Below, piece by piece: positions 1-64,000 of a stretch of DNA of 64,000 bases. Source of the stretch: Epithemia pelagica (Eukaryota > Protista > Bacillariophyta); contig OX337229.1 in assembly GCA_946965045.2 (NCBI GenBank), forward strand, positions 3,162,001 through 3,226,000, written 5' to 3'. A model generated the notes under the pieces. That model was not told the origin of the DNA. It saw only the letters and a list, made by a program, of their open reading frames with translations, and made no database searches. A program made the position numbers and the translations under genes. The number at the start of each line of letters is the position of its first letter. Within the stretch, counting starts at the first letter, position 1.

Positions 1-398
1 TCACGGATCCGCGTATTCTGCCGGAACAATACCAAGTATGATTTGCTCACACATGTTTTCGAACAGTGGATCAGCAGGATCCGCGACAAGTTTTGCCCAT
101 CACCATGTCCTAATGTGCACGAGGTTACAGCCGCAGCTGTTTCCCAATCTCTTTCCCAGTCTCCATGTTCTCCTGACCGCAGCTTAGCTGACAGGGACTC
201 GTTCGATGACCTCGATGGATCCCCTCAGATATTTGTCATGAACTCACCCGATTCACGAAATGAAACATGAACATGAACCTTTGCACTCCAAGTTTCTTAG
301 TCAAGGCGTTAATCATAAATTCCGTAGAGCACAACTCAGGTTTATCTGAAAGGGATTCATAGTCTATGCTGCTATCGGGAGTTCCACTCATCAAGCTT

Positions 399-1040
399 TT
401 AATCCTTGCGTCGCAACTCCTCCATGGCGTCCAGAATCGCGGCACAAGAATCCTCCATTCGATTCGCCGCAATTCTCAGGCATTTGCTATTCACGCAATT
501 TGTCTTCACCATCTCTTCGCAAAGGCTTATTCTCTTCTTTTTGAAAGACGGCGCTACTCGCGGCTCCACAATCTTAAGGTCCGACTCAGTAGGATTAACG
601 GTAATATGAACGACTGTTGGATTGAACTGCAGAGACTCTCGCACCAAACGCTCGCAAGCCATGGACCTTTGCTCCGTGTAGCCACCATACATGTGAACTA
701 CAACATCGGCATTGGCCAAGGTATCTTGCTGCCATCCGACCCAATCTTGTCCCACAATATCAAGCAAATCACCGCCGTCCCAATCCCTCAATGACACATG
801 AGGGTTGTCTTGCAAGAAGCGTTCTCCAACCCAACCAAACTGTGACGAAGCCCGGTTGGGAGCGCCCGCGAGGAACGCGTTACGACAAAGACTTGTGACG
901 CGATCGTTCATCGGCAAACGTGGTGCCAACGCCTGGGCTAAGGGTCCAGTTCCACCTGCCAAAACAACATTCAATCCAACGCAATTTCCAATCAACGTAA
1001 AAGTTACTGAAACGATCAAGAGAAGGTTGCCCGAAAACAT
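399..1040 (-). CDS. Hypothetical protein with signal peptide and NAD(P)-binding Rossmann-like N-terminal motif
   Basis: 213-aa ORF with a hydrophobic N-terminus followed by VVLAGGTGPLAQALA, a beta-strand/glycine-loop pattern. Confidence 0.6.
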   Translation of the reverse strand: MFSGNLLLIVSVTFTLIGNCVGLNVVLAGGTGPLAQALAPRLPMNDRVTSLCRNAFLAGAPNRASSQFGWVGERFLQDNPHVSLRDWDGGDLLDIVGQDWVGWQQDTLANADVVVHMYGGYTEQRSMACERLVRESLQFNPTVVHITVNPTESDLKIVEPRVAPSFKKKRISLCEEMVKTNCVNSKCLRIAANRMEDSCAAILDAMEELRRKD

Positions 1041-1267
1041 GGTGCCACCAACGTTCTGTTGCGTCTCTTCAATGGTGAAAGGTGAAAGAAGAAAGAAGTA
1101 AGCGAAGAAGCGAAAGAAGGCGAGAAGGGCAACTTCAACATCTCCCAGTGCGACTGGCGCATTTATCAGTCGCGATTATCACAAAATCAGTCGCATGGCG
1201 GCTTCCACAATGGACCACAAAAAGCAAAGATATCGGTGTTTGCTAAGAGGTCTCAGCAAGAATAGGA

Positions 1268-2017
1268 ATGGTCCAACCTATCGTTACTTCAGGCGAGGAA
1301 TCACCGATCCAAAGCGATCATTCTCACGACCAAACAGAGGAGGAATCTGACGAAGATGGTGACTGTGTAAATTCTGAAAATCCCCGACGGCGACAGAGTT
1401 CGAGGACATTTGACATGGAAGACGATGACTGTGAAAACAATTTCTCTGCGAATCTTGAGAAAGATCATTTGTATGACGAGAATGCCGACAAAGAAGACGA
1501 AGCGTTTGTGCAGCAACACCTTCGGCAGGGGGTGACACCATCACTGCATGATCAATCAACGGCGAGATCACCTGATCAAAGTGGGACGTCAAACACTGAA
1601 AGGCAAAATATCACCAAAAGCAAAACGGATACAGTGTTGTCATGCCCATGCTGTTTTTTGACCGTATGTATGGATTGTCAACAACATGAGCGTTATCCAA
1701 ACCAATATCGAGCCATGTTTGTCATGAATATCATTATTCGATGGGATTTAGTGCTAGCCTACGATCGTCGACAAAAACTTTTGGTGCCCTATCAACAACC
1801 AACAACAGCAGCTTCATCTAGCAATCAAGAAACTTCGAACGTGTCCATAATACCTCAACGAGACAGCGACCTCAACCCGATGCAAAGTAATGACACTATC
1901 ACCACAGAAGATGAAATATACTACACGGTTTGCTGTGCCAACTGCAATACTCAGGTGGCCTCACTGGATATGAGGGATGAAGTGTACCATTTCTCCGGTT
2001 GTCTAGTGTCCGCGTGA
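1268..2017 (+). CDS. EAPP: E2F-associated phosphoprotein (EAPP-family)
   Basis: Acidic N-terminus, then TDTVLSCPCCFLTVCMDCQQHERYPNQYRAMFVMN and YYTVCCANCNTQVA...DEVYHF, matching the EAPP C-terminal signature as I recall it. Confidence 0.85.
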   Translation: MVQPIVTSGEESPIQSDHSHDQTEEESDEDGDCVNSENPRRRQSSRTFDMEDDDCENNFSANLEKDHLYDENADKEDEAFVQQHLRQGVTPSLHDQSTARSPDQSGTSNTERQNITKSKTDTVLSCPCCFLTVCMDCQQHERYPNQYRAMFVMNIIIRWDLVLAYDRRQKLLVPYQQPTTAASSSNQETSNVSIIPQRDSDLNPMQSNDTITTEDEIYYTVCCANCNTQVASLDMRDEVYHFSGCLVSA

Positions 2018-2182
2018 CTAAATTATATGCATAATTCTGTACTTGAGAAAGATCTAGAATCGAAAATCGTATGCCTCGTGGGCTGGGATAAAAATATGTT
2101 AAGATCAGGGCTGTCTTCCAAACTGATATTCGTACTCGCAAGTCGGCAAAAGTTCCACGACTCCTGGCAGCGGCTTTGACGA

Positions 2183-2872
2183 CTATTGCGCGATTTTAGA
2201 CATGAGAGAACTAATCGCAGAAAAGTCAACACTTTCTTGGTACACACGTTGTCTTTTGGTGTTGTTGACAGTACCAACAAAGGAAACCCAGTTGGAATCT
2301 GCCTTCTCCACAACTGAATCATGCTTGAGTGCCACCACTGCCGCATGGGAGTCAACGTTGAGGGCCTTACAAACGAGGTCGGTCGGGGCTTCTTTGCAAG
2401 TAAGAGACATTGCATCGAGAATTGCCTTTTGAAGCTTGGTAACTGATCGGGAAGCTAATTGCGCCAATTCATTATCCTCTGAAGACTTCAGAGACACATA
2501 GGTTTTCCAAAATTCAGGGAATTTGCAGGCCTCCAACAAGGAGAAGCATTTTTGTATGGTTGAACAAGGATCCTGGGAAGCGATGCTTGATGGTATCATG
2601 TACCCCAGAGCGACAAAATCCGTATTAGGGAATTCCAGTGCTGCCAACAAGGATGCTCTAGCAACATTCTCATTTTTGGTGAGATGAGGAAAGAGTTGGT
2701 ACAGTTTTATGAGCCGTCGAACGCTGTCACCCATGTACGGAGTATCCCCTCGCATCTGTGCCAACAGATGCTCTTCCAGCTGGGGAGCAGCGTTTGGGCT
2801 GTAACTTTGATTTTCAAGAATATCTTTGATTTCTTCCTCGAGCGCCATTGTGACAATGACAAGGTATATCAC
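2183..2872 (-). CDS. EIF3K: Translation initiation factor eIF3 subunit K
   Basis: 229 aa. YSPNAAPQLEEHL...LIKLYQLFP...FPNTDF and LLEACKFPEFW resemble the eIF3k PCI-domain signature; the size fits. Confidence 0.8.
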   Translation of the reverse strand: MIYLVIVTMALEEEIKDILENQSYSPNAAPQLEEHLLAQMRGDTPYMGDSVRRLIKLYQLFPHLTKNENVARASLLAALEFPNTDFVALGYMIPSSIASQDPCSTIQKCFSLLEACKFPEFWKTYVSLKSSEDNELAQLASRSVTKLQKAILDAMSLTCKEAPTDLVCKALNVDSHAAVVALKHDSVVEKADSNWVSFVGTVNNTKRQRVYQESVDFSAISSLMSKIAQ

Positions 2873-3329
2873 TTGTTGGTTCCCTTGTGTTGTCTTACCA
2901 CACTTGCAACAGTTGTCAGTGTTTGACTTGTGGCTTGTAGCTTGTATGATGAGGCCGTCTGCTCAAGTGTCCCGATTTTGTCGTTTTCGCTTTTTTCTCA
3001 CCCTTCTCTTTCTCCGGATTTTTAGCTTTTGTCAACGGGACTGACCATGTCTCAACTTTTCATTCGTCACCCCACTGCCACCATACACGTCTTCGGCTGA
3101 CGACGATTCGATTGTTGACAAAACATCACAGATGTGCGATTGATGTGTTTTTGCATGCAGCACGTATTGATCTGTCCCTGTGTTGGATAGTTGTGATTGC
3201 CACAACCTTCTATTCATATAGTGTCAGTTGAGCTGCTGAGTGTATTCCTATGCAGACCAATTCCCGGTTTTGCTAGTGCGATCGAGTGGTCTATAATATT
3301 GAGTCGGTCAGCATCTCAGCTCGGGTGCT

Positions 3330-5942
3330 ATGTGTGCTTCAATCAGCTTACCCAGAGCATGGTCTTGCGTTACGGCTTCTCTATTGGTTCTGCATCTGAT
3401 ATCCACTTTTGGGACGCAAGCTGCTTTGTTGGAACCCTCATGCCGATTCACCAAGAGCAGTGTTGGTCATGCCTGCTTTCCATCTGGGAGCGATTCCCGA
3501 ATAGCTCGTACTTCTGTTGTGACGCTCTATGGACACGACATTTTGGTGCAACAAGATGAAATTCATGCGTTCAATGCACAAGATGTTGACTGTCATAATC
3601 ACGACTTTGACAGGCATTTGGAAAATTTCATATTGCAGCCTTTTGACTATAGTTTGAGAGATGGAGAGGACGAACCATATAGCCACACTGGAAGTTCTGC
3701 TAATTTTTCAAGTGCTGGCGATATCACGTCGTATTATGAGCCAGTCGACATTTCTCTGGAATCAATGGACCAGACCTTGTCTTCTAAAATCCAAGGAGAT
3801 GTTTTAATGCATGAGCTCAATGGACACAGCCACAACAGAAATGACACTGTTGCGAACGACTTGGACTCACTCATAGCAGAGAAGGAATCTGGCGGCAAGT
3901 CGCGAATATGGATGTCGCATAGATCAATTTGGCAACGGAGAAATGCTAGAAGTGCCGAGGAAGGAATCCGACGAGAAAAGCTACCACAGCTTTCCTCCTT
4001 GCTTCTGGAAAAGGCCAAGGCTCTTGATGTTCAAAGTCCTCGATATGCCGCGAGAACGATTGCCGGTCTGGTCAGTGCCCTTGCGGAAGAAGTAAATGAT
4101 TTGGATGTGGAAGTTGTTACACAGCCAGATACACCTTTCTGGGATAAACATGTGGACGAAGTGAGGATAAGCTTCTCGAGGCTCGGCTTCTCTCCAATCA
4201 AAATGAGAGGTTTACATCATGCGATCGAAGAATACAGTGACAAATATCCAGATTGCGTAGACTCAGATTTCTCAAAGAAGTTGCAGGACCTTTCCTGTGC
4301 TGATGAGGCGTTCAAACAAATTGATGTGGACAATTCAGGCTTCCTGGATCGAGACGAAATCGGGGAAGCATTGATCTTGGCTTCTGGTGCAACAGATGAG
4401 GGAGATGATCGCCGAATTATTGAAGAGCTGGCATCTGATTTACTTGAGCTCTATGATGTTAACGGGGACGGTGTGATTAGTAGGGGAGAATATCAGTTGA
4501 TGGTGGAAGACATGGCCGCACTAGTGCAAAAGCAACAAGAACAACCTGCACAGAAAAATAATCGAGATGAGCGCCCGAGTGAAATGGGTGCCTCGAACGG
4601 TACAATTGGAGCGGTGCGACAGTTTTTTGGAAATATCTTTTCTCGGGAAAAAAATGGGCAAGACGATGATGAAGCCACCGATCCCATATCAAGTGGGATG
4701 AACGAATTTTCGGTCCACGGAGATGACTCCTCTGAAATGAATCATTCAGAATACGTGATCAACACTTCCGAATCGGTAGAGATGATAGAGTCGATGGGCA
4801 AGTCTTTGGGATCCGTAACACTTTCGGATTTGAAGCTGGATCTGCGGAGACTTGTATTTGGGGCTGTACCTGTGATCAAGCATATAACGCCGGGAGGGCC
4901 TCTCATTCTGGAACCATTCACTGTCACAGTAACAGCTTCATTTGATCGCGAGGACATCATGAAGTCGTCATTGCTGGAGGCCGGGTTATCCCAACTTATT
5001 GGGCTGGTTTTGCGACGGCGGGTGCGATCATTGCGAGACCTCACAGATTTGGCTGTTCTCTTCGGTCGTGACTATAAACTCACTTCAAAGAATGCCCCAG
5101 TCACTGAAGTTGTTGAATTGAGCAATGTAGAATTTGATGAGATGAACCGATTAGTGATGACTGGTCGAGCAAAGGTTCGGACTCGCCCAGGTGCTCCAAC
5201 AATTGACCAGGCCTTTAAGGTCAGGGCCAAGTTAGGGACGCGGAAAGGTGGAAGATTTATTCGCCTGGTTGAACCAGAGCTTGCTTTTGTCTTGGAATGC
5301 CCAAAGACTCTGGAAGAGGGGTAAGTTTCGTTTTCGTTCGTCCATTTCCCATTCTTGTCAATCCTCAACCACGCGCTTTTTAGCATTTCTGCTGCTTGTA
5401 CAAAGATGAACATCAATGCTCCTCCACGCCCAAAGCCTTTATACTCGTTCTTTCCTATTTATTCACCGTTTAAACCAGATGATAACGATGGTTTCGATCT
5501 CGGGGACGACAACGCTATTCGCAACATCTACATTCAAGATGGAGCACTCCGATTTGAGCTGAGTACGGTGCTTCGGCCTGGTCGATTTCTCGGAAGCCAC
5601 TACATAGCATTCACATTGCCGTTTCGTACGTTCATCATTACGCTGGACCGCGTAAAGGAAGGCATCCGTGCTGCTCGAAAAGCAAAGAAACTCAAACGAC
5701 AACAAGAACGGAAACGTCAATCTGAAGGATACGTTGAAACCAAAGTTGAGCAATCGGTGGACTCTGATAGTTTGCGGAAAAAGTCAGCACGAAGGCGCCC
5801 CCCTCGGAAAAGCTTCTTTAGTCGATTCGTGGATGGATACATGCAGGCAGACCGTGACGAGCCCGACCGCGCAAAGGTTACTACAGCTATTCGAGACTTT
5901 TTTGGACGTCAAACAGGTGACAGCAGCAGCACAGATCGATGA
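3330..5942 (+). CDS. Signal-peptide-bearing EF-hand protein (2 exons; intron 5321-5383)
   Basis: EF-hand loops DVDNSGFLDRDE and DVNGDGVISRGE. A GTAAG...TTTTAG intron joins ORF 3330-5324 in frame to ORF 5355-5942. Confidence 0.7.
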
Positions 5943-6226
5943 TAGCCTCTTTTGACTATTCAGAGTTCTTCCAGTCCATCAGGACCAAGGAAGGGTGCGT
6001 TTCACTATCTTGCGCATGACTCATGAGATCGTACCATTGCAAATTTTCTGAATCGATTATGTCAGTCTTCTTGCTTGGCATAGCGTACGAACGCTTAGTC
6101 CACCTCACACTTCACAACCACCCCTCTCAAATTTTAGATACAGAAACGGGCGAAGTCCGCATAAAATGTTAATACCATCACCATAGAAGAACTTCATATG
6201 TCCCAAGGGGAATTTGCCCACACGAT

Positions 6227-6895
6227 CTACCTGTGTTTTGAAATAGAGGTATGGCCCATTTTCTCAACTCTATCAATAAGAGAATCGACAGCTTGGGTAA
6301 AAAGTTCACTTCGAATAGGCATTTCGAGTTCATAGAACGGGTCTAACAGAAACAAAATGAAGAGTGAGCAAACACGTTTGGTGTTATCTGGGCACAGGGC
6401 ACGGACGAGCAAAGACAAGGATAGAGCATTATTTTTGTACCTTTGCAAACACATTCTGCGTAAAGGACGTAGATCTCCCTTAGCACACTGTCAAGATCCA
6501 CTGTGGCTCCAGGTTCAGCTGTTATGACAAATTTAATTCCAGTGACAGTTTGCAAACACCGAAGCTCCATTCCACCAGCCACAATTCTTTCAATGCCGTC
6601 ATCGGCACCAGCTGTAAAGACAAGGGGGACAGAGAATGAGAATCAAAGATCTCCCACCACTCCGTACCGACGAATGATACCTCAATATAGCTTTAACAGT
6701 GGAATACTTACAGACATTTTTCCCGTTAGGTAAGCGAAGCGGAGACGCTTCGGAGGCAATTGCATGCAGTGAATGGAATGTCGAACCAATGCGCAAAAAT
6801 TCATTGGTGCTGATCTTCGGAGCTCTGGCTGACAACGGTCGGTGATGGATCAGCCCACCACTCTTGTTGACGATGAAGAGATGCAGAAAACCCAT
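6227..6895 (-). CDS. TRAPPC4: TRAPP complex subunit 4 (Trs23/synbindin), 3 exons
   Basis: Exon pieces MGFLHLFIVNKSGGLI..FLRIGSTFHSLHAI, CLQTVTGIKFVITAEP..LREIYVLYAECVCK and DPFYELEMPIRSELF are joined by GT-AG introns. Confidence 0.9.
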
Positions 6896-8067
6896 ATTTA
6901 CTGCCTATTGATATGAAAGTGGATCAACAGAGATCTACACTTTCTCTAATCTGCCTTTAGGAGAAATCAGGAAACCCGAGACCTTTCGGCCGAGCTGCAG
7001 CCTACAGCATAGCATGGGTAGGCTAGAGAGATGCTTTGCATCACACAACCAAAACCACATCCCGCTCCTATTTTTTCGCTGAAGAGAGAGTCGTCTGTCT
7101 TCAATTTGATATTGAGCAGTTCTAGAGGTATGACTTTAATTGTTAGACGTCGTCTATATTAGATTGCCATCGACCAATCATGCAAGCCCAATTAAATTTC
7201 ATATCTTTACGGTATTCCATTGCAACGATTCTTGGGACGATATCTGGAGTCTCATTTGCCAATGTACGCTTTTCCGATCTTTCATCACTGAATAGTTAGT
7301 GATGACCGCCCTCTTCGTCATGATGATGACCTCCGGAATGTTCCCAAGGAAAGCGCAAGCCAATCAAGACTTCACCATCACAACGAATTCGATGAAAAAC
7401 CCAGAGCCACATTACGACCCCGATAAATTCGGAATACATTGTGAGATTTTCATCGACATACATGAATTTTCTCTCACTGAAATTCGAAAGACGGAGTTAT
7501 GAAAGCAACATGTGGTGAGAAACGCAAGCGAAGCAGCAGTCTTTCTGCGACCGTGATCAAGACCTGACACCTACCCGCCACCCATTCTTCGAATCGCCAT
7601 GTGGTTTGTCGACTGCATCGTTCTGTGCAGCGGTTTTCGAAAAAGCGCGCTATTTACTGCTCGAGAGAACATGGTCGGATGCTTTTTGTTTTTGCTTGTT
7701 GTGGTCCGCCCTTGATGCTTGATGTGTCTCTGTGTTGATGCGGCGCTGATTTATGGACGAAGCTTTATCTCTAACGCTAGTGAGCACTCTACCCACATTC
7801 GTCTTCGTCTTCTATTTTAGGCTTTGCGTACCCCAAGCGTGTCCTCCGCCTCTTATCGTCTCATTCACGAATCCGTACGACTCATAGGGAATCCAAATCT
7901 GTGCGGTCGCGGATTCTCTCCAGAGTCCAGAGATGCCAATAATCCGAGAGAAAAGAACCGAGTCCTGCAATACGGAACAACCGAAAGGGATAGAGTGACC
8001 AAGACGAACCCGCCGGACGACTATCCCCGTAAGCATACCCTCCCGCGCCCCTGCCCCCCTCTCCACG

Positions 8068-11000
8068 ATGGTGGAAAGCGCGGACCCACCGTGGGCGTTA
8101 CCGGTAAACCCAACTTCGCCCCACCCCACGGTAAAAACACGCACCATGCCCTTCGGGCTCGCTCCCATCCGAGCACCTCCGCCGATCCAGGACGACCGGC
8201 TCCCGTCACGCAGGGCGAACAACAACAACACCATGGACAAACTCCATGGTCTTCGATACTGCAATCGAAACAAGGACAATAGTCGACAAAGACGCCATGG
8301 TCGAACCCCTCCCCTGGCCACCACCCAAAACACCCCGATCGCCAAAAGCCGGCGTCCGACCGCCCCACCAGCCACACCAGGCCAACAAAGAGCCAAAACA
8401 ACCACACCACCTCGGTCCAAACAACCAGCAACGGAACCCAAAGCCTCGCACGACGACAACAAACCAAGACGTCACCAACCAACCATGCCAGATCCCAGCA
8501 AGCCAGGCCACCTCCGTAATACCACAAAATCGGTCGCCACCCAGACAGACAACCGGTACTCCGACAACCCGCCACGTCGACATCCAACCGTCGACATGGC
8601 CAGCATCGCCAACAAACACCACCGGAAAAACGAGCACACTCATCCGACATCCTCAAACCCGCTCACAATGCCGAACAGGTTCAAGTCGTCATTGGAAATC
8701 AACGAGAACACAACGCCCACCGGAACTCAAGCCGCCAGTATGCAAGCCCATTCGAAACTCGCCCACTCCTCCAGAAAGAAGCCGGCTTCCGCCATGCTCC
8801 GCTCTGCCACCACCCGCTCCCAGACGGGAGCACACAAGAAAGGGGGGACCGCTCCCGACGAAGCAAACCCTAACCAGCAAGCTATCCAAGGTAACACCAC
8901 GCTCGCTGCAGTCAACCGCCGCGAACAAGACGTCAACCCCATCACACCAGACCCGGTCCAGCGCAAGAAAAACCAAAACATTCACTCAACCAAAAAACCC
9001 ACCGAAAAAAACCCAGAAAAAGAACAACAAAACAACCAGAACAACACCACCGCCACTAACACCCCGAACAACAACCAGCACCCCCACAACCAAGCCCACA
9101 ACCAAGAAGAAAACACCAACAACGACACCAACACCCACAACCAAGGAGAAAACACCAACAACGAAACCAACAACGACAACACCACGGCAGCAGAAGCCAC
9201 CAACCCCAACCACGACACCGACAACACAGCAAACACTCAGGACGACATCAACCGCCATACCTCCAACACGGCAACACCACCCCGTCGATTCCACCACTCC
9301 AACCGCATCACCACTGCCCACACGACGCCACCGCACGACAACGAAGCATACGCCACCACCGACCACGACGACGACGGGCAAGACATCGACGACACCACCA
9401 ACGCCACACCCTCGACAACGACACCCCTCCCTCCGCCAATTCGAAACCCCTACAAGTCCCCGACCACCAAACCTCTCACTCACAGCGGAACCTCCAACAA
9501 AGACCCACCCGCAGCAATCCACCTCAACCTGGTCGTCCGTCACAAAGCCAACCACCAGGAAGAAGCTGCCCTCCCACGAATCACCGAAACGGCACTGAAA
9601 CAACACTTTAACCAAGTGTTCAAACACCACGAACCGCGCGAGGACCCCATGTGGCTACGGGTCCACCGCGTCGAGTTCATCGAGACAAAACAACCGGCAC
9701 GAACAAAAGGAAACAACGACAAAGGACCACGCGGCCACAGCTCGTCCTTCCACCTCACCTTGAGCCCTGCGCCAGCGAACGACGCCTTCGACATGGAAAA
9801 CTACCTCGAGCAGGCCCTACGGTTCGCCACACAAATGTGGCACAAACACCACCGCGACGATTTTCGAAACGACGAACACGGCGCACAATGGATTCTCCGC
9901 CATGGAGCACAACAGTCGAACCCAACCTTGAACCCTCGATTCAAGGAATTCGACATCTACATCCCTGCATGCAACAACCGCATCGCAACGACCCAAGGCA
10001 TAATCGCTGGAATCCCAGCCATCGCTGTAAAACACCGCCGCGGATACCTTGACATAACCACCACCATTCACGACCATCTCTTCGGACACCTCCCCAGCCA
10101 GTTCCAACTGTTCGACGACTTCAGCCAACACTTCGGCTGCCGCGACGGCACCTTCAGCGGAGACCTACGCAACAAGCAGCGCGGTCAGGTACCAGTTATC
10201 TATTTCTCCGCGTCCTCCAGGCACAACTTCGAACTCTTTTTACGTGCCTACAACAAATTTCACCAAGCCGCCAAGGGCAACGAAATCACGTGGCGCGAAA
10301 ACGCCCTTCAAATACTTCCAATACCTAAGAACCAACAAACCAGAACCACGACACTAGAGGCCTTGAAGGACCTCGACCAACACTTCGGGGCAAGCGTCCG
10401 CATTCGTCTCTACCCATTGAACGATTTAGCCACCGAAAGCGAGTGGGACGAACTCACAGAAATCCCCCACTACCAGGCAGCCTACCCTGAGTTCACTCAC
10501 CACGACCCAGAACCTATAGCTTATTACCTGCACCTACTCCGCACACCGGACACACACCACCTGAACGCAACAACCATTCGGAACTATCCGGGTTTTCCAA
10601 CGAACATCCTCCGTCCAACCATGGCGTCCACAGTTGCAGCACCACCGGCACCGGGACAGGAAAACACCAACAACGAACTAACCCAACAACAGGCCACACA
10701 TACTTCACGGCTTTTGGACCTCACCCGCCGAATCACACAACGCAACCAGATCAACGGGGAGAACCAAAGTGGCGAAAGCACCACAACCACAACACCTACA
10801 CGGCCAAGGTCCACCACCCCGACAACTCCGCCCCCGAGAAAACGTTCAGCACCATCCACCGACACACCAACAACCAACGACAACGAACACAACAGTGATC
10901 CCTACGAAGACAACTCAAACTGGACGACGGTCGCCGACACCGCCGCCCGCATCATACACAACAGATACAACCAAGACGATTACGAGATCAATGCAGACAG

Positions 11001-11469
11001 CCAGAACACCTTCTCCACCCTCTCGTCCACCAACCGCTACTCCGTCCTCGGGGAACGCCCAGACGACTCTTACAACGAAGAGTACGACCGGTACCATGGA
11101 GGAAACCCAAACGATGTAGAGATGGACGAAGAAGAACCCGACAAATGGGATAACATGTCCGAATCCGGCCGTTCCCACCCCCTCCTTCAACCAGACAACG
11201 ACAACCAAGCAAACAACCCCTCACAGAACACGGCAGATGAACTACACCAGATCGCCGCCTTCGTGCACCAGCACAACAGCTCTCAACTCCCCGCGTTAGA
11301 GGAATACATAGAGAAAATACAGTCCTTTTCGACGGACACCGACGCGAAAGACGTCTGGGATTTTGCGGAGCGGCTCGTAAAGCAGAAACGGCCGCTCGAT
11401 TCCCACGTCGCCGGCACCCGCACCGGCCATGTGGACCCGCATGCGACACAGGGCCAAGGGGCCAAATGA
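8068..11469 (+). CDS. Retrotransposon ORF1 (1133 aa; low-complexity T/N/P-rich flanks, structured core ~9500-10600)
   Basis: Long uninterrupted ORF whose TGA overlaps the next ATG (ATGA at 11466-11469). Confidence 0.75.
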   Translation: MVESADPPWALPVNPTSPHPTVKTRTMPFGLAPIRAPPPIQDDRLPSRRANNNNTMDKLHGLRYCNRNKDNSRQRRHGRTPPLATTQNTPIAKSRRPTAPPATPGQQRAKTTTPPRSKQPATEPKASHDDNKPRRHQPTMPDPSKPGHLRNTTKSVATQTDNRYSDNPPRRHPTVDMASIANKHHRKNEHTHPTSSNPLTMPNRFKSSLEINENTTPTGTQAASMQAHSKLAHSSRKKPASAMLRSATTRSQTGAHKKGGTAPDEANPNQQAIQGNTTLAAVNRREQDVNPITPDPVQRKKNQNIHSTKKPTEKNPEKEQQNNQNNTTATNTPNNNQHPHNQAHNQEENTNNDTNTHNQGENTNNETNNDNTTAAEATNPNHDTDNTANTQDDINRHTSNTATPPRRFHHSNRITTAHTTPPHDNEAYATTDHDDDGQDIDDTTNATPSTTTPLPPPIRNPYKSPTTKPLTHSGTSNKDPPAAIHLNLVVRHKANHQEEAALPRITETALKQHFNQVFKHHEPREDPMWLRVHRVEFIETKQPARTKGNNDKGPRGHSSSFHLTLSPAPANDAFDMENYLEQALRFATQMWHKHHRDDFRNDEHGAQWILRHGAQQSNPTLNPRFKEFDIYIPACNNRIATTQGIIAGIPAIAVKHRRGYLDITTTIHDHLFGHLPSQFQLFDDFSQHFGCRDGTFSGDLRNKQRGQVPVIYFSASSRHNFELFLRAYNKFHQAAKGNEITWRENALQILPIPKNQQTRTTTLEALKDLDQHFGASVRIRLYPLNDLATESEWDELTEIPHYQAAYPEFTHHDPEPIAYYLHLLRTPDTHHLNATTIRNYPGFPTNILRPTMASTVAAPPAPGQENTNNELTQQQATHTSRLLDLTRRITQRNQINGENQSGESTTTTTPTRPRSTTPTTPPPRKRSAPSTDTPTTNDNEHNSDPYEDNSNWTTVADTAARIIHNRYNQDDYEINADSQNTFSTLSSTNRYSVLGERPDDSYNEEYDRYHGGNPNDVEMDEEEPDKWDNMSESGRSHPLLQPDNDNQANNPSQNTADELHQIAAFVHQHNSSQLPALEEYIEKIQSFSTDTDAKDVWDFAERLVKQKRPLDSHVAGTRTGHVDPHATQGQGAK

Positions 11470-14400
11470 GCACCACAATCAGACCAATACGGCGCTGCCC
11501 AGTCCCGAATTGCGACTGGAAGCCCACATCCAACAACAACCACAACAACAACCATAAAGACACCGTTCTCCAACTCAAACAACACCTGATACACTCCCAC
11601 AACGACACCCCCATCACCGAGCACATGGACGAAGCATACTTTCAACGACACGACATGCACGTATGCCTGCAGTGCAATCAACCAAGCACGATTTACACGA
11701 CACAAGGACACCTACGAAACCATCAACAAAATAAACATACTAGGACAATCACCAATTTACAAATAGTTCTCAACACCTACAGACACGCCGATGATACCAC
11801 CAAAACCAACTGAAAAGCAGCCATCGAGTTCCTCCACGGCCTCAATATCACCCCACCACCACTTCGACGAACAATGTGGCACAAACTCAAACAACCACAG
11901 CGGAAAGAATACTTTGTCGCGTACAACAACGCCGTCACTTGGATTCTCGAAGCCACACCACCGCTGAGAGAAGACCTGAAAAGAGAAACCAGACCACACC
12001 CGGGACAATCAGACGCCACTCCCTTCTGGAAACTGATCCTGATACTAGAACCGCTTCTGCTCGCACCAACGTCTATCACCGGCCACAAAAGACCATCAGA
12101 CGCGCTCCGTGCGCGCCACCAATTAATCAAAGAAGGAAAGCTACGGGATCTATACGAAGCCATCTGGAACCCCAACCCCGAATCCACCCAACCCAGCCAC
12201 CATACAACAGCGAATCCAGCCATCCGGAACCCCAACCCCGAATCCACCCAACCCAGCCACCATACAACAGCGAATCCAGGCACCAACCACCACTCCCATC
12301 CCACATCCAACAACGCCACCCAGACGACAACCACGATACCACCAGGCAGGGTGGCAGCAGCACAACGAGCCGCCGACGTGGGGAACTATTCCACCGCCTT
12401 CAGCCGGCTCACCACTCACATGCCGACAGCAACACTGACCCCACAGCGAATTGAAAAAATCAGGACCGACCTCTTCCCACCAAGACGGGACCCCCCACCA
12501 ACTACCAGACACCAAGGCCACCTCCACCGCCCTCCTCCCCCGAGCCAATTCATGCAAATCGACAGCGGACAGTTCGAGCTGGCCCTCCGACAAATGAAGA
12601 CAGGCACAGCCTCCGGCCCATTCGCGGCATGCACCGACGCCCTTGTACACATGGCCCTGCACCGGACAACCCGGGCGCCCAACTCAACGAGGCCATACTT
12701 CAGCAATCTACAACAACTCTTCCAACTCCTCGTCACGGCGCAACTCCCCCCGGCAATACACCTCATTCTAGGAAGTAACTACTTCCTGGCACTCCACAAA
12801 GACACCAACAACCTGGAAAGACTGCGACCCATCGGAATAGGCACCGCCCTACGCAGACTCACAGCAAAAGTTGCCCTGGTCCACGTCTCCGAAACCGTCC
12901 GCCCCCTTCTGATCGCTGGCGGACAATACGGAATTCAAGTCCAAGGCGGAATTGACTTTGTCGCCCACACAACAACAGCGGCCGTCCACCGATACATCGA
13001 AGAGCCCCAGACGCCAACGCGCGCGCTCCTCCTCCTCGACCTCCACAACATGTTTAATAACACCTCGAGGACGGAGGCGCGTAAAATACTCCTGCACAAC
13101 GAAGCCACGGCACCGCTCATCCCTCTTTTTGACATGCTGACACAGTCAGCCACCCCATCATGGTACTTCAACGAAAACAATGCATCGGAAAAACTCATGC
13201 AAACCGAAGGCTTCCCCCAAGGCTGCCCCCTGAGCCCGCTATTCTCCTGCCTCGTTTTGAAAGCTCTCACAAACAGGATCAACACAGAACAACGACTCCG
13301 CGCGGCAGCAAGACTCAAAAACGACAACACATACGACGACGGCAAAGGAGGCCAGGCACACACTGCCTCCATCATGGACGACACGTCCATATGCCTCCCC
13401 CACGAGGACCTCCCTTGGTTCATTCAGCGGTTCGAAGAACTAGGGAAACCTCTGGGGGTCGACCTCAACAAACAAAAAACGCTCATTCTCACCACTACAA
13501 CAGGCACCTCACCCACCGACTCCCTCCCTGCCGAAAACAAACAATGTCTCCTCCAGGCCCTCGCGATGCTCGACCCCCTCCACCCCGAGCAACGCGAAAT
13601 CACGGGAGGCACGAGATTTCTGGGCCAACCCATCGGTTCCCAGGATTTCGCAAAACATTTCATCAACTTACGACTCCGAGCCATGGCAGCCAAAATGGAC
13701 CTCCTGGCGCACCTTCCCGACCTCCAGACACGCAGCCACCTGTTCCGCTATTCGGTGGTTCCATCCATTCTCCACCTTCTCCCAGCGGACATTGTACTCG
13801 CCCACCCAGCACCACAAATCACCACCACCCAATGGCGCAGCCCAACGACGGCAGAAACACAACGCCTCGTCACCAAATTCCTCTCCCAGGTCACGGCCCT
13901 CCCCACGGACGACATCACGACCACAGCCACTCTCATCGCGTCTCTGCCAAACCGTCTCGGCGGACTCGGTTACAACGACGCCTCGGCGGCAGCAAGACCC
14001 TCCATGATCACCCAAACGGCCCGAACAATCAAACTGGCGGCCTCCACCGAGACTCCGGTCCCTGGACCACACAAACACTTTTGGTCAGACTGGGAACACA
14101 GCGACCTCCCATGGCTCGTCACTTACCGGCGCTCCATCGCCCTATACACACACGAATTCGCTCCAGACGCCATCAGCAACCCAGCACACTTCGACCGCAC
14201 CACACATCGTAACCTGCTCCATCATACCATGGTGGAACACACCGTTCCAGCATTGATAGAAGCCACTCCACCAGAATTGCGCCCCTCCCTCCCTTCGGCC
14301 CTTTCTCCCCTCACGAGCCTCGCGCTACACCTCCCCAGAACCGCCGAAGCCTTTCGTCTCGACAACGCCACCTTCTCCACGGCAATCAAACGTAAACTCC

Positions 14401-15392
14401 GCCTACCCGTCTTACCCGTTTCCCTCCGTGGACACAGGTGCACATGCCCAGCTGCTCCCGAGTTGGATCCAGAAGGCGACCATTTCTTTTCTTGCGCAGC
14501 CGCCCACAAAACCGCCCTTTCTAACACCATCCGCGACGCCGTCTTTGACGTGCTTCAGCACTTGGCCCCTCAGGCCGGCATCGTCGAAGACCACCGAGAT
14601 GTCCACATTGAGCCGCCTGGTCTGGCTCCCCAGCACTCACGCAACATTCGACCCGCGGACGTTGGTTTATTGTTGCGTCAACCACACAAGAACGAGCCTT
14701 TCCAATACGTGGCTCTCGATGTTACCATTCCTCCTCCACCGACACGAACGCCCATTCCCGACCCGGCCGACCACAACGCCCTTGCCTCCGCCGCTTCAAG
14801 GCCGCATCAGGAATCAGCGCGCTCCAAGTTCTGTCGAGATGACGACACCGCTTCGCACCTCCTCCGCAACGGTATCTATCTTCTTCCATTCACTATCGAT
14901 CATTTGGGCTCCATGGGCTCATTTGCACAATCCTTCCTCTTCCATCAAGATGATCTGCCACACCCATTCTCCTCCGCCGTCCCCCCTTCATGGCCTGATA
15001 CCCACTTCGGACGCAACCAAACAAGATCCAAAACTCATCCAGCCGCCTTTGCACTGTACGAACAATTACCGGCACTCCCTGGCAATCTCGCCGCCAAAGC
15101 CAACAACAACACCCCCGGTTTTTCATTTCCGGAAGCGCACATCAACTCCATCGGTCATTTTGCGAGGGCCTCTTTATCACACGCAATTGTTTCCTCTCTC
15201 GCCACACATCTAAACAAACAAATTTCCACACTTCGAGCAACTGAATACAACAGCCGTATACAAAAAACCCAGAGGGCAAGACTTGAAAGAATGGGCTTTG
15301 CCCCACTTCCCGCCCTATACACCCCTTTCTCACTAGCAAACTTCTTCCCTTCCCACCACCCACCCCACCAGATAGGCGGCCCCGCCGCTTAG
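11466..15392 (+). CDS. Retrotransposon ORF2: two C2H2 zinc fingers, reverse transcriptase, Cys/His knuckle and restriction-like endonuclease; one in-frame TGA at 11811-11813
   Basis: ORFs 11466-11813 and 11874-15392 share a frame. Motifs: CPVPNC..HLIHSH, CLQC..HQQNKH, LRPIGIG, LDLHNMFN, GFPQGCPLSP, SIMDD, FLGQPIG, CTC..GDHFFSC, RPADV..ALDVT. Confidence 0.9.
12159..12278 (+). repeat. 60-bp tandem duplication inside retroelement ORF2
   Basis: Two copies differing at one base; they encode AI(W/R)NPNPESTQPSHHTTANP twice. Confidence 0.95.
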
Positions 15393-15485
15393 CAGCACAC
15401 GCACAACACTAGCTAACTAAAATAAAAAAAAAAAAAAATTCGACGACAAAAAGATAAAACGAAAGGGTCGGCCCATCCAAACATC

Positions 15486-16967
15486 ATGGTTCATACCCTC
15501 TCATTGGCCACTGTATCGTGTTCGACTTTGCAAACGCTCCTTGTCCTAATACTTCTGGGGGAAGGAGAAGCTCTTGTCTGTCCACAAAAGATTATTGGAT
15601 GCCGTATATCTTCTTCTTGTGATGGAAGATACCAACATGATGTTTTCAGGGGCAACAGAGAATCAAAGTTTGCTTCTATTCCATACACCGCCGCTCGTCG
15701 TCCAGCGAATCCATCTATGCCATCCCTAAGTTTGGCTCCTGTTTCCGCCATCCAGTCTATTCTACATAATGATCGGTCGTTTTGCTTGACAGCTGTCCTC
15801 ATGCTAAGCACCTTTGGAATCTTTCTGGAGCGACGAACATTGGTTGGCAAGGCTTTGTCTGCTCCTCTTGCAACAATGGCAGCTGGATTGATAGTCGCCA
15901 ACATTGGAATCATTCCCTTTTCTTCACCGATCTACGCGGCAATCAATACATATCTAGTTCCGCTTGCCGTCCCCATGCTATTATTTGACAGCAATCTACG
16001 CCGTGTTTTCCGGGACACAGGACCTTTACTGGCCGCGTTTGGCGTTGGTGCGATGGCAACGATGGTTGGTACACTGTTGGCCTACCCTCTCCTTCCGATG
16101 AGGTCACTGGGAAGCGACGGGTGGAAGGTTGCATGCGCTCTTGCAGCAAGACATATTGGCGGAGCGATCAACTTTGTGGCAGTAGCCGAAACCTTGAGTA
16201 TTTCCAGCACAGTCGTTTCTGCTACGATCGCAGCTGACAACGTTGTTGTTGCGCTTTATTTCTCCTTTTTATTTGCCATATCCAAACACGGGGAAAACGA
16301 TTATGCTGACAAATCGAGGATGGAAGCTAGCACTAATTCGGAACCGTCAAAATCAGCAACGAATGACTGGGCTGAACAATCACCACAAGATGGGGAAAAC
16401 GCAGTCAGTGACTCGTCGACTTTCTCACTTCCTATCATGGCTTTAGCACTATGTGTATCCTCTGTTCTGGTAACATGTGGTGGGATTTTGACAAAGATGC
16501 TTCTCCCTCCAGGTACCTCGGCTCTTCCGTTGACGTCGGTCTTGACCGTATTCTCTGCCACCGTATTTGCTCCGTTCTTTTCCAAGATTCGAGATGCAGG
16601 TAACCCACTCGGTATTTTTCTCATTCAAATGTTCTTTGCTGCATCTGGAGCAGCCGGATCAATCAGGCTAGTGATGCAACAAGCACCCTCACTTTTTGCA
16701 TTCTCATCCCTTCAAATTGCAATTCACTTTGGATTCATCATGTCCGTTGGTCGACGACTGCTTCGTATGGATTCTCGCAACCTGTTCCTTGCTTCGAATG
16801 CTAACGTTGGGGGACCTACGACTGCAGCGGCAATGGCTCAGGCGAAGGATTGGAAACGATTGGTTCTTCCTGCTCTTCTTGTCGGTATCCTTGGTTACTC
16901 TACAGCTACAGCGCTTTCTCTTGCTTTAGGGCCAATTCTGCTGAAACTACCGACAGTAGCCCCATAG
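15486..16967 (+). CDS. DUF819-family multi-pass membrane protein with N-terminal targeting peptide
   Basis: YLVPLAVPMLLF, LAARHIGGAINFVAV and LASNANVGGPTTAAAMA, plus many hydrophobic helices. Confidence 0.85.
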   Translation: MVHTLSLATVSCSTLQTLLVLILLGEGEALVCPQKIIGCRISSSCDGRYQHDVFRGNRESKFASIPYTAARRPANPSMPSLSLAPVSAIQSILHNDRSFCLTAVLMLSTFGIFLERRTLVGKALSAPLATMAAGLIVANIGIIPFSSPIYAAINTYLVPLAVPMLLFDSNLRRVFRDTGPLLAAFGVGAMATMVGTLLAYPLLPMRSLGSDGWKVACALAARHIGGAINFVAVAETLSISSTVVSATIAADNVVVALYFSFLFAISKHGENDYADKSRMEASTNSEPSKSATNDWAEQSPQDGENAVSDSSTFSLPIMALALCVSSVLVTCGGILTKMLLPPGTSALPLTSVLTVFSATVFAPFFSKIRDAGNPLGIFLIQMFFAASGAAGSIRLVMQQAPSLFAFSSLQIAIHFGFIMSVGRRLLRMDSRNLFLASNANVGGPTTAAAMAQAKDWKRLVLPALLVGILGYSTATALSLALGPILLKLPTVAP

Positions 16968-17023
16968 AGCAGAAGTGATGTTTGCTGTTACATATTTCTG
17001 CCATTATTTATAACCGAACCACT

Positions 17024-18744
17024 TCAGTTCGCTATCCGTCTTCCGTCAAGCGCAAGGTGGCGAATAGAATGCTTGCCAAGTATGGCGACTGCGCGTCTAT
17101 GGGCATATGGAGCACTAGCTCTGAAAATGTCGAAATCAGGGTCTCCAGAAAGAGCAATTCCTTCCAAAAGACCAAGGCCTCGAGTGACCAGGGCAAAGAA
17201 GGGGGGGACACTGAACGGGTACTTAAAGAAGACCTCGTTCAGCTCATTCGACACATCCATCAGTTTCTTTTTGCGTTTGCGTAGATCTGATCCGCCCTCC
17301 ACAACTGCAACAGTGAGAATTTTTTGGATGAGAGGTTTAAGGTCTCTCGAATCGAAGTCGTGTGGAAGAAAACCCAATTCAATTGCATCTTCTGATACCA
17401 AGGCTTCGAAATCCCTAACTAGCAAATGGACTATGGCCTTGGTGATGGCATTTCGTGACTTTTCGTCAACTTTCGTACATAGTCCGAAGTCAAGCAAACA
17501 GAGCTTTCCGTGCCGATCCACGAGGAGGTTACCAGGATGAGGGTCAGCGTGGAAGTTTCCCATGTCCAACAGTTGTGTTAAAAAACTGGTGATTGGGGAT
17601 AAGAATCAGTCGAAAAATGGTGAGAAAAATCCGCAGGCAAAGTTTTTAGGACGATCCATGAACTTACAGTTCCACGCCAACAGGGATCAATTTACGAATC
17701 TGATCGCGAGATGAATCCGCAAGCTTGACGCCATCAATCCATTGAGATGTAAGCACACGTTCCGTTGTGAGATGATTATATACACGAGGTATGGTGACGT
17801 CACATTTTCGTCGTTCGAGTTCGTTCTTAAATTTGGTTTGGTTTGCGGCTTCTTCGCAATAGTCCAGTTCTCCATAGCTACCAGAGGCGAATGATTCGTA
17901 GAGAGCTTTATGGAAAGGAGGTTGGTTTGTCAATACTGAAGTAAAGCAATCAACCATCACTCCCAACTTTTGAAGTAGATACAGGTCCAGACTAAAGGAC
18001 CTCCTCATATTTGGCCGCTGTACTTTTACCGCCACTTCTTCCCCCGAGGATCGAAGTTTCGCCTTGTAAACCTGACCCAACGAAGCTGAGGCAACAAGCT
18101 TGACATCTTGGAACACCTCATCTATATTTGCTATATCCAGCTCTGTCCGAATCACATCCATTGCTACGTCATCCGATACAGGTCGTACTGCGTCACACAG
18201 CTTCTGAAGCTCTTTCAAAACTGAGGGTGGTACAAGGTCTGGTCTGATGGAAAGCTGCTGGCCAGCTTTCACAAATGCAGGTCCGAGATTTGTCAATGCT
18301 TCCCTAAGATCCGAAGCGTGCTTTTTTTGGAGTGAAATGTTTTCCTCGAGGGTCCTGTGTTTGTCCGAGATTTGTCAATGCTTCCCTAAGATCCGAAGCG
18401 TGCTTTTTTTGGAGTGAAATGTTTTCCTCGAGGGTCCTGTGTTTGATAAGAACAAAGTCTCTGAAATAACCAGCAGCCAGAGGGCTAAGTTCCTTCAGAA
18501 TGGATGCCAGACGTTTCACGGTGGTCACTGGACGACATGACCAGTAATGGTTCAGCTGATCCCAATCATATTTACGTGGGAGAGGCTCCGTCGAGCGGTT
18601 CTCGTAGTGATATTCAGTCGAGTAGGCTCCCGTGACAACCCCAACTCCCATTAACGCTCCTGCAGAAGTTAATGGGTAACCCCCGAGAAGACGAACGGTC
18701 CTCGAAGCCATCGTTGAGATATCCACCTTTGCGTCTTTGAACAC
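17024..18744 (-). pseudogene. ABC1/AarF atypical kinase, frameshifted by an 82-bp tandem duplication (or an assembly artefact); intron 17586-17667; 5' start unresolved
   Basis: LGPAFVKAGQQLSIRPDL, ASASLGQVYKA, VAVKVQRP and FHADPHPGNL..LLDFG are present. The upstream frame ends in a premature stop inside the duplicated segment. Confidence 0.8.
18281..18444. repeat. Exact 82-bp tandem duplication
   Basis: gtccgagatt...gtcctgtgttt occurs at 18281-18362 and again at 18363-18444. Confidence 0.95.
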
Positions 18745-19420
18745 CTATCTTTGTGAGTCATTCCACAACAACACGCTCAAAAAGTGGTCGATATTTCGCC
18801 TCTGCGCTTTGCGTTCCGAGTGGACGTGGTTTTTCGGCCGCTGATTCGTCAGACAACGTCAGTTTTGCTCTTGGTCGTGGTCTTCTTTCAATAGTCGTAC
18901 AACGTACTCCTACCTCCTACTCCTTGCCATACCCATGTAAAATAGCACGGTATAAAAATTGTGATCTTTAGGAATTACGAGGAATTGCTAGGGGGAATGA
19001 GGAATCCACAGTGCCACTGCCACGTGCGACGAGAAATGACTGCAACTGCTGGAGGAGGAACAGCCAGATGGCGGAAGATTCATGTCGCAGTGTCAAGAAC
19101 GCGAACCGGGAATGGAACGTGGCGACACGTATGGCGAGATCCATATAGGGGTACCGCACTCCTACCTTACAATACTCGTAGAGGATGTAGGAGTATGATG
19201 CATTTTTGCAGGTAGCTAGACACCAGCTGGGTAGAGTAGGTAGTACGGAAGTACGGAAGTTTGACCATAGTACTCCTACTCCCGCTTTGAGATAAGTTTC
19301 ATTGAATATTGGTTTCAACGTTTCGCCCTCTTTAGAAGCCATGTTAACATGCGGAGCTTGATGCGGAGCTTGCAACGTCTTGTGCTGTATCAGCTTTCTG
19401 ATCCTCATTCTCGCGAAGGC

Positions 19421-20407
19421 CTACTTTTTGCCTCCTCTGAAAGACATCATCATGCGGACTTTGTTTACCGACTTTCGTGCTACTCGATCATTTCCGTCCT
19501 TACTGGTATTCTTGAAGTTAGTGAATCGTTTCGAAGAATTCAGCCCAACTTTCGCGTCCTTCTCATCTTGCGCTCCAATTTCACGAGCACGTTTCGCAGC
19601 ATCGACCGAGGTCTTCAATCCAATCGACCGAATTTTTTCCCAATCAAGATCTATTTTTCCTTTGATTCTTTGTTTCCTTGTCTCAGTGACTATGTCCTGC
19701 ACATGCTTGATTCGTGCACTTTCTCGTTTTTGATCATAGACAATAACTTCCTCCAGACCTCTCAAAGTGTTTTCTTTCTCGTCGAAAGGCATTCTCGACT
19801 TCTTGTGTTTCTCCCACCGGAAAGTTGTTAATTCAACATCTGCGTCACATCTCCGAAAATCCTCATCCTGCATAAAATAGGCCTTCAACTCAGCCTCCGT
19901 GAAGGCGTCCCCTTCATCTTTATGGATTGTCAAATCGTCGTCGACTTTAACTTTCCGATTAGCCAAGTCCCCGGCTGTTGGGGAAGGATCTGGGTGGGCA
20001 TGGCTGCGTTCCGACCGATTGGCGTAGCTTGCGAACTCGTCGTAGCGATTCATACTTCCTCGCAGCTGTGATGGGTCAAACCCATTTGATCCCCGCTTTA
20101 GATTGTTAATACTCTTCAGTGCCGCGTTTGGGTCACTGTCCTCAGAATTTGCAGAGCCATTTTCGACGACCTCTCCATCAGCTAAAGTTTGTTCGACGGC
20201 TGATTTTTGTTCACTCGATTGTTTCTGTTTTTCTTCCTCAACCGTCACCTTTTTTATTGTTGGGGATTGACCGCCCTTATTTTGAACAGTCACCGCGGCA
20301 TCATCTTGATTCTTCCTTTGTGAATTATCTTTCAGCACGGATTTTGAGCTTCCCTTTGACTTGTCTTGTTTCCTTAGACGTCGACGAAACATGTCACTGG
20401 TGGACAA
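19421..20407 (-). CDS. Hypothetical protein (disordered N-terminus, helical C-terminal domain with RGLE motif)
   Basis: 328-aa ORF. The C-terminal RGLE...D.D.EKI...S..A...A..IG..DE pattern resembles a common diatom family of unknown function (from recall). Confidence 0.65.
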   Translation of the reverse strand: MSTSDMFRRRLRKQDKSKGSSKSVLKDNSQRKNQDDAAVTVQNKGGQSPTIKKVTVEEEKQKQSSEQKSAVEQTLADGEVVENGSANSEDSDPNAALKSINNLKRGSNGFDPSQLRGSMNRYDEFASYANRSERSHAHPDPSPTAGDLANRKVKVDDDLTIHKDEGDAFTEAELKAYFMQDEDFRRCDADVELTTFRWEKHKKSRMPFDEKENTLRGLEEVIVYDQKRESARIKHVQDIVTETRKQRIKGKIDLDWEKIRSIGLKTSVDAAKRAREIGAQDEKDAKVGLNSSKRFTNFKNTSKDGNDRVARKSVNKVRMMMSFRGGKK

Positions 20408-20757
20408 GTGTGGGGCACAAGCGAATCTTGAAAACGTTCAGTCTCTCTCTGTTATCTCGAATCCGCATCTGACATCCAAACAAGTAGAGCCGGTGCCTTT
20501 GAACACAGAAAGAGATGCGTCAACAAATGAGACAGTCTGATATCCTCACAGAGAAATCGGTAACAGAAGCAAAAGTCACGAGATGAAATGTTTTTCAGGA
20601 AGCAAGAAGCAAAGATGCAATATCCTTCGTGTAATGATTCTCTCTTCTCCATTCGTTGTCTGATTATTTTTTCTGCCACCGGTAAGGATACTTTTGCTGT
20701 TACCCCCAAGCACCGGGTGAGTGTGAATCCCGCCTGAGTCGGAGAAAATGTGCATTC

Positions 20758-23058
20758 GTGTTCTCACCCCCATGGCGCGTCCTCCAAATTTGGCGATTTC
20801 TCGGTGTTGATACAAAATCATTTGCACCTCAACGCCTTCACCGCGGATCCAAACTTGTGAGGCCAAGTGCATCAATCATGGACCCTTCCAACCCATTCCA
20901 ACGCTTTTCCCAGGAACCTAACACTATCGAAGAGCTATCTACGACGTCACTGGTACCTGCAACGAACCAATCTGTATCAACTGCAAACGTTCTATCGGCC
21001 CTCCGTCATAACAACAACGACGACAGTGATGACCATGCAACAAACTCCCATGAGCCCTCTATTCAACCCGTCCGACCCGCTTCCCCTACTCCTTCCAATG
21101 TCCCTTACGCCTTACCTCGACTCGAGCAGGCCATCTTGCTGTCCTTTACAGATTGGCATGGGAAAACAGCAAGGCCATGGCAAGTGAATGCTTGTGGAGA
21201 AGTGATCAAGCGCCACACCATCCAACCTACAGTCTCTCCCATCCTGCGTCCCGTCCTTCTTGTCCGCTCCACTGGTGGTGGCAAATCTGCGGTGAGAGAT
21301 GTATCCGGTTTCCTTTGCGGAGGGATATCAATAACTATTGTCCCTTTACTAAGCTTGGCAGCGGACCAGACTTCGAAGTTAACCCACCTGTCTCTGTCCC
21401 AAGGCCTCCATCACCGCCTTCGAGTGTTCAACCTTGATGTTATCCGGTCCGAGAAGCTGAATACCCTACTTCGCAACCATCTCGAACAACTATCAAGCAC
21501 TGACGCATCCAAAAAACGTGTTTTCTTGTTCACTTCCCCACAGAAAATCACCAACAATCCATTGTGGCAGCAAACCATTGCACGATGTTGTCACAATGGC
21601 TCTCTACGCCTGCTTGCGGTCGATGAGTGCCATTTATACGCGACACATGGGATGGAATTCAGAGCAGAATTTGCAGAGTTGCGAAAGTGTCTATTCAAAA
21701 CCATTACACGGCAATCAAAGATTCCCCTACCCGTGCTGTTTATGACAGCTACTGCATCATCTGCAATGGTGGAGGACTTACAAACGTTGACTGGATTGAG
21801 GTTTGATGTCACCCAAGATCTTATCTGGCCCAATCGTCATTCTGGCGTCCACCGCCGCAATATTTGTCTCGATTTGTCGTTCAAGGATACTGCCCTTAGA
21901 CGGATCAAGGCAGAACTCATCAAAACATGTCAATCACCAAATGGCCAAAAGATTATTGTTTATTCCAACTCCCGGAAGGCAATCCAAAATCTACATAAAA
22001 ACTGCCGCGCGGAGCTTAATCGCCTTGCCATTCAAAAAGATATTCTCTTGGTGCATGGAACAATGTTCAGGGAACAAAAGTTCCATCACACCAACCTCTT
22101 CGTTGGGAAACCATTATCTGACGAATGTCCCTCGACGGGACGCACATTGCGGTTTGATCCTATTGCACTGTTCGCAACTGCCGGAACTGCAAGTTCCGGG
22201 ATCGACTGTGCTGATGTACACAAAGTTATTTTTCATGGAATTCCCACCAGTCTCCAAGATCTACTCCAATGTTCTGGCCGTTGTGGCCGGAGTCCTACGG
22301 CGACTCCTGCGGATTCCTCCTTCACCATTATATTCTCCTTCAATAGTCTTGTGTCCCTAATGACACGAATCTTCATCATTCCTAAATATGAGGAATCACA
22401 GAAGAACAAGGATTCCAATACAAGTACAAGCAACAATGACCAAGACAGCAGCAGCCTCCATTCAAAGCCCTCTGCCATCAATACTCTTTCTTTTGATGCG
22501 CTTGCCACACGCCACTGGACTAATCTTTTGCCTGTTCTTTCCTTATTATGTCTCAACAAAGGTGGTTGTATTCATTATCAGCTGGAGCAGGCCATGCTAC
22601 ATCCATACCATGAAAAGGTATGCGACATGGCAGTTTGCTGTGATGGTGCGTGCTGGCGATGTGCAAGCCCTCGAGTTTCGACTCCATTGGACGGCCGAAT
22701 CGACAAAGACGCGTTGCAGGACTATTTTGTGCAGATCTTTATCACAAGGAAGCTTTCCCCAGCAAAGCTTTCACTGCATAAGGAATGCTTCCTTAACGAG
22801 TTGCTACAGTACGAAACCTTGGGACCCGACGGTGAACCAACCAAAGTGTTTGCTAAAAGGGTATTCCGTTTGAAGGACAAACGAGCAGCACGTCAGCGTG
22901 CCAAAGCCTTACTCCTAAAATGTTTTGCCTCTGAAATCCTCCAGCCTGAGATCGATGGCTTTCAACTAAGAGCCAAACTGGGTTACTATGCGACAGGAAA
23001 CCCATGGATGAATTGCGAAGAGGTTTGGGCTGGATTCAACCTCTTCCCTTCTACTTAA
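20758..23058 (+). CDS. RecQ-like SF2 DNA helicase (element-encoded; true start may be ATG 20878)
   Basis: Motif I RSTGGGKS, Ia IVPLLSLAADQ, II AVDECH, III MTAT, V ASSGIDCADV, VI QCSGRCGR, and a C-terminal Cys cluster. Confidence 0.9.
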   Translation: MFSPPWRVLQIWRFLGVDTKSFAPQRLHRGSKLVRPSASIMDPSNPFQRFSQEPNTIEELSTTSLVPATNQSVSTANVLSALRHNNNDDSDDHATNSHEPSIQPVRPASPTPSNVPYALPRLEQAILLSFTDWHGKTARPWQVNACGEVIKRHTIQPTVSPILRPVLLVRSTGGGKSAVRDVSGFLCGGISITIVPLLSLAADQTSKLTHLSLSQGLHHRLRVFNLDVIRSEKLNTLLRNHLEQLSSTDASKKRVFLFTSPQKITNNPLWQQTIARCCHNGSLRLLAVDECHLYATHGMEFRAEFAELRKCLFKTITRQSKIPLPVLFMTATASSAMVEDLQTLTGLRFDVTQDLIWPNRHSGVHRRNICLDLSFKDTALRRIKAELIKTCQSPNGQKIIVYSNSRKAIQNLHKNCRAELNRLAIQKDILLVHGTMFREQKFHHTNLFVGKPLSDECPSTGRTLRFDPIALFATAGTASSGIDCADVHKVIFHGIPTSLQDLLQCSGRCGRSPTATPADSSFTIIFSFNSLVSLMTRIFIIPKYEESQKNKDSNTSTSNNDQDSSSLHSKPSAINTLSFDALATRHWTNLLPVLSLLCLNKGGCIHYQLEQAMLHPYHEKVCDMAVCCDGACWRCASPRVSTPLDGRIDKDALQDYFVQIFITRKLSPAKLSLHKECFLNELLQYETLGPDGEPTKVFAKRVFRLKDKRAARQRAKALLLKCFASEILQPEIDGFQLRAKLGYYATGNPWMNCEEVWAGFNLFPST

Positions 23059-23091
23059 TCTGTATTACTGAGACGTTTAAAATAAAAATAA

Positions 23092-26000
23092 TTACGTTAA
23101 TGCGTTCCTGAACTGTTCTAAAGCCTCCAATGATCGATCCAACACACAATCTTGATCGTCATCCTCCGACATGGGATCCATCCATCCCAAACTATCCCCA
23201 TCATCCTCCATTTCTTCCAGCCTTACGTACAACTTGTATCTCAGAAAATGATCTTCTCTCTCCTTTCGTTCGACATCCTTCCCTCTAGCTGTTATAACAT
23301 TCTTCTCGGCTATTTGCTCGAGTGCCATTGCAACAACATCTTTTGATGCTGTTGCGTTCATAGGAACGACCTTCATCCCTTTCACTGCAGCCTTTTCTCT
23401 CAGTCCGTCGACTTGGTCCTTTGCAACACTGTCCTCTCCTTCTTTGGTCTCGTCGTCTTCCTGTGACGTACCATCTGCAGCATCCTCATCACCTTCGAGC
23501 GAATGAGTATCCTCAACATCCTCTGGTTCTTCCATTAATTCTGCTGCTTCCTCTTCTATAATATCTTCGATTTGGGTTTCTGGAACCTGTTTGTCGTCCT
23601 CTGCGATCTGTTCATCGTCGTCTTCCAACACGGTTACTTCTTGGCTATTAGTACAGCATTCTTTGTCATTCTCCCCCTCGTTGTCCGATACAATCTCAAT
23701 ACTTGGTTGGGTACCGTAAATTGAGGTATCATCCAGCATTTCAACAACAGCAACTGATTCGTTTTCGCTAAAATAGGAGCGATCTCCCAATGACGCTTCC
23801 GCATCCTGGTCTTTCATGGCCTTAGTCAGGTCTATTTCCTCCTCATTTTCATTCTCTTCAACCTCCATAGTATCTGCCTCATGGTCGTCACGGGCGGTGT
23901 CTTCACTTACGCCTTCATTCTTTGCCTTCGAAAGGGGACCCATCATTGACTGCGCCTGACACAAGACATATTGGTGGGTAGTATCTGCCTCGGCCTTACC
24001 ATCGCCACCGCAGCGTCGCAGCTTCTTCTGAACTTTGAGAGTGGTCATATCCAGGGCTCTCCAAAAATGATCGTGATCGATTACGATGCAAGCATCACGA
24101 GGGATTTCATGACATTTTGCCAGAACAAGCAATTCCATCACCAATACCCGGTTTACTTTACTCTTCGGATGTGTTGTACGTTTGTTTCTCTGGCCAGGGT
24201 CAGCAAGTGCTTCATCACTATATTTGGTCATATTCTCAGACTTTCCCTCTTCCTTCACACGTTCTGCAAGTTCTGCCAAACCATCCGATCGATTACGGGT
24301 GTAGAACTCTACAAAATGCTTAGCCCGCTGACAAGCAGTAAGCATTTGCGAGACCTTGATAAACGACGCTTCGGTTCCAAGATGGTTCATGCCCTTGAAA
24401 AAGGGCATGAGCCTCTCCATGATCTGATCTAAGGCGCTTTCCTTCTGGAAGGCAGATGGCACACTCCCGGGCTTTTGTCGTTTGGTTCTGTTCAATCGGA
24501 GCTGTTGCAGAATTGAAATAGGAATTCCATGGTAATATACCTCCATAAGGCGAATCTGTGTATTGAATGAGTTCCGCTTGCCTGTAATGAAGAAGTAAGG
24601 CAAGTACTCGACGACCATGGCCTCCATTGAGATGGCATCACCATGTTGTTCCGCGTCAAGAAATCTCATATACTTCTTACAGATCAACAGGAAGTTGCAG
24701 ATGTACCGCCTCAGCCAGTAGGGACTCTCCCGAACCTCCTGGTTCAAGAAGGCCAAATATGTCTTGGCGAGGTAGACAGCCAGTTCCTCTCCGCCATTTT
24801 CACCTTTCGGTAAGTCGTCGAGTTTTTCCTGCTTGATGGAATTGCAAACCAATACATCGAGCATAAGTCGGTCTAGCTCTTCGTAGACTATTGCAACCAA
24901 CCGGTGACAGAGTCTGTAACTATTTGATACGTCAACCGGGTCGAGTTGCTTCCATTTTAACCTGTGCTGAAAGCACTGCAAGAATCCACCATAGAAAAGT
25001 CTGTAGATGGATTCTAGCATGTGAAACCTGACGTGCAGATCTCCTGTAACGGGCACAACTCGGTGTATCACACTGGATATTGCCATGGCTTGGCGATAGG
25101 CCTGTCGGAAGGATACTGTTTTCGAATCTGTTATCGCCATCACGTCATCGAAAAATTGGAAGATACGATCGATGGACAAGCCATCACCAACAATAAAGAG
25201 CCATTTATCCATCCATGAAGCACCGGGTTTGTAGATGTGATTTGCTTCATCCCATTCCAGTAGACCATGGAGGTTCATAAAGTCAAGGACTACCCCGGAC
25301 GCTCCGACTTTTGTCGTTTCGTCTAACACAGATACTGGTAGCATCAACAGCTCTGCAACGGGGGGGAGGTGCCGCCACGTTCGAACTACTTGCGACGGAA
25401 ACTGTCGTGCCATTGTGAATATGTTAGTATCGCGATTCTTTCGGAGCCGGTTCATGGAAATATTTACTGTCGCTCGTTTGGGGCACATGGCAAATTGGAC
25501 CGGCTGCATTGTGTAGTAGACGTCTTGTCCTCTACGCCCGAGGGACAGGCAACGTTTAATGGTACGCAATTCAGCGCACCATGAAACCATTTGGACGTAA
25601 GTCCGTACACGAGTTCCCGAGCAATCAAAAGGATTTCCATCGCGTTCTAGGTCTGATCTGTATGTACCACGGAATACCGAAGCAATAGTCTCGGTAAGAG
25701 AAACATGGGTACCATTCCGATTCAATTCGAAGGCGGGCATGTGGTATGGCGCCGGAATATCTTGTTGGATGTATGTCATGACCGGTCGGGAAAGAAATGA
25801 ATATACCCATGAAGGTAGCCTTTCAAGGTACATTGCCATGACAAATCTGGCTGTCACTCTCGTGTAGATTGTACTTTGTCCACTCTGAAACTGTAGTCGC
25901 CGACCGTCCTGCAGATTGTCAAACACCGCAAGAAGAGTCGTGACGTTTCTCAACGATCGTCGGACCTTGTTATCGTAGGTTCGAAGGCATTTGGCAACAC

Positions 26001-28299
26001 GCCGTTCCATCGTTCGTTTAGAGACTGCAATTCCAAACCAGATTGGAATCTGTAGAGCTAGCATGCCATGCCCACAAGCATACTGGGCCAAGGAGAATAT
26101 CATGCCAAATGGGACAAGCAAATGGTTGTTGTGTTTTCTGGCTCGGACAACGAATTGAAACAAAGCGTCAAGGGAGTAGCGTTTTTGGAGGAATCGCTTG
26201 TCTGTGGACGGTGCATCGTCTATCTTTTTCGTGTAGCCGCTCATACCCATTATTGCATTAAATTGTTGAGGAAGTCGTTGCTCAAATTGCGTCGTCAACT
26301 CGCGCAGCTCGTACTCCGAGAGGAATTTTTCGAAAATATTGTTGAATCGTCCGAAGCAGTCGTCGAGTCGTTTGTTCAACTTTTCGTCCAAGATTTTGCA
26401 AAACTTTGGAACTATTTCGGAATCGACGAGAGGGGCAGGCACAAAGGACTGTAATGCTGCTTCTTTCTGAATGGCAGCGATCTTCTCTTCATATTCCACT
26501 TTCGTCTTAGAAGCATCCTCTTGGGCTTGTAAACGTTCCCATACGCTCTTCAACTCGGCCATCATGTACCTGTCACCTTGAGTTTCTTGTATAAGTCTGT
26601 GAAACAGGGTCAGACGATCGTCGCCCTTTCCTTTCATTTGTTTGAAAATGGTCATCCAACTACGCTCAGGATGATAGTCGGCCTGTATAAACACGCCTTG
26701 TGGATAGGTATACAACTCGAACCACGAGATCAGTTTTTGAATACAGTCTCGAGGTGGGAAGGCAATGTTGCAATCAATGGCAGAGAAGACAGGAAAGCGA
26801 AGGTAGATCCCGTTGTGGTTGAACTCAGACATTGCTTCCATGACTTGATCGTAGGTTTTCACGCCCTCCTCAGTTATTTTCTTTTTCGTCGCTTGATTAT
26901 TGTCAACCCATCCAGACAATTGCTTGTAAGGCCGTCCTTGACAAGAAACAGTCGGCAAGAATTCGGACTGACATGTTTCTCGCCAAAGAGTCAACAACCG
27001 CTTGCTATACCGTGGAGGAAGGAGGGATTCGTCAAAAAAAAGAACAATCGCGGTCTCCTTTTCCAAGAACCATATATCCTCAAGGAGTAGAGTCCTCAAT
27101 GAAAAGGACGTGACCACATGTATTTGATTGTTTTGTTCGTTCGGTGAATCGGGCAATGCTGCTGTTTCGGTAGTAGAGGAAGGTTCTACGGAATCACTTC
27201 GTTTCCTTTTGGTGCTTGATAGGCGATTGTAGCGACGTTGTTTGTTTGTTCCGGTCGTTGACCGAGATACACCAGCCGTGAAGTTTTTGGCTTTTTGCAT
27301 AAGTTGCGAACAATGGTTGGAAGCCAATGAGAGAGCTTTGGGGTTGTCCGCCGTAGGAGCAACAATGATCAAAGGTGGATGGAGCTTGATGGATTGTCCG
27401 GGGTTTAGGCAAGGGAGGGGTGGTTGCTTACGCAGAGGAAGGAGGTACGTCCCCTCTGTAATCTGTCTCACACTGACTTTCAGGTTTGGGTATTTCGCCT
27501 GTTGAGGGTGGACTCGTCCTTGCACAGGTACAGATGGTGTGGTAGGCGGTAGGCCATTGTTGGTAGAAGGTTCAGAAGGAGGGGGAACGGCCGTTGCAAC
27601 TGTGTACTCGGATGCAATCTCAGTGTTGTTGTTTGTTGCCGTAGCAGAATCGTTGTTGGTGTTGTTTGTTGTGTCGGGAGCGTTGTTGCTTCTTTCTGGT
27701 TGGTTGTTGGCCTCAACCGCTCGTGACATATTCAAAGGCTTTGGCGGCGAAGATTGAGTACCAAACTCGATTTGTCCAAATGAATGACGACGGTGTAGCA
27801 GGTTGAAGGACAATGAAGAGGCACCTCTACGGCTTGGTGGAACGGTAGCGGTCCAAGCAACATCAGGCGAAGGGCGGTCGGGATTATCTTGGGATGGCAC
27901 AGAATGGTATCTAAAGCGGAGACGATGTGGCGCGGGTTGGGTTCGCTCCGAGGGAATCGTTGAGAGCAAACTAGCAGCGGCACTGTCAAGGAAGCCTGAT
28001 GGTTCTGATTTCTCTTCGTTTGCGTCCACGCGTCCTGCTGCTGCATTTGCCGATGGGGTTTCGTAGAGAGGAAGAGACGACGTGGTCACTTGGACAGATG
28101 AAGGGAAGGGAAACGGATTGGATGGGGATGCTGATGGAGGATTCAGCTGCTGTGATGATGCGTTTTGAGTTTTGGCGATGCTGTTGCTTCTGCCTTCTTG
28201 CGTTGACGTTTGGGATGCTCCCGGTACACCTTGCGCCGCAAAAGCTCTTCGTGCTTGCTTCTGAGAGAGGCGGTGCTTTCGGTGGGAAGATGAAGACAT
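23092..28299 (-). CDS. 1735-aa DUF6589-like protein, putative transposase of the element
   Basis: Uninterrupted ORF with AVFDNLQ, FIVGDGLSIDR, VTGDLHVRFHML, GDAISM..YFFITGK and LDQIMERL, similar to DUF6589 signatures as I recall them; acidic C-tail. Confidence 0.7.
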   Translation of the reverse strand: MSSSSHRKHRLSQKQARRAFAAQGVPGASQTSTQEGRSNSIAKTQNASSQQLNPPSASPSNPFPFPSSVQVTTSSLPLYETPSANAAAGRVDANEEKSEPSGFLDSAAASLLSTIPSERTQPAPHRLRFRYHSVPSQDNPDRPSPDVAWTATVPPSRRGASSLSFNLLHRRHSFGQIEFGTQSSPPKPLNMSRAVEANNQPERSNNAPDTTNNTNNDSATATNNNTEIASEYTVATAVPPPSEPSTNNGLPPTTPSVPVQGRVHPQQAKYPNLKVSVRQITEGTYLLPLRKQPPLPCLNPGQSIKLHPPLIIVAPTADNPKALSLASNHCSQLMQKAKNFTAGVSRSTTGTNKQRRYNRLSSTKRKRSDSVEPSSTTETAALPDSPNEQNNQIHVVTSFSLRTLLLEDIWFLEKETAIVLFFDESLLPPRYSKRLLTLWRETCQSEFLPTVSCQGRPYKQLSGWVDNNQATKKKITEEGVKTYDQVMEAMSEFNHNGIYLRFPVFSAIDCNIAFPPRDCIQKLISWFELYTYPQGVFIQADYHPERSWMTIFKQMKGKGDDRLTLFHRLIQETQGDRYMMAELKSVWERLQAQEDASKTKVEYEEKIAAIQKEAALQSFVPAPLVDSEIVPKFCKILDEKLNKRLDDCFGRFNNIFEKFLSEYELRELTTQFEQRLPQQFNAIMGMSGYTKKIDDAPSTDKRFLQKRYSLDALFQFVVRARKHNNHLLVPFGMIFSLAQYACGHGMLALQIPIWFGIAVSKRTMERRVAKCLRTYDNKVRRSLRNVTTLLAVFDNLQDGRRLQFQSGQSTIYTRVTARFVMAMYLERLPSWVYSFLSRPVMTYIQQDIPAPYHMPAFELNRNGTHVSLTETIASVFRGTYRSDLERDGNPFDCSGTRVRTYVQMVSWCAELRTIKRCLSLGRRGQDVYYTMQPVQFAMCPKRATVNISMNRLRKNRDTNIFTMARQFPSQVVRTWRHLPPVAELLMLPVSVLDETTKVGASGVVLDFMNLHGLLEWDEANHIYKPGASWMDKWLFIVGDGLSIDRIFQFFDDVMAITDSKTVSFRQAYRQAMAISSVIHRVVPVTGDLHVRFHMLESIYRLFYGGFLQCFQHRLKWKQLDPVDVSNSYRLCHRLVAIVYEELDRLMLDVLVCNSIKQEKLDDLPKGENGGEELAVYLAKTYLAFLNQEVRESPYWLRRYICNFLLICKKYMRFLDAEQHGDAISMEAMVVEYLPYFFITGKRNSFNTQIRLMEVYYHGIPISILQQLRLNRTKRQKPGSVPSAFQKESALDQIMERLMPFFKGMNHLGTEASFIKVSQMLTACQRAKHFVEFYTRNRSDGLAELAERVKEEGKSENMTKYSDEALADPGQRNKRTTHPKSKVNRVLVMELLVLAKCHEIPRDACIVIDHDHFWRALDMTTLKVQKKLRRCGGDGKAEADTTHQYVLCQAQSMMGPLSKAKNEGVSEDTARDDHEADTMEVEENENEEEIDLTKAMKDQDAEASLGDRSYFSENESVAVVEMLDDTSIYGTQPSIEIVSDNEGENDKECCTNSQEVTVLEDDDEQIAEDDKQVPETQIEDIIEEEAAELMEEPEDVEDTHSLEGDEDAADGTSQEDDETKEGEDSVAKDQVDGLREKAAVKGMKVVPMNATASKDVVAMALEQIAEKNVITARGKDVERKEREDHFLRYKLYVRLEEMEDDGDSLGWMDPMSEDDDQDCVLDRSLEALEQFRNALT

Positions 28300-28748
28300 T
28301 GATAAGGTCGTTCACAGGCACCGTACCTCGGCCACCGTAATGAATGTGGTGAGATAATATGTGTGGTTTGGGATTTTGTATCAACACCGAGAGCTCAGGA
28401 TCGCGCCATGGGGGTGAGTATACGAAAGCCCTTTTTAAGTGCGACTCGTACCTCGCCCGGCGCTGGGGGGTACTTTTGCTGTGTGTGCTGTGTGCTGTGT
28501 GCGGCGTGATGCGTGATTCAAAGTTCAAAGGTCTTCTGCCTTTTGTACCGCAATCGCAGGGCGATCGGAACAAGGCAGGGCGGGGAGCAGATTCTCTTTG
28601 GCCACGCAAGAACACATACGGCAATTGGCAATGGCAACCAACACATTTCAGCCATCACAATCGGACTGATCAGAAACACCACAATATTCATCACTGTGTC
28701 ATCTTTACAAAGTTTTGTCCTTAAGTAAAGGAATTGTGAGTCAAGAGG

Positions 28749-29039
28749 ATGTCGAAAGTGAGCTTGGGCACGCGAATAGCTGACACTCTCAACAAAGCCG
28801 TCGTCACGGGCCTGATTGGCTACACTGGTTTTCTGTTGTATCAAATTGGGACAAATGTGTATGAACACCAGACAACATTAAACTCTCCACCTGAAGAATC
28901 GAAATATTTCGAAGATGTGAAGGCCAAGATTATCGAGCAGCAGGAGAACGACGCCCGGGTTGATGGTGCGGATGCATACCGGGACGAGAACTATGTCAAG
29001 AAGCAGGTGCAAGCTAGCCAATCATTTCAAAAGAAGTAG
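28749..29039 (+). CDS. Small single-TM protein, possibly COX14-like cytochrome c oxidase assembly factor
   Basis: 96 aa. TRIADTLNKAVVTGLIGYT resembles the Cox14 N-terminal pattern. Confidence 0.5.
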   Translation: MSKVSLGTRIADTLNKAVVTGLIGYTGFLLYQIGTNVYEHQTTLNSPPEESKYFEDVKAKIIEQQENDARVDGADAYRDENYVKKQVQASQSFQKK

Positions 29040-29420
29040 AGGAGTTTCTTCTCTTCAACGAAGTGTGGATAAGCTTCAGCAAACAAGAGCGAAATTCCTG
29101 TAATGCTGGTGTTTATCCACTGCATAACTCTTTTTATACATAATTGAGTATGTATTCGGAATAACAAACGGGATCGTTGTGTTCGGCACTACGCCATCCG
29201 GTTCACCTAGGAAGCAACTGGAAAACCTAAATAGAAAACTTTTCAATCGATCTCTTTATTTCTTTATATGCCATGAATGTCGGCTTAACGGCGTTAAACC
29301 CCAGCCCTGATGATGATATGTTGATAATATAGTACCCCACAGCAACTCTGTGAAAAGAACCGCGTCCGCAACTCTTTTACGGTTTTACGCAAAAGAACTG
29401 ATGGGAGATTTTTCGGTGAC

Positions 29421-30452
29421 TCAACTACTCTTGTAGTTGAATAGATTAGCAACCACAATGGTGGTGTCGTCGATGACCTGTTCTTCGTGCATCCACCGTG
29501 TCGCAGCTTCAGTGACCAAAACATCGACGGCGTCGGTTGGACCGGCCTGTGCATCGACAAGCTCCACGGTTTCTTGGTTGTCAACGAACTCCCACAAACC
29601 ATCGGTCGCAACAACCAAGAAGCGATCCGTTGCTGGATTCAATTCGTACTCCGTAAATTCAGGATCAGAAATGACACCGGCCGAGTGTGCAACCACATCG
29701 CCCAACGAACGACTCATGGCCAATCCAGGGATGTCCATGTGACCCAACCACACACGAGGAGGTCCATCAATTCCATCGTCGTATTCAACGGCGAAAACAC
29801 GACCACCGCATGCTAAGATACGCTCCTTCTCCTTTGGCGTGTCAGGCTTGTGGTCGAACGTAATATCTTGAGCAACCAGGCGGCCATGTTCTTCTTTCGC
29901 CATGATCACTCTAGAATCTCCGACATTAACGCCTGTCAAAGTATTTCCGCGCACAATTGCCATGGAGAGCGTCGTTCCACTAAACTCAGAGTCGATACGG
30001 TAGTTTCGAAGCATGTTGCGTTCGACCTTCGCGATCGCGTCGGAGCACGATTTCTTAAGGTCTGTCGTCCACGTAGGATGATTAAGCAACTCCGGGATCA
30101 ACTGGTCACGGAATGTTTGAGATACACCATCGCCATGTTCACCGTGTCCGTCCAACACACACAGAACCAAAGTGTTTGTACTGGGATCGTCAGCCATGAT
30201 CAAGGCATCCTGGTTCTTTTTCCGAGGATTGTAAGGAGCGTGTCCCTTCTTGGAGACACCCGAATACTCTGTCACAGCACATCGCACTGCTGACTGAAAC
30301 TTGTTTTGATGCGGGGGATATTGCTCCGGTTGTTGGACCGGTTCCTCTTGACGCGTATTAGCGCCTCCGTCAACATGTTCCGCCGCGCCAGAGCTTCCTG
30401 TTACTGTCAAACGGCGGCGCATCTTCTGGAAAGGTTTACCAATGGCTCCCAT
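29421..30452 (-). CDS. Protein phosphatase 2C family
   Basis: NQDA, VLDGHGEHG, SGTT, NVGDSR, DHKP, LAMSRSLGD, VATDGLWE and DDTT. Confidence 0.95.
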   Translation of the reverse strand: MGAIGKPFQKMRRRLTVTGSSGAAEHVDGGANTRQEEPVQQPEQYPPHQNKFQSAVRCAVTEYSGVSKKGHAPYNPRKKNQDALIMADDPSTNTLVLCVLDGHGEHGDGVSQTFRDQLIPELLNHPTWTTDLKKSCSDAIAKVERNMLRNYRIDSEFSGTTLSMAIVRGNTLTGVNVGDSRVIMAKEEHGRLVAQDITFDHKPDTPKEKERILACGGRVFAVEYDDGIDGPPRVWLGHMDIPGLAMSRSLGDVVAHSAGVISDPEFTEYELNPATDRFLVVATDGLWEFVDNQETVELVDAQAGPTDAVDVLVTEAATRWMHEEQVIDDTTIVVANLFNYKSS

Positions 30453-31909
30453 CTGTTAAACATTTATAAAGAATGGATGTTAGAACAAAGTGTCAAAAGA
30501 AAGCGCCGAAATATGATCAAGACGTAAGGCACAGGTATACGCAGAATGATGAATGACTTATTCCCTGCGAATGCAGGATAGGCCCGGCCATGCACCACGA
30601 GAACCCTCAAGCTTAGTTGAGAAACGTACCACACCCTTTGCGCCTGGTTCGCCTTTTCCCTTTGATTGACGATGAGGGGTCTTTTCGTCTTGATCGCGGC
30701 GGCCATTGGAATTCGATGAGTGGTTCATTTTAGACACGTCCATTTCCGTTGTTGCGTTTTTACCAAACAATAGACGCAATGACCACACGAGTTTACCGCA
30801 ACGTAGACCACCAAGCGAACTTTAATCCGTTGTCTGTCCAGAAGAGTTGAGCAATTCAAAGAGGAGCAACAGATTTACTATGCCGATGAAGCTTGCTTTG
30901 CATCAAACATCCATTTATGACCTCAGGTGGGGGGCCCAATGACCTCAGGGAAGGACCAGGGCGCACCTAAAGCGACAGCTGAGCATGAAATACCCAAACA
31001 CCTTGTTAACCGTTGCCCGAATGCGGCAAATCGTATTTTCTCCTTCTGTCTATATTGTAAGGCTGACCCTTAAGCCTCTACGAAACGTGGAACGATGACT
31101 TCGTCGCACCAGCCTGCCTCGTACATTTTCCTTCACATTGGCGTATCGCTGACTGTCGAATATGAAAGACAAATTGGAATGTAATACAAATATTGTACTC
31201 GTAATATCGTTCTACAATATCGTTTCAGCGCATGGCGGTTTGGGTACGATTTCCCGACTAGTCCAGCACGCGCGCGCTATGACGATCGATCGCCAATCCT
31301 CTGCATAAGAAGAAGAGGGACTGGCACTGGCACCCCACCTCTTGTGACTGAACTACCTAATAAATAATTATAGAAAATGGGATCGGCCTATAGTCATACT
31401 CCCAAGCAAGAGCGACAAGATGACCTTCCAAGTCGCGTTTAAGCTCTTTCTATCAGTTGTTGATGAATGATGGGAAAGAGTCATGCGCGACTACACTAGG
31501 TAGTAGTCCCCGCTGAGGCGTTTCCAGTGCGAACCCGGACAGTTTTTCATGGTAGCTACCCTAGAGCTAGACTCTACCATACTGCCCCCAAACCAACTCC
31601 AACCTCCAACTCCTTTCCATGAACATTACTCTCCTCCTCTCTATTAGGAGTAGGATACTCCTAACTCCTAATACTCCTATACTCCTAGGAGCAAGCAACG
31701 CTACTGACGATCCAGCACCCAGCCCATCGAGTGTCGGAATTTACGCTCTCCATATCCATGGCCACGGAAAGTCTAATCACAGAAGACTTAACTAGGTTTG
31801 CAGTTATGGTTCTCGCCTGAAACTTCACAAGCGGAGAAGAAATCACCAAACCAGGAAACGAAAACAACGTCAACAATCACATGAATTTCTATCATTTCTC
31901 TTATCCACT

Positions 31910-32701
31910 TCAGCAGCAGCTTGATTTTTCCTGGGTTTGTGGGAGAATGGGAAATGCCTCTCGTTCCGGCTCCGGTTCGTGCTTGGGCAACTTTTTAGCA
32001 ATCTCAACAAAAAGTGCCTTGACATTATTGGCGTTCTTAGCCGACGTTTCCAGATGCAAAAGTCCATTTTCAGATGCGTACGCATTCGCTTCTTCAAATT
32101 CCACCTTACGCCGACCTTCTAAATCAGCCTTGTTTCCTGCCAGAGCAATAACAACGTTCGGGTCGCCTCTTCGCTGCAACTCCTTCACCCAGCTCTTGGC
32201 GCCGGTAAAGGAATCCGGATTAGTGATATCATATACAACAATTGCGGCGGCTGCGCCGCGATAATACATGGGAGCCAAACTACGGTAGCGCTCTTGCCCT
32301 GCGGTATCCCTGTAAATGAAAGAAATTCCGGTTGCTTTGTTATCAGAAAATTTTCTCTGTCCCGTCAAATGATATGAAAAGAGGGCAACATGAACCTACC
32401 AAATCTCGAATTTCACTGTGGCATCGTCAAGTTGGACTGTCTGGGTCAAGAACGCAGCTAAAAAGAAACAACCAATAATATCAGCAAGGAAATCGCAAGG
32501 CAACCCACAGCGAGACAAAAGAAGTGCATCAGCAGAGGAAAATCAATTGAATTTACCTCCAATTGTAGGTTCCTGGAATTCAAAGAACTCATCTCGCACG
32601 AATCGGACTACCAAACATGATTTTCCAACTGCTGTGTCGCCCAATAAAACAAGCTTGAAATGATGAATTCGGCTGTTCGATGATGCAGCAGGAGTGGCCA
32701 T
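31910..32701 (-). CDS. RAB5: Rab5-family small GTPase (exons 32557-32701, 32400-32457, 31910-32309)
   Basis: [52 protein letters not shown] and a terminal CC; splice junctions restore the frame. Confidence 0.95.
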
Positions 32702-33259
32702 CGTAAATCACTCAACTAGAAAGACAGAGTTGGTTGCGAATTGATTTCTGTGTCGAGGACTGTCAAGCTTTGATTGTCGATCGACGAGAATGCCACAGCG
32801 AAGTATGGATTATGAGTATATTCTTTTCCGAGGGCGAATGACACCAAATCCCCCCTGTCGTATATCAGTTCCTTTTCCCTTCGTGAATGCGTAAACGCGT
32901 CGGAAAACTCCGGGGACGTAATCTCCAGCCTTCAGAAATGCGTTTCATATGAAAGCGTGTAAAAGAAGAAATGATGAGAGGGTTGGAGTTTGCTTCGTGT
33001 TGGGAATGCTATGCGAGAATGAGTCTCACGACTCAGTCGAATCACGAGATGTGTTCGATCCGGTTCCGTTCCAACAGCTTTTTTCTTCCTACTATAGAGA
33101 CGATATTACTTCAACCAGGGCTCATATGAATGACAGAGTGTATTTGTAGTTGTACTAGAGAAGCTCAGGAAGTAGAGTCATCACAATCACAATGATTGCT
33201 ACGGATAAGGATCCGATATCAAGTTACGGCGATCATAAAGTGCAAATAGAACAAGAATA

Positions 33260-34849
33260 ATGTACAATGGCATAGGCCTTCGTTCAGTTCGTGGGACGGC
33301 GACTTCTGGTCATGTTCAAGCGAATCGTGGACATGTTCGCGCCAACCGAAGGCGGCAAGTTGTGGCACATCATCAAACAACTGGGCAAACCGCAGGCCGA
33401 AAAATCATGAGCGCTGCGGCAAAGTGGCAAGGAAACCGGGATATTCAACTTCACCACTACAAGAGACGTGTAGAGAATGAACTTTTGCTTCTAAGAGAGC
33501 GCTTGGAAGAGGAGAACATGCCTATTGACGAAATTGAACGAACAGTAGAAGAAGCGCGACAGGAAAAGCTGAAAGCTTTGGTAGATGTTCAGGACTCGAG
33601 CATAGAAGAATCGAAGGGCGAGGGGGAAGTAGGCTTGCTCGGTGATGGAAGCACTGTTGATCAGACGCGAAATACACGATGGAAAAATTCTAGAGATGGT
33701 CGTCATTCACCTCCAAAAGGATCGAGTTTGTCAACCAATACTCACGTCCAAGCGTTGCAGAAGAAAGAGAATATGGAAAAGGTTGCTCGTGCTTTTGGAA
33801 TTCAAGTGGAGAACCATATAGAAGGAAAGGCATTTGATTTGGAACAACAACGAGAAGAACGAAAGCAGAAGGAAGCGGAAGAAGAAAAGAAACAAGCTCT
33901 TTTGGCAAAAGCTGAGCGCAAAAAACAAAGGGATCTAGTCAGAGCCGCAAGAAAAGAGAAAAGGCGACAACAACAAGCAAAGTCGAAAAGCCGACGGAGG
34001 CGAAGGTCTCGAAGTCGTTCGTATAGCTCTGACAGCCGGAGTTCGTCGTCGTCAAGCCGTGGTAGCAGCTCGTATAGCTCTGACAGCGACAGCCGATATT
34101 CTTCCAGCAGCACCGGAAGCTCGTCGTCCCGATCTTCTTTGAGCAGTCGTTCCAGTTATTCAGGTCGCCGGAGAGCCAGTGGCCGTCAGAAAGCCAGGCA
34201 TGACTCTGATCGGAGCGCTAGTCCTCAATCACACCGAAGATCGATATCTAAGAAACGGGAAAGGTCGTGGAGTCGATCGTCTGGTGCTGGAGACAGTAGC
34301 GGTTCTAGACGAGAGCGGTCTCTCAGCAGAGGTAGGTCTCCCGAGCAAGAAAGGAGAGATACAGTCGGCGATGTCCGCCGCTCTAGCCTCGTACGGGAAC
34401 GCTCAGAAGACGAGCAGGGTTCACATAAGAGGACTTCACGCAAAATTCAATCCAAACGTCGCCGGTCGCCATCTCGTAGTGCGTCACCAGATGATCGAAG
34501 ATCACAGACAGAAACATCGGAGCGCGGAGCTAGTGGAGGAAATCGCATCCCGGCGGATAGCACACACGGTGCAGAAAATTTCTCTGAACGAAAAGAGAGC
34601 AGACGCCAAGCTAAGAATGATGTCGTGTCCGGACGACCACAGGATGACTCTCGTCGACGGTCCCTGTCGCGATCCCAGTCTCCATATTCGTCGGACTCCG
34701 CCAGTCGACGTTCGCGACGGTCCTCTCGCAGTGGGTCTTACTCTCCCCCACGCCGACGTCCTCGAGAGGAAAAGAGGATCCGACGATCGCGACGGGGCCC
34801 GTCGGCCTCCTCAGGTGAAGATAGAAGCATTCCTTCTAAACGGAGCTGA
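33260..34849 (+). CDS. CWC21: Cwc21/SRRM2-like splicing factor with cwf21 domain and RS-rich tail
   Basis: MYNGIGLRSVRGTATSGHVQAN, HHYKRRVENELLLLRERLEE and an extensive Ser/Arg tail. Confidence 0.9.
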   Translation: MYNGIGLRSVRGTATSGHVQANRGHVRANRRRQVVAHHQTTGQTAGRKIMSAAAKWQGNRDIQLHHYKRRVENELLLLRERLEEENMPIDEIERTVEEARQEKLKALVDVQDSSIEESKGEGEVGLLGDGSTVDQTRNTRWKNSRDGRHSPPKGSSLSTNTHVQALQKKENMEKVARAFGIQVENHIEGKAFDLEQQREERKQKEAEEEKKQALLAKAERKKQRDLVRAARKEKRRQQQAKSKSRRRRRSRSRSYSSDSRSSSSSSRGSSSYSSDSDSRYSSSSTGSSSSRSSLSSRSSYSGRRRASGRQKARHDSDRSASPQSHRRSISKKRERSWSRSSGAGDSSGSRRERSLSRGRSPEQERRDTVGDVRRSSLVRERSEDEQGSHKRTSRKIQSKRRRSPSRSASPDDRRSQTETSERGASGGNRIPADSTHGAENFSERKESRRQAKNDVVSGRPQDDSRRRSLSRSQSPYSSDSASRRSRRSSRSGSYSPPRRRPREEKRIRRSRRGPSASSGEDRSIPSKRS

Positions 34850-35048
34850 TTATGTTTACAATGGTGCTGGTTCGCTATCCTATGAGAGGAACTTCCCTAT
34901 GGACGTCCTTCCACCAACCCCAACCCTAGCTATAGTGACATTGTAGACACGCAAGCTTGAGAGGGTGGACGCACGCATCCCTACAAAACGATGGAACATA
35001 CCGAAGCACCATGAATTCCGCGATAATGGCGAGATAACGAACTCGTAA

Positions 35049-35812
35049 GGCTATCTCCACCCGAGCCCCGCTATGCTGACGTATTGGGGCTTTCTGATTG
35101 ACCTCGCTATCCGGATAGCGGATTAGCGGAGCCAAAGGGAAATAATCTCCACGATCTCCGTTAAAAGAACGCCGCTATCTCGCGTTGCGCGTACGCATTG
35201 CGCATATACCCTCTCTTGTTTCGGTTAAAAAGGGGTGCGGCTTGCGGAATTCAAACAAGACAATTAACGAGAGCACAAAGCATAAACCAAAGATGGAGGA
35301 CTCGTTGTTTTCCCTCTTCATCGTTGACTGTCATGGTGAATCATGTTGTTGTTCATGGCCATGTAGATGTAGGTTGTAGGTTGCAGTCCAATCGTCCTAT
35401 TGTATTCCCTCTCCGATTTCCGATTGATTGTTTGATAATCGAACAGATTGGATGATGCATTTGTTTGATTGTTGCATTCCTTCCGATCGTGATCCTCGAA
35501 TCATCTTGCTGTGCATGGTTCTTGTCCCATTGTAGGAAGTAGGGAACACAACAATGGAAAAAGAGATGGTAAGCGATCGTCACAAATCAATACGTGCCAT
35601 TGCCATGTGACAAGAGAGATACTGTTGGCAGCAGACGTTATTTTTTTTATGCCGACGGTTATATTTTGCTCCGCTATCCGCTATTTTTCCCGCTATTCGG
35701 GGCCCCAAATAGCGGCAAAAATAGCGGATAGCGGAGCTGTTTAGCGGTTAGAGGAGATGGTGGAGTTCGATAGCGGTTTTTGGACCTTTAGCGGCCCCGG
35801 GTGGAGATAGCC
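35049..35812. mobile_element. PIF/Harbinger-type MITE, 764 bp, TAA target duplication
   Basis: Perfect 15-bp TIR GGCTATCTCCACCCG. TAA at 35046-35048 and 35813-35815. Many subterminal CCGCTA/TAGCGG motifs; no coding capacity. Confidence 0.9.
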
Positions 35813-35959
35813 TAACACGCCTATCTCTTGTGATTTGTGATAGGTGATGGTAGTAGGAGTAGAGGGCAAGAAGGGGAGCCCTCAAAAGATTCGCCTCATT
35901 CATTGAGGCACCCCCAAATAACGCTGATATCTAAACAATGAGGGACTGCTTCCGAGGAA

Positions 35960-37240
35960 ATGAGCATACCAACAATGGTACATTCAACAAACCGGCGAGA
36001 ATCAGTTCTTCCAGAGACTTGGAGGGAGTTTAACCGTGCTCTACGTTCTCCACAGCCGTTCAATCCTTTCGCATGGATTTTTAGACTTGTTCATGGTGTG
36101 ATTGACCATATTTTCGTTTCCACGGGATGTGCCGATTTCTTTGCGAACAACGAAGTCCTATGCAAACTATGGAGACCCTGTATTCCACTCCTCGGAGTTG
36201 GACTTGTCGTCGTAGTTCTTACATCTTACTTCACCTGTCTACGAGGCGTCGTAAATGAGCGATGGTGTTGTCCAACGCTTACAAGCAGTAGGCAACAGCA
36301 TTGTCAGAGTTGCAGATGGATAGCACTGCATGATTTCCTTGTATTTTACTTGACCGGCATGATTCTGTTTCACTACGTGAACACAGTAATGACATCTCCG
36401 GGGGTAGCGCTGACCGATCGACCTATGTCATCATGGAAAGCTATTAATGGTCAGGGTGGTACATTCGGACTGAACGTCTTTCTCGATGAATCGGTCGAAC
36501 GAAATCGAGTCGCTTTGTACGGACCATTTCAACCGAGGAACAGCGAAAGTCACGAGCTCGGGTCTGTTGTATATTTTCCCAGCACCGAACCCTCATATTG
36601 TGAGAAATGCCAAATTCTTCGTCCACCTAGATGCCATCACTGCAGCTTTTGCAACCGGTGTGTCCTTCAGTTTGATCATCATTGCATCTGGGTCAACAAT
36701 TGCATCGGTTTCAACAATTACCGTCATTTTTTTCTGATGATCTTCTTCTTGACTGCTGCTTGCTGGTACGGTGCGGCTATTCTCTTCAAACCTTTCTACG
36801 AACCTTTGAAACAAAGAATTGGCGAAGAAGGATGGCGCTGGTTTTATTCGAACCAAACAGGATTCCTCAATCCACCTACTCCTATCCGTCTAATCAAAGA
36901 GTTATACACAGGGACTATTGCAGTGCAAACAATTACAAATCTTGTCTTCCCGCTCTTATTCGGAGTTGCTCTTATGACTTCTGGACTCTGTGCGTTTCAT
37001 CTATTCTATCTTGCAAAATCCCGAACAACATTGGAGCACAAAGTTCTCTTGGAAGGAACCATTCGTTCGATCTTGCGAGAACAAGGGAGGTCCGCCGACA
37101 CCTCTATCGTTAATCCGTACGACAACGGTTGGCCACGCAACGTTCGTCAAGTTCTAGGTCCGAATCTGCTCCTCTGTCTTTTGCCGATCGCGGTCAAGCC
37201 TCCAGCACCCCTCATACCGACTTTGGAGAAGAATCGATAG
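35960..37240 (+). CDS. DHHC palmitoyltransferase
   Basis: [41 protein letters not shown] and NPYDNG motifs; TM helices. Confidence 0.95.
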
Positions 37241-37349
37241 TCAATAGAGCTCAACCGTTTGTCTCCCAGTGGATATGTCCCATTGTACATTGGGTCGTAT
37301 GTCTTGAACAGTCCTCTTTTGTATGTACGAAAGAAGCAGCCTGGTAGTA

Positions 37350-40300
37350 TTAAGACACGCTCCTGTTGCTGTGGCTACCGCTTACCAAACTGTTGCTTCG
37401 GCTGCGGGTGACGGAAGAAGTTGAGTCTGAGGAAAAGAAGAGGAATCGCAAAAGCCATTTAACTCCAAATGGTCCGTCTCTATCCTGCACTCCCTCACCC
37501 AAACGTTCAAAAGTGTCACTTTTCGCGTATAATAGGGCTTTCCACCCGTTCAGACGAATTCGATATGTGTCGTTTCGCCGATCATAAAACTCAACCTTTC
37601 CTTCACCAAACTCGGTAGATACATCTTCACCGACTGCCGCTTTCAGGGGGACTAGAATACAATCGGGTTGCAGGTAGCATACCATACCCATACCAGACGA
37701 CGGGACGGTGACAATATGAACACCAGTTGTTGGTTCAACAGAAGCAAGCGTTCCTGAAATGCCCAGACTGGTCAGAACAGGGAAACCTTCTTGGCAGCCA
37801 TAAGCTATCCGAATTCTTAAATCATCTTTTCGTAGGTATGCAGTGGGATGTCTCTTGTGAGCAAGCGGCCAGCTCGTGAGGGAAACGTCATAAAAACCAT
37901 CCTCAGGACGGAACGACTTGACCACTCCATATCCATACTCGGTGGACACGGCAGCGCCATCTTCATAATAGCGTTTGAATCTGGGAGAGGGAGGCGGTTC
38001 CTTCTGAACAAGAAATGGCTCCAAAAGGCTACGAGATGTCGTTACAATACTTCCCAACGCTGAGAAGATCGACGGGTGGTCCTTTGACTGTTGTTCTTTC
38101 CAGAGTTGGGCCGTCTCAGGCGTACAATACAACACTGGGCTTGAACCATCGGCCAACTTCCATGACTGAAGAGATATTGCAACAGTTTGGTATTGGTTGG
38201 TCTGCCGAATAGGAGTGTCCAGCTTCGATTTCTTTGGAGACACGATTGGTCTCACAACTGAACCCGAACCAAAGGAGGTGTTGATCTTGGTACCCTCAAC
38301 GTACGGGAAATCGGGTTTTTGTTCCGTTGTCTCGGTTAAGGCAAGGCTCTGAAGGAGAGACTCCAGCAGACCTTTCTGAATGGGCCGAATTTCAGTAGTT
38401 CTTATGTACGCGGTAGCGTTCCAACCAAGCATTGCAACCACGGCGATATTGGGGTCTTTTCTGTATTCCAACACACGCGCGAGACCATACGGTGTGGTGC
38501 ATTGTTCTCCAACAGGAACTGGATCCCTTGATTCTGTCGTGGGGAAGAATGAGAACAGAGACGTCCGTTTGTCCACTTTCGGTAATACGGGTGGGGTGTA
38601 TTTGGTGATGGATCGTCCTCCAATCCAAGCTTTCACGACTTTAAGACTTTCGCCCGTATCGTGGTTCTCCAAGGTTTCCGGTTGCTCAGACGAGCTCGAA
38701 TCAGCAGATGCCTGCGATATGTAGTCGTCATGTTTCCCCACTTCTTGTTGCGAGTCCTTTCCATTCTCACCATTGTCATCATCGGCTTCGTCGTCCTCAA
38801 GAACGGTCTCAAGAGTTTTCGGTCCTTGTCGAATATTTTTCCTCGACTTCACAGTTTCTTTGGCCACTGCGTTATTGTGTTCTTCCGCTTGACTATCCAG
38901 TGGTCTCCAATCCAGTTCAACATGGTATAGATCAAAGATCGGGTCGAAGCCACAAATAACTGCGATACCGTAGGGAGTCCGTACTTTCTCACCATCTGCC
39001 CAACGGCGTTCTGCCCGGATAAGTTCGGCAGGAGAACTGCCATGCTTTTCCAAGAGTTGGTTGGCCCGCCATACGGCCTGGTTGAGCTCAATTCTACGAT
39101 CAACTTTCGAAGAGTCCGATGGCCACTGTTTTATGTGCTTAAAGTCTTTCACAGCATCCACACAGATCCTCCGAAGTCCCTCCAGTCGAATCAAGGGTGG
39201 ATACCGTGTAGCAGCATGGAGCGCTGCTTCAGGATACGTCCGGAAAAAGAAAGGTCTAAACTCCTTCTTCTGCCACCGCTCTGGGGCATATCCATATGTT
39301 TTGGGTATATCAGTCACAATCTGAACGTAGAGAGCCTCGAATTCGTAGGGAAAACTATCAAACATCAACTCCCCTGCTCGAACATCACCCTGTCCATTGT
39401 CGCAAACAAATACATGCTGAAATTCAGGATAGATCGATACAAACCGGCGGAAGTTGTCAAATTTTTTCTTGGCCAAGGGTTCAAAGTCATTCGTCACAAT
39501 ATAGGAACTTCCTGAGGCCAAATCTCCCGCCAACAAGCTCGGCATTGTGTGCATACCGCGTCGTCCATCCTCTCCCCTTGCTCGCAGTTTCTCAAATTTC
39601 GCATAGTTGGCTTTTTCGCTCATATCCTTGTACACATGAGGTCGAGCCGAAAGAAAAACGAGGTTCCCGACACGGTCATCCGGCCACTCATCTGGCCCGT
39701 GGATTCCCAGATCGAGTTCCCGATAAAATGCCAACACTCCGGGGTATACCGTTTTTCTAGAAAACCGTTTGTCAACACCCGCTGGGTACATTCCACCGCT
39801 GCAATACAAGGTATCGTCGACGTCGGAAAGTACTTTTCTCCATTGCATATCAACGAGTGCTCTCCAGCGCCTTGTCCCCATCTGAATGTTTGTTTGCTGT
39901 ACCGCAGCTTCTCGTCGAATGTGTCGTAAAATATCCTGCCTCACAGCCTCAGATCGGATATCGTCATAGATTAGTTTTGGCATGCAAAAATAATCACCCT
40001 TACTATCGGTCAACGTTTTCAATTCGGATAGATCATCTTGGTGCGTATTGAGAATAATGTTCCTTACCCAGTTTTCCGCTTGTGGGTTTGCTCTTAGCTT
40101 TAAAAGCTGAAGTGAATGAAGTAGGATAACTCTACTGTACACTGTCAAGATTGAAAGTCTTTCAACAGCCAGTAGATTGATGAGCTCTGTTCGATGCTTT
40201 CCATTAAAGTTTCGATGGTCCTTGATCTTGTAAAACAGCAACCCCAGTTTCACATGAGAGACGAGGTAGTTGAGTGCCCGTGGATCGCATTCTTCAAAGA

Positions 40301-40829
40301 CACTGATGATTTCGCGTTCTTTGGAAAGAACAAATCTCTGATTGAGAAAGTTGTTGATTGTGCTTGGGATCAAAAGCTGATCAATCTCTTTCAGGCACGA
40401 GTTTATTTTGGACACTTGACCTTCTACAGGGATACCCAAATCTCGTAGGCGTATCAGCGATTGGCCTCCGCTTTGATTCCTCCGCATTCCATGCGTTTGA
40501 CGACTTATTGTGACGCGATGGTGGCACCGATCCCACAAATGCATAAAGTAGCCCGAGGCACCGATGACAGCCATACCAAGCGCCGGGTGGTTCAGTCCAA
40601 ACGCAATAGGCGAATCATTGGCGAAAATGAGTGCCGTGCTCAGTAGGACGGCAAAGATGGTCCAGAATCGATTCTCAAACTCTTGCGCTTGATGGACGCC
40701 CGATTCTTCGTATGCGACAAACAAGTAGAGACTATACAGAAGAGCCACTAAACAGGAACACACAATAGGAGCCACCACGAAACAAGTCAACATCATCAGA
40801 ACGGTGGTCTTTGATGAGGGAAATTCCAA
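37350..40829 (-). CDS. Membrane-anchored HAD-type (App1/LNS2-like) phosphatase with C-terminal SH3/KOW-like repeats
   Basis: N-terminal TM segments; LSDVDDTL (DxDxT), FLSARP and CDNGQGD; six T-(P/S/E)-(Y/F/L)-G repeats. Confidence 0.6.
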   Translation of the reverse strand: MEFPSSKTTVLMMLTCFVVAPIVCSCLVALLYSLYLFVAYEESGVHQAQEFENRFWTIFAVLLSTALIFANDSPIAFGLNHPALGMAVIGASGYFMHLWDRCHHRVTISRQTHGMRRNQSGGQSLIRLRDLGIPVEGQVSKINSCLKEIDQLLIPSTINNFLNQRFVLSKEREIISVFEECDPRALNYLVSHVKLGLLFYKIKDHRNFNGKHRTELINLLAVERLSILTVYSRVILLHSLQLLKLRANPQAENWVRNIILNTHQDDLSELKTLTDSKGDYFCMPKLIYDDIRSEAVRQDILRHIRREAAVQQTNIQMGTRRWRALVDMQWRKVLSDVDDTLYCSGGMYPAGVDKRFSRKTVYPGVLAFYRELDLGIHGPDEWPDDRVGNLVFLSARPHVYKDMSEKANYAKFEKLRARGEDGRRGMHTMPSLLAGDLASGSSYIVTNDFEPLAKKKFDNFRRFVSIYPEFQHVFVCDNGQGDVRAGELMFDSFPYEFEALYVQIVTDIPKTYGYAPERWQKKEFRPFFFRTYPEAALHAATRYPPLIRLEGLRRICVDAVKDFKHIKQWPSDSSKVDRRIELNQAVWRANQLLEKHGSSPAELIRAERRWADGEKVRTPYGIAVICGFDPIFDLYHVELDWRPLDSQAEEHNNAVAKETVKSRKNIRQGPKTLETVLEDDEADDDNGENGKDSQQEVGKHDDYISQASADSSSSEQPETLENHDTGESLKVVKAWIGGRSITKYTPPVLPKVDKRTSLFSFFPTTESRDPVPVGEQCTTPYGLARVLEYRKDPNIAVVAMLGWNATAYIRTTEIRPIQKGLLESLLQSLALTETTEQKPDFPYVEGTKINTSFGSGSVVRPIVSPKKSKLDTPIRQTNQYQTVAISLQSWKLADGSSPVLYCTPETAQLWKEQQSKDHPSIFSALGSIVTTSRSLLEPFLVQKEPPPSPRFKRYYEDGAAVSTEYGYGVVKSFRPEDGFYDVSLTSWPLAHKRHPTAYLRKDDLRIRIAYGCQEGFPVLTSLGISGTLASVEPTTGVHIVTVPSSGMGMVCYLQPDCILVPLKAAVGEDVSTEFGEGKVEFYDRRNDTYRIRLNGWKALLYAKSDTFERLGEGVQDRDGPFGVKWLLRFLFFSSDSTSSVTRSRSNSLVSGSHSNRSVS

Positions 40830-41316
40830 GTCGTGCGTTAAGAACCAAAAGGATTCGGCGTTAGTACCGATCTATCACAAGCAATACGACAACATCTGCA
40901 TCATGTCACTGATCAAACGTACCACAACAAGCAAAAGCAAGACGATCATGGCAGCAAAACGATCCATCTTGACGCTAAAAAGTTGCTGTTCGCCAGTTCC
41001 TTGTCACGACAAACAACCTTGACTCCCCTACCTAGCTGCCATCACACATGGGAACAGCAGAAGCGTTCTCTTTAACGTTGTGGCATCGACGATTGTTCGT
41101 CGGCGTTTGCGTTTTTGGGAATGAAATCCGCGACTGCGAGAATCTAACGGCCGCGCGAGCGAACCATCAGAACAGTGGGTCGCGCAAAACCATCCGCGGT
41201 GTTGTTGGTCGAGAGAGTCTCCATTCTCCATGCCGACCACCATTCAACGTCGTCAGTCTCATGTAGGGTAAGAAGAATTCATGGAGCCCAGTATTTCATG
41301 CTACCTACCGTAGACA

Positions 41317-44082
41317 ATGGATAGTGAAACAACAGCCACGGCAACTGCAACAACTACCCCGCGTAAAAGCGGTTCCAGGAAGAGGAAGGTGAAGGAATCT
41401 TCGGAAAACGCAGATGGAGAATCCATTAACGCAGGTGCGGTTAGCAATCTCCCAAATGGCAATCCTCCGGATGGAAACACGTCTGTCGAGGATCATCCAA
41501 CAGCCACTGCAAAGTCAAGTAAAGAGGTGGAAGATCTGGTGTCCACCCACCCGCTTCTCAGGGATGAAACCAAGGGCATGAATCCCACACCGCTTTTGAC
41601 TGGTTATGCGCGAGGACGTCACACAGTACACGAAGGAGCCCTTTGTCTTCCGCGCGAAGCTCTCGAAATCATGTCCAAGGTACCGATTGACTCTTGTAAA
41701 AAATGGCTTCCTCCGTCCTCCAACAAATCAAATAGTAAACAATTGGCTCAAGAGAAGAAAGGTACTGTGGACGACGCCCATCGGATGGACTTGCCGCCGC
41801 TGGATTCGGTCAAGCGACCCTCTATGGATGTCGAGACACACAAGTCGGTTCTTGTGACCGAAATTTTTCTGAACCGCGTGTTGGTTCCCCAGGCCGATGG
41901 GACACAGGTGTACGAATACAAAACTGATATGCGCAAAACAGAATTACCAGTCAAAGCGGATATTCCACCCGAACGAATTCGTGGTGGAGGAGGAGGCGAG
42001 GCACCAGAAGGACAAGGCAGAAGCAATGTCCCGGTCATTAACACATTGGGGAATCCCTCATCGACCAACACTACGGGATCTGCTCGGTCGACTCAACAAC
42101 AACACCATGGACAAAATGAAATGCATGTTCAACAGCAACCATCTCAGCAACAGACACAGCAGCAACAACAACAACAACAACCTCCCGAATCTATGCACAA
42201 CATGGATGAACGTCAGCAGATCCAGCAGCATCAGTACCAACTCCAGCAAATTCACCAGCAACATGTACAAATGCGGCAGCAACAACTCCAACAACATCAG
42301 GAAGAACTGAGACGACAGCACGAACAAAGCGTCCAACAAATGAAAAATGATCCACAAATGTTGTTCCAGCAACAGCAGGAAGAACAACAACGCAAAATGC
42401 TTCAGCAACAACAACAGCAGCAGCAAGAGCAGCAAAGAAAAATCATGCAAGAGCAACAAAGAAAAATCATGCAACAGCAGCAGGAAGAACAACAACGTAA
42501 ACTAATGCAACAACAGCAAGAAGAACAACAGAGGAGAATGTTGCAACAGCAGAAAGAGGAGCAACAGCGCAAACTTATTCAACAACAAGAAGAACAGCTA
42601 CGCAAGCAGCAACAAGAACATAAAGCCCGTCAAGAGCAGTTACGTCAACAACAGCAACAACTTCAATTGCAACAGGAGCATCAACGAATCATGTCACAGC
42701 AGCAGCATCTAAAGCCACCTCCTACGAGTGTGGCAGCGGACTTCTCTGTACCTGCGCCTGTGGGTGCGTCCATGTCTGGAACAAGCAGTGTTGTAGCTAG
42801 AGACTCTTCCTCTGTTTCGGCACCTAGTGGCGTTGCGAGCGGTGAAGTTTCAAGCTCAGGTCAAGTTCATATGTTGCAACAGCATGTTGGAATGGTACAG
42901 CCAAGTGTCAAAAGTGGGGATGAAAAACAGATGATTTCTTCTGTTCATGCAGCTTCGGTGGCCTCTTCATCATCGTCCCATACACCCTCGTCTGCAGTAC
43001 CAGGCGCTTCATCAAAATCAACAACACAAGTGAAAAAGCAACCTCCCATTGTTGTCGGCCTGAAACAACAACCAGAAGCGCAGTGGGAGCAACACGTGCC
43101 AGGCCCAAATGATGAAATGGGAGTTGATCCAGCTACAAAGGCTCCAAAGCCCGACTGGTACAAAGCTGACAGTGTATGTCATCTAGAGCAAACTCTCTTA
43201 CCGGAGTGGTTCGATGAAAGTGCAGCACATCGAACTCCAAACAACTACAGGAAGGCAAGGGAAACCATGATTAAGATATCTGCAAAACTGGGCACCAGAT
43301 ATCTTACTGCAACAATGGCTCGCCGAAGTATTCCAGGTGATGCAGGGAGCCTTATCAGACTGCATGAGTTTCTTTGCTCACACGGGTTGATCAATGAAGA
43401 TTCCATAAACGACTCGGCGCCAACTCCTCATGCATTACAGACAAAGAAGTCGAATATTCAATGGCCACAAGCGCGCAAACGAGCATTGTTGCAAGCTGTC
43501 TTGGAACAATCTCGGAAACGACAAAAGGAAGGAGAAGAAGGGGTAGGATTCGTTCCAATCATTGATTGGGATTCTGTCGCAGACCAAGTAGGAGGAGGCG
43601 CAATACCAACCGAATGCGAAAATGAATTCTTGAGATTGAAAATCCCGGAAACTCCAAGAGAGGTATCTATCACTCCAGAAACAACGAGTGGCGAAACTGA
43701 GACTAAGGACAGTGAACGAATCAAAACAGAGTCGGACACCAGTGAAAGCAAGTTGACTGATTTACTCGATACCTGTGAGCCGAAGCTTGTTCATGCAGTG
43801 ACAGAGGCCGCTCTGGCAAATACAACAAATCTGGGTGAAGCACAAATCGCAGCGTTGGGTGGATTAGCTCTGAGTCAAAATATCAAGGAAGCCTTGTCAC
43901 AAGAGGGTGTCGTAGCCCGGCTCCTTTCAGAAGTTGTTGATCTGCGTATGAAGAAATTGGAGAATCGCATGACACTCATGGACGACATGGAGGGTTTGTT
44001 AGAAGCCGAACGCGTCGCTCTGGAGTTAGAGAGAAGAGATCTCTACACCACACGCTGTCGCCACTGGTTTGGAGGTTCCTAA
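41317..44082 (+). CDS. SWI3: SWI/SNF subunit SWI3/SMARCC-like (SWIRM, SANT-like, C-terminal coiled coil, polyQ)
   Basis: LPEWF..RTPNNY..YLTATMARRSIPGDAGSLIRLHEFL..GLIN and RMKKLENRM...LEAERVALELERRDL. Confidence 0.85.
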   Translation: MDSETTATATATTTPRKSGSRKRKVKESSENADGESINAGAVSNLPNGNPPDGNTSVEDHPTATAKSSKEVEDLVSTHPLLRDETKGMNPTPLLTGYARGRHTVHEGALCLPREALEIMSKVPIDSCKKWLPPSSNKSNSKQLAQEKKGTVDDAHRMDLPPLDSVKRPSMDVETHKSVLVTEIFLNRVLVPQADGTQVYEYKTDMRKTELPVKADIPPERIRGGGGGEAPEGQGRSNVPVINTLGNPSSTNTTGSARSTQQQHHGQNEMHVQQQPSQQQTQQQQQQQQPPESMHNMDERQQIQQHQYQLQQIHQQHVQMRQQQLQQHQEELRRQHEQSVQQMKNDPQMLFQQQQEEQQRKMLQQQQQQQQEQQRKIMQEQQRKIMQQQQEEQQRKLMQQQQEEQQRRMLQQQKEEQQRKLIQQQEEQLRKQQQEHKARQEQLRQQQQQLQLQQEHQRIMSQQQHLKPPPTSVAADFSVPAPVGASMSGTSSVVARDSSSVSAPSGVASGEVSSSGQVHMLQQHVGMVQPSVKSGDEKQMISSVHAASVASSSSSHTPSSAVPGASSKSTTQVKKQPPIVVGLKQQPEAQWEQHVPGPNDEMGVDPATKAPKPDWYKADSVCHLEQTLLPEWFDESAAHRTPNNYRKARETMIKISAKLGTRYLTATMARRSIPGDAGSLIRLHEFLCSHGLINEDSINDSAPTPHALQTKKSNIQWPQARKRALLQAVLEQSRKRQKEGEEGVGFVPIIDWDSVADQVGGGAIPTECENEFLRLKIPETPREVSITPETTSGETETKDSERIKTESDTSESKLTDLLDTCEPKLVHAVTEAALANTTNLGEAQIAALGGLALSQNIKEALSQEGVVARLLSEVVDLRMKKLENRMTLMDDMEGLLEAERVALELERRDLYTTRCRHWFGGS

Positions 44083-44189
44083 TCAATAGCCGGAATTTCG
44101 GTTTTGCCCGTTGGGATGTATATTAGGATATAAATGACCACAAACCTAAGAGTATTGATCTGGGCTGTCCGGCACTGAATTAAGTTGTA

Positions 44190-46172
44190 TCAACGTGGTC
44201 CTGGTGACAGAATCATCGTGTCAAAAGGCTGAAAGTGAGCTCTGTCCTTTAGCTCCTTAAGTGAATGACTTGGATCCAGAACGCGACGAAGAGCCACTTT
44301 TTCATCCTCCATCGACATCGCAGGAAGAACCAGATAGTCCCAATCCTGAACCGTAGTTGTCATGCCATTAACGCTCAGCGAACATGGGGAGTAGTAATCA
44401 CTAACAAGACGACTCAACTTGTCCGTAGTGGCCAGGAAATGATTTTTGACAGATTGGACAGAAAAGCCACCTGTTTTGTCATCAATCGTAACAACGACAG
44501 CTTGCAAGTAAAATCGGTCCAAAGTAGGGACGCGTTTGCTATCACCGATCGCTTTAGATTTGATCTGCATTTGGTACACTTTGGTTGCGGCGGCGCTGGT
44601 TTTAGATGATTTGGTTCTTCTCTTTGATGAACTACTCGTCCCCCCTTGCAAAGCTGATTGCACTGCCTGAACCAGTTGCGTATTGAACACAATTGAAGAT
44701 CGACTTGAAAGTTCCACAGAATCATCTTCGCTTTTGGATCCACATGGATCAGACGACAAAGTCCTCGATGTTTCAACAGTGTCAGAGGAAGGTGCTACCT
44801 GAAGATCTGTGTCCTCAATAGATGTGACATTTAGTGAAGACAACCCAGTATCAACGCCATCCTCATTACTGGAGATGGCTGGAGGGTCCTCTAAAGGTGA
44901 CGGATCAAGCTTACCAGCATCAGAATATTGCGAAGGCCCATGAGTCGTGGATGAAGGATCGTTAATGGAAGAATCTGGAGGGTCTTCCAAAACAACTGGA
45001 TCTAAATGAGAGAGGATTCGTTCGACCACTGGGGTCTGTTCGTGTTTCATTGGATCAAGAATACGAAGTATCACTTTGTTGTCATCAGTCGAAAGGTATC
45101 TATTTTCGATTGCTTCATACAAACGCATCAAAGATGGTAATTTGCCATATTCCTCGACGCCGTCAGAATCGCCATCATGACTAATACGAACGAGAAATTC
45201 AATAATGAATCCTTCAGGCACCTTGAAAGATTCTAGTACCCGTCCGATCGTATCTTGACGCGAATAAAAACGGTAATCCTCCCGAGCTTGATCCTGCTTT
45301 CCTTCGTGGACCTCATTTTCTTCTAAAACTATGAAATGAAGGTATACACGGTCTTGTACAGCAAGGTTCGCCCGACCAGTAGCCTTCGATTTCACTAGCA
45401 TACGGCGTACTTGAGCGGATACACTTGCATTCCTTCCACTAGCTGCTGACTTGGCGATCTGGTGATCGAGTTTGTTGAGGCATCGTTCCAACCTTCGCTT
45501 TCTGTTTGCATCGTGCTTTCTTCTCTGCTCATCCTTTTCATGCCTTGTCTTTTTTATGGACTCTGCAATTGCCTCTTGCTTCACATCGTCGCTTGCATCA
45601 AAGCGACTCTTCGCCGCTGAGATAATTTCTGAAGGCTTTTGTTGATTTTGTTGTTGTTGTTTCCCTGCTTCATTAGTTGGAGCTTCCAACGGAGTTCTCT
45701 GTCGTCGATTGAATTGAATATCTTCTTCAAGAGGAGACAACTTGGGTAATGTATTAGGAGGCAAAAGAGCCAGAGTGCCGGATGGAAACCAACCTGCAGC
45801 GTACAAGGTCTTACTCTTTGATCCTTTGATTGCGGAGAATGTGTGAAGCGGCCAATCAGTGATATCACGAGGGGGATGAAGCGTACAATCCCACAAACGC
45901 GCCCGTTTCTCTCCCCTCATTATCGCTCTGATGGAGAGGTCAGTTGAATACAATGACGGGTCCAACTCCTTCGCATCGCTCAGTGTCGTTTCGTCCATGG
46001 CCTCACGAATCGTTGTGTCAGAAGAGAACACTTTGGAAAAGCAAATAGTCTTCAATAGGATCTGGGGCATGCTCCCTGCTTTCGAAGCAGCATTGTGGGC
46101 TGGTTCGTTCGTTGTCGGTCTATCATTACAAAGGCTCGAATCCAGACGGAACCGAAGGCGGCACTCTCCCAT
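44190..46172 (-). CDS. Hypothetical protein with two ZFAND1/Cuz1-type ubiquitin-like modules (true start probably downstream of the ORF-track start)
   Basis: MLVKSKATG..LAVQDRVYL and MQIKSKAIG..VPTLDRFYL resemble the K..A.G...P..ER.Y motif of the ZFAND1 C-terminal UBL domain. Confidence 0.5.
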   Translation of the reverse strand: MGECRLRFRLDSSLCNDRPTTNEPAHNAASKAGSMPQILLKTICFSKVFSSDTTIREAMDETTLSDAKELDPSLYSTDLSIRAIMRGEKRARLWDCTLHPPRDITDWPLHTFSAIKGSKSKTLYAAGWFPSGTLALLPPNTLPKLSPLEEDIQFNRRQRTPLEAPTNEAGKQQQQNQQKPSEIISAAKSRFDASDDVKQEAIAESIKKTRHEKDEQRRKHDANRKRRLERCLNKLDHQIAKSAASGRNASVSAQVRRMLVKSKATGRANLAVQDRVYLHFIVLEENEVHEGKQDQAREDYRFYSRQDTIGRVLESFKVPEGFIIEFLVRISHDGDSDGVEEYGKLPSLMRLYEAIENRYLSTDDNKVILRILDPMKHEQTPVVERILSHLDPVVLEDPPDSSINDPSSTTHGPSQYSDAGKLDPSPLEDPPAISSNEDGVDTGLSSLNVTSIEDTDLQVAPSSDTVETSRTLSSDPCGSKSEDDSVELSSRSSIVFNTQLVQAVQSALQGGTSSSSKRRTKSSKTSAAATKVYQMQIKSKAIGDSKRVPTLDRFYLQAVVVTIDDKTGGFSVQSVKNHFLATTDKLSRLVSDYYSPCSLSVNGMTTTVQDWDYLVLPAMSMEDEKVALRRVLDPSHSLKELKDRAHFQPFDTMILSPGPR

Positions 46173-46477
46173 GGTTACCTAACTTATTTCTTGCCAAATT
46201 CCAAGTGGTGGAGGTTGGAGGTTGGAGTTGGGCTATGCCCTTTAGTCTAACATGGCTACCTCTCTCGTCACTCGTCCGCGATCCGCGACCGGTGATATCC
46301 GGAGACGCGCTTGGTAGTGGCATTTTCGTAGGAGTTGATAGTCATTTTCGAATCACGGCATTCAGCGAACCATAACCCATAACACCGAAACAAAGGTCAA
46401 CAACCATTTTCAAAGAACGTGGACAAGGAGAAGAAGGTTATTGAGTCTGTGTCGGCAGATTTACGAAAGAATCTAAA

Positions 46478-47973
46478 ATGATTTCGATGATAATGGTCTT
46501 GAATCAAAAGGGAGATATTATGATATCTCGGCAATACCGGTGAGATCAGCCGTAAAGTGCGGTGCATGGAGCTCTGTCTGTGGCGCTTCTTCTAACAGGG
46601 TTACGCTCTCTGTTTGCACGCAGTGATGACGTTGGACGAGCGTCGGCGGATTCATTTCGCTTGCAGGTGAGTTGTCTGGTTTTTGGAGTTCGGGTTTCAA
46701 CCGTCGAGTATCCAATGATTACTGGTGGTTAAATTAGGAGAGTTTTGTCTGTTGAGCCCTCTCACCGTAGCCTGAATTTTCCTTCTGTATGAAAATCAAG
46801 GTGGTAGCGGCAAAAGAGACAGGAACAGAGGCTCCGGTTAAGCGCATTGAAAATTGCTCGTTTTTGTACACTCGCCATTTGAACATGTATTTCGTGGCCA
46901 TGACCCGTTCCAACGTAAACCCTGCGTTGGTACTGGAATATCTTTTTCAACTTATCCGTATCTTGAAAGCCTATTTGGGGGAAGATTTTGATGAAACTGC
47001 AATGCGCAATAACATGACTCTCATCTATGAATTGATGGATGAAACCATGGATTTTGGTTATCCGCAGAACTGTGCGGTTGATGTTTTGCGATTGTACATC
47101 AATTTGGGCACTACTCGTCCTCAAGATGAGCCAGAGCCCAGTCAACTAACGAGTCAGATTACTGGAGCCATTGATTGGCGCCGTGAGGGGATTCGTCACA
47201 AGAAAAACGAAGTTTACATTGATGTGTTGGAATCCGTCAATCTGCTTTTGTCAACCACTGGGAGTGTTTTAAGGAACGAAGTTACTGGTGCTGTGCAGAT
47301 GAATACAAAGCTCACAGGTATGCCTGAATGTAAATTTGGATTGAATGACAAATTGGTGATCGATAAAGAAAAGGAAGACCGCAAGCCAGGGGTTGAGATC
47401 GACGACTGCACATTCCATCGTTGCGTTCGTTTGGGTAAATTCGATGCCGATCGAACCATCACCTTCATCCCTCCTGACGGAGAATTTGAACTCATGAGGT
47501 ATCGCGTGACCGACAATATCAATCTCCCCTTTCGGCTTATCCCTGCAGTTCAAGAAGAACCTAGCCTGACTAAAGTTTCCGTCAACTTGAAGGTTATTGC
47601 GAATTTCTCAGACCAGCTTTTCGCGACTCATGTTGTCATCAAAATCCCGGTGCCAAAGAATACCTCCAATGCGAAAATTAAGCATTCATTTGGTCGAGCC
47701 AAGTACGAACCCGAACAACAAGCCATCGTATGGCGCGTTAAGCGCTTCGCAGGCAAGGCCGAATGCATTATCAACGCAGAAGTAGATCTGATGCGAACAG
47801 TCCGCCCAAAACCATGGACCCGCCCTCCAATTATTGTGGAATTCCAGGTCCCCATGTTTACCGCCAGTGGAGTTCATGTACGGTTTTTACGCGTCTACGA
47901 TAAATCAGGATATCACACAAATCGATGGGTCCGCTACATCACGAAGGCTGGGTCCTACCAAGTGCGCTTCTAG
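46478..47973 (+). CDS. AP2M1: AP-2 adaptor complex mu subunit (5' introns between ~46540 and 46800)
   Basis: MISMIMVLNQKGDIMISRQYR, YELMDETMDFGYPQ, WRREGIRHKKNEVYIDV, GMPECKFGLND, FIPPDGEFELMRYR and WVRYIT. Confidence 0.9.
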
Positions 47974-48499
47974 ATTCGCGGTGAGATGTTGTTGAAACGC
48001 GACAGTGATCTATGGTGTTATTGATATTTTTCTCTCGTTTTTTTACCGTGCATCGCTGACACTCTCCCATATTTGTAAAACGTTATACGGTGTATTGTAA
48101 CCAGGCCCGTATCTTTTACAAGGTCTATGTGTTATAGCCTACAAAAGTATTTTGCCTTCTCCAGTTGGGTCCTTAATATTATCCTTAAACACAATCATGT
48201 TTTCTACTGTCAACAGAAGCTGAGAAACAAGCAATCGTATGTGCTTCTGTAATAGAAGTACCCCTTAGTAGTATTTCAGTTAAGCTTGGTTCATTGATTT
48301 TAAACAAGACCGCAGTAACACCAAACATACATGTCTGCCAAGGAACCAGGCCCTAAAACTAAAAAACCTTCAATATTGTTGCACGGCTATTACTGCTTTC
48401 AGACCATCACTTCAGCTGTACTTCACCACACCCTTATGTCACGCTTAACCTTGACAGGAAAGGAATTCAACCTATGGATCGACAAGCAATAGGGTGCTC

Positions 48500-48931
48500 T
48501 TAGTTGTTCTTCTTGTCAGAATCGTCACCGTCATCGGATGATTGCCCCTTTTTCTTACGAATAATTTTCTTTACTCGTCGAACTTTTGGCCACGAAACAA
48601 GAGGTTTGACTTTACTGCTGGTGAAGCCTCCGGTTTGAAATCCAATCACTATAGCCATGGCCAACGCCAACAAGAATGGAACCATGAAGTCTTGATCGAA
48701 TGATAGCTTCTTGTCGGGGTTGCGTCTTGTTTCCAGGTAGGCCATATATAGTCCCAGCACACCAATAGTCAACGGAAAAACAATAAAAATGAACAGTTTA
48801 CCCAGCGTAGTTAAACCCAACGGTGACGTCTCTTCAAGAGGTTCATTAGGTGATGCTAACGCAGTATCCTCCTCGGCGTGCCTTGCAAAATCATCACCTG
48901 CACTGTCGCTTGCTTTGGTCTTCGCTGCCAT
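48500..48931 (-). CDS. Small two-TM membrane protein of unknown function
   Basis: 143 aa from MAAKTK, with two hydrophobic helices and a basic C-terminus. Confidence 0.6.
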   Translation of the reverse strand: MAAKTKASDSAGDDFARHAEEDTALASPNEPLEETSPLGLTTLGKLFIFIVFPLTIGVLGLYMAYLETRRNPDKKLSFDQDFMVPFLLALAMAIVIGFQTGGFTSSKVKPLVSWPKVRRVKKIIRKKKGQSSDDGDDSDKKNN

Positions 48932-49576
48932 TTTCAAGTCTGTTCTGTAGACCGCGGCAAGATGAATGATCAGGAGACAGGAGACAGGAGACGGGATTCT
49001 TGTGTAATCGAATCTTGTAGATCTCTTCGCTTCGAAAAATCTCTCAGAACGACGTGAACGTGACGTGTCCGTGAACACTGAAAGACGGGACTTATCTCCT
49101 GGGCATTTTTTATTAGTTGGACAATCACTCCCTCGCGGAAATGAAGTTAGAGGGTTTAACTACACTTCACTCATATTAAACCCTAAATACCACCCCCGCT
49201 AGGAGGTGATACGACCACGACCATGCCTCCAACAATACGAGCTAACGTCTATAACCGTTTTTGCAGAACACGTGCCTCCAGCCCCTTTTTCTCACGCCAG
49301 CCTCAAGTTCAGTCCACCCGGCGCGAATATCTACAAAAAACCTCGACACCGAAATGACTAAAACTTCATTAGATAAAATATCTTAGTGACATCGTACCAC
49401 CACTCCAATTCTCCCCATTTTCTCCCAGTCTTGCAAACTCGGAAGCGTTGCTGCACCGAGTTGCCACCGAGTTGCCACCGAGATCAACCATGATCCATTG
49501 GCTGGATATAGACGAGACCAATGACTTCCTCCACGACAATCAAACCAAGAACCCGTAATCTTCACATTCATCAAGC

Positions 49577-51151
49577 ATGGCTTTCCGATACCCTCCTGAA
49601 ATCAACTCTCCTCCCGTCTATGTGGATAGCATCGACGACAATCTTCGCGTCGGTAGCTTTGTACACATCAAACTGAAGGGGCAATCTGATGGTACAACAA
49701 CAATCGCCCGAATCCATGCCCGTCTCGGACCAACAGGAATGAGGTTTGTTCTATACCCGCCGTTATTCCCTCACAACAAGCGACAACATCCCACTCACCC
49801 TATTTTACCGAAGCATCATCACCGCAAGATCCTCCTGAACATTGGCTCTCGCAACACCGAACTCTACGAATCAGAAGTTGATTACGATGTCCCCTATAAT
49901 GCAAGTGCCATTATCCTTCACCCCGCCTTTGTATTTTCTATCGAAGAGTTCAAAGAACCCAAGAACTCATGGGCTCATGGGCTTAAAAACGTATTTTTTG
50001 TACGTTTTCGATGCCCCCAGAAACAAAGCGGAATTCCTGAAGACTCTATTCACAGTCCTCTTTTGCCTCTCAAGTCATACGATCAGAAACTGTGTTTTCC
50101 CAATCAACACACTAAACGTGTTGTATTGGACGAGGCCATTCGTCCTCCACGTTGTTTTCATGAGTCTGCATTTGTAGGCCTGTTCATGATCCGGAAGAGC
50201 ATAACCAAAATTTTGAATAAAAGTAGTGGACAAGCCGAACTGCAAGAAGTTGTTGGAGCACAAATTGGCCTTGTACCCACCGAGACGTGGACCTACATAG
50301 TCCATATGTCTCGTTCTCAAGGCATCAAGGTCCACGTCACCAAAGGCAGTGCTTCGTACATGGACGTAGACCCTGATTTTACCCGTAAGAAAGTGAAAAT
50401 TCAGTACCCGACGACAATCATACGGTACCAAACGAATTCTGAGTTACAGTTTCTCCGAGAAATGCTTGGATTCTGTTCGACTTATGGCTCTACTGAAAAA
50501 AAGCCTACATTGTCCGACGGTGACCGTGGGTTGCCCCTCAAGCGTGAGCACAGGCTTACATTGGTCAATGGATCGGGCAATGAAAATAACGACCCCGACG
50601 CCCCTTTCAAGATCAGGACCCGACAGCAACGAGTGGATCTTTGCTGGTCTAACTTTCACTTTCGTGTGATTGTGGGATACCAGCAATACCACTATTCTGT
50701 TAACAGGGATGGGGAGTTGACAAATGAGCCTCCCACAGAACACTTAGCTTCAGTTCTTGGTGCTGAACCGAAAGACAAACACGTTCTCCGTTGTGACAAA
50801 TCCAAGAACCAATCTCCCAAACAAGCAAAACAAGCTGGACTCCTCAAGGATCCATCTCAAGGCGACAGCCCCGACACCTTCAACAAGATACTCCAAGCGT
50901 CTGATTCTGACTGCAGCTCTGCTGAAAGCAACCCCAATGATCTCCCAAATATTCATATTGGTGACCAATTCACGGACGATGACAACGTTTATGAGGTCCT
51001 CTCTGTCCAAGTCAAAGCAAAGGAACCATTCGCTCTTGTACGTGTGGTTGGTGGTGACCTTTTCGATCATTCTCTGCCATTGGACAAACAGTACGTCCGT
51101 AAATGGGATGACCTGGATGAAGTTATGATGCTTATCGAGGATTTCAACTAG
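49577..51151 (+). CDS. Element-associated 524-aa protein with BAH-like N-terminal region
   Basis: LRVGSFVHIK..TIARI..TELYES..PAFVFSIEEF..NVFFVRF follows a BAH-like pattern (inference). Confidence 0.5.
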   Translation: MAFRYPPEINSPPVYVDSIDDNLRVGSFVHIKLKGQSDGTTTIARIHARLGPTGMRFVLYPPLFPHNKRQHPTHPILPKHHHRKILLNIGSRNTELYESEVDYDVPYNASAIILHPAFVFSIEEFKEPKNSWAHGLKNVFFVRFRCPQKQSGIPEDSIHSPLLPLKSYDQKLCFPNQHTKRVVLDEAIRPPRCFHESAFVGLFMIRKSITKILNKSSGQAELQEVVGAQIGLVPTETWTYIVHMSRSQGIKVHVTKGSASYMDVDPDFTRKKVKIQYPTTIIRYQTNSELQFLREMLGFCSTYGSTEKKPTLSDGDRGLPLKREHRLTLVNGSGNENNDPDAPFKIRTRQQRVDLCWSNFHFRVIVGYQQYHYSVNRDGELTNEPPTEHLASVLGAEPKDKHVLRCDKSKNQSPKQAKQAGLLKDPSQGDSPDTFNKILQASDSDCSSAESNPNDLPNIHIGDQFTDDDNVYEVLSVQVKAKEPFALVRVVGGDLFDHSLPLDKQYVRKWDDLDEVMMLIEDFN

Positions 51152-51277
51152 TAATATGATCCAATCACGAGGATTCTTTACTTGTAACCAACTGTTCTTC
51201 CATCAGCATGATTCTTCTACGACTATCAGATTTTGCTGTGTTGTGCAAACGATGTACTAGCAATATTAGTCCTAGTC

Positions 51278-54200
51278 TTACTCGCTGTCGGAATCCTCTT
51301 TGTTTCCATCGTCGAAAGGTAAGTCTTCCTCTGAAACAAATTCATCGTAATCCAAATCCTCACTGTCTTCTTCACTGTCGTGGTCGGTCTCAGGGTCCCA
51401 ATCACTACCACTGTCAGTTTCACATTCGGGATCGTCTCTGTTTTCCTTTTCCATTTCACAATCATCATCACTGTCCTGTAAACTGTCCAGGAGACCGTCC
51501 CAGCTATCAATAACTTCGGCATCAGGACCTACTTCTTCTTTTTCAATGTCCCAATCGTGCTCCATTAGTCCATGCTCTGACAATGGTCCCAACTTGCTCA
51601 CTTCGTTGATTCGTTTTCCGTATTGGATAGTTCCCCCATTTTCCTTTACCCATTCATCAAACTTCTCCACCTCATCAGTGCTTCGATTAGCATAAGACTC
51701 CTTGATTTGCTCGTCAGTTGTTCCGGTCATGAAGACCATACGCCGTTGCAACCAACGTGCAATCGATCTAAGACGACTCAATGTAGATTTTCCTGCGTTT
51801 ACAGCTCCCCCTCTTTGGGTTCTGTTAAAATAAAACGACTTAAATAGGTGATTAAAGGCTGGACACAGAACAACAAAATGAGACGACACTCCAAAATCCA
51901 ATGGTACTGTCGCTGGCAAAGAACTTACCCTCCCATCCTTGTTGAGAATGGGCCCACAAGTTCCTCCACCGGTTCAAATATTCCATCAGGTGACCACTAC
52001 CCAACATGTGGGCGTAGTTCGTCACCCCCTCCTCACCATGCAACGTTAGCCAGTCCCTGAAGAAGTAATCAACTTGTCTTTGGAATGAGAATATCTCTCT
52101 CTGCTTCATGTCATGGCGGACGTTGACTTTTTTCAGGGCCAAACGGTAGTGTCCAATACATCGTTGCCACAACTCGCGTCTCACCTCGTCCGATACACAC
52201 AAAGCAAGGAGAATCTCAAACTTCGCCAGGACCTTCCGGATTCGGACGTTGTCCATGCAAATAGTAGCAACCTTTTTCTTCTTTTCATCGTACGGCATTT
52301 TCCAGTGAGAAGGGAGAAGTTCACTTCCAAGTACGCGCTCACTCATATTTCTGTTGACTTCTCGTAGATAAGCCTGTATTCGCTTCTCTTGTGTATCACA
52401 CTGGTTCGACATCCATGGGAAAGGTGTGGCACTTTCGGCGTTCTTGACGGTGGTAAGCCCTTCCTTAAGTACTAGCGTCAGAATCTTAAGACCCATCCGA
52501 TTTTCAAGGTGTAAAAGACAGGGGATTGAGTCGAGCATCAGCACCATTGCTGTACGTTTTCGAGATGTCTTGGCGTCCTGTAGACTCTCATAAGCCCTCC
52601 TGTACGACCACTCACGTTTATGCTGTTGCTTCAGGCGTATTTGTCTATCCTCTAGACGCCCTGTCCCAGTGAGACGTCTGATCCTAAGATCATGTGTGAC
52701 TGAACGAGAGTACTGTAGTCGTTGTTCTCTAGTCGCCACGGACAGATCGAAATGAATCGATCTTAAACTGGACTTTTCGGCACTTGTCGGTGCGACACGT
52801 GGATCGTTGTCCACCCAAATTTCCGAAGTGTCGCGTAGAACCGATAAATCTGAACCGAGTTGGGGCATTGTCTGCTTGAATTTGTCCACTTCTTCCTGAA
52901 GTTCGACCAGGTTCTCTTCGGTACACATTGTTGTATGGTGGCATTTCCATTCTGGGTCGAGATCATGGCCCAACTGGATACATACCTTACAGTTTGTATG
53001 GTCAGTTGTTGTGGGTAAATGAAGGTTCCCACTTCTTATGGTACATTTAGCGCACGGGAACGTGCATACCTTGGTCGCTCCACCCCGGCCCATCAACTTC
53101 CAATCACAAGACATATCACAGTTTGTCGTGCAGGTTATCTTCTGAATTTTGAACTTGTTGGGTAAGACTGTACTACATGCCTCACGTATCTCCTTAAACA
53201 TAGGCTCAAATGTGTCTTCAACCACCCCAAGACTCTCCGGCATAGCTACACATGTTATAGGGAAAACTCCGTTCCTCGACTGCTGGTATGGGTTGCTTGG
53301 GTCGTTGAACTTGACCCCCCCCAGCGTGTGGGAGAGGTTCTTCGTGAATAGGGCCCCATCTAAACTTTGTGATATCTTACAGGAACGATACAATGCCTCT
53401 GTGTCAAGAATTTTGCCAGACCGAAGGAGATTGGTGATAACATCCGCTGCACGGAACGAAAAACCTTCACTACCATTTTTCTTGTTTTTGATCATTACAA
53501 ACGGACAAAGGGTGCGTCCATAAGCTTCTACCATCGCAGCGTACTCTTGAACGGAGCTTGACGAGGGTATCAGTGTACGTTGGTTGAGAGTTCCATCTGT
53601 CTCTACATGTCGGAGGAGCTCGAGACCATGATAATTCAGTACACCTCCATGTTCGTCCATTGTCTTGAGTATCTTGTACGGTGTAAAAACATAATCCCTG
53701 ACGTACTGCCGGAAGATGTTGTAGGTACACTGTTTCAACTGCCCTCCGTGTATGTTCTCGTCAAGCATGAGCATTCCCAGTTCGTTGAAAAAATGCTGAG
53801 ACGATTTGCTGGTGCTACATAAAGTTTTGGTTTTCTCGAGGATCAGGCTCCTAATGTGGTCCACTAGAATATCACCATTTGCATCGGGAAAACATGATTT
53901 GGGTAGGCCTATTGCCTTGTCTTGTAGGTCGCGAATCTCCTTTCGAGCTTCTTTGAGTTGCTTCGTTGCATAGTTGTGCTGTCTTGTCTTTTGGTATATC
54001 TCTGCTGACAGCGTTTTGTTTCGATCTTTCGCTATGAACAACTGACGCTGTAATGTATCAACTTGTCTTTGTAATGCAATGATCGTATCATTGTCATTTC
54101 GGGCAGGGGCTTGTGGTATTCTTGGTTCTATTGGATCAATGGGTTCGTGAGGAGGTAAGGCTGATGGTGTTGGTGGTGCTTGGGTACAACTTGGTGTATT

Positions 54201-55151
54201 TGCGTCGGAAATATTGGAAAGGGAGTCGTCTTGAGAACATCTTGGAGGACATTCTTCGGATCTTGCTTGGGGAATGTCGTTGGTGTACACAATCTCTAAG
54301 GTAGTCAGTGCTTCTTCGGGAAAATGGGCCAACAAGTCCTCGGTTGGAGCGTTGTCCTTTACTTCCTCATGGTTCTTCGAGTCATCAACTACTCTATTAT
54401 TCTTGTCTTCGCCGTGGTCTTCGTCATCCGAGACATATATATGGTCTGCGATGACCTCAGGTTCGTACCGTGTTGAGGGTTGGGCATTCGGAAAAGCTTT
54501 CGCGTGTGCATCGATGACACTACTGAAAGTCTGAGTTTGCTTGCTTCTTGAATGAGTGTTTTGCTGTTGTTTAGCAGGTTGAAGGCGCCGTCTTCTTGTC
54601 TTCTTCTTCTGGTACTTGGGCGGTGGTGGTACAACGGTGCGAATGTCCGTGGGTTCGAGAAGGTGAGTGTGCTTTGCGATGCAAGTGAATGGTCCTCGGC
54701 GTCGCGTCCGATTCAACTTGCGATTGGGTTCGGCGCGTTCTATGTCGTCTGCTCTTTTACATTGTCCACAGAAGAAAAACTCAGCACCCCATTCTTTTTG
54801 TCTTTCTATTCCAAATACAGAGCAGGGCTTGTATTTTCGATTGGCAAACTGGCGAGCAATGTGAGACACTCGGTTGAGTTCTACCACAGAGTCTTCAATC
54901 GTTGTCTCGAGGTTTCGTCTTGTGGAACGAGTTCTCTTATTGGGACTCGCAGCAGATAGGGGAGGAGGATCTAGCAGACGCTTTGTCTTCGCAAGTCTTG
55001 TGGTTGCTTTTTGTTTTGTTATGATCACAGCTTGAGTGACGGAAGGTGAACAGGGTTGGCAGATTCTGCCTTCGTTCGGTGGGGTGGGAGGAGGATTTCT
55101 TCGACCTCCTCTCTTGCATTGGGAACGGGTTGTGGGCATGGTGGTATCCAA
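51278..55151 (-). CDS. Transib/RAG1/Chapaev-related DDE transposase (intron 51859-51928)
   Basis: SLDG (D1), NCDMSCDWK (D2), FPCAKC, PCLLHLENR, VTNYAHM..GH and spliced SQQGWEAFN (E), collinear with RAG1-core catalytic and C2H2 residues; the GTAAG..CCAG intron restores the frame. Confidence 0.8.
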
Positions 55152-55919
55152 AGGTAATTGAAGTGGATGATGGTGTGTATAGATAAGAAGGTATTACTCC
55201 AGAAGCGTTGATGAAGGAAGACGTCCTGGACAGAGCAATGTTTCTCGTCCCATTATTGCGTCCTTCATTCTCTTTGAAAAAGGAGACTAAAGTGCGAGTG
55301 TGTTAGAAAGACTGTATTCATTGTTATATTAGTGTTAGCGCGCCGAGCGAGTCGATGTGCGTGACACATTTTGTGAACGACTAGTTTTTGGAACGATAAT
55401 GGGTCTCTGTCAATAAGTGCATTTGTGTGGGCATTATGGATCCGGTAGCTCGAGACTAAGCATTGGCAACTCCTCTTGGATAGTCAACGGATGGGTGCCG
55501 AGTCTTAGGCACGAGCCAACGGATGTATTGGATGCGTTGAAACCGATGCAATCCTATGTATTTGGTAGATTTTGGAAATTTGCTTCCGACGTGATCGAGG
55601 GTGAAATTATATTTAACAAATGAGTTTCTTACAGTTTTTCCTATAGTGGATCTGGATGTTTCTGAGGGAGGAACGTAGGCAATGAGTTGGGCCGGCGATG
55701 ACGGTTATGAGCGTTTGCTCGTATTGACTACCTACTCCCAAGCTAACTATGAGTCATGTGTGATCGTGACCGTGACGGGTGACGGGCGCTTTTACCTGTA
55801 CACTCATGAATCCTCCTCCGTGCCGTGAGGGAGTTTCCCTAGAGTCTCTCCGCTATGCTACCACTCGACGAATGGACTCCAATAGCCGGAAAGAGAGGAC
55901 GGGAGTTAACTATGAGTAA

Positions 55920-56699
55920 TTAAGCTTCGGTCTCCGAATCCCCACTCTCTTCCGAATGATCAGAGTCGTTTCCAGGCTCAGATGGGGCAGCACAAGCAAC
56001 AGAAGAAGGGGTATCACCTTCAGCCAGGTGGTTCTCGACCTCGGTACGCAAAGGGTAGATAGTTGCACGATGGTCCTCGATGGTATGGACCTCGTGGATG
56101 TAGGCAACGTAGTTATCTAGGCGTACAACGTTAGGAGGCAGAGGGCAAGTCGTCGCGTTCACGACGTGGATGGTATTGTAGTATCCAGTTGGGCGCTCGA
56201 AGGTTAGGCAGCGGAGGTGGACAGTACGGATGGGGTTGCCCGAGAGGGCGGCCAAGATGAGGCGACGCCTCGGAGAACGATGAAGTTGGTCGTTCAGACG
56301 GTCAATGTCTTCTTGGTCGACGATGTGGGTCACCGATTGGAACTGGCGTTCGATCTGGGTCTCCCCACGGATGATCTCGGGATCGAAGGTCGAACAAGTT
56401 GGTTGACGGAAGTACTTGATATGATCAGCAATCAACCGGGTGGTACGACGGGATCGAGAAGGGACGAGCCGACGAGGCGGCCTCGGGGGCCGAAGCAACG
56501 GCGCAGGGATCGGAGCGTGAGGCTGGGTTGGAGTCTCGAATGGGTTGCTGTTGGAACTGTCGACGGAGATGTTGACCGATGTGTTGGCTGCCTTTGGCGT
56601 CGGCACCAGTTCCTGCTGCACCAGGGTATCGGGCTGCCCGGGATGCAGTTTGGCTCGATAGATCTGTCGTACAGGAGTGATAAGCTCGTTAGTATCCAT
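55920..56699 (-). CDS. Orphan 259-aa Pro/Arg-rich protein, probably element-associated
   Basis: Open ORF with an acidic tail lying between two transposase-bearing regions; no recognised domain. Confidence 0.45.
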   Translation of the reverse strand: MDTNELITPVRQIYRAKLHPGQPDTLVQQELVPTPKAANTSVNISVDSSNSNPFETPTQPHAPIPAPLLRPPRPPRRLVPSRSRRTTRLIADHIKYFRQPTCSTFDPEIIRGETQIERQFQSVTHIVDQEDIDRLNDQLHRSPRRRLILAALSGNPIRTVHLRCLTFERPTGYYNTIHVVNATTCPLPPNVVRLDNYVAYIHEVHTIEDHRATIYPLRTEVENHLAEGDTPSSVACAAPSEPGNDSDHSEESGDSETEA

Positions 56700-57593
56700 G
56701 AAACCACAAGGAAATAAGCTTTGAGACTGTTAATCTGTTACAATTCTTTCTGAATTGTAGGGACATTGATGCTCGGTAGAGCAGACAATCAGGTAGGTCA
56801 CCAACCGATACAAGCTTCTCAGGGTCAGAGAAGCAAGCAAGTCGAAGTCTATCAGAAGGATAGTCGGGACACAAAAGAAGATGTGATAAATAGTGATATT
56901 GTTAGATTGTGTGTTGATTACTACGATAGGTCTACGTGAAATGTTCGGTCCTGCCAAGGGTCATGTGTCATAGGTTCTTGGCGGCAACAGGTTTGGAATA
57001 GTTGGAGTTGATTCATGTGATGTATATGACATGTATATGTGGACGGATAACATATACAGGGTCAACAGCTCTTGCTTTGGGTTGGCATAGTTGTTTTCAT
57101 GGCGCGCAGCTTGTTGACAATTTGGAGATTGTGGGAATGGAAATATGGTCTCGCGTGATCGTGTGTCGTGCTTGGGATACTTAGACCGTTGGGTCGGATA
57201 GATGCCGACAGCGCTCGGATGTCGCTTGGGCGCGCTCGATGATTTCGGGCGCGTACGCTTAGGGCGTTAGTATAATGTCCGAGCAACGGCCAAATTTACG
57301 TCCGTTGTAATACCGCACGACCCAGTTTAGTCTTGAGAGTGAGTTCGTCAATCTATTCTCACTTTTCATGATTTGCAAAGAAATATAGGTCAATATAGCG
57401 CGAAGCTAGGGAACATAGCTCGAAGCTAGATGGCATGATGCGATAGCACGAGGCTATGTGACATGGGGAATCGATGAGATGTAGAATCTAACCACCATAG
57501 ACGGTGAGAATTCTAACAAGACAAACGACACACACACAACATAGGATTAGTTACGATGAAGCTAACCAAATAATGAAGATAAGCTGAAAACTC

Positions 57594-57868
57594 AAAACGG
57601 CAGATCGGAGCTAAACGGCAGATCGGAGCTAAACGGCAGATCGGAGCTAAACGGAAGAAAGGCGAAAAACGGAAGAAAGGCGAAAAACGGAAGGAGCTAC
57701 GAGAAAACACGTAGGATTTTGTACTAGGAGGCGATAAACGGAAGAAAGGCGCTAAACGGCAGAAAGGCGCTAAACGGCAGAAAGGCGCTAAACGGCAGAT
57801 CGGAGCTAAACGGCAGATCGGAGAAAAAAGGCAGATCAGAGCTAAACGACAGATCAGAGCTAAACGGT
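57594..57868. repeat. Two degenerate 18-bp tandem arrays (AAACGGCAGATCGGAGCT / AAACGGCAGAAAGGCGCT variants)
   Basis: Head-to-tail units at ~57594-57690 and ~57736-57868, with no unique spacers. Confidence 0.9.
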
Positions 57869-58361
57869 AGAGCACGTCGTAAGTAGGACTGATCCATCAC
57901 CATCTGATATTTGGGTTTGAATTTTTTTAGCTTAAGCCTTCTTATGGAAAGCAAGCAATGATTCTGTCTTCTTTATGTGCTGATCCCCGAGTCGCATCAC
58001 ACCAACTCGATGTCTTGGGTCTTGGACAAATTTTTAGACTCTGTAGCTACTCAGAGACTGCGTGTACTCGTTGTACTCTGTGATTTTCAATCGAATCATT
58101 TACGAGTTTCTCATGTTCCCTATTAGATATCGGCCAATGGAAGCCATTCAGAAATTTCCAATGCATCTCATGTTCTTGTGGGCTGTTCTTGTAACTTTAT
58201 AACTACACTACTATTACATCAAAAATCGGGAAATAGTATCTAAAGGGCATAACTTGTTGAGTCTCCGTTGGTGCACCTCACACGATCCATCTCCCGCACT
58301 GCGAGAGCCACACACTCAAATCTTTATGTGAGAGTCCTCTCCTCTCTCGTGTCACAGAAGA

Positions 58362-59331
58362 ATGGATTTGCCAGATCGAAAGCGACAACGGTCCGAAGCA
58401 CCTCACGCCGATGATGTGCTGAGGATTGCGCGTGGGATCTGGGGACGCGATGGCCTTAGAGAGCGTTCCACCCAGACCGAGGATCTGGAGTTTCGGAGCT
58501 TTTTTGGGTGTTCGGTGGCAGTGTTTTTGTCTTTGTGGTCCTTGCTGGGAACGACCGACACCATACCTGAAGGGGGCACAATCACTCATTTGTTGTGGAC
58601 CCTTCTATTTCTGAAGGTCTACTCAAATGCAAAGTCATTGTGTGCCCTTGTAGGTGGGGTTGACCCGGAAACCTTCCGCAAGTGGACGTGGTTGTTCATT
58701 CCGGCAATTGCTAACCTAGAACCCCTAGTGGTAAGTGGTGCTACTTGCTGTGAAAGGGATGTCGGTCTTTTCTTATCTAACCCCATTGCTACAGATAATA
58801 TTTGAAAATAGGTTTAAGAGAGATGTTGTTGGCAATGACTGCCTTATGTCAGTGGATGGTACGGACTTTCGCATACCGGAGCACGGCCGGAAGTTCTTTT
58901 CGTTCAAGTTCAAAAAGAGTGGTCTCCGGTACGAGGTAGGCCTTTGCATCCTCACTGGAGACATTGTGTGGATCAATGTTCCGTATGAGTGTGGGTTGTG
59001 GAATGATCTTATGATCTTCCGCAACTCCCTACTCTCGCACCTAGAACCAAACGAACGCGTGGAAGCAGATGATGGGTATCTCGGAGAGCATCCGAAAAAA
59101 GTCAAATGCCCAAAGGGCTTTGCCAATCCACCCCAAACAAAAAGAATGCAACAACGTGTTCGTAGTCGCCAGGAGACAATTAACAAGAGGTTTAAGCTTT
59201 GGGGCTGCCTCGCCCAAACCTTTCGACACGACCTCGATCAGCACGGAGATGTTTTCAGAGCTGTTGCCGTAATTTGCCAGCTCACAATAAACAACGGTGA
59301 ACAACTCTTTCAGGTTGACTACAAAGATTAA
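58362..59331 (+). mobile_element. PIF/Harbinger (DDE_Tnp_4-like) transposase gene, 301 aa spliced (intron 58731-58794); element termini not found
   Basis: FRSFFG..HLLWTLLFLKVY..TFRKW, SVDGTDF, EADDGY and RSRQETINKRFK; the GTAAG..ACAG intron joins the two ORFs in frame. Confidence 0.8.
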
Positions 59332-59690
59332 TTTATAGCGCCTAAGGAATGTTAGTTGTCTATTTGTATGCCAATTGTTTGTATCCGTAGGTTAACAGGT
59401 TGCAAGCTACAGCTCTACCTGCTACGAGCCATTGCTAGGAGTGTCCGTGGCCGACGTTGCTAACATCAGGCGCAAAAGGCAATTTCGCGATGTTCCGAAT
59501 ATTGGCGTAGTGCTTGTGCTTTCTTTGGAATATTGGTAAGGCTATCGAGCAAAGTTCGACCTTATCAAGTGCATTTTTTGTGTGCAAAGAAGGCGATGCT
59601 GAGCAATTGTTCCATCCGGTCTAATGAATCTCGGTGTCCTGAATCCTGAACATAGGATAAGGCCATTCTATATAATTCACAGTCCCCTTA

Positions 59691-61739
59691 TCAACTCACT
59701 GAGCTTGCAGTAAAAAAATCAATCCAGGGCGACTTATCGATTCCAGTTTGTGTCCGCGATGCGTAGGTTTCACCCAATGATGATTTAAATCGTCTGGGAG
59801 TAATGAAACGTGCTCGTTTCCTTTTCCCCCCAGATTTGTGTAGAAGAGGGTGCTTCTTGACACTGCTGTGTTGGAAGGGAATATAGAACATCCTCAGGTG
59901 CTGTAAACATTCCTTGTGCAGTCGCTCTGGTCCCTCCGATGGAAGCTGGAGCAATTTGCTGGAGGCGGCTCCATTGGCTTGACCAGCAACGGAGCTATTA
60001 GCATGAAATCTGAGCGTTGCAATCTCCCATCCAGATGTAGCGTATGGATTGCTCTGTTCTGGATCCCGCACGTCTGGTGTGTACTCTCCCGATGTGATAA
60101 TGTCATTCTCATTTTCAAGTAACTGCTGAGCTGAAGGATATCGTAGCATGAGATGCCGCGTGAAAGCCAGCAGCGGAACAGATGTATAGGGTGGTGCATG
60201 CAATGATGCTGTCATAATCTGTTTCACAAAGGCCGCAACGCGGATGTTGGAGTGCTCCTTCTGCTTCAGAAATGCCGCTGTCAGACAACGCAGCAGAATC
60301 TCGGTATGTTGCAGTGAGTTGCCCTCACTCGTGATTCGCGGAATCTGGCTGTACAAAGGAAGGACATACTCCTTTTGATCAATCTTGAGCTCTCGTCCAG
60401 GACCCTGTAGGGTTTGAAACGCTGTCAAGATACAATTCAATGCAGCATCGAGAGGCAGGGTCTCGACATTCGCGAGTAGCTCTTTCAATACTGCTAGGAG
60501 ATCCATGACTGTTTCAATATTGATTAAATGAGCGAATTTGGCAAGACCCTCCAACGTCGCTGGTAGAACGTCTTTCATGGCCACATGGTTCTCATGTTTC
60601 AGAATACGAAAGTAGGTAAGTGTTACAGCTTGCAGGGCATCGGACTGATTACGAGCAAGATGGATTTTGTCAACAGTTGCATCGCCTTCTTTCAGTTCAG
60701 ATTCAATGGAGGCTAACTCTTTGTCTTTTTTGCGTTTCTTGGCATTTGCTTTGGAGACCATCTTAGCTGCTTGGGCTTCGTCAACATGTACACGAAGGGG
60801 AAGGGAAACGAAAGTTCGAAGGACTGCAGGTCGAACCTTGAAGTTTCGATTTTGAATCATTTTTGAAACTTGTCGTGTCGCCTCTAAGGCCACCTCACCT
60901 TGTGCATCATTTGAGAAAACATAAGATATTGCAGAACAGCAATAGTCACCCACCAAAGGATGATTCATTGGTCGAATCACAGCCGATAACAGGTTTGACT
61001 TAAAATTGAAATGAAAAGCTGACTTGAGCAGTTCAGCCATGCTCATTATGGCAACAACTGCGATCTTGCGGGGATGGTCTTTGCCCTTGCCTTTGTTGTC
61101 CCATGTCTTCTCCATTATTTTAAGATATTGCTGGTAGTGATCAAGTAGAGCCTTTTCGTAATCCCACAACTGTTTTGTCTCTTTGGAAACTTTAACAGCC
61201 ATTTCCTTCACATTGGGAAGTCTTATTCTGTAGTTTGGGATAATATCTTTGAATATTGCGAGCAAAGAAAGAATGGCCAACTGAGCCGTATGCTCCTGGA
61301 CCGACGAGTCTTGGGCTGATGCAACGGACAAAAGTTGCTTCATTGGTGATGATTCCTTTGTTCTCTCCTGCCTGTTTGCGTAATCAGCAGTCAGCTGCGA
61401 TTTGCTCTTGCGTCGAATTTCCGTCAAGTCCTCTGCAACAACGTCAATTGACACAAAAGCCTTCTCAGGATTTTCTAAGACGACTTCTGACAGCTCAGCT
61501 ATCATGTCTCCCATTTCATGCAATGCCATTCCTTCTTGTGCTGTCGAAGATGAGGTATCTTCCACCCAAATTTTCTTATTGAACTCTTTCTTTGATGACA
61601 TCTTTGAAGATTTGGAAATAGGAGCATCATTTATCATGAGAACAACATCTAAGTAGGCATGGATTTTGCCGAGAAATTTTGCGTGGACGCTAGACGCATG
61701 AGGGATGTGTGAGACGGACGACGGTCGATCGTAGCCCAC
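59691..61739 (-). CDS. NOC3: Nucleolar complex protein 3 (CBF/Mak21 domain; true start probably ~100 nt inside the ORF)
   Basis: IAELSEVVLENPE, LAILSLLAIFKDIIPNYRIR, HFNFKSNLL and LEGLAKFAHLIN. Confidence 0.9.
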   Translation of the reverse strand: MGYDRPSSVSHIPHASSVHAKFLGKIHAYLDVVLMINDAPISKSSKMSSKKEFNKKIWVEDTSSSTAQEGMALHEMGDMIAELSEVVLENPEKAFVSIDVVAEDLTEIRRKSKSQLTADYANRQERTKESSPMKQLLSVASAQDSSVQEHTAQLAILSLLAIFKDIIPNYRIRLPNVKEMAVKVSKETKQLWDYEKALLDHYQQYLKIMEKTWDNKGKGKDHPRKIAVVAIMSMAELLKSAFHFNFKSNLLSAVIRPMNHPLVGDYCCSAISYVFSNDAQGEVALEATRQVSKMIQNRNFKVRPAVLRTFVSLPLRVHVDEAQAAKMVSKANAKKRKKDKELASIESELKEGDATVDKIHLARNQSDALQAVTLTYFRILKHENHVAMKDVLPATLEGLAKFAHLINIETVMDLLAVLKELLANVETLPLDAALNCILTAFQTLQGPGRELKIDQKEYVLPLYSQIPRITSEGNSLQHTEILLRCLTAAFLKQKEHSNIRVAAFVKQIMTASLHAPPYTSVPLLAFTRHLMLRYPSAQQLLENENDIITSGEYTPDVRDPEQSNPYATSGWEIATLRFHANSSVAGQANGAASSKLLQLPSEGPERLHKECLQHLRMFYIPFQHSSVKKHPLLHKSGGKRKRARFITPRRFKSSLGETYASRTQTGIDKSPWIDFFTASSVS

Positions 61740-61982
61740 GAAGCCAAACAGGACTCAAACTTTCCTGAATCCCATTCCTGCTGGAAGGAAGTTTGGTGCG
61801 GCGGTCACACAACCCGTCACGCTCACGCCTCGTGAATATTTTTGTTGTTATCCTATTCGCCACATTCAGCTCCACAGGTATCTCTTCCATGCGAACATCG
61901 CAATCATTGTCTTCTGATGGCTGTGATAACCCCAACATCAGATCAATCAGCATAAAATAGCTCTGAAGTGAAGAAAAGTGCC

Positions 61983-63753
61983 ATGGACCCATTGTCGCTT
62001 GTTTCTCGTCGCTTTCGACGACCCCGATCATGCATTGATGACGACAATAAGAGAGTTCCATTCAACCTGGGAAGTGCTGTGAACTTGGTGCTTCCATGGG
62101 CTGTAATCGCAAGCATCGCTGTGGCAGGAGCGGCGTTATCCGAGTCGCAAAAAGGTGACGATGATATCCTTGAGCGCTTTCTGGTACACGACGCCGAACA
62201 CGTGTTCAATGAAACGCACACACCGCTCTTCCCTCTTTCCAGATCAGACTATATCGGCTTCGGCCTAGCGATTGTCGGCCTCATGGTAGCGGTAAGTAAA
62301 TACCTGGGATTGATTTGGATCTTAGTGCAGCAGATCTAACGATGATATTCATTGCGTGAACAGGCTGGTGGAGGAATTGGAGGAGGAGGGATTCTAGTTC
62401 CGATCTACTGTCTTGTCATGGGTTTCTCACCAAAACATGCCATTCCCCTGAGTAACATAACTGTTTTTGGCGGCTCCGTAGCGAATACAATCCTCAACAC
62501 TCAGAAACGTCATCCATTGGCCGATCGACCACTCGTTGATTGGGATCTCATCCTCGTGATGGAACCACTGAGTAAGTCGGTAACATTCTTTCGATCGTGT
62601 TTGAAAAACCCTTTTCTTGGTCAGCTCATTTATTTCGTCCTCATCGGGAACTGTAGCAATTGCTGGAGCACTGATTGGGGCTTTTCTAAACAAAATTCTT
62701 CCTGAGCTATTATTGACTGTCTTGCTCGTTCTCCTCCTCTCCTTCACGGCGTGGAGTACTCTAAAGAAGGCATTTCGAATGTACAAGAAGGAAACTGAGG
62801 AATTTCGAAAACGAGTTGCTGAATCTGAGCTCACGAGAACATACAACTCTCAACAAACAGAAGATGAGGACGAAGAGGAGGAGTTTGACACAGAAAACTG
62901 TACCGAGATCCAAACCGGTGCTATCGATAGCTCTCAACAGTCCGACAGTGAACATACAAACAAGAAAGACCCTGAGAACGAACAAGACCCCCAAAAAGAG
63001 GCAGAGAGACTACTTGATAAAAGACGACAAGAAGAGCTTGAACAGATTCTTTATGAAGAGTCGCAAGTCCCTGTGGGAAATGTGATGGTGCTTGTTACTC
63101 TTTTTATTGTTGTGCTGGGCATCAACCTTCTCAAAGGAGGAGGAGCGTTCAAAAGTCCATTCGGCATCGAATGTGGGTCTAGGGGCTTTTGGGTTGCAAA
63201 TTTCATCATGTTGGGGTGGATTGTAGTTGTCAGTTTACTGGTGCGAGCCTATCTCGTACGACGATGGGAACAAAAACAGCGATGTGGTTACCAATACTGC
63301 GAGGGTGACATTCAATGGGACGGCAGAGCAACGATCGTGTACCCATTCATTTGTTGCTTTGCAGGCTTCTTTGCAGGAATGTTCGGGGTTGGTGGTGGAA
63401 TTGTAAAAGGCCCTCTCATGCTTGCTATGAACGTACACCCAGCTGTTTCCAGTGCTTCCTCTGCCTGTATGATCCTTTTCACGTCCTTCACAGCGACGAC
63501 ATCTTTCATCGTTTTTGGATTACTGGTACAAGATTATGCCGCGGTATGCCTCGTGATTGGATTCGTAGCTACAATTGCTGGACAGTTGGGTCTTGCGTAC
63601 CTGGCAAAAAAGGCGCAGCGAAACTCTTACATTGCGTTCTCAATCGGGGGTGTCGTGTTTCTCTCCGCCTTTCTGATGACAGTACAATCATTACTCAGTA
63701 TGGCGGAAGGAGAGAAACATCACGCCGGAGGAATCTGTGGAAAAGGCGACTAA
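61983..63753 (+). CDS. Sulfite exporter TauE/SafE-family membrane protein (introns 62292-62363, 62572-62656)
   Basis: AGGGIGGGGILVP, HAIPLS, RPLVDWDL and FAGFFAGMFGVGGGIVKGPLML. Confidence 0.9.
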
Positions 63754-64000
63754 CGGAATGTGATTGCCAAATTCACAAAAATCCAGCGACATCAAAATTC
63801 TGGCGTAACGACTCGTTGACCAGATGCACTGTAAGCGAGATGTATTCCTTCCATAAGAAAATGTTGTACAACATGAAATGTAAACTCCAAGTTTGCATGA
63901 AATGATATCGCCTCAGTTTCTCTTCAGCAGAGTGCGAGTCAATTTTCCTAGTTCCTCGTCTTCTTCAGCTGATTCGTATGGAGTCAGTGTCCACACTTCC

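Follow-up and report, generated by a model that had tools for sequence, protein, structure and literature searches.

Introduction

To our knowledge, Academ is among the least studied superfamilies of DNA transposons, and a search of the literature for a transposition assay or a structure for Academ found neither. Its helicase-encoding lineage, AcademH, was reportedly described from animals and fungi by Kojima in 2020 (Mob DNA 11:15), and its signature is said to comprise terminal inverted repeats (TIRs), target-site duplications of 9-10 bp, a DDE transposase and an SF2 helicase. In PMC10045372, which cites Kojima 2020, AcademH is assigned duplications of 9 or 10 bp and AcademX duplications of 3 or 4 bp, and this difference in length is tied to the helicase or nuclease encoded by each Academ lineage. 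Academ elements are present in most fungal taxa and are most abundant in Pucciniomycotina, and in 2017 they had no Pfam model (PMC5751038). A RecQ helicase is also encoded by KolobokH-type elements; in Kolobok-1_CCri it lies on the complementary strand, and Kolobok elements have TTAA duplications and 5'-RR...YY-3' termini (PMC9587614).

Here we describe an element from the diatom Epithemia pelagica, located in the 64,000-nucleotide stretch of DNA that was analysed (the window). Matched to AcademH by its published description, it is very probably an autonomous, recently active transposon of the AcademH type.

Structure of the element

The element is 7,772 bp long (window 20701-28472) and has the termini TA...TA, starting with TACCCCC... 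on the left and ending with ...GGGGGGTA on the right. Its non-coding parts are the following:

20691..20700, no strand: left target-site duplication, 10 bp, CTTTTGCTGT; one such copy is present at the X4 empty site
20701..20820, + strand: helicase-side terminal inverted repeat; three blocks conserved in all subfamilies
23059..23091, no strand: spacer between the two convergent stop codons, 33 bp
28353..28472, - strand: transposase-side terminal inverted repeat; the same three conserved blocks as the helicase-side end
28473..28482, no strand: right target-site duplication, 10 bp, CTTTTGCTGT

Both copies of the duplication are exact, as an earlier note on this DNA had claimed for a 10-bp direct repeat on both sides, and they directly abut the element termini. 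The window contains the 10-bp sequence 3 times, where 0.24 occurrences would be expected. The repeat common to both flanks can also be read as 12 bp, TACTTTTGCTGT; the 10-bp reading is preferred because only then are the termini a symmetric TA...TA, and because the other copies of the element match it.

The earlier note had also described imperfect TIRs of 21 bp. The inverted, imperfect ends are there, but their length is different, since they align over about 120 bp once indels are allowed. They include a 21-bp block that matches exactly (20799-20819 / 28372-28392), as well as a 35-nt block that is 86% complementary and contains the exact shared motif CTCACCCCCATGGCGCG. In the helicase-side end, the tip is formed by the conserved block TACCCCCnAGC; the second block, CTCACCCCCnnGGCGCG, lies around 60-80 and the third, TTGATACAAA, around 107-117. 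This end carries an extra, end-specific insert, AAATTTGGCGATTT, and along 130 bp it shares 97% identity with the corresponding end of the copy at another locus, L001. Between the ends lie two uninterrupted convergent ORFs, 20758-23058 (+) and 23092-28299 (-), 33 bp apart as reported earlier and both intact. Together with the inverted ends and the exact duplication, they bear out the picture of an intact 7.8-kb TIR transposon.

Other copies and the empty site

The earlier note had proposed that the element was recently mobile, and had suggested looking for copies with different flanks and for an empty-site allele. Both were found. ENA assembly ERZ21939226, which has not been shown to be the window's genome, holds seven other copies at different sites, including a 94-bp miniature derivative, and each of them has its own 9- or 10-bp duplication. 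Duplications of 10 bp flank five elements: that in the window, the full-length copy at L001 (TGGAGCTCTC), those at L008 (GGCAATTGGA) and L009 (CTAGGTGGTG), and the miniature at L001 (CAAAACAACC). Two are of 9 bp (L004 and L007), and two further duplications of 9 bp were deduced for L002 and L003 from their reciprocal flanks. All nine are thus 9-10 bp long, and their sequences are mutually unrelated. An unbiased scan of the window and all fetched loci for the pattern TACCNCC...GGNGGTA with flanking direct repeats of 9 or 10 bp recovered the seven true elements and nothing else, so that the window duplication is not a chance match. Two copies are 100% identical across 7,809 bp.

The empty site was found in a public run from the same organism, X4, in which a contig of 2,423 nt extends from 19201 to 20700, with a single CTTTTGCTGT, and continues with 29/30 bases of window 28483-28512. 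In X4 the depth over the element is almost zero, and X4 is absent from the runs that hold the transposase gene. The possibility that this contig was a spliced transcript was rejected, because no GT...AG boundary fits within the repeat. In runs X1-X3, the flanking contigs break exactly at the junction, which suggests the presence of both alleles; the depth on the element in these runs is about 0.85 of that on the flank, which does not fit a simple 1:2. The element is a TIR cut-and-paste transposon that has recently moved, its activity being deduced from the polymorphism and the intact ORFs.

The transposase

The longer ORF encodes the protein that had been called DUF6589-like, and a Pfam search confirmed the match. 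The features of its gene are as follows:

23092..28299, - strand: transposase gene, 1,735 aa; Pfam DUF6589 at aa 982-1241
24043..26385, - strand: catalytic region, aa 639-1419; predicted DDE fold of the RNase H-like type, interrupted by an alpha-helical insertion domain
24415-24417, - strand: proposed catalytic E1295, invariant column
25183-25185, - strand: proposed catalytic D1039, invariant column
25918-25920, - strand: proposed catalytic D794, invariant column

The N-terminal part of about 400 aa is of low complexity, and the C-terminal tail is acidic. The paralogues of the protein form twelve clusters with 57-85% identity, and 428 relatives were present in the representative library. DUF6589 relatives occur most often in Basidiomycota, Mucoromycota and Cnidaria (for AFDB, organism labels were masked). 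The motifs DNxQ, GDGLS, PGDLH and DxxxExxN are invariant across 30 relatives, down to 18% identity; besides the proposed triad, E994 and the PGDLH motif (G1086, H1089) are likewise invariant in alignment A2.

The AF2 model of the core is of high confidence (pLDDT 89.7, pTM 0.90). Its best matches in VIA-align were nearly all DDE transposases or integrases, and included Hermes, integrases, Tn5, the P element, ISCth4 and RAG1, whereas Foldseek of the core against the PDB found no significant match. Outside DUF6589, its nearest structural neighbours were predicted bacterial transposases of the IS256, ISKra4 and IS66 families, at a marginal TM of 0.46-0.51. Used as a profile against PDB sequences, alignment A3 yielded chance matches only, and a word-indexed search with the same alignment returned ERZ21939226 paralogues only, the distant relatives being absent from its output. 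A protein-atlas feature search that skipped DUF6589 pointed weakly to P-element/THAP9 (score 0.69). In Pfam scans of 30 and 55 relatives, neither an XPG domain nor a second transposase family was found. As modelled, the 1,735-aa DUF6589 protein is a DDE transposase, in which a large helical insertion accompanies the predicted RNase H-like core (D794, D1039, E1295). Its resemblance to hAT (Hermes), P element and RAG1/Transib transposases is one of fold class and not of family, as these differ in having no detectable sequence similarity to it, other duplication lengths and no helicase partner.

The helicase and its partnership with the transposase

The ORF on the opposite strand has its first ATG at 20878, and contains the following features:

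20878..23058, + strand: RecQ-like SF2 helicase gene; 726 aa, counted from the first ATG; Pfam DEAD and Helicase_C
21274-21288, + strand: helicase motif I, GGGKS
21622-21633, + strand: helicase motif II, DECH
21745-21759, + strand: helicase motif III, TATAS
22276-22290, + strand: helicase motif VI, GRCGR (QxxGRxGR)
22567-22662, + strand: Cys-rich stretch

A conserved stretch of the form C-x-H...C-x3-C-x2-C comes after the helicase core. In the PDB, phmmer matched the protein to RECQ1, BLM, RecQ, WRN and RECQL5 (1e-11 to 1e-5), and its best 50 Foldseek matches were all of the RecQ family (E. coli RecQ core, 5.5e-16). The fold alignments to RecQ catalytic cores extend across more than 600 columns, at a pLDDT of the model of only 63. 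Against NCBIfam recQ_fam the protein scored 82.6 bits, below the cutoff of 219.8, and a Pfam scan found neither RQC nor RecQ_Zn_bind. The earlier identification of this ORF as a RecQ helicase was therefore sound as far as the SF2 core motifs and the best sequence and fold matches go, though the protein is divergent: by these matches, the 726-aa partner of the transposase is a divergent RecQ-like helicase.

The helicase lies convergent beside the transposase in every fetched ERZ21939226 copy, although it is split, truncated or deprived of its N-terminus in three of them. It takes the same position in the relatives L005, L006 and L011, which are only 24-30% identical. For both genes, the identity to the window copy drops from L001 to the other ERZ21939226 copies and further to L005 and L006; the order of the middle ERZ21939226 copies differs between the transposase and the helicase. 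Comparison of the window copy with that of L001 gives a dN/dS of 0.083 for the transposase and of 0.085 for the helicase; purifying selection on the two genes is equally strong (dN/dS about 0.08). By these sequence comparisons, the helicase is a conserved, co-diverging core gene of the element family and not a passenger.

Family assignment and alternative readings

The earlier note had left the element as possibly unclassified. This did not hold up, because its TIRs, 9-10-bp duplications, DDE transposase and helicase are the published AcademH signature: the ends of about 120 bp accompany a large transposase that is RNase H-like in its AF2 model and has an invariant triad, all nine duplications are of 9 or 10 bp, and the gene beside the transposase is an SF2 helicase with DEAD and Helicase_C domains and RecQ-family matches. 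Furthermore, the distribution of DUF6589 relatives among fungi and animals agrees with published accounts of Academ, and from the shared features and this host distribution we infer that the DUF6589 transposase is homologous to the named Academ transposases. The host differs, being a diatom (a stramenopile) here and animals and fungi there. Set against AcademH, the helicase of the window element is a separate ORF, convergent with the transposase and 33 bp away. AcademX presumably shares the transposase superfamily, but combines 3-4-bp duplications with an XPG nuclease (PMC10045372), in contrast to the 9-10 bp and the helicase found here; a search of the window element and 30 relatives for an AcademX-type fusion of transposase and XPG nuclease, or for an XPG domain, found none. 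The element is thus a new host record for AcademH and not a new kind of element.

One could imagine that the element belongs to a separate, so far unnamed DDE superfamily, whose helicase and 9-10-bp duplications are convergent on those of AcademH. Pfam labels the domain only as DUF6589, the literature mention of DUF6589 that was found links it to no transposon, and the lack of a significant PDB match in Foldseek would fit such a superfamily; we nevertheless consider it improbable, as four independent features agree with AcademH (the TIRs, the duplication length, the helicase and the DDE transposase), as does the fungal and animal spread of the relatives. Mutator duplications are also about 9-10 bp long, a length that, being common to both, does not separate Mutator from AcademH, and the IS256, ISKra4 and IS66 neighbours of the model stand at a marginal TM. 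Yet it is very unlikely that the element is a divergent member of the Mutator-like (MULE / IS256-related) group with an acquired helicase gene. The earlier note had recognised no Mutator transposase motifs, and, in agreement with that, the Pfam Mutator domains MULE and Transposase_mut are unmatched in the window protein; even with E allowed up to 1, these, IS66, UPF0236 and other transposase Pfam families remained unmatched among 55 members of the family. The similarity to ISCth4 is weak, with Hermes, integrases, Tn5 and the P element all scoring above it, and because the ISKra4 and IS66 models score equal to the Mutator ones, the likeness to Mutator is that of the general DDE fold.

A KolobokH-type element would likewise be a DDE transposon with a RecQ-like helicase, which in Kolobok-1_CCri is also on the complementary strand, but the transposase here is of a different family and the termini are TA...TA. 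As the earlier note had reasoned, no TTAA duplication is present at the element, and none of the nine duplications follows a consensus; differing in both the length and the sequence of the target-site duplication, KolobokH is refuted, and we give it virtually no credence. The remaining reading is an old, fixed, immobile insertion whose two genes were domesticated by the host. Purifying selection, found on both ORFs, is seen in domesticated genes as well. Against this stand the empty-site allele in X4 and the contigs of X1-X3 that break at the junction, the pair of identical full-length copies, the miniature with a 10-bp duplication of its own, and the intact TIRs with perfect duplications at many different loci, so that domestication is highly improbable. 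With a polymorphic insertion and multiple mobile copies, the reading of both ORFs as host genes was rejected, and AcademH remains by far the preferred assignment.

Proposed mechanism

In the transposition of such an AcademH element, each gene would be transcribed inward from its own end. The transposase would bind the conserved blocks of both ends and bring the ends together, cut the element out, and join its 3' ends to the target strands with a stagger of 9-10 bp, whose repair by gap filling would yield the 9-10-bp duplication. The helicase would have an accessory role in transposition, most likely as an obligatory accessory acting in trans. It might unwind or remodel DNA, either at the transposon ends or in the flanks, while cleavage takes place. 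Or else it might steer the break at the donor site towards homologous repair, by which the element would be restored; RecQ helicases have such a role in resection and in the dissolution of junctions.

Implications for Academ and for the diatom genome

Tentatively, and as a joint proposal that may well not hold in all its parts, the family may now be live in a diatom, which would make it the first experimentally tractable AcademH outside animals and fungi, give DUF6589 a function and hint at bacterial descent. The polymorphic insertion, the two identical copies and the mobilised miniature are the evidence offered for a live family. If it is live, it would be a place to ask what makes a RecQ-like helicase of its own necessary to a DDE transposase, and a unicellular, culturable alga would provide the experimental material: the three-block ends, the proposed triad, a helicase with intact motifs and a natural miniature substrate. 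With the high-confidence model, Pfam DUF6589 would gain a function as an Academ-type DDE transposase core, in contrast to a fungal pan-genome preprint that treats DUF6589 as a possible 'virulence factor'. The modelled structural neighbours hint that Academ may descend from ISKra4-, IS66- or IS256-like bacterial transposases. The host range of AcademH is extended to stramenopiles, and in the annotation of this genome both ORFs should be masked as transposon genes, not taken for a host RecQ or unknown proteins.

The Element, Its Ends and the Site of Insertion

The target duplication, the termini and the two convergent ORFs, separated by 33 bp, that the earlier note had described were all present, at the following positions:

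20691-20700 and 28473-28482: target duplication CTTTTGCTGT, abutting the termini TACCCCC... and ...GGGGGGTA
20701-28472: element proper, 7,772 bp
20758-23058, + strand: ORF of the RecQ-like helicase, first ATG at 20878
23092-28299, - strand: ORF of the DUF6589 protein

The 10-mer CTTTTGCTGT occurs three times in the 64 kb, against 0.24 occurrences expected. The inverted ends were found as well, but the length of 21 bp assigned to them was too short: when a few indels are allowed, ~120 bp can be aligned, within which are a 21-bp block without mismatch and a 35-nt block, 86% complementary, which contains CTCACCCCCATGGCGCG, exact in both ends. Three blocks are kept at both ends in all subfamilies, and the terminal 120-130 bp of the window copy and of the copy at L001, a locus of ENA assembly ERZ21939226, are 93-97% identical (window 20701-20830 and 28343-28472 versus L001:7240-7361 and 14942-15071). 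Transposase-binding sites and promoters would be expected to show such a pattern. The ends of these two subfamilies are nearly identical despite the near-saturation of synonymous sites in their ORFs (pS 0.56-0.64), which implies either very strong constraint or an exchange of ends among subfamilies.

The insertion is intergenic, ~290 bp upstream of an ORF at 19421-20407 (- strand) and downstream of a PP2C phosphatase gene. The composition of window 8001-16000 is unusual (GC 0.53-0.58, GC skew ~-0.3 to -0.39, AT skew up to +0.55). This region is probably a retroelement, as the second of its two long ORFs contains a reverse-transcriptase domain:

8068-11469, + strand: long ORF
11874-15392, + strand: long ORF with RVT_1

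An Empty Site in the Same Organism

The left junction region is present in four public sequencing runs of the same organism (X1-X4), the contigs of which were compared with window 18200-24100. In X4, a contig of 2,423 nt corresponds to window 19201-20700 and then runs on for >900 nt, beginning CTGTGCTGTGTGCTGTGTGCGGCGTGATGC. This continuation agrees with window 28483-28512 in 29 of 30 bases, with C instead of G as the first base after the duplication (window 28483). Thus, the flanks are joined in X4 through a single CTTTTGCTGT, which is the empty-site allele that the earlier note had proposed to look for. The depth of the element in X4 was essentially none, and X4 was not among the runs with the transposase gene. 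Splicing was rejected as the source of the junction, since the repeat offers no position for a GT...AG boundary. In X1-X3, all flank contigs end exactly at 20700, and not ~30 nt into the repeat, which suggests a graph branch at which filled and empty alleles coexist. The element-to-flank depth ratio in these three runs was ~0.85, however, which does not match a simple 1:2.

Other Copies of the Family

When the large ORF was used as the query of a word-indexed search, 12 paralogue clusters (57-85% identity) were retrieved, all in the single assembly ERZ21939226. This assembly may or may not represent the genome of the window, whose own protein is absent from the matches. Seven of the 12 loci were fetched. 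In each of them, a DUF6589 ORF is followed by a convergent helicase ORF, and the copy is bounded by TACCCCCnAGC...GCTnGGGGGTA (7/7 in both cases); the helicase ORF is split in L009, truncated C-terminally in L008, and devoid of its N-terminus in L004. No two of the flanking duplications are alike in sequence:

L001 copy: TGGAGCTCTC, 10 bp
L008 copy: GGCAATTGGA, 10 bp
L009 copy: CTAGGTGGTG, 10 bp
L004 copy: TTGGTTGCT, 9 bp
L007 copy: TGAGTCCAT, 9 bp
L001:460-553: miniature element of 94 bp, consisting of two family ends joined back to back; duplication of its own, CAAAACAACC, 10 bp

The miniature is a natural non-autonomous substrate, which must be mobilised in trans. An unbiased scan of the window and the fetched loci for the termini accompanied by direct repeats of 9 or 10 bp recovered only seven elements (those of the window, L001, L004, L007, L008, and L009, and the L001 miniature), with zero false positives. 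The copies with differing flanks among the ERZ21939226 loci, each with its own 9- or 10-bp duplication, and the empty site in X4 bear out the recent mobility that had been proposed from the sequence: the element is real, intact and very recently mobile, and its family is multi-copy.

Two further copies, L002:7829-15637 and L003:7829-15637, are 100% identical over 7,809 bp and lie on separate contigs, with their flanks swapped reciprocally (AATGGAGCG/element/AGTGACCGG in one, the reverse in the other). Such an arrangement is the mark of ectopic recombination (inversion or translocation) in which two copies, both with a 9-bp duplication, took part; an assembly mis-join across the identical repeat would account for it as well. 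The region beside the L003 insertion (L003:1-7500) is transposon-rich, with a piggyBac-like DDE_Tnp_1_7 ORF and retroelement ORFs (RVT_1 with rve, and RVT_2). Two features stand out at L008:4348 and L008:5001-5158. An extra family terminus, ~800 bp upstream of the L008 copy, could be either a solo end or what remains of an adjacent copy, and the L008 transposase gene call, which begins upstream of the true element end, is probably over-extended.

The DUF6589 Protein Is a Transposase

The DUF6589 protein is a transposase of the DDE/RNase H type, and its triad is intact. A Pfam search of the large ORF identified DUF6589 only (aa 982-1241); no Mutator domain was detectable in it, in agreement with the earlier failure to recognise Mutator transposase motifs. 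With aa 400-1450 as the query, an exhaustive search by phmmer revealed 428 relatives, many of which are full-length and 20-30% identical. Across 30 aligned relatives, D794-N795 (DNxQ), E994, D1039 (GDGLS), and G1086 with H1089 (PGDLH) are invariant, and D1291 and E1295 (DxxxExxN) are kept in all sequences that cover them. The AlphaFold2 model of aa 639-1419, based on a 55-sequence alignment (pLDDT 89.7, pTM 0.90), places D794 in the first long strand, D1039 directly after the fourth strand, and E1295 in a helix beyond an inserted helical stretch of ~200 residues.

Among the ESM Atlas and AlphaFold DB clusters, this model is best matched by DUF6589 proteins from cnidarians, Mucoromycota, and Basidiomycota (TM 0.6-0.74, E to 4e-15). 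Swiss-Prot models gave weak matches, enriched for hAT-derived proteins. The nearest structures outside DUF6589 are predicted bacterial transposases of the ISKra4, IS66, and Mutator families (TM 0.46-0.51, depending on the hit), which hints at a possible prokaryotic ancestry of Academ-type transposases.

The Helicase Is a Core Gene of the Family

The helicase is not cargo but a core gene of the family, obligatorily associated and under selection. Its SF2 motifs are complete (GGGKS, DECH, TAT, QxxGRxGR), and its top PDB sequence matches are RECQ1, BLM, RecQ, WRN, and RECQL5, with a score on NCBIfam recQ_fam (82.6 bits) well under the model cutoff of 219.8. Its AF2 model has a pLDDT of only 63; the best 50 PDB matches are RecQ-family catalytic cores (50/50). 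In the distant relatives L005, L006, and L011, homologous helicases (27-31% identical) are convergent to transposases 24-30% identical to that of the window. In L005 and L006, the helicases are similar over their full extent, with the Cys-rich C-terminal part included; in L011, the similarity spans ~330 core residues. Transposase and helicase alike become less identical to the window copy from L001 through the other ERZ21939226 copies, whose ranking in the middle differs between transposase and helicase, to L005 and L006. When the window copy is compared with that of L001, the transposase has a dN/dS of 0.083 and the helicase one of 0.085; synonymous sites are close to saturation in this comparison.

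Classification and Proposed Mechanism

Kolobok was excluded, as its duplications are TTAA and its termini RR...YY (PMC9587614), whereas the duplication of the element is 10 bp and those of family copies are 9-10 bp. PMC10045372 gives TSDs of 9 or 10 bp for AcademH and of 3 or 4 bp for AcademX, and ties this difference to the encoded helicase or nuclease. Academ elements occur in most fungal taxa, with a peak of abundance in Pucciniomycotina, and were without a Pfam model in 2017 (PMC5751038). This fits a later 'DUF' model with the host distribution of DUF6589, members of which are commonest in Basidiomycota, Mucoromycota, and Cnidaria. Based on the published combination of AcademH features and on the DUF6589 distribution, we class the element as a probable AcademH.

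The ends of the element are structured over ~120 bp, its joining to the target is staggered by 9-10 bp, and the mobility of the family extends to a 94-bp derivative that needs supply in trans. From the last conserved terminal block inward to the ATG, the distance is 58 bp at one end and 73 bp at the other, and each gene would be transcribed inward from its own end. The transposase would pair both ends, and then cut and paste the element, with the helicase assisting by opening or remodelling DNA at the ends. Alternatively, the helicase might direct the donor break into repair templated by the homologue or sister chromatid, and the element would thereby be preserved. Structural kinship of the predicted transposase fold to hAT, P, and RAG-type enzymes would allow for a hairpin intermediate.

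The view of the element as possibly unclassified is not supported, as its combination of features is already described as AcademH in PMC10045372. The kind is already known; the novelty lies in the host, which is probably a diatom, in the functional reading of DUF6589, and in a promising live system.

Follow-up and report, generated by a model that had tools for sequence, protein, structure and literature searches.

Transposons that encode a helicase besides their transposase have been described in the Academ superfamily, as AcademH, and in some lineages of the Kolobok superfamily. The hallmarks of AcademH, as Kojima (2020) is relayed in two later papers, are a helicase, terminal inverted repeats (TIRs) and target-site duplications of 9-10 bp (PMC10045372, PMC10799480), while AcademX elements are set apart by duplications of 3-4 bp and a nuclease (PMC10045372). 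AcademH has been reported, at low copy number, from Basidiomycota, Ascomycota and Mucoromycota and also from animals (PMC10799480). Yuan and Wessler defined the Academ nuclease domain, for which Pfam had no model in 2017 and whose greatest abundance is in Pucciniomycotina (PMC5751038), and in Puccinia striiformis 29 Academ families with about 1,288 copies have been counted (PMC12210899 supplement).

The locus analysed here lies in a 64-kb stretch of diatom DNA, the whole of which is called the window, and centers on a 1735-aa protein that is probably the DDE transposase of an intact 7.8-kb DNA transposon of the AcademH type. The layout of this element is that of an already described kind of transposon, and the gain lies mainly in a function for a Pfam domain that has none, DUF6589 (PF20231), whose gene product at this locus very probably does the DNA cutting for an intact transposon.

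The element, its ends and its two genes

The element comprises 7,772 bp (20701-28472), carries imperfect TIRs and is bracketed by a perfect 10-bp direct repeat, CTTTTGCTGT (Table 1). When the tips TACCCCCAAGCACCGGGTGAG and TACCCCCCAGCGCCGGGCGAG are compared as inverted repeats, 18 of the 21 positions are alike, the ends of the element reading 5'-TA..TA-3', and within the whole window the patterns of the tip and of the subterminal blocks are confined to the two element ends, with 0 occurrences expected by chance. Contigs of three public runs of the same organism contain the element at about 99% identity and break exactly at 28471/28472, and two contigs continue from the terminus into other flanks. 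Single-copy parts have a word depth of about 110-150, but at 28272-28470 it rises to about 2000-2460. Based on these contig breaks and the high terminal depth, the terminal sequence is multi-copy and the boundary is real.

Only two genes lie inside the element, the helicase gene and the DUF6589 gene, which are convergent with stop codons 33 bp apart, while the other open reading frames of at least 80 aa in this range overlap one or the other. The first-pass annotation had singled out the DUF6589-like protein as the only non-helicase gene between the TIRs, and the gene content agrees with that. The helicase frame as called mechanically (20758-23058, plus strand) opens at a GTG at 20758, whereas the gene in Table 1 is counted from its first ATG.

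Table 1. Features of the element, with positions in the window; residue numbers refer to the 1735-aa protein and model residues to the AlphaFold2 model of its core.
Feature	Position	Strand	Basis or remark
Left copy of the 10-bp target-site duplication, CTTTTGCTGT	20691..20700	.	identical to 28473-28482
Left TIR and subterminal region; tip TACCCCCAAGCACCGGGTGAG, conserved blocks CTCACCCCCATGGCGCG and CTCGGTGTTGATACAAAATC	20701..20830	+	alignment of both ends; inverted repeats I2, I3
RecQ-like SF2 helicase gene, 726 aa from first ATG	20878..23058	+	Pfam DEAD and Helicase_C
Probable transposase gene, 1735 aa	23092..28299	-	ORF list; dN/dS 0.083 against the L006 paralogue
Predicted RNase H-like catalytic core with insertions, aa ~785-1330	24310..25947	-	AlphaFold2 model; structural matches over model residues 187-726
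E1295, predicted catalytic Glu, helix past the insertion, DQIMERL	24415..24417	-	39/39; model helix 691-704
D1291, invariant acidic residue one helical turn before E1295	24427-24429	-	39/39
Predicted all-alpha domain inserted after strand 5, ahead of the predicted catalytic Glu helix, aa ~1090-1290	24430..25032	-	model helices 488-671
Pfam DUF6589 match, aa 982-1241	24577..25356	-	Pfam model positions 66-309 of 410; without strands 1-2 and D794
G1086-D-L-H1089 (GxxH), right after predicted strand 5	25033..25044	-	G 58/58, H 58/59; D1087 variable
D1039, predicted second catalytic Asp, right after strand 4, IVGDGL	25183..25185	-	59/59; model strand 434-439
E994 (VLDETT), near-invariant acidic residue just past predicted strand 3	25318..25320	-	E in 55/57, D in the other 2
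D794, predicted first catalytic Asp, strand 1, AVFDNL	25918..25920	-	39/39 distant homologues; model strand 189-202
Conserved N-terminal domain, aa ~401-544, predicted SH3/Tudor-like beta-barrel	26668..27099	-	
Right TIR and subterminal region; tip TACCCCCCAGCGCCGGGCGAG on the minus strand	28343..28472	-	end alignment; contig breaks; word depth
Right copy of the 10-bp target-site duplication, CTTTTGCTGT	28473..28482	.	

The DUF6589 protein and the conservation of its motifs

Four motifs that had been read from the sequence of this protein, AVFDNL (aa 791-796), IVGDGL (1036-1041), TGDLHVRFH (1085-1093) and DQIMERL (1291-1297), are each found once, and in this order, when the translation is searched by script. 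In the Pfam scan of the full protein the sole family is DUF6589, with an E-value of 1.4e-7 and 31 bits against a gathering threshold of 27 bits, and the core alone scores 33.4 bits, so that the earlier naming of the protein as DUF6589-like is confirmed. Outside this region, the conserved N-terminal domain is possibly a DNA- or chromatin-binding module, as its predicted barrel would suggest.

Relatives of the protein fall into a close and a distant circle. The word-index protein search returned, even with a diverse profile, close relatives only (47-85% identical, all from ENA assemblies), which group into at least 18 clusters in a related assembly and therefore represent a diversified family. 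An exhaustive search with a profile of the core (alignment A2) reached 711 proteins at E-values up to 1e-3 and 319 at up to 1e-10. DUF6589 is matched by 13 of 22 representative full-length members and by 53 of 82 core fragments, and a scan of the 82 members at E-values up to 1 revealed neither a second recurrent Pfam family nor any known transposase family. Sequence searches of the PDB with the transposase gave no match. In protein-language and structural searches of the Atlas, DUF6589 clusters of Basidiomycota, Cnidaria and Mucoromycota come first, and the nearest neighbours beyond DUF6589 are bacterial IS66, ISKra4 and Mutator-family transposases.

Conservation was counted in the alignments A3 and A4, which cover 39-59 homologues at 20-30% identity. 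D794, D1039 and E1295 are kept in every homologue counted (Table 1), as is N795 next to the first Asp (39/39), which answers in the affirmative whether the acidic residues of the proposed triad are conserved among homologues of about 20% identity. In the GxxH motif the Gly and the His are retained while D1087 between them varies (D 38, P 15, Q 4), and the spacings within the family are 220-261 aa from D to D, 243-269 aa from D to E and 46-50 aa from D to H. Since the triad and the GxxH residues persist across so diverged a set, the motifs are not there by chance. Two further acidic residues, E994 and D1291, are at about 20% identity roughly as invariant as the DDE triad and may be extra metal ligands; E994 stands just past predicted strand 3, at the place of the Glu in RNase H.

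Predicted structure of the core

An AlphaFold2 model (m2eb6e4a84529) was computed for aa 600-1440 from an alignment of 82 rows, the protein number being the model number plus 599, and reached a mean pLDDT of 89.7 and a pTM of 0.88. In this model, strand 1 contains D195 (D794) and is followed by strand 2 (211-222), after which a mostly helical insertion of about 160 aa (223-384) precedes strand 3 (385-391). E395 (E994) comes directly after that strand, followed by a helix (398-412) and a small hairpin; strand 4 leads into D440 (D1039) and two helices, and strand 5 (482-486) into G487 and H490. An all-helical block of about 200 aa (488-671) is inserted before the helix that bears both D692 (D1291) and E696 (E1295). 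The modelled order is thus b1-b2-b3-a1-b4-a-b5-a, a five-strand mixed sheet with helices as in RNase H-like proteins, with one conserved Asp in b1, another just past b4 and the conserved Glu on a later helix as in a DDE triad.

The segment aa ~785-1330 is therefore predicted with high confidence to adopt an RNase H-like fold with its putative catalytic residues at the DDE positions. The spacing D-D-(GxxH)-E had earlier been said to fit such a fold, with a helical insertion before the E, and the model places D794, D1039, the GxxH motif and E1295 at the canonical places and the all-helical block ahead of the Glu helix.

A likeness to Hermes, RAG1 and P element transposases, for which the first-pass annotation had looked to AlphaFold and Foldseek, emerged in part: Foldseek with the whole model returned no match, while an alignment-based search of 48,161 PDB representatives ranks all three. 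By the caveat of that tool every single Z-score obtained is middling, including those of the top-ranked Hermes transposase (Z 9.0, 289 residues aligned), retroviral and foamy-virus integrases (Z 6.1-7.7, about 120 aligned at an rmsd of about 3 A, within model residues 187-726), Tn5 (7.3), P element transposase (6.7, 331 aligned), ISCth4 (6.4), Sleeping Beauty (5.7), RAG1 (5.2, 381 aligned), Mos1, TnsB and IstA (5.2) and MuA (4.3). What supports the class is not any one of these scores but that nearly all of the top 30 neighbours are RNase H-like DDE transposases or integrases.

Compared with Hermes and other hAT transposases (PDB 8edg), the protein has no detectable sequence similarity, has GxxH where hAT has C/DxxH, carries about 160 additional aa inserted between strands 2 and 3 and would differ in depending on a helicase partner; no hAT dimerisation domain was detected in it. 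The P element transposase and RAG1/Transib (PDB 6p5a, 4wwx) also count among its closest known relations in design. The position of the Pfam match is also instructive, for DUF6589 covers no more than the stretch between strand 3 and the Glu helix, and this may explain why no function had been attached to the family. We know of no counterpart in hAT, P or RAG enzymes either of the strand 2-3 insertion or of the invariant E994 and D1291.

The helicase gene and related loci

The best solved relatives of the helicase are RECQ1, BLM, E. coli RecQ and WRN (E-values 1e-11 to 1e-8), and no nuclease or HUH domain is detectable in it by Pfam. An opposite-strand helicase gene is present at each of the related loci with enough DNA, of which there are four (L001, L002, L003/L004 and L006). 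A convergent DEAD/Helicase_C gene follows immediately downstream in L001 (P0019), L003/L004 (P0048) and L006 (P0001), and in L002 (P0035) the helicase gene lies past two small unassigned ORFs. The helicase of L006 is 84% identical to that of the window and those of the other loci are 27-29% identical (E-values 5e-31 to 2e-53), which parallels the relatedness of the transposases. In two ENA metagenome proteins, P0151 and P0163, a single ORF combines DUF6589 with a PTM/DIR17-like Tudor domain and the beginning of a DEAD domain, and judged by these frames they are a lineage in which transposase and helicase are fused. A fusion to an XPG nuclease, the hallmark of AcademX, was sought in nine long distant homologues and not found, a helicase fusion being seen instead.

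Element ends could be identified at two of the four related loci. The L006 element (ENA ERZ21939226, ctg1347l, 5230-13081) is a paralogue of 7,832 bp that shares the TIR tip of the window element and is bracketed by a perfect duplication of 10 bp, TGGAGCTCTC. The distant L003 element (JGI 3300008157, 7541-14919), at about 20% identity, ends in a TIR that is perfect over 25 bp, CACACTGTAGTACTTCGGTTATGTA, and is flanked by a duplication of 8 bp, ACTTACTC. In L002 a target-site duplication was looked for and none was seen, the termini there not being fixed.

Comparison of the window copy with L006 gives a dN/dS of 0.083 for the transposase as a whole, 0.057 for its core and 0.085 for the helicase, with dS above 1. 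Hence both proteins have been kept functional while the families diverged.

Class assignment and alternative explanations

An SF2 helicase besides the transposase is found in the window as well as in L001, L002, L003/L004 and L006, TIRs are present, and the target-site duplication is 10 bp in the window and in L006. Like AcademH as described, the element is a TIR-bounded DNA transposon with a large DDE transposase and an SF2 helicase, of a low-copy kind that is nonetheless divided into many diverged families, and the reported hosts of AcademH are mirrored by the DUF6589 range (Basidiomycota, Mucoromycota and Cnidaria). It differs in that AcademH has been described from animals and fungi whereas the host here is a diatom, and in that the distant relative L003 has a duplication of 8 bp. 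Because the helicase, the TIRs, the 10-bp duplications and the host range match, the element is classed with AcademH, a likely assignment that rests on architecture, AcademH being known here by its published description. That the DUF6589 protein is the recombinase, as the first-pass annotation had deduced from its position, gains support from the invariant triad, the RNase H-like model and its standing as the only non-helicase gene in an element bounded by TIRs and target-site duplications.

The main alternative to AcademH, and a very improbable one, is membership in the Kolobok superfamily. As in the element described here, RecQ helicases accompany the DDE transposase in some of its lineages (KolobokH, Kolobok-1_CCri), once, in Kolobok-1_CCri, on the complementary strand, and Kolobok has been reported in the diatom Fragilariopsis cylindrus (PMC9587614); its transposases likewise have an xxH motif past the second D. 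Against this, Kolobok generates 4-bp TTAA duplications and has ends of the form 5'-RR..YY-3' (PMC9587614), while the duplications here are of 10 bp (CTTTTGCTGT, TGGAGCTCTC) or 8 bp (ACTTACTC), none of them TTAA, and the ends are 5'-TA..TA-3'. In place of the C/DxxH of Kolobok (PMC9587614) the present family has an invariant Gly in first position, sharing only H1089, and on the grounds of duplication, ends and motif Kolobok membership is disfavoured. It is quite unlikely, too, that the AcademH layout was reached here by convergence, in a distinct DDE transposase superfamily so far undescribed, in which case DUF6589 would not be the Academ transposase. This would agree with the Pfam scans of the 82 members, which match no known transposase family, and with the literature searched, in which no link of DUF6589 (PF20231) to Academ was found and where the supplements of PMC10799480 and PMC12210899 mention neither DUF6589 nor PF20231. 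However, it requires two unrelated helicase-carrying DDE lineages with equal duplication length and host range, since DUF6589 clusters occur in Basidiomycota, Mucoromycota and Cnidaria and AcademH in Basidiomycota, Ascomycota, Mucoromycota and animals (PMC10799480), and both Academ and DUF6589 are reported as abundant or enriched in Puccinia striiformis.

A different kind of objection concerns activity rather than class, namely that the DUF6589 protein has the fold but is inactive or domesticated and the element is moved in trans, or that this particular copy is dead. Although the sequenced strains may carry a frameshift allele at 27207, which would be in keeping with it, this is unlikely given that the catalytic positions are invariant over deep divergence with dN/dS of 0.06-0.08, that the protein is always found inside units bounded by TIRs and target-site duplications with no other candidate enzyme, the helicase having no nuclease or HUH domain detectable by Pfam, and that the related assembly contains many diverged families and the termini are multi-copy.

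Proposed mechanism

In an AcademH-type transposase of this design, D794, D1039 and E1295 would bind two metal ions and serve two-metal-ion catalysis. The enzyme would recognise the TIRs together with the subterminal blocks, excise the element and insert it in a cut-and-paste manner with target cuts staggered by 10 bp, from which the 10-bp duplication would result. If Hermes and RAG1 are a guide, handling of the DNA ends may involve the all-alpha insertion as well as the conserved His. The convergent RecQ-like helicase is presumed to be an obligatory partner, since the two genes stay paired even where identity has fallen to about 20-30%, purifying selection acts on both alike, and in one lineage they are joined in a fusion; perhaps the helicase unwinds or remodels DNA at the ends or at the target.

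Implications for DUF6589

What may be new here is the explicit link between DUF6589 and a transposase, the structural model of the core and the host group. The chances are about even that a joint reading holds in all its parts, according to which DUF6589 is the DDE core of a helicase-associated, AcademH-type transposase by a link so far unpublished, the strand 2-3 insertion and E994/D1291 are without counterpart, and the lineage reaches stramenopiles in copies that are apparently live.

If the assignment is true, DUF6589 gains its first function together with a structural model, and Pfam or InterPro could then place it with the RNase H-like transposases. Proteins with this domain are currently read as ordinary host genes; a stripe-rust pan-genome preprint, for example, names DUF6589 among the domains enriched in pathogenic fungi, as possible virulence or epigenetic factors. 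Recognition of a transposase core would correct such readings and allow transposons to be masked better in the genomes of fungi, cnidarians and protists. Moreover, the diatom copies look intact by their clean duplications, the strong purifying selection on both genes and their multi-copy termini, and could therefore help to test why a cut-and-paste enzyme needs a RecQ-type helicase of its own and show how the 10-bp stagger is set.

Additional observations

The T tract at 27207-27210 reads T4 in the window and T3 in the contigs of each of the three public runs of this organism. Either the transposase frame is shifted at codon ~364 in those strains, or one of the assemblies contains a homopolymer error; in the reading of the window, homology to the paralogues persists on both sides of the tract. 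Over the DQIMERL region word depth peaks locally at about 4-fold (24292-24490), and in all three runs a contig joint, 24347/25016, skips 668 bases, with only 26 letters on its shorter side. The likeliest explanation of peak and joint is cross-talk of paralogous families in the contig graphs and not a true deletion.

The L003 element is inserted between a chitin synthase gene and a gene for a cNMP-binding kinase. Elsewhere in the window, the composition of 8001-16000 is strongly skewed (GC 0.53-0.58, GC skew -0.32 to -0.39, AT skew up to +0.55) over a range that spans two long ORFs, 8068-11469 and 11874-15392, and is probably repetitive or low-complexity coding sequence.
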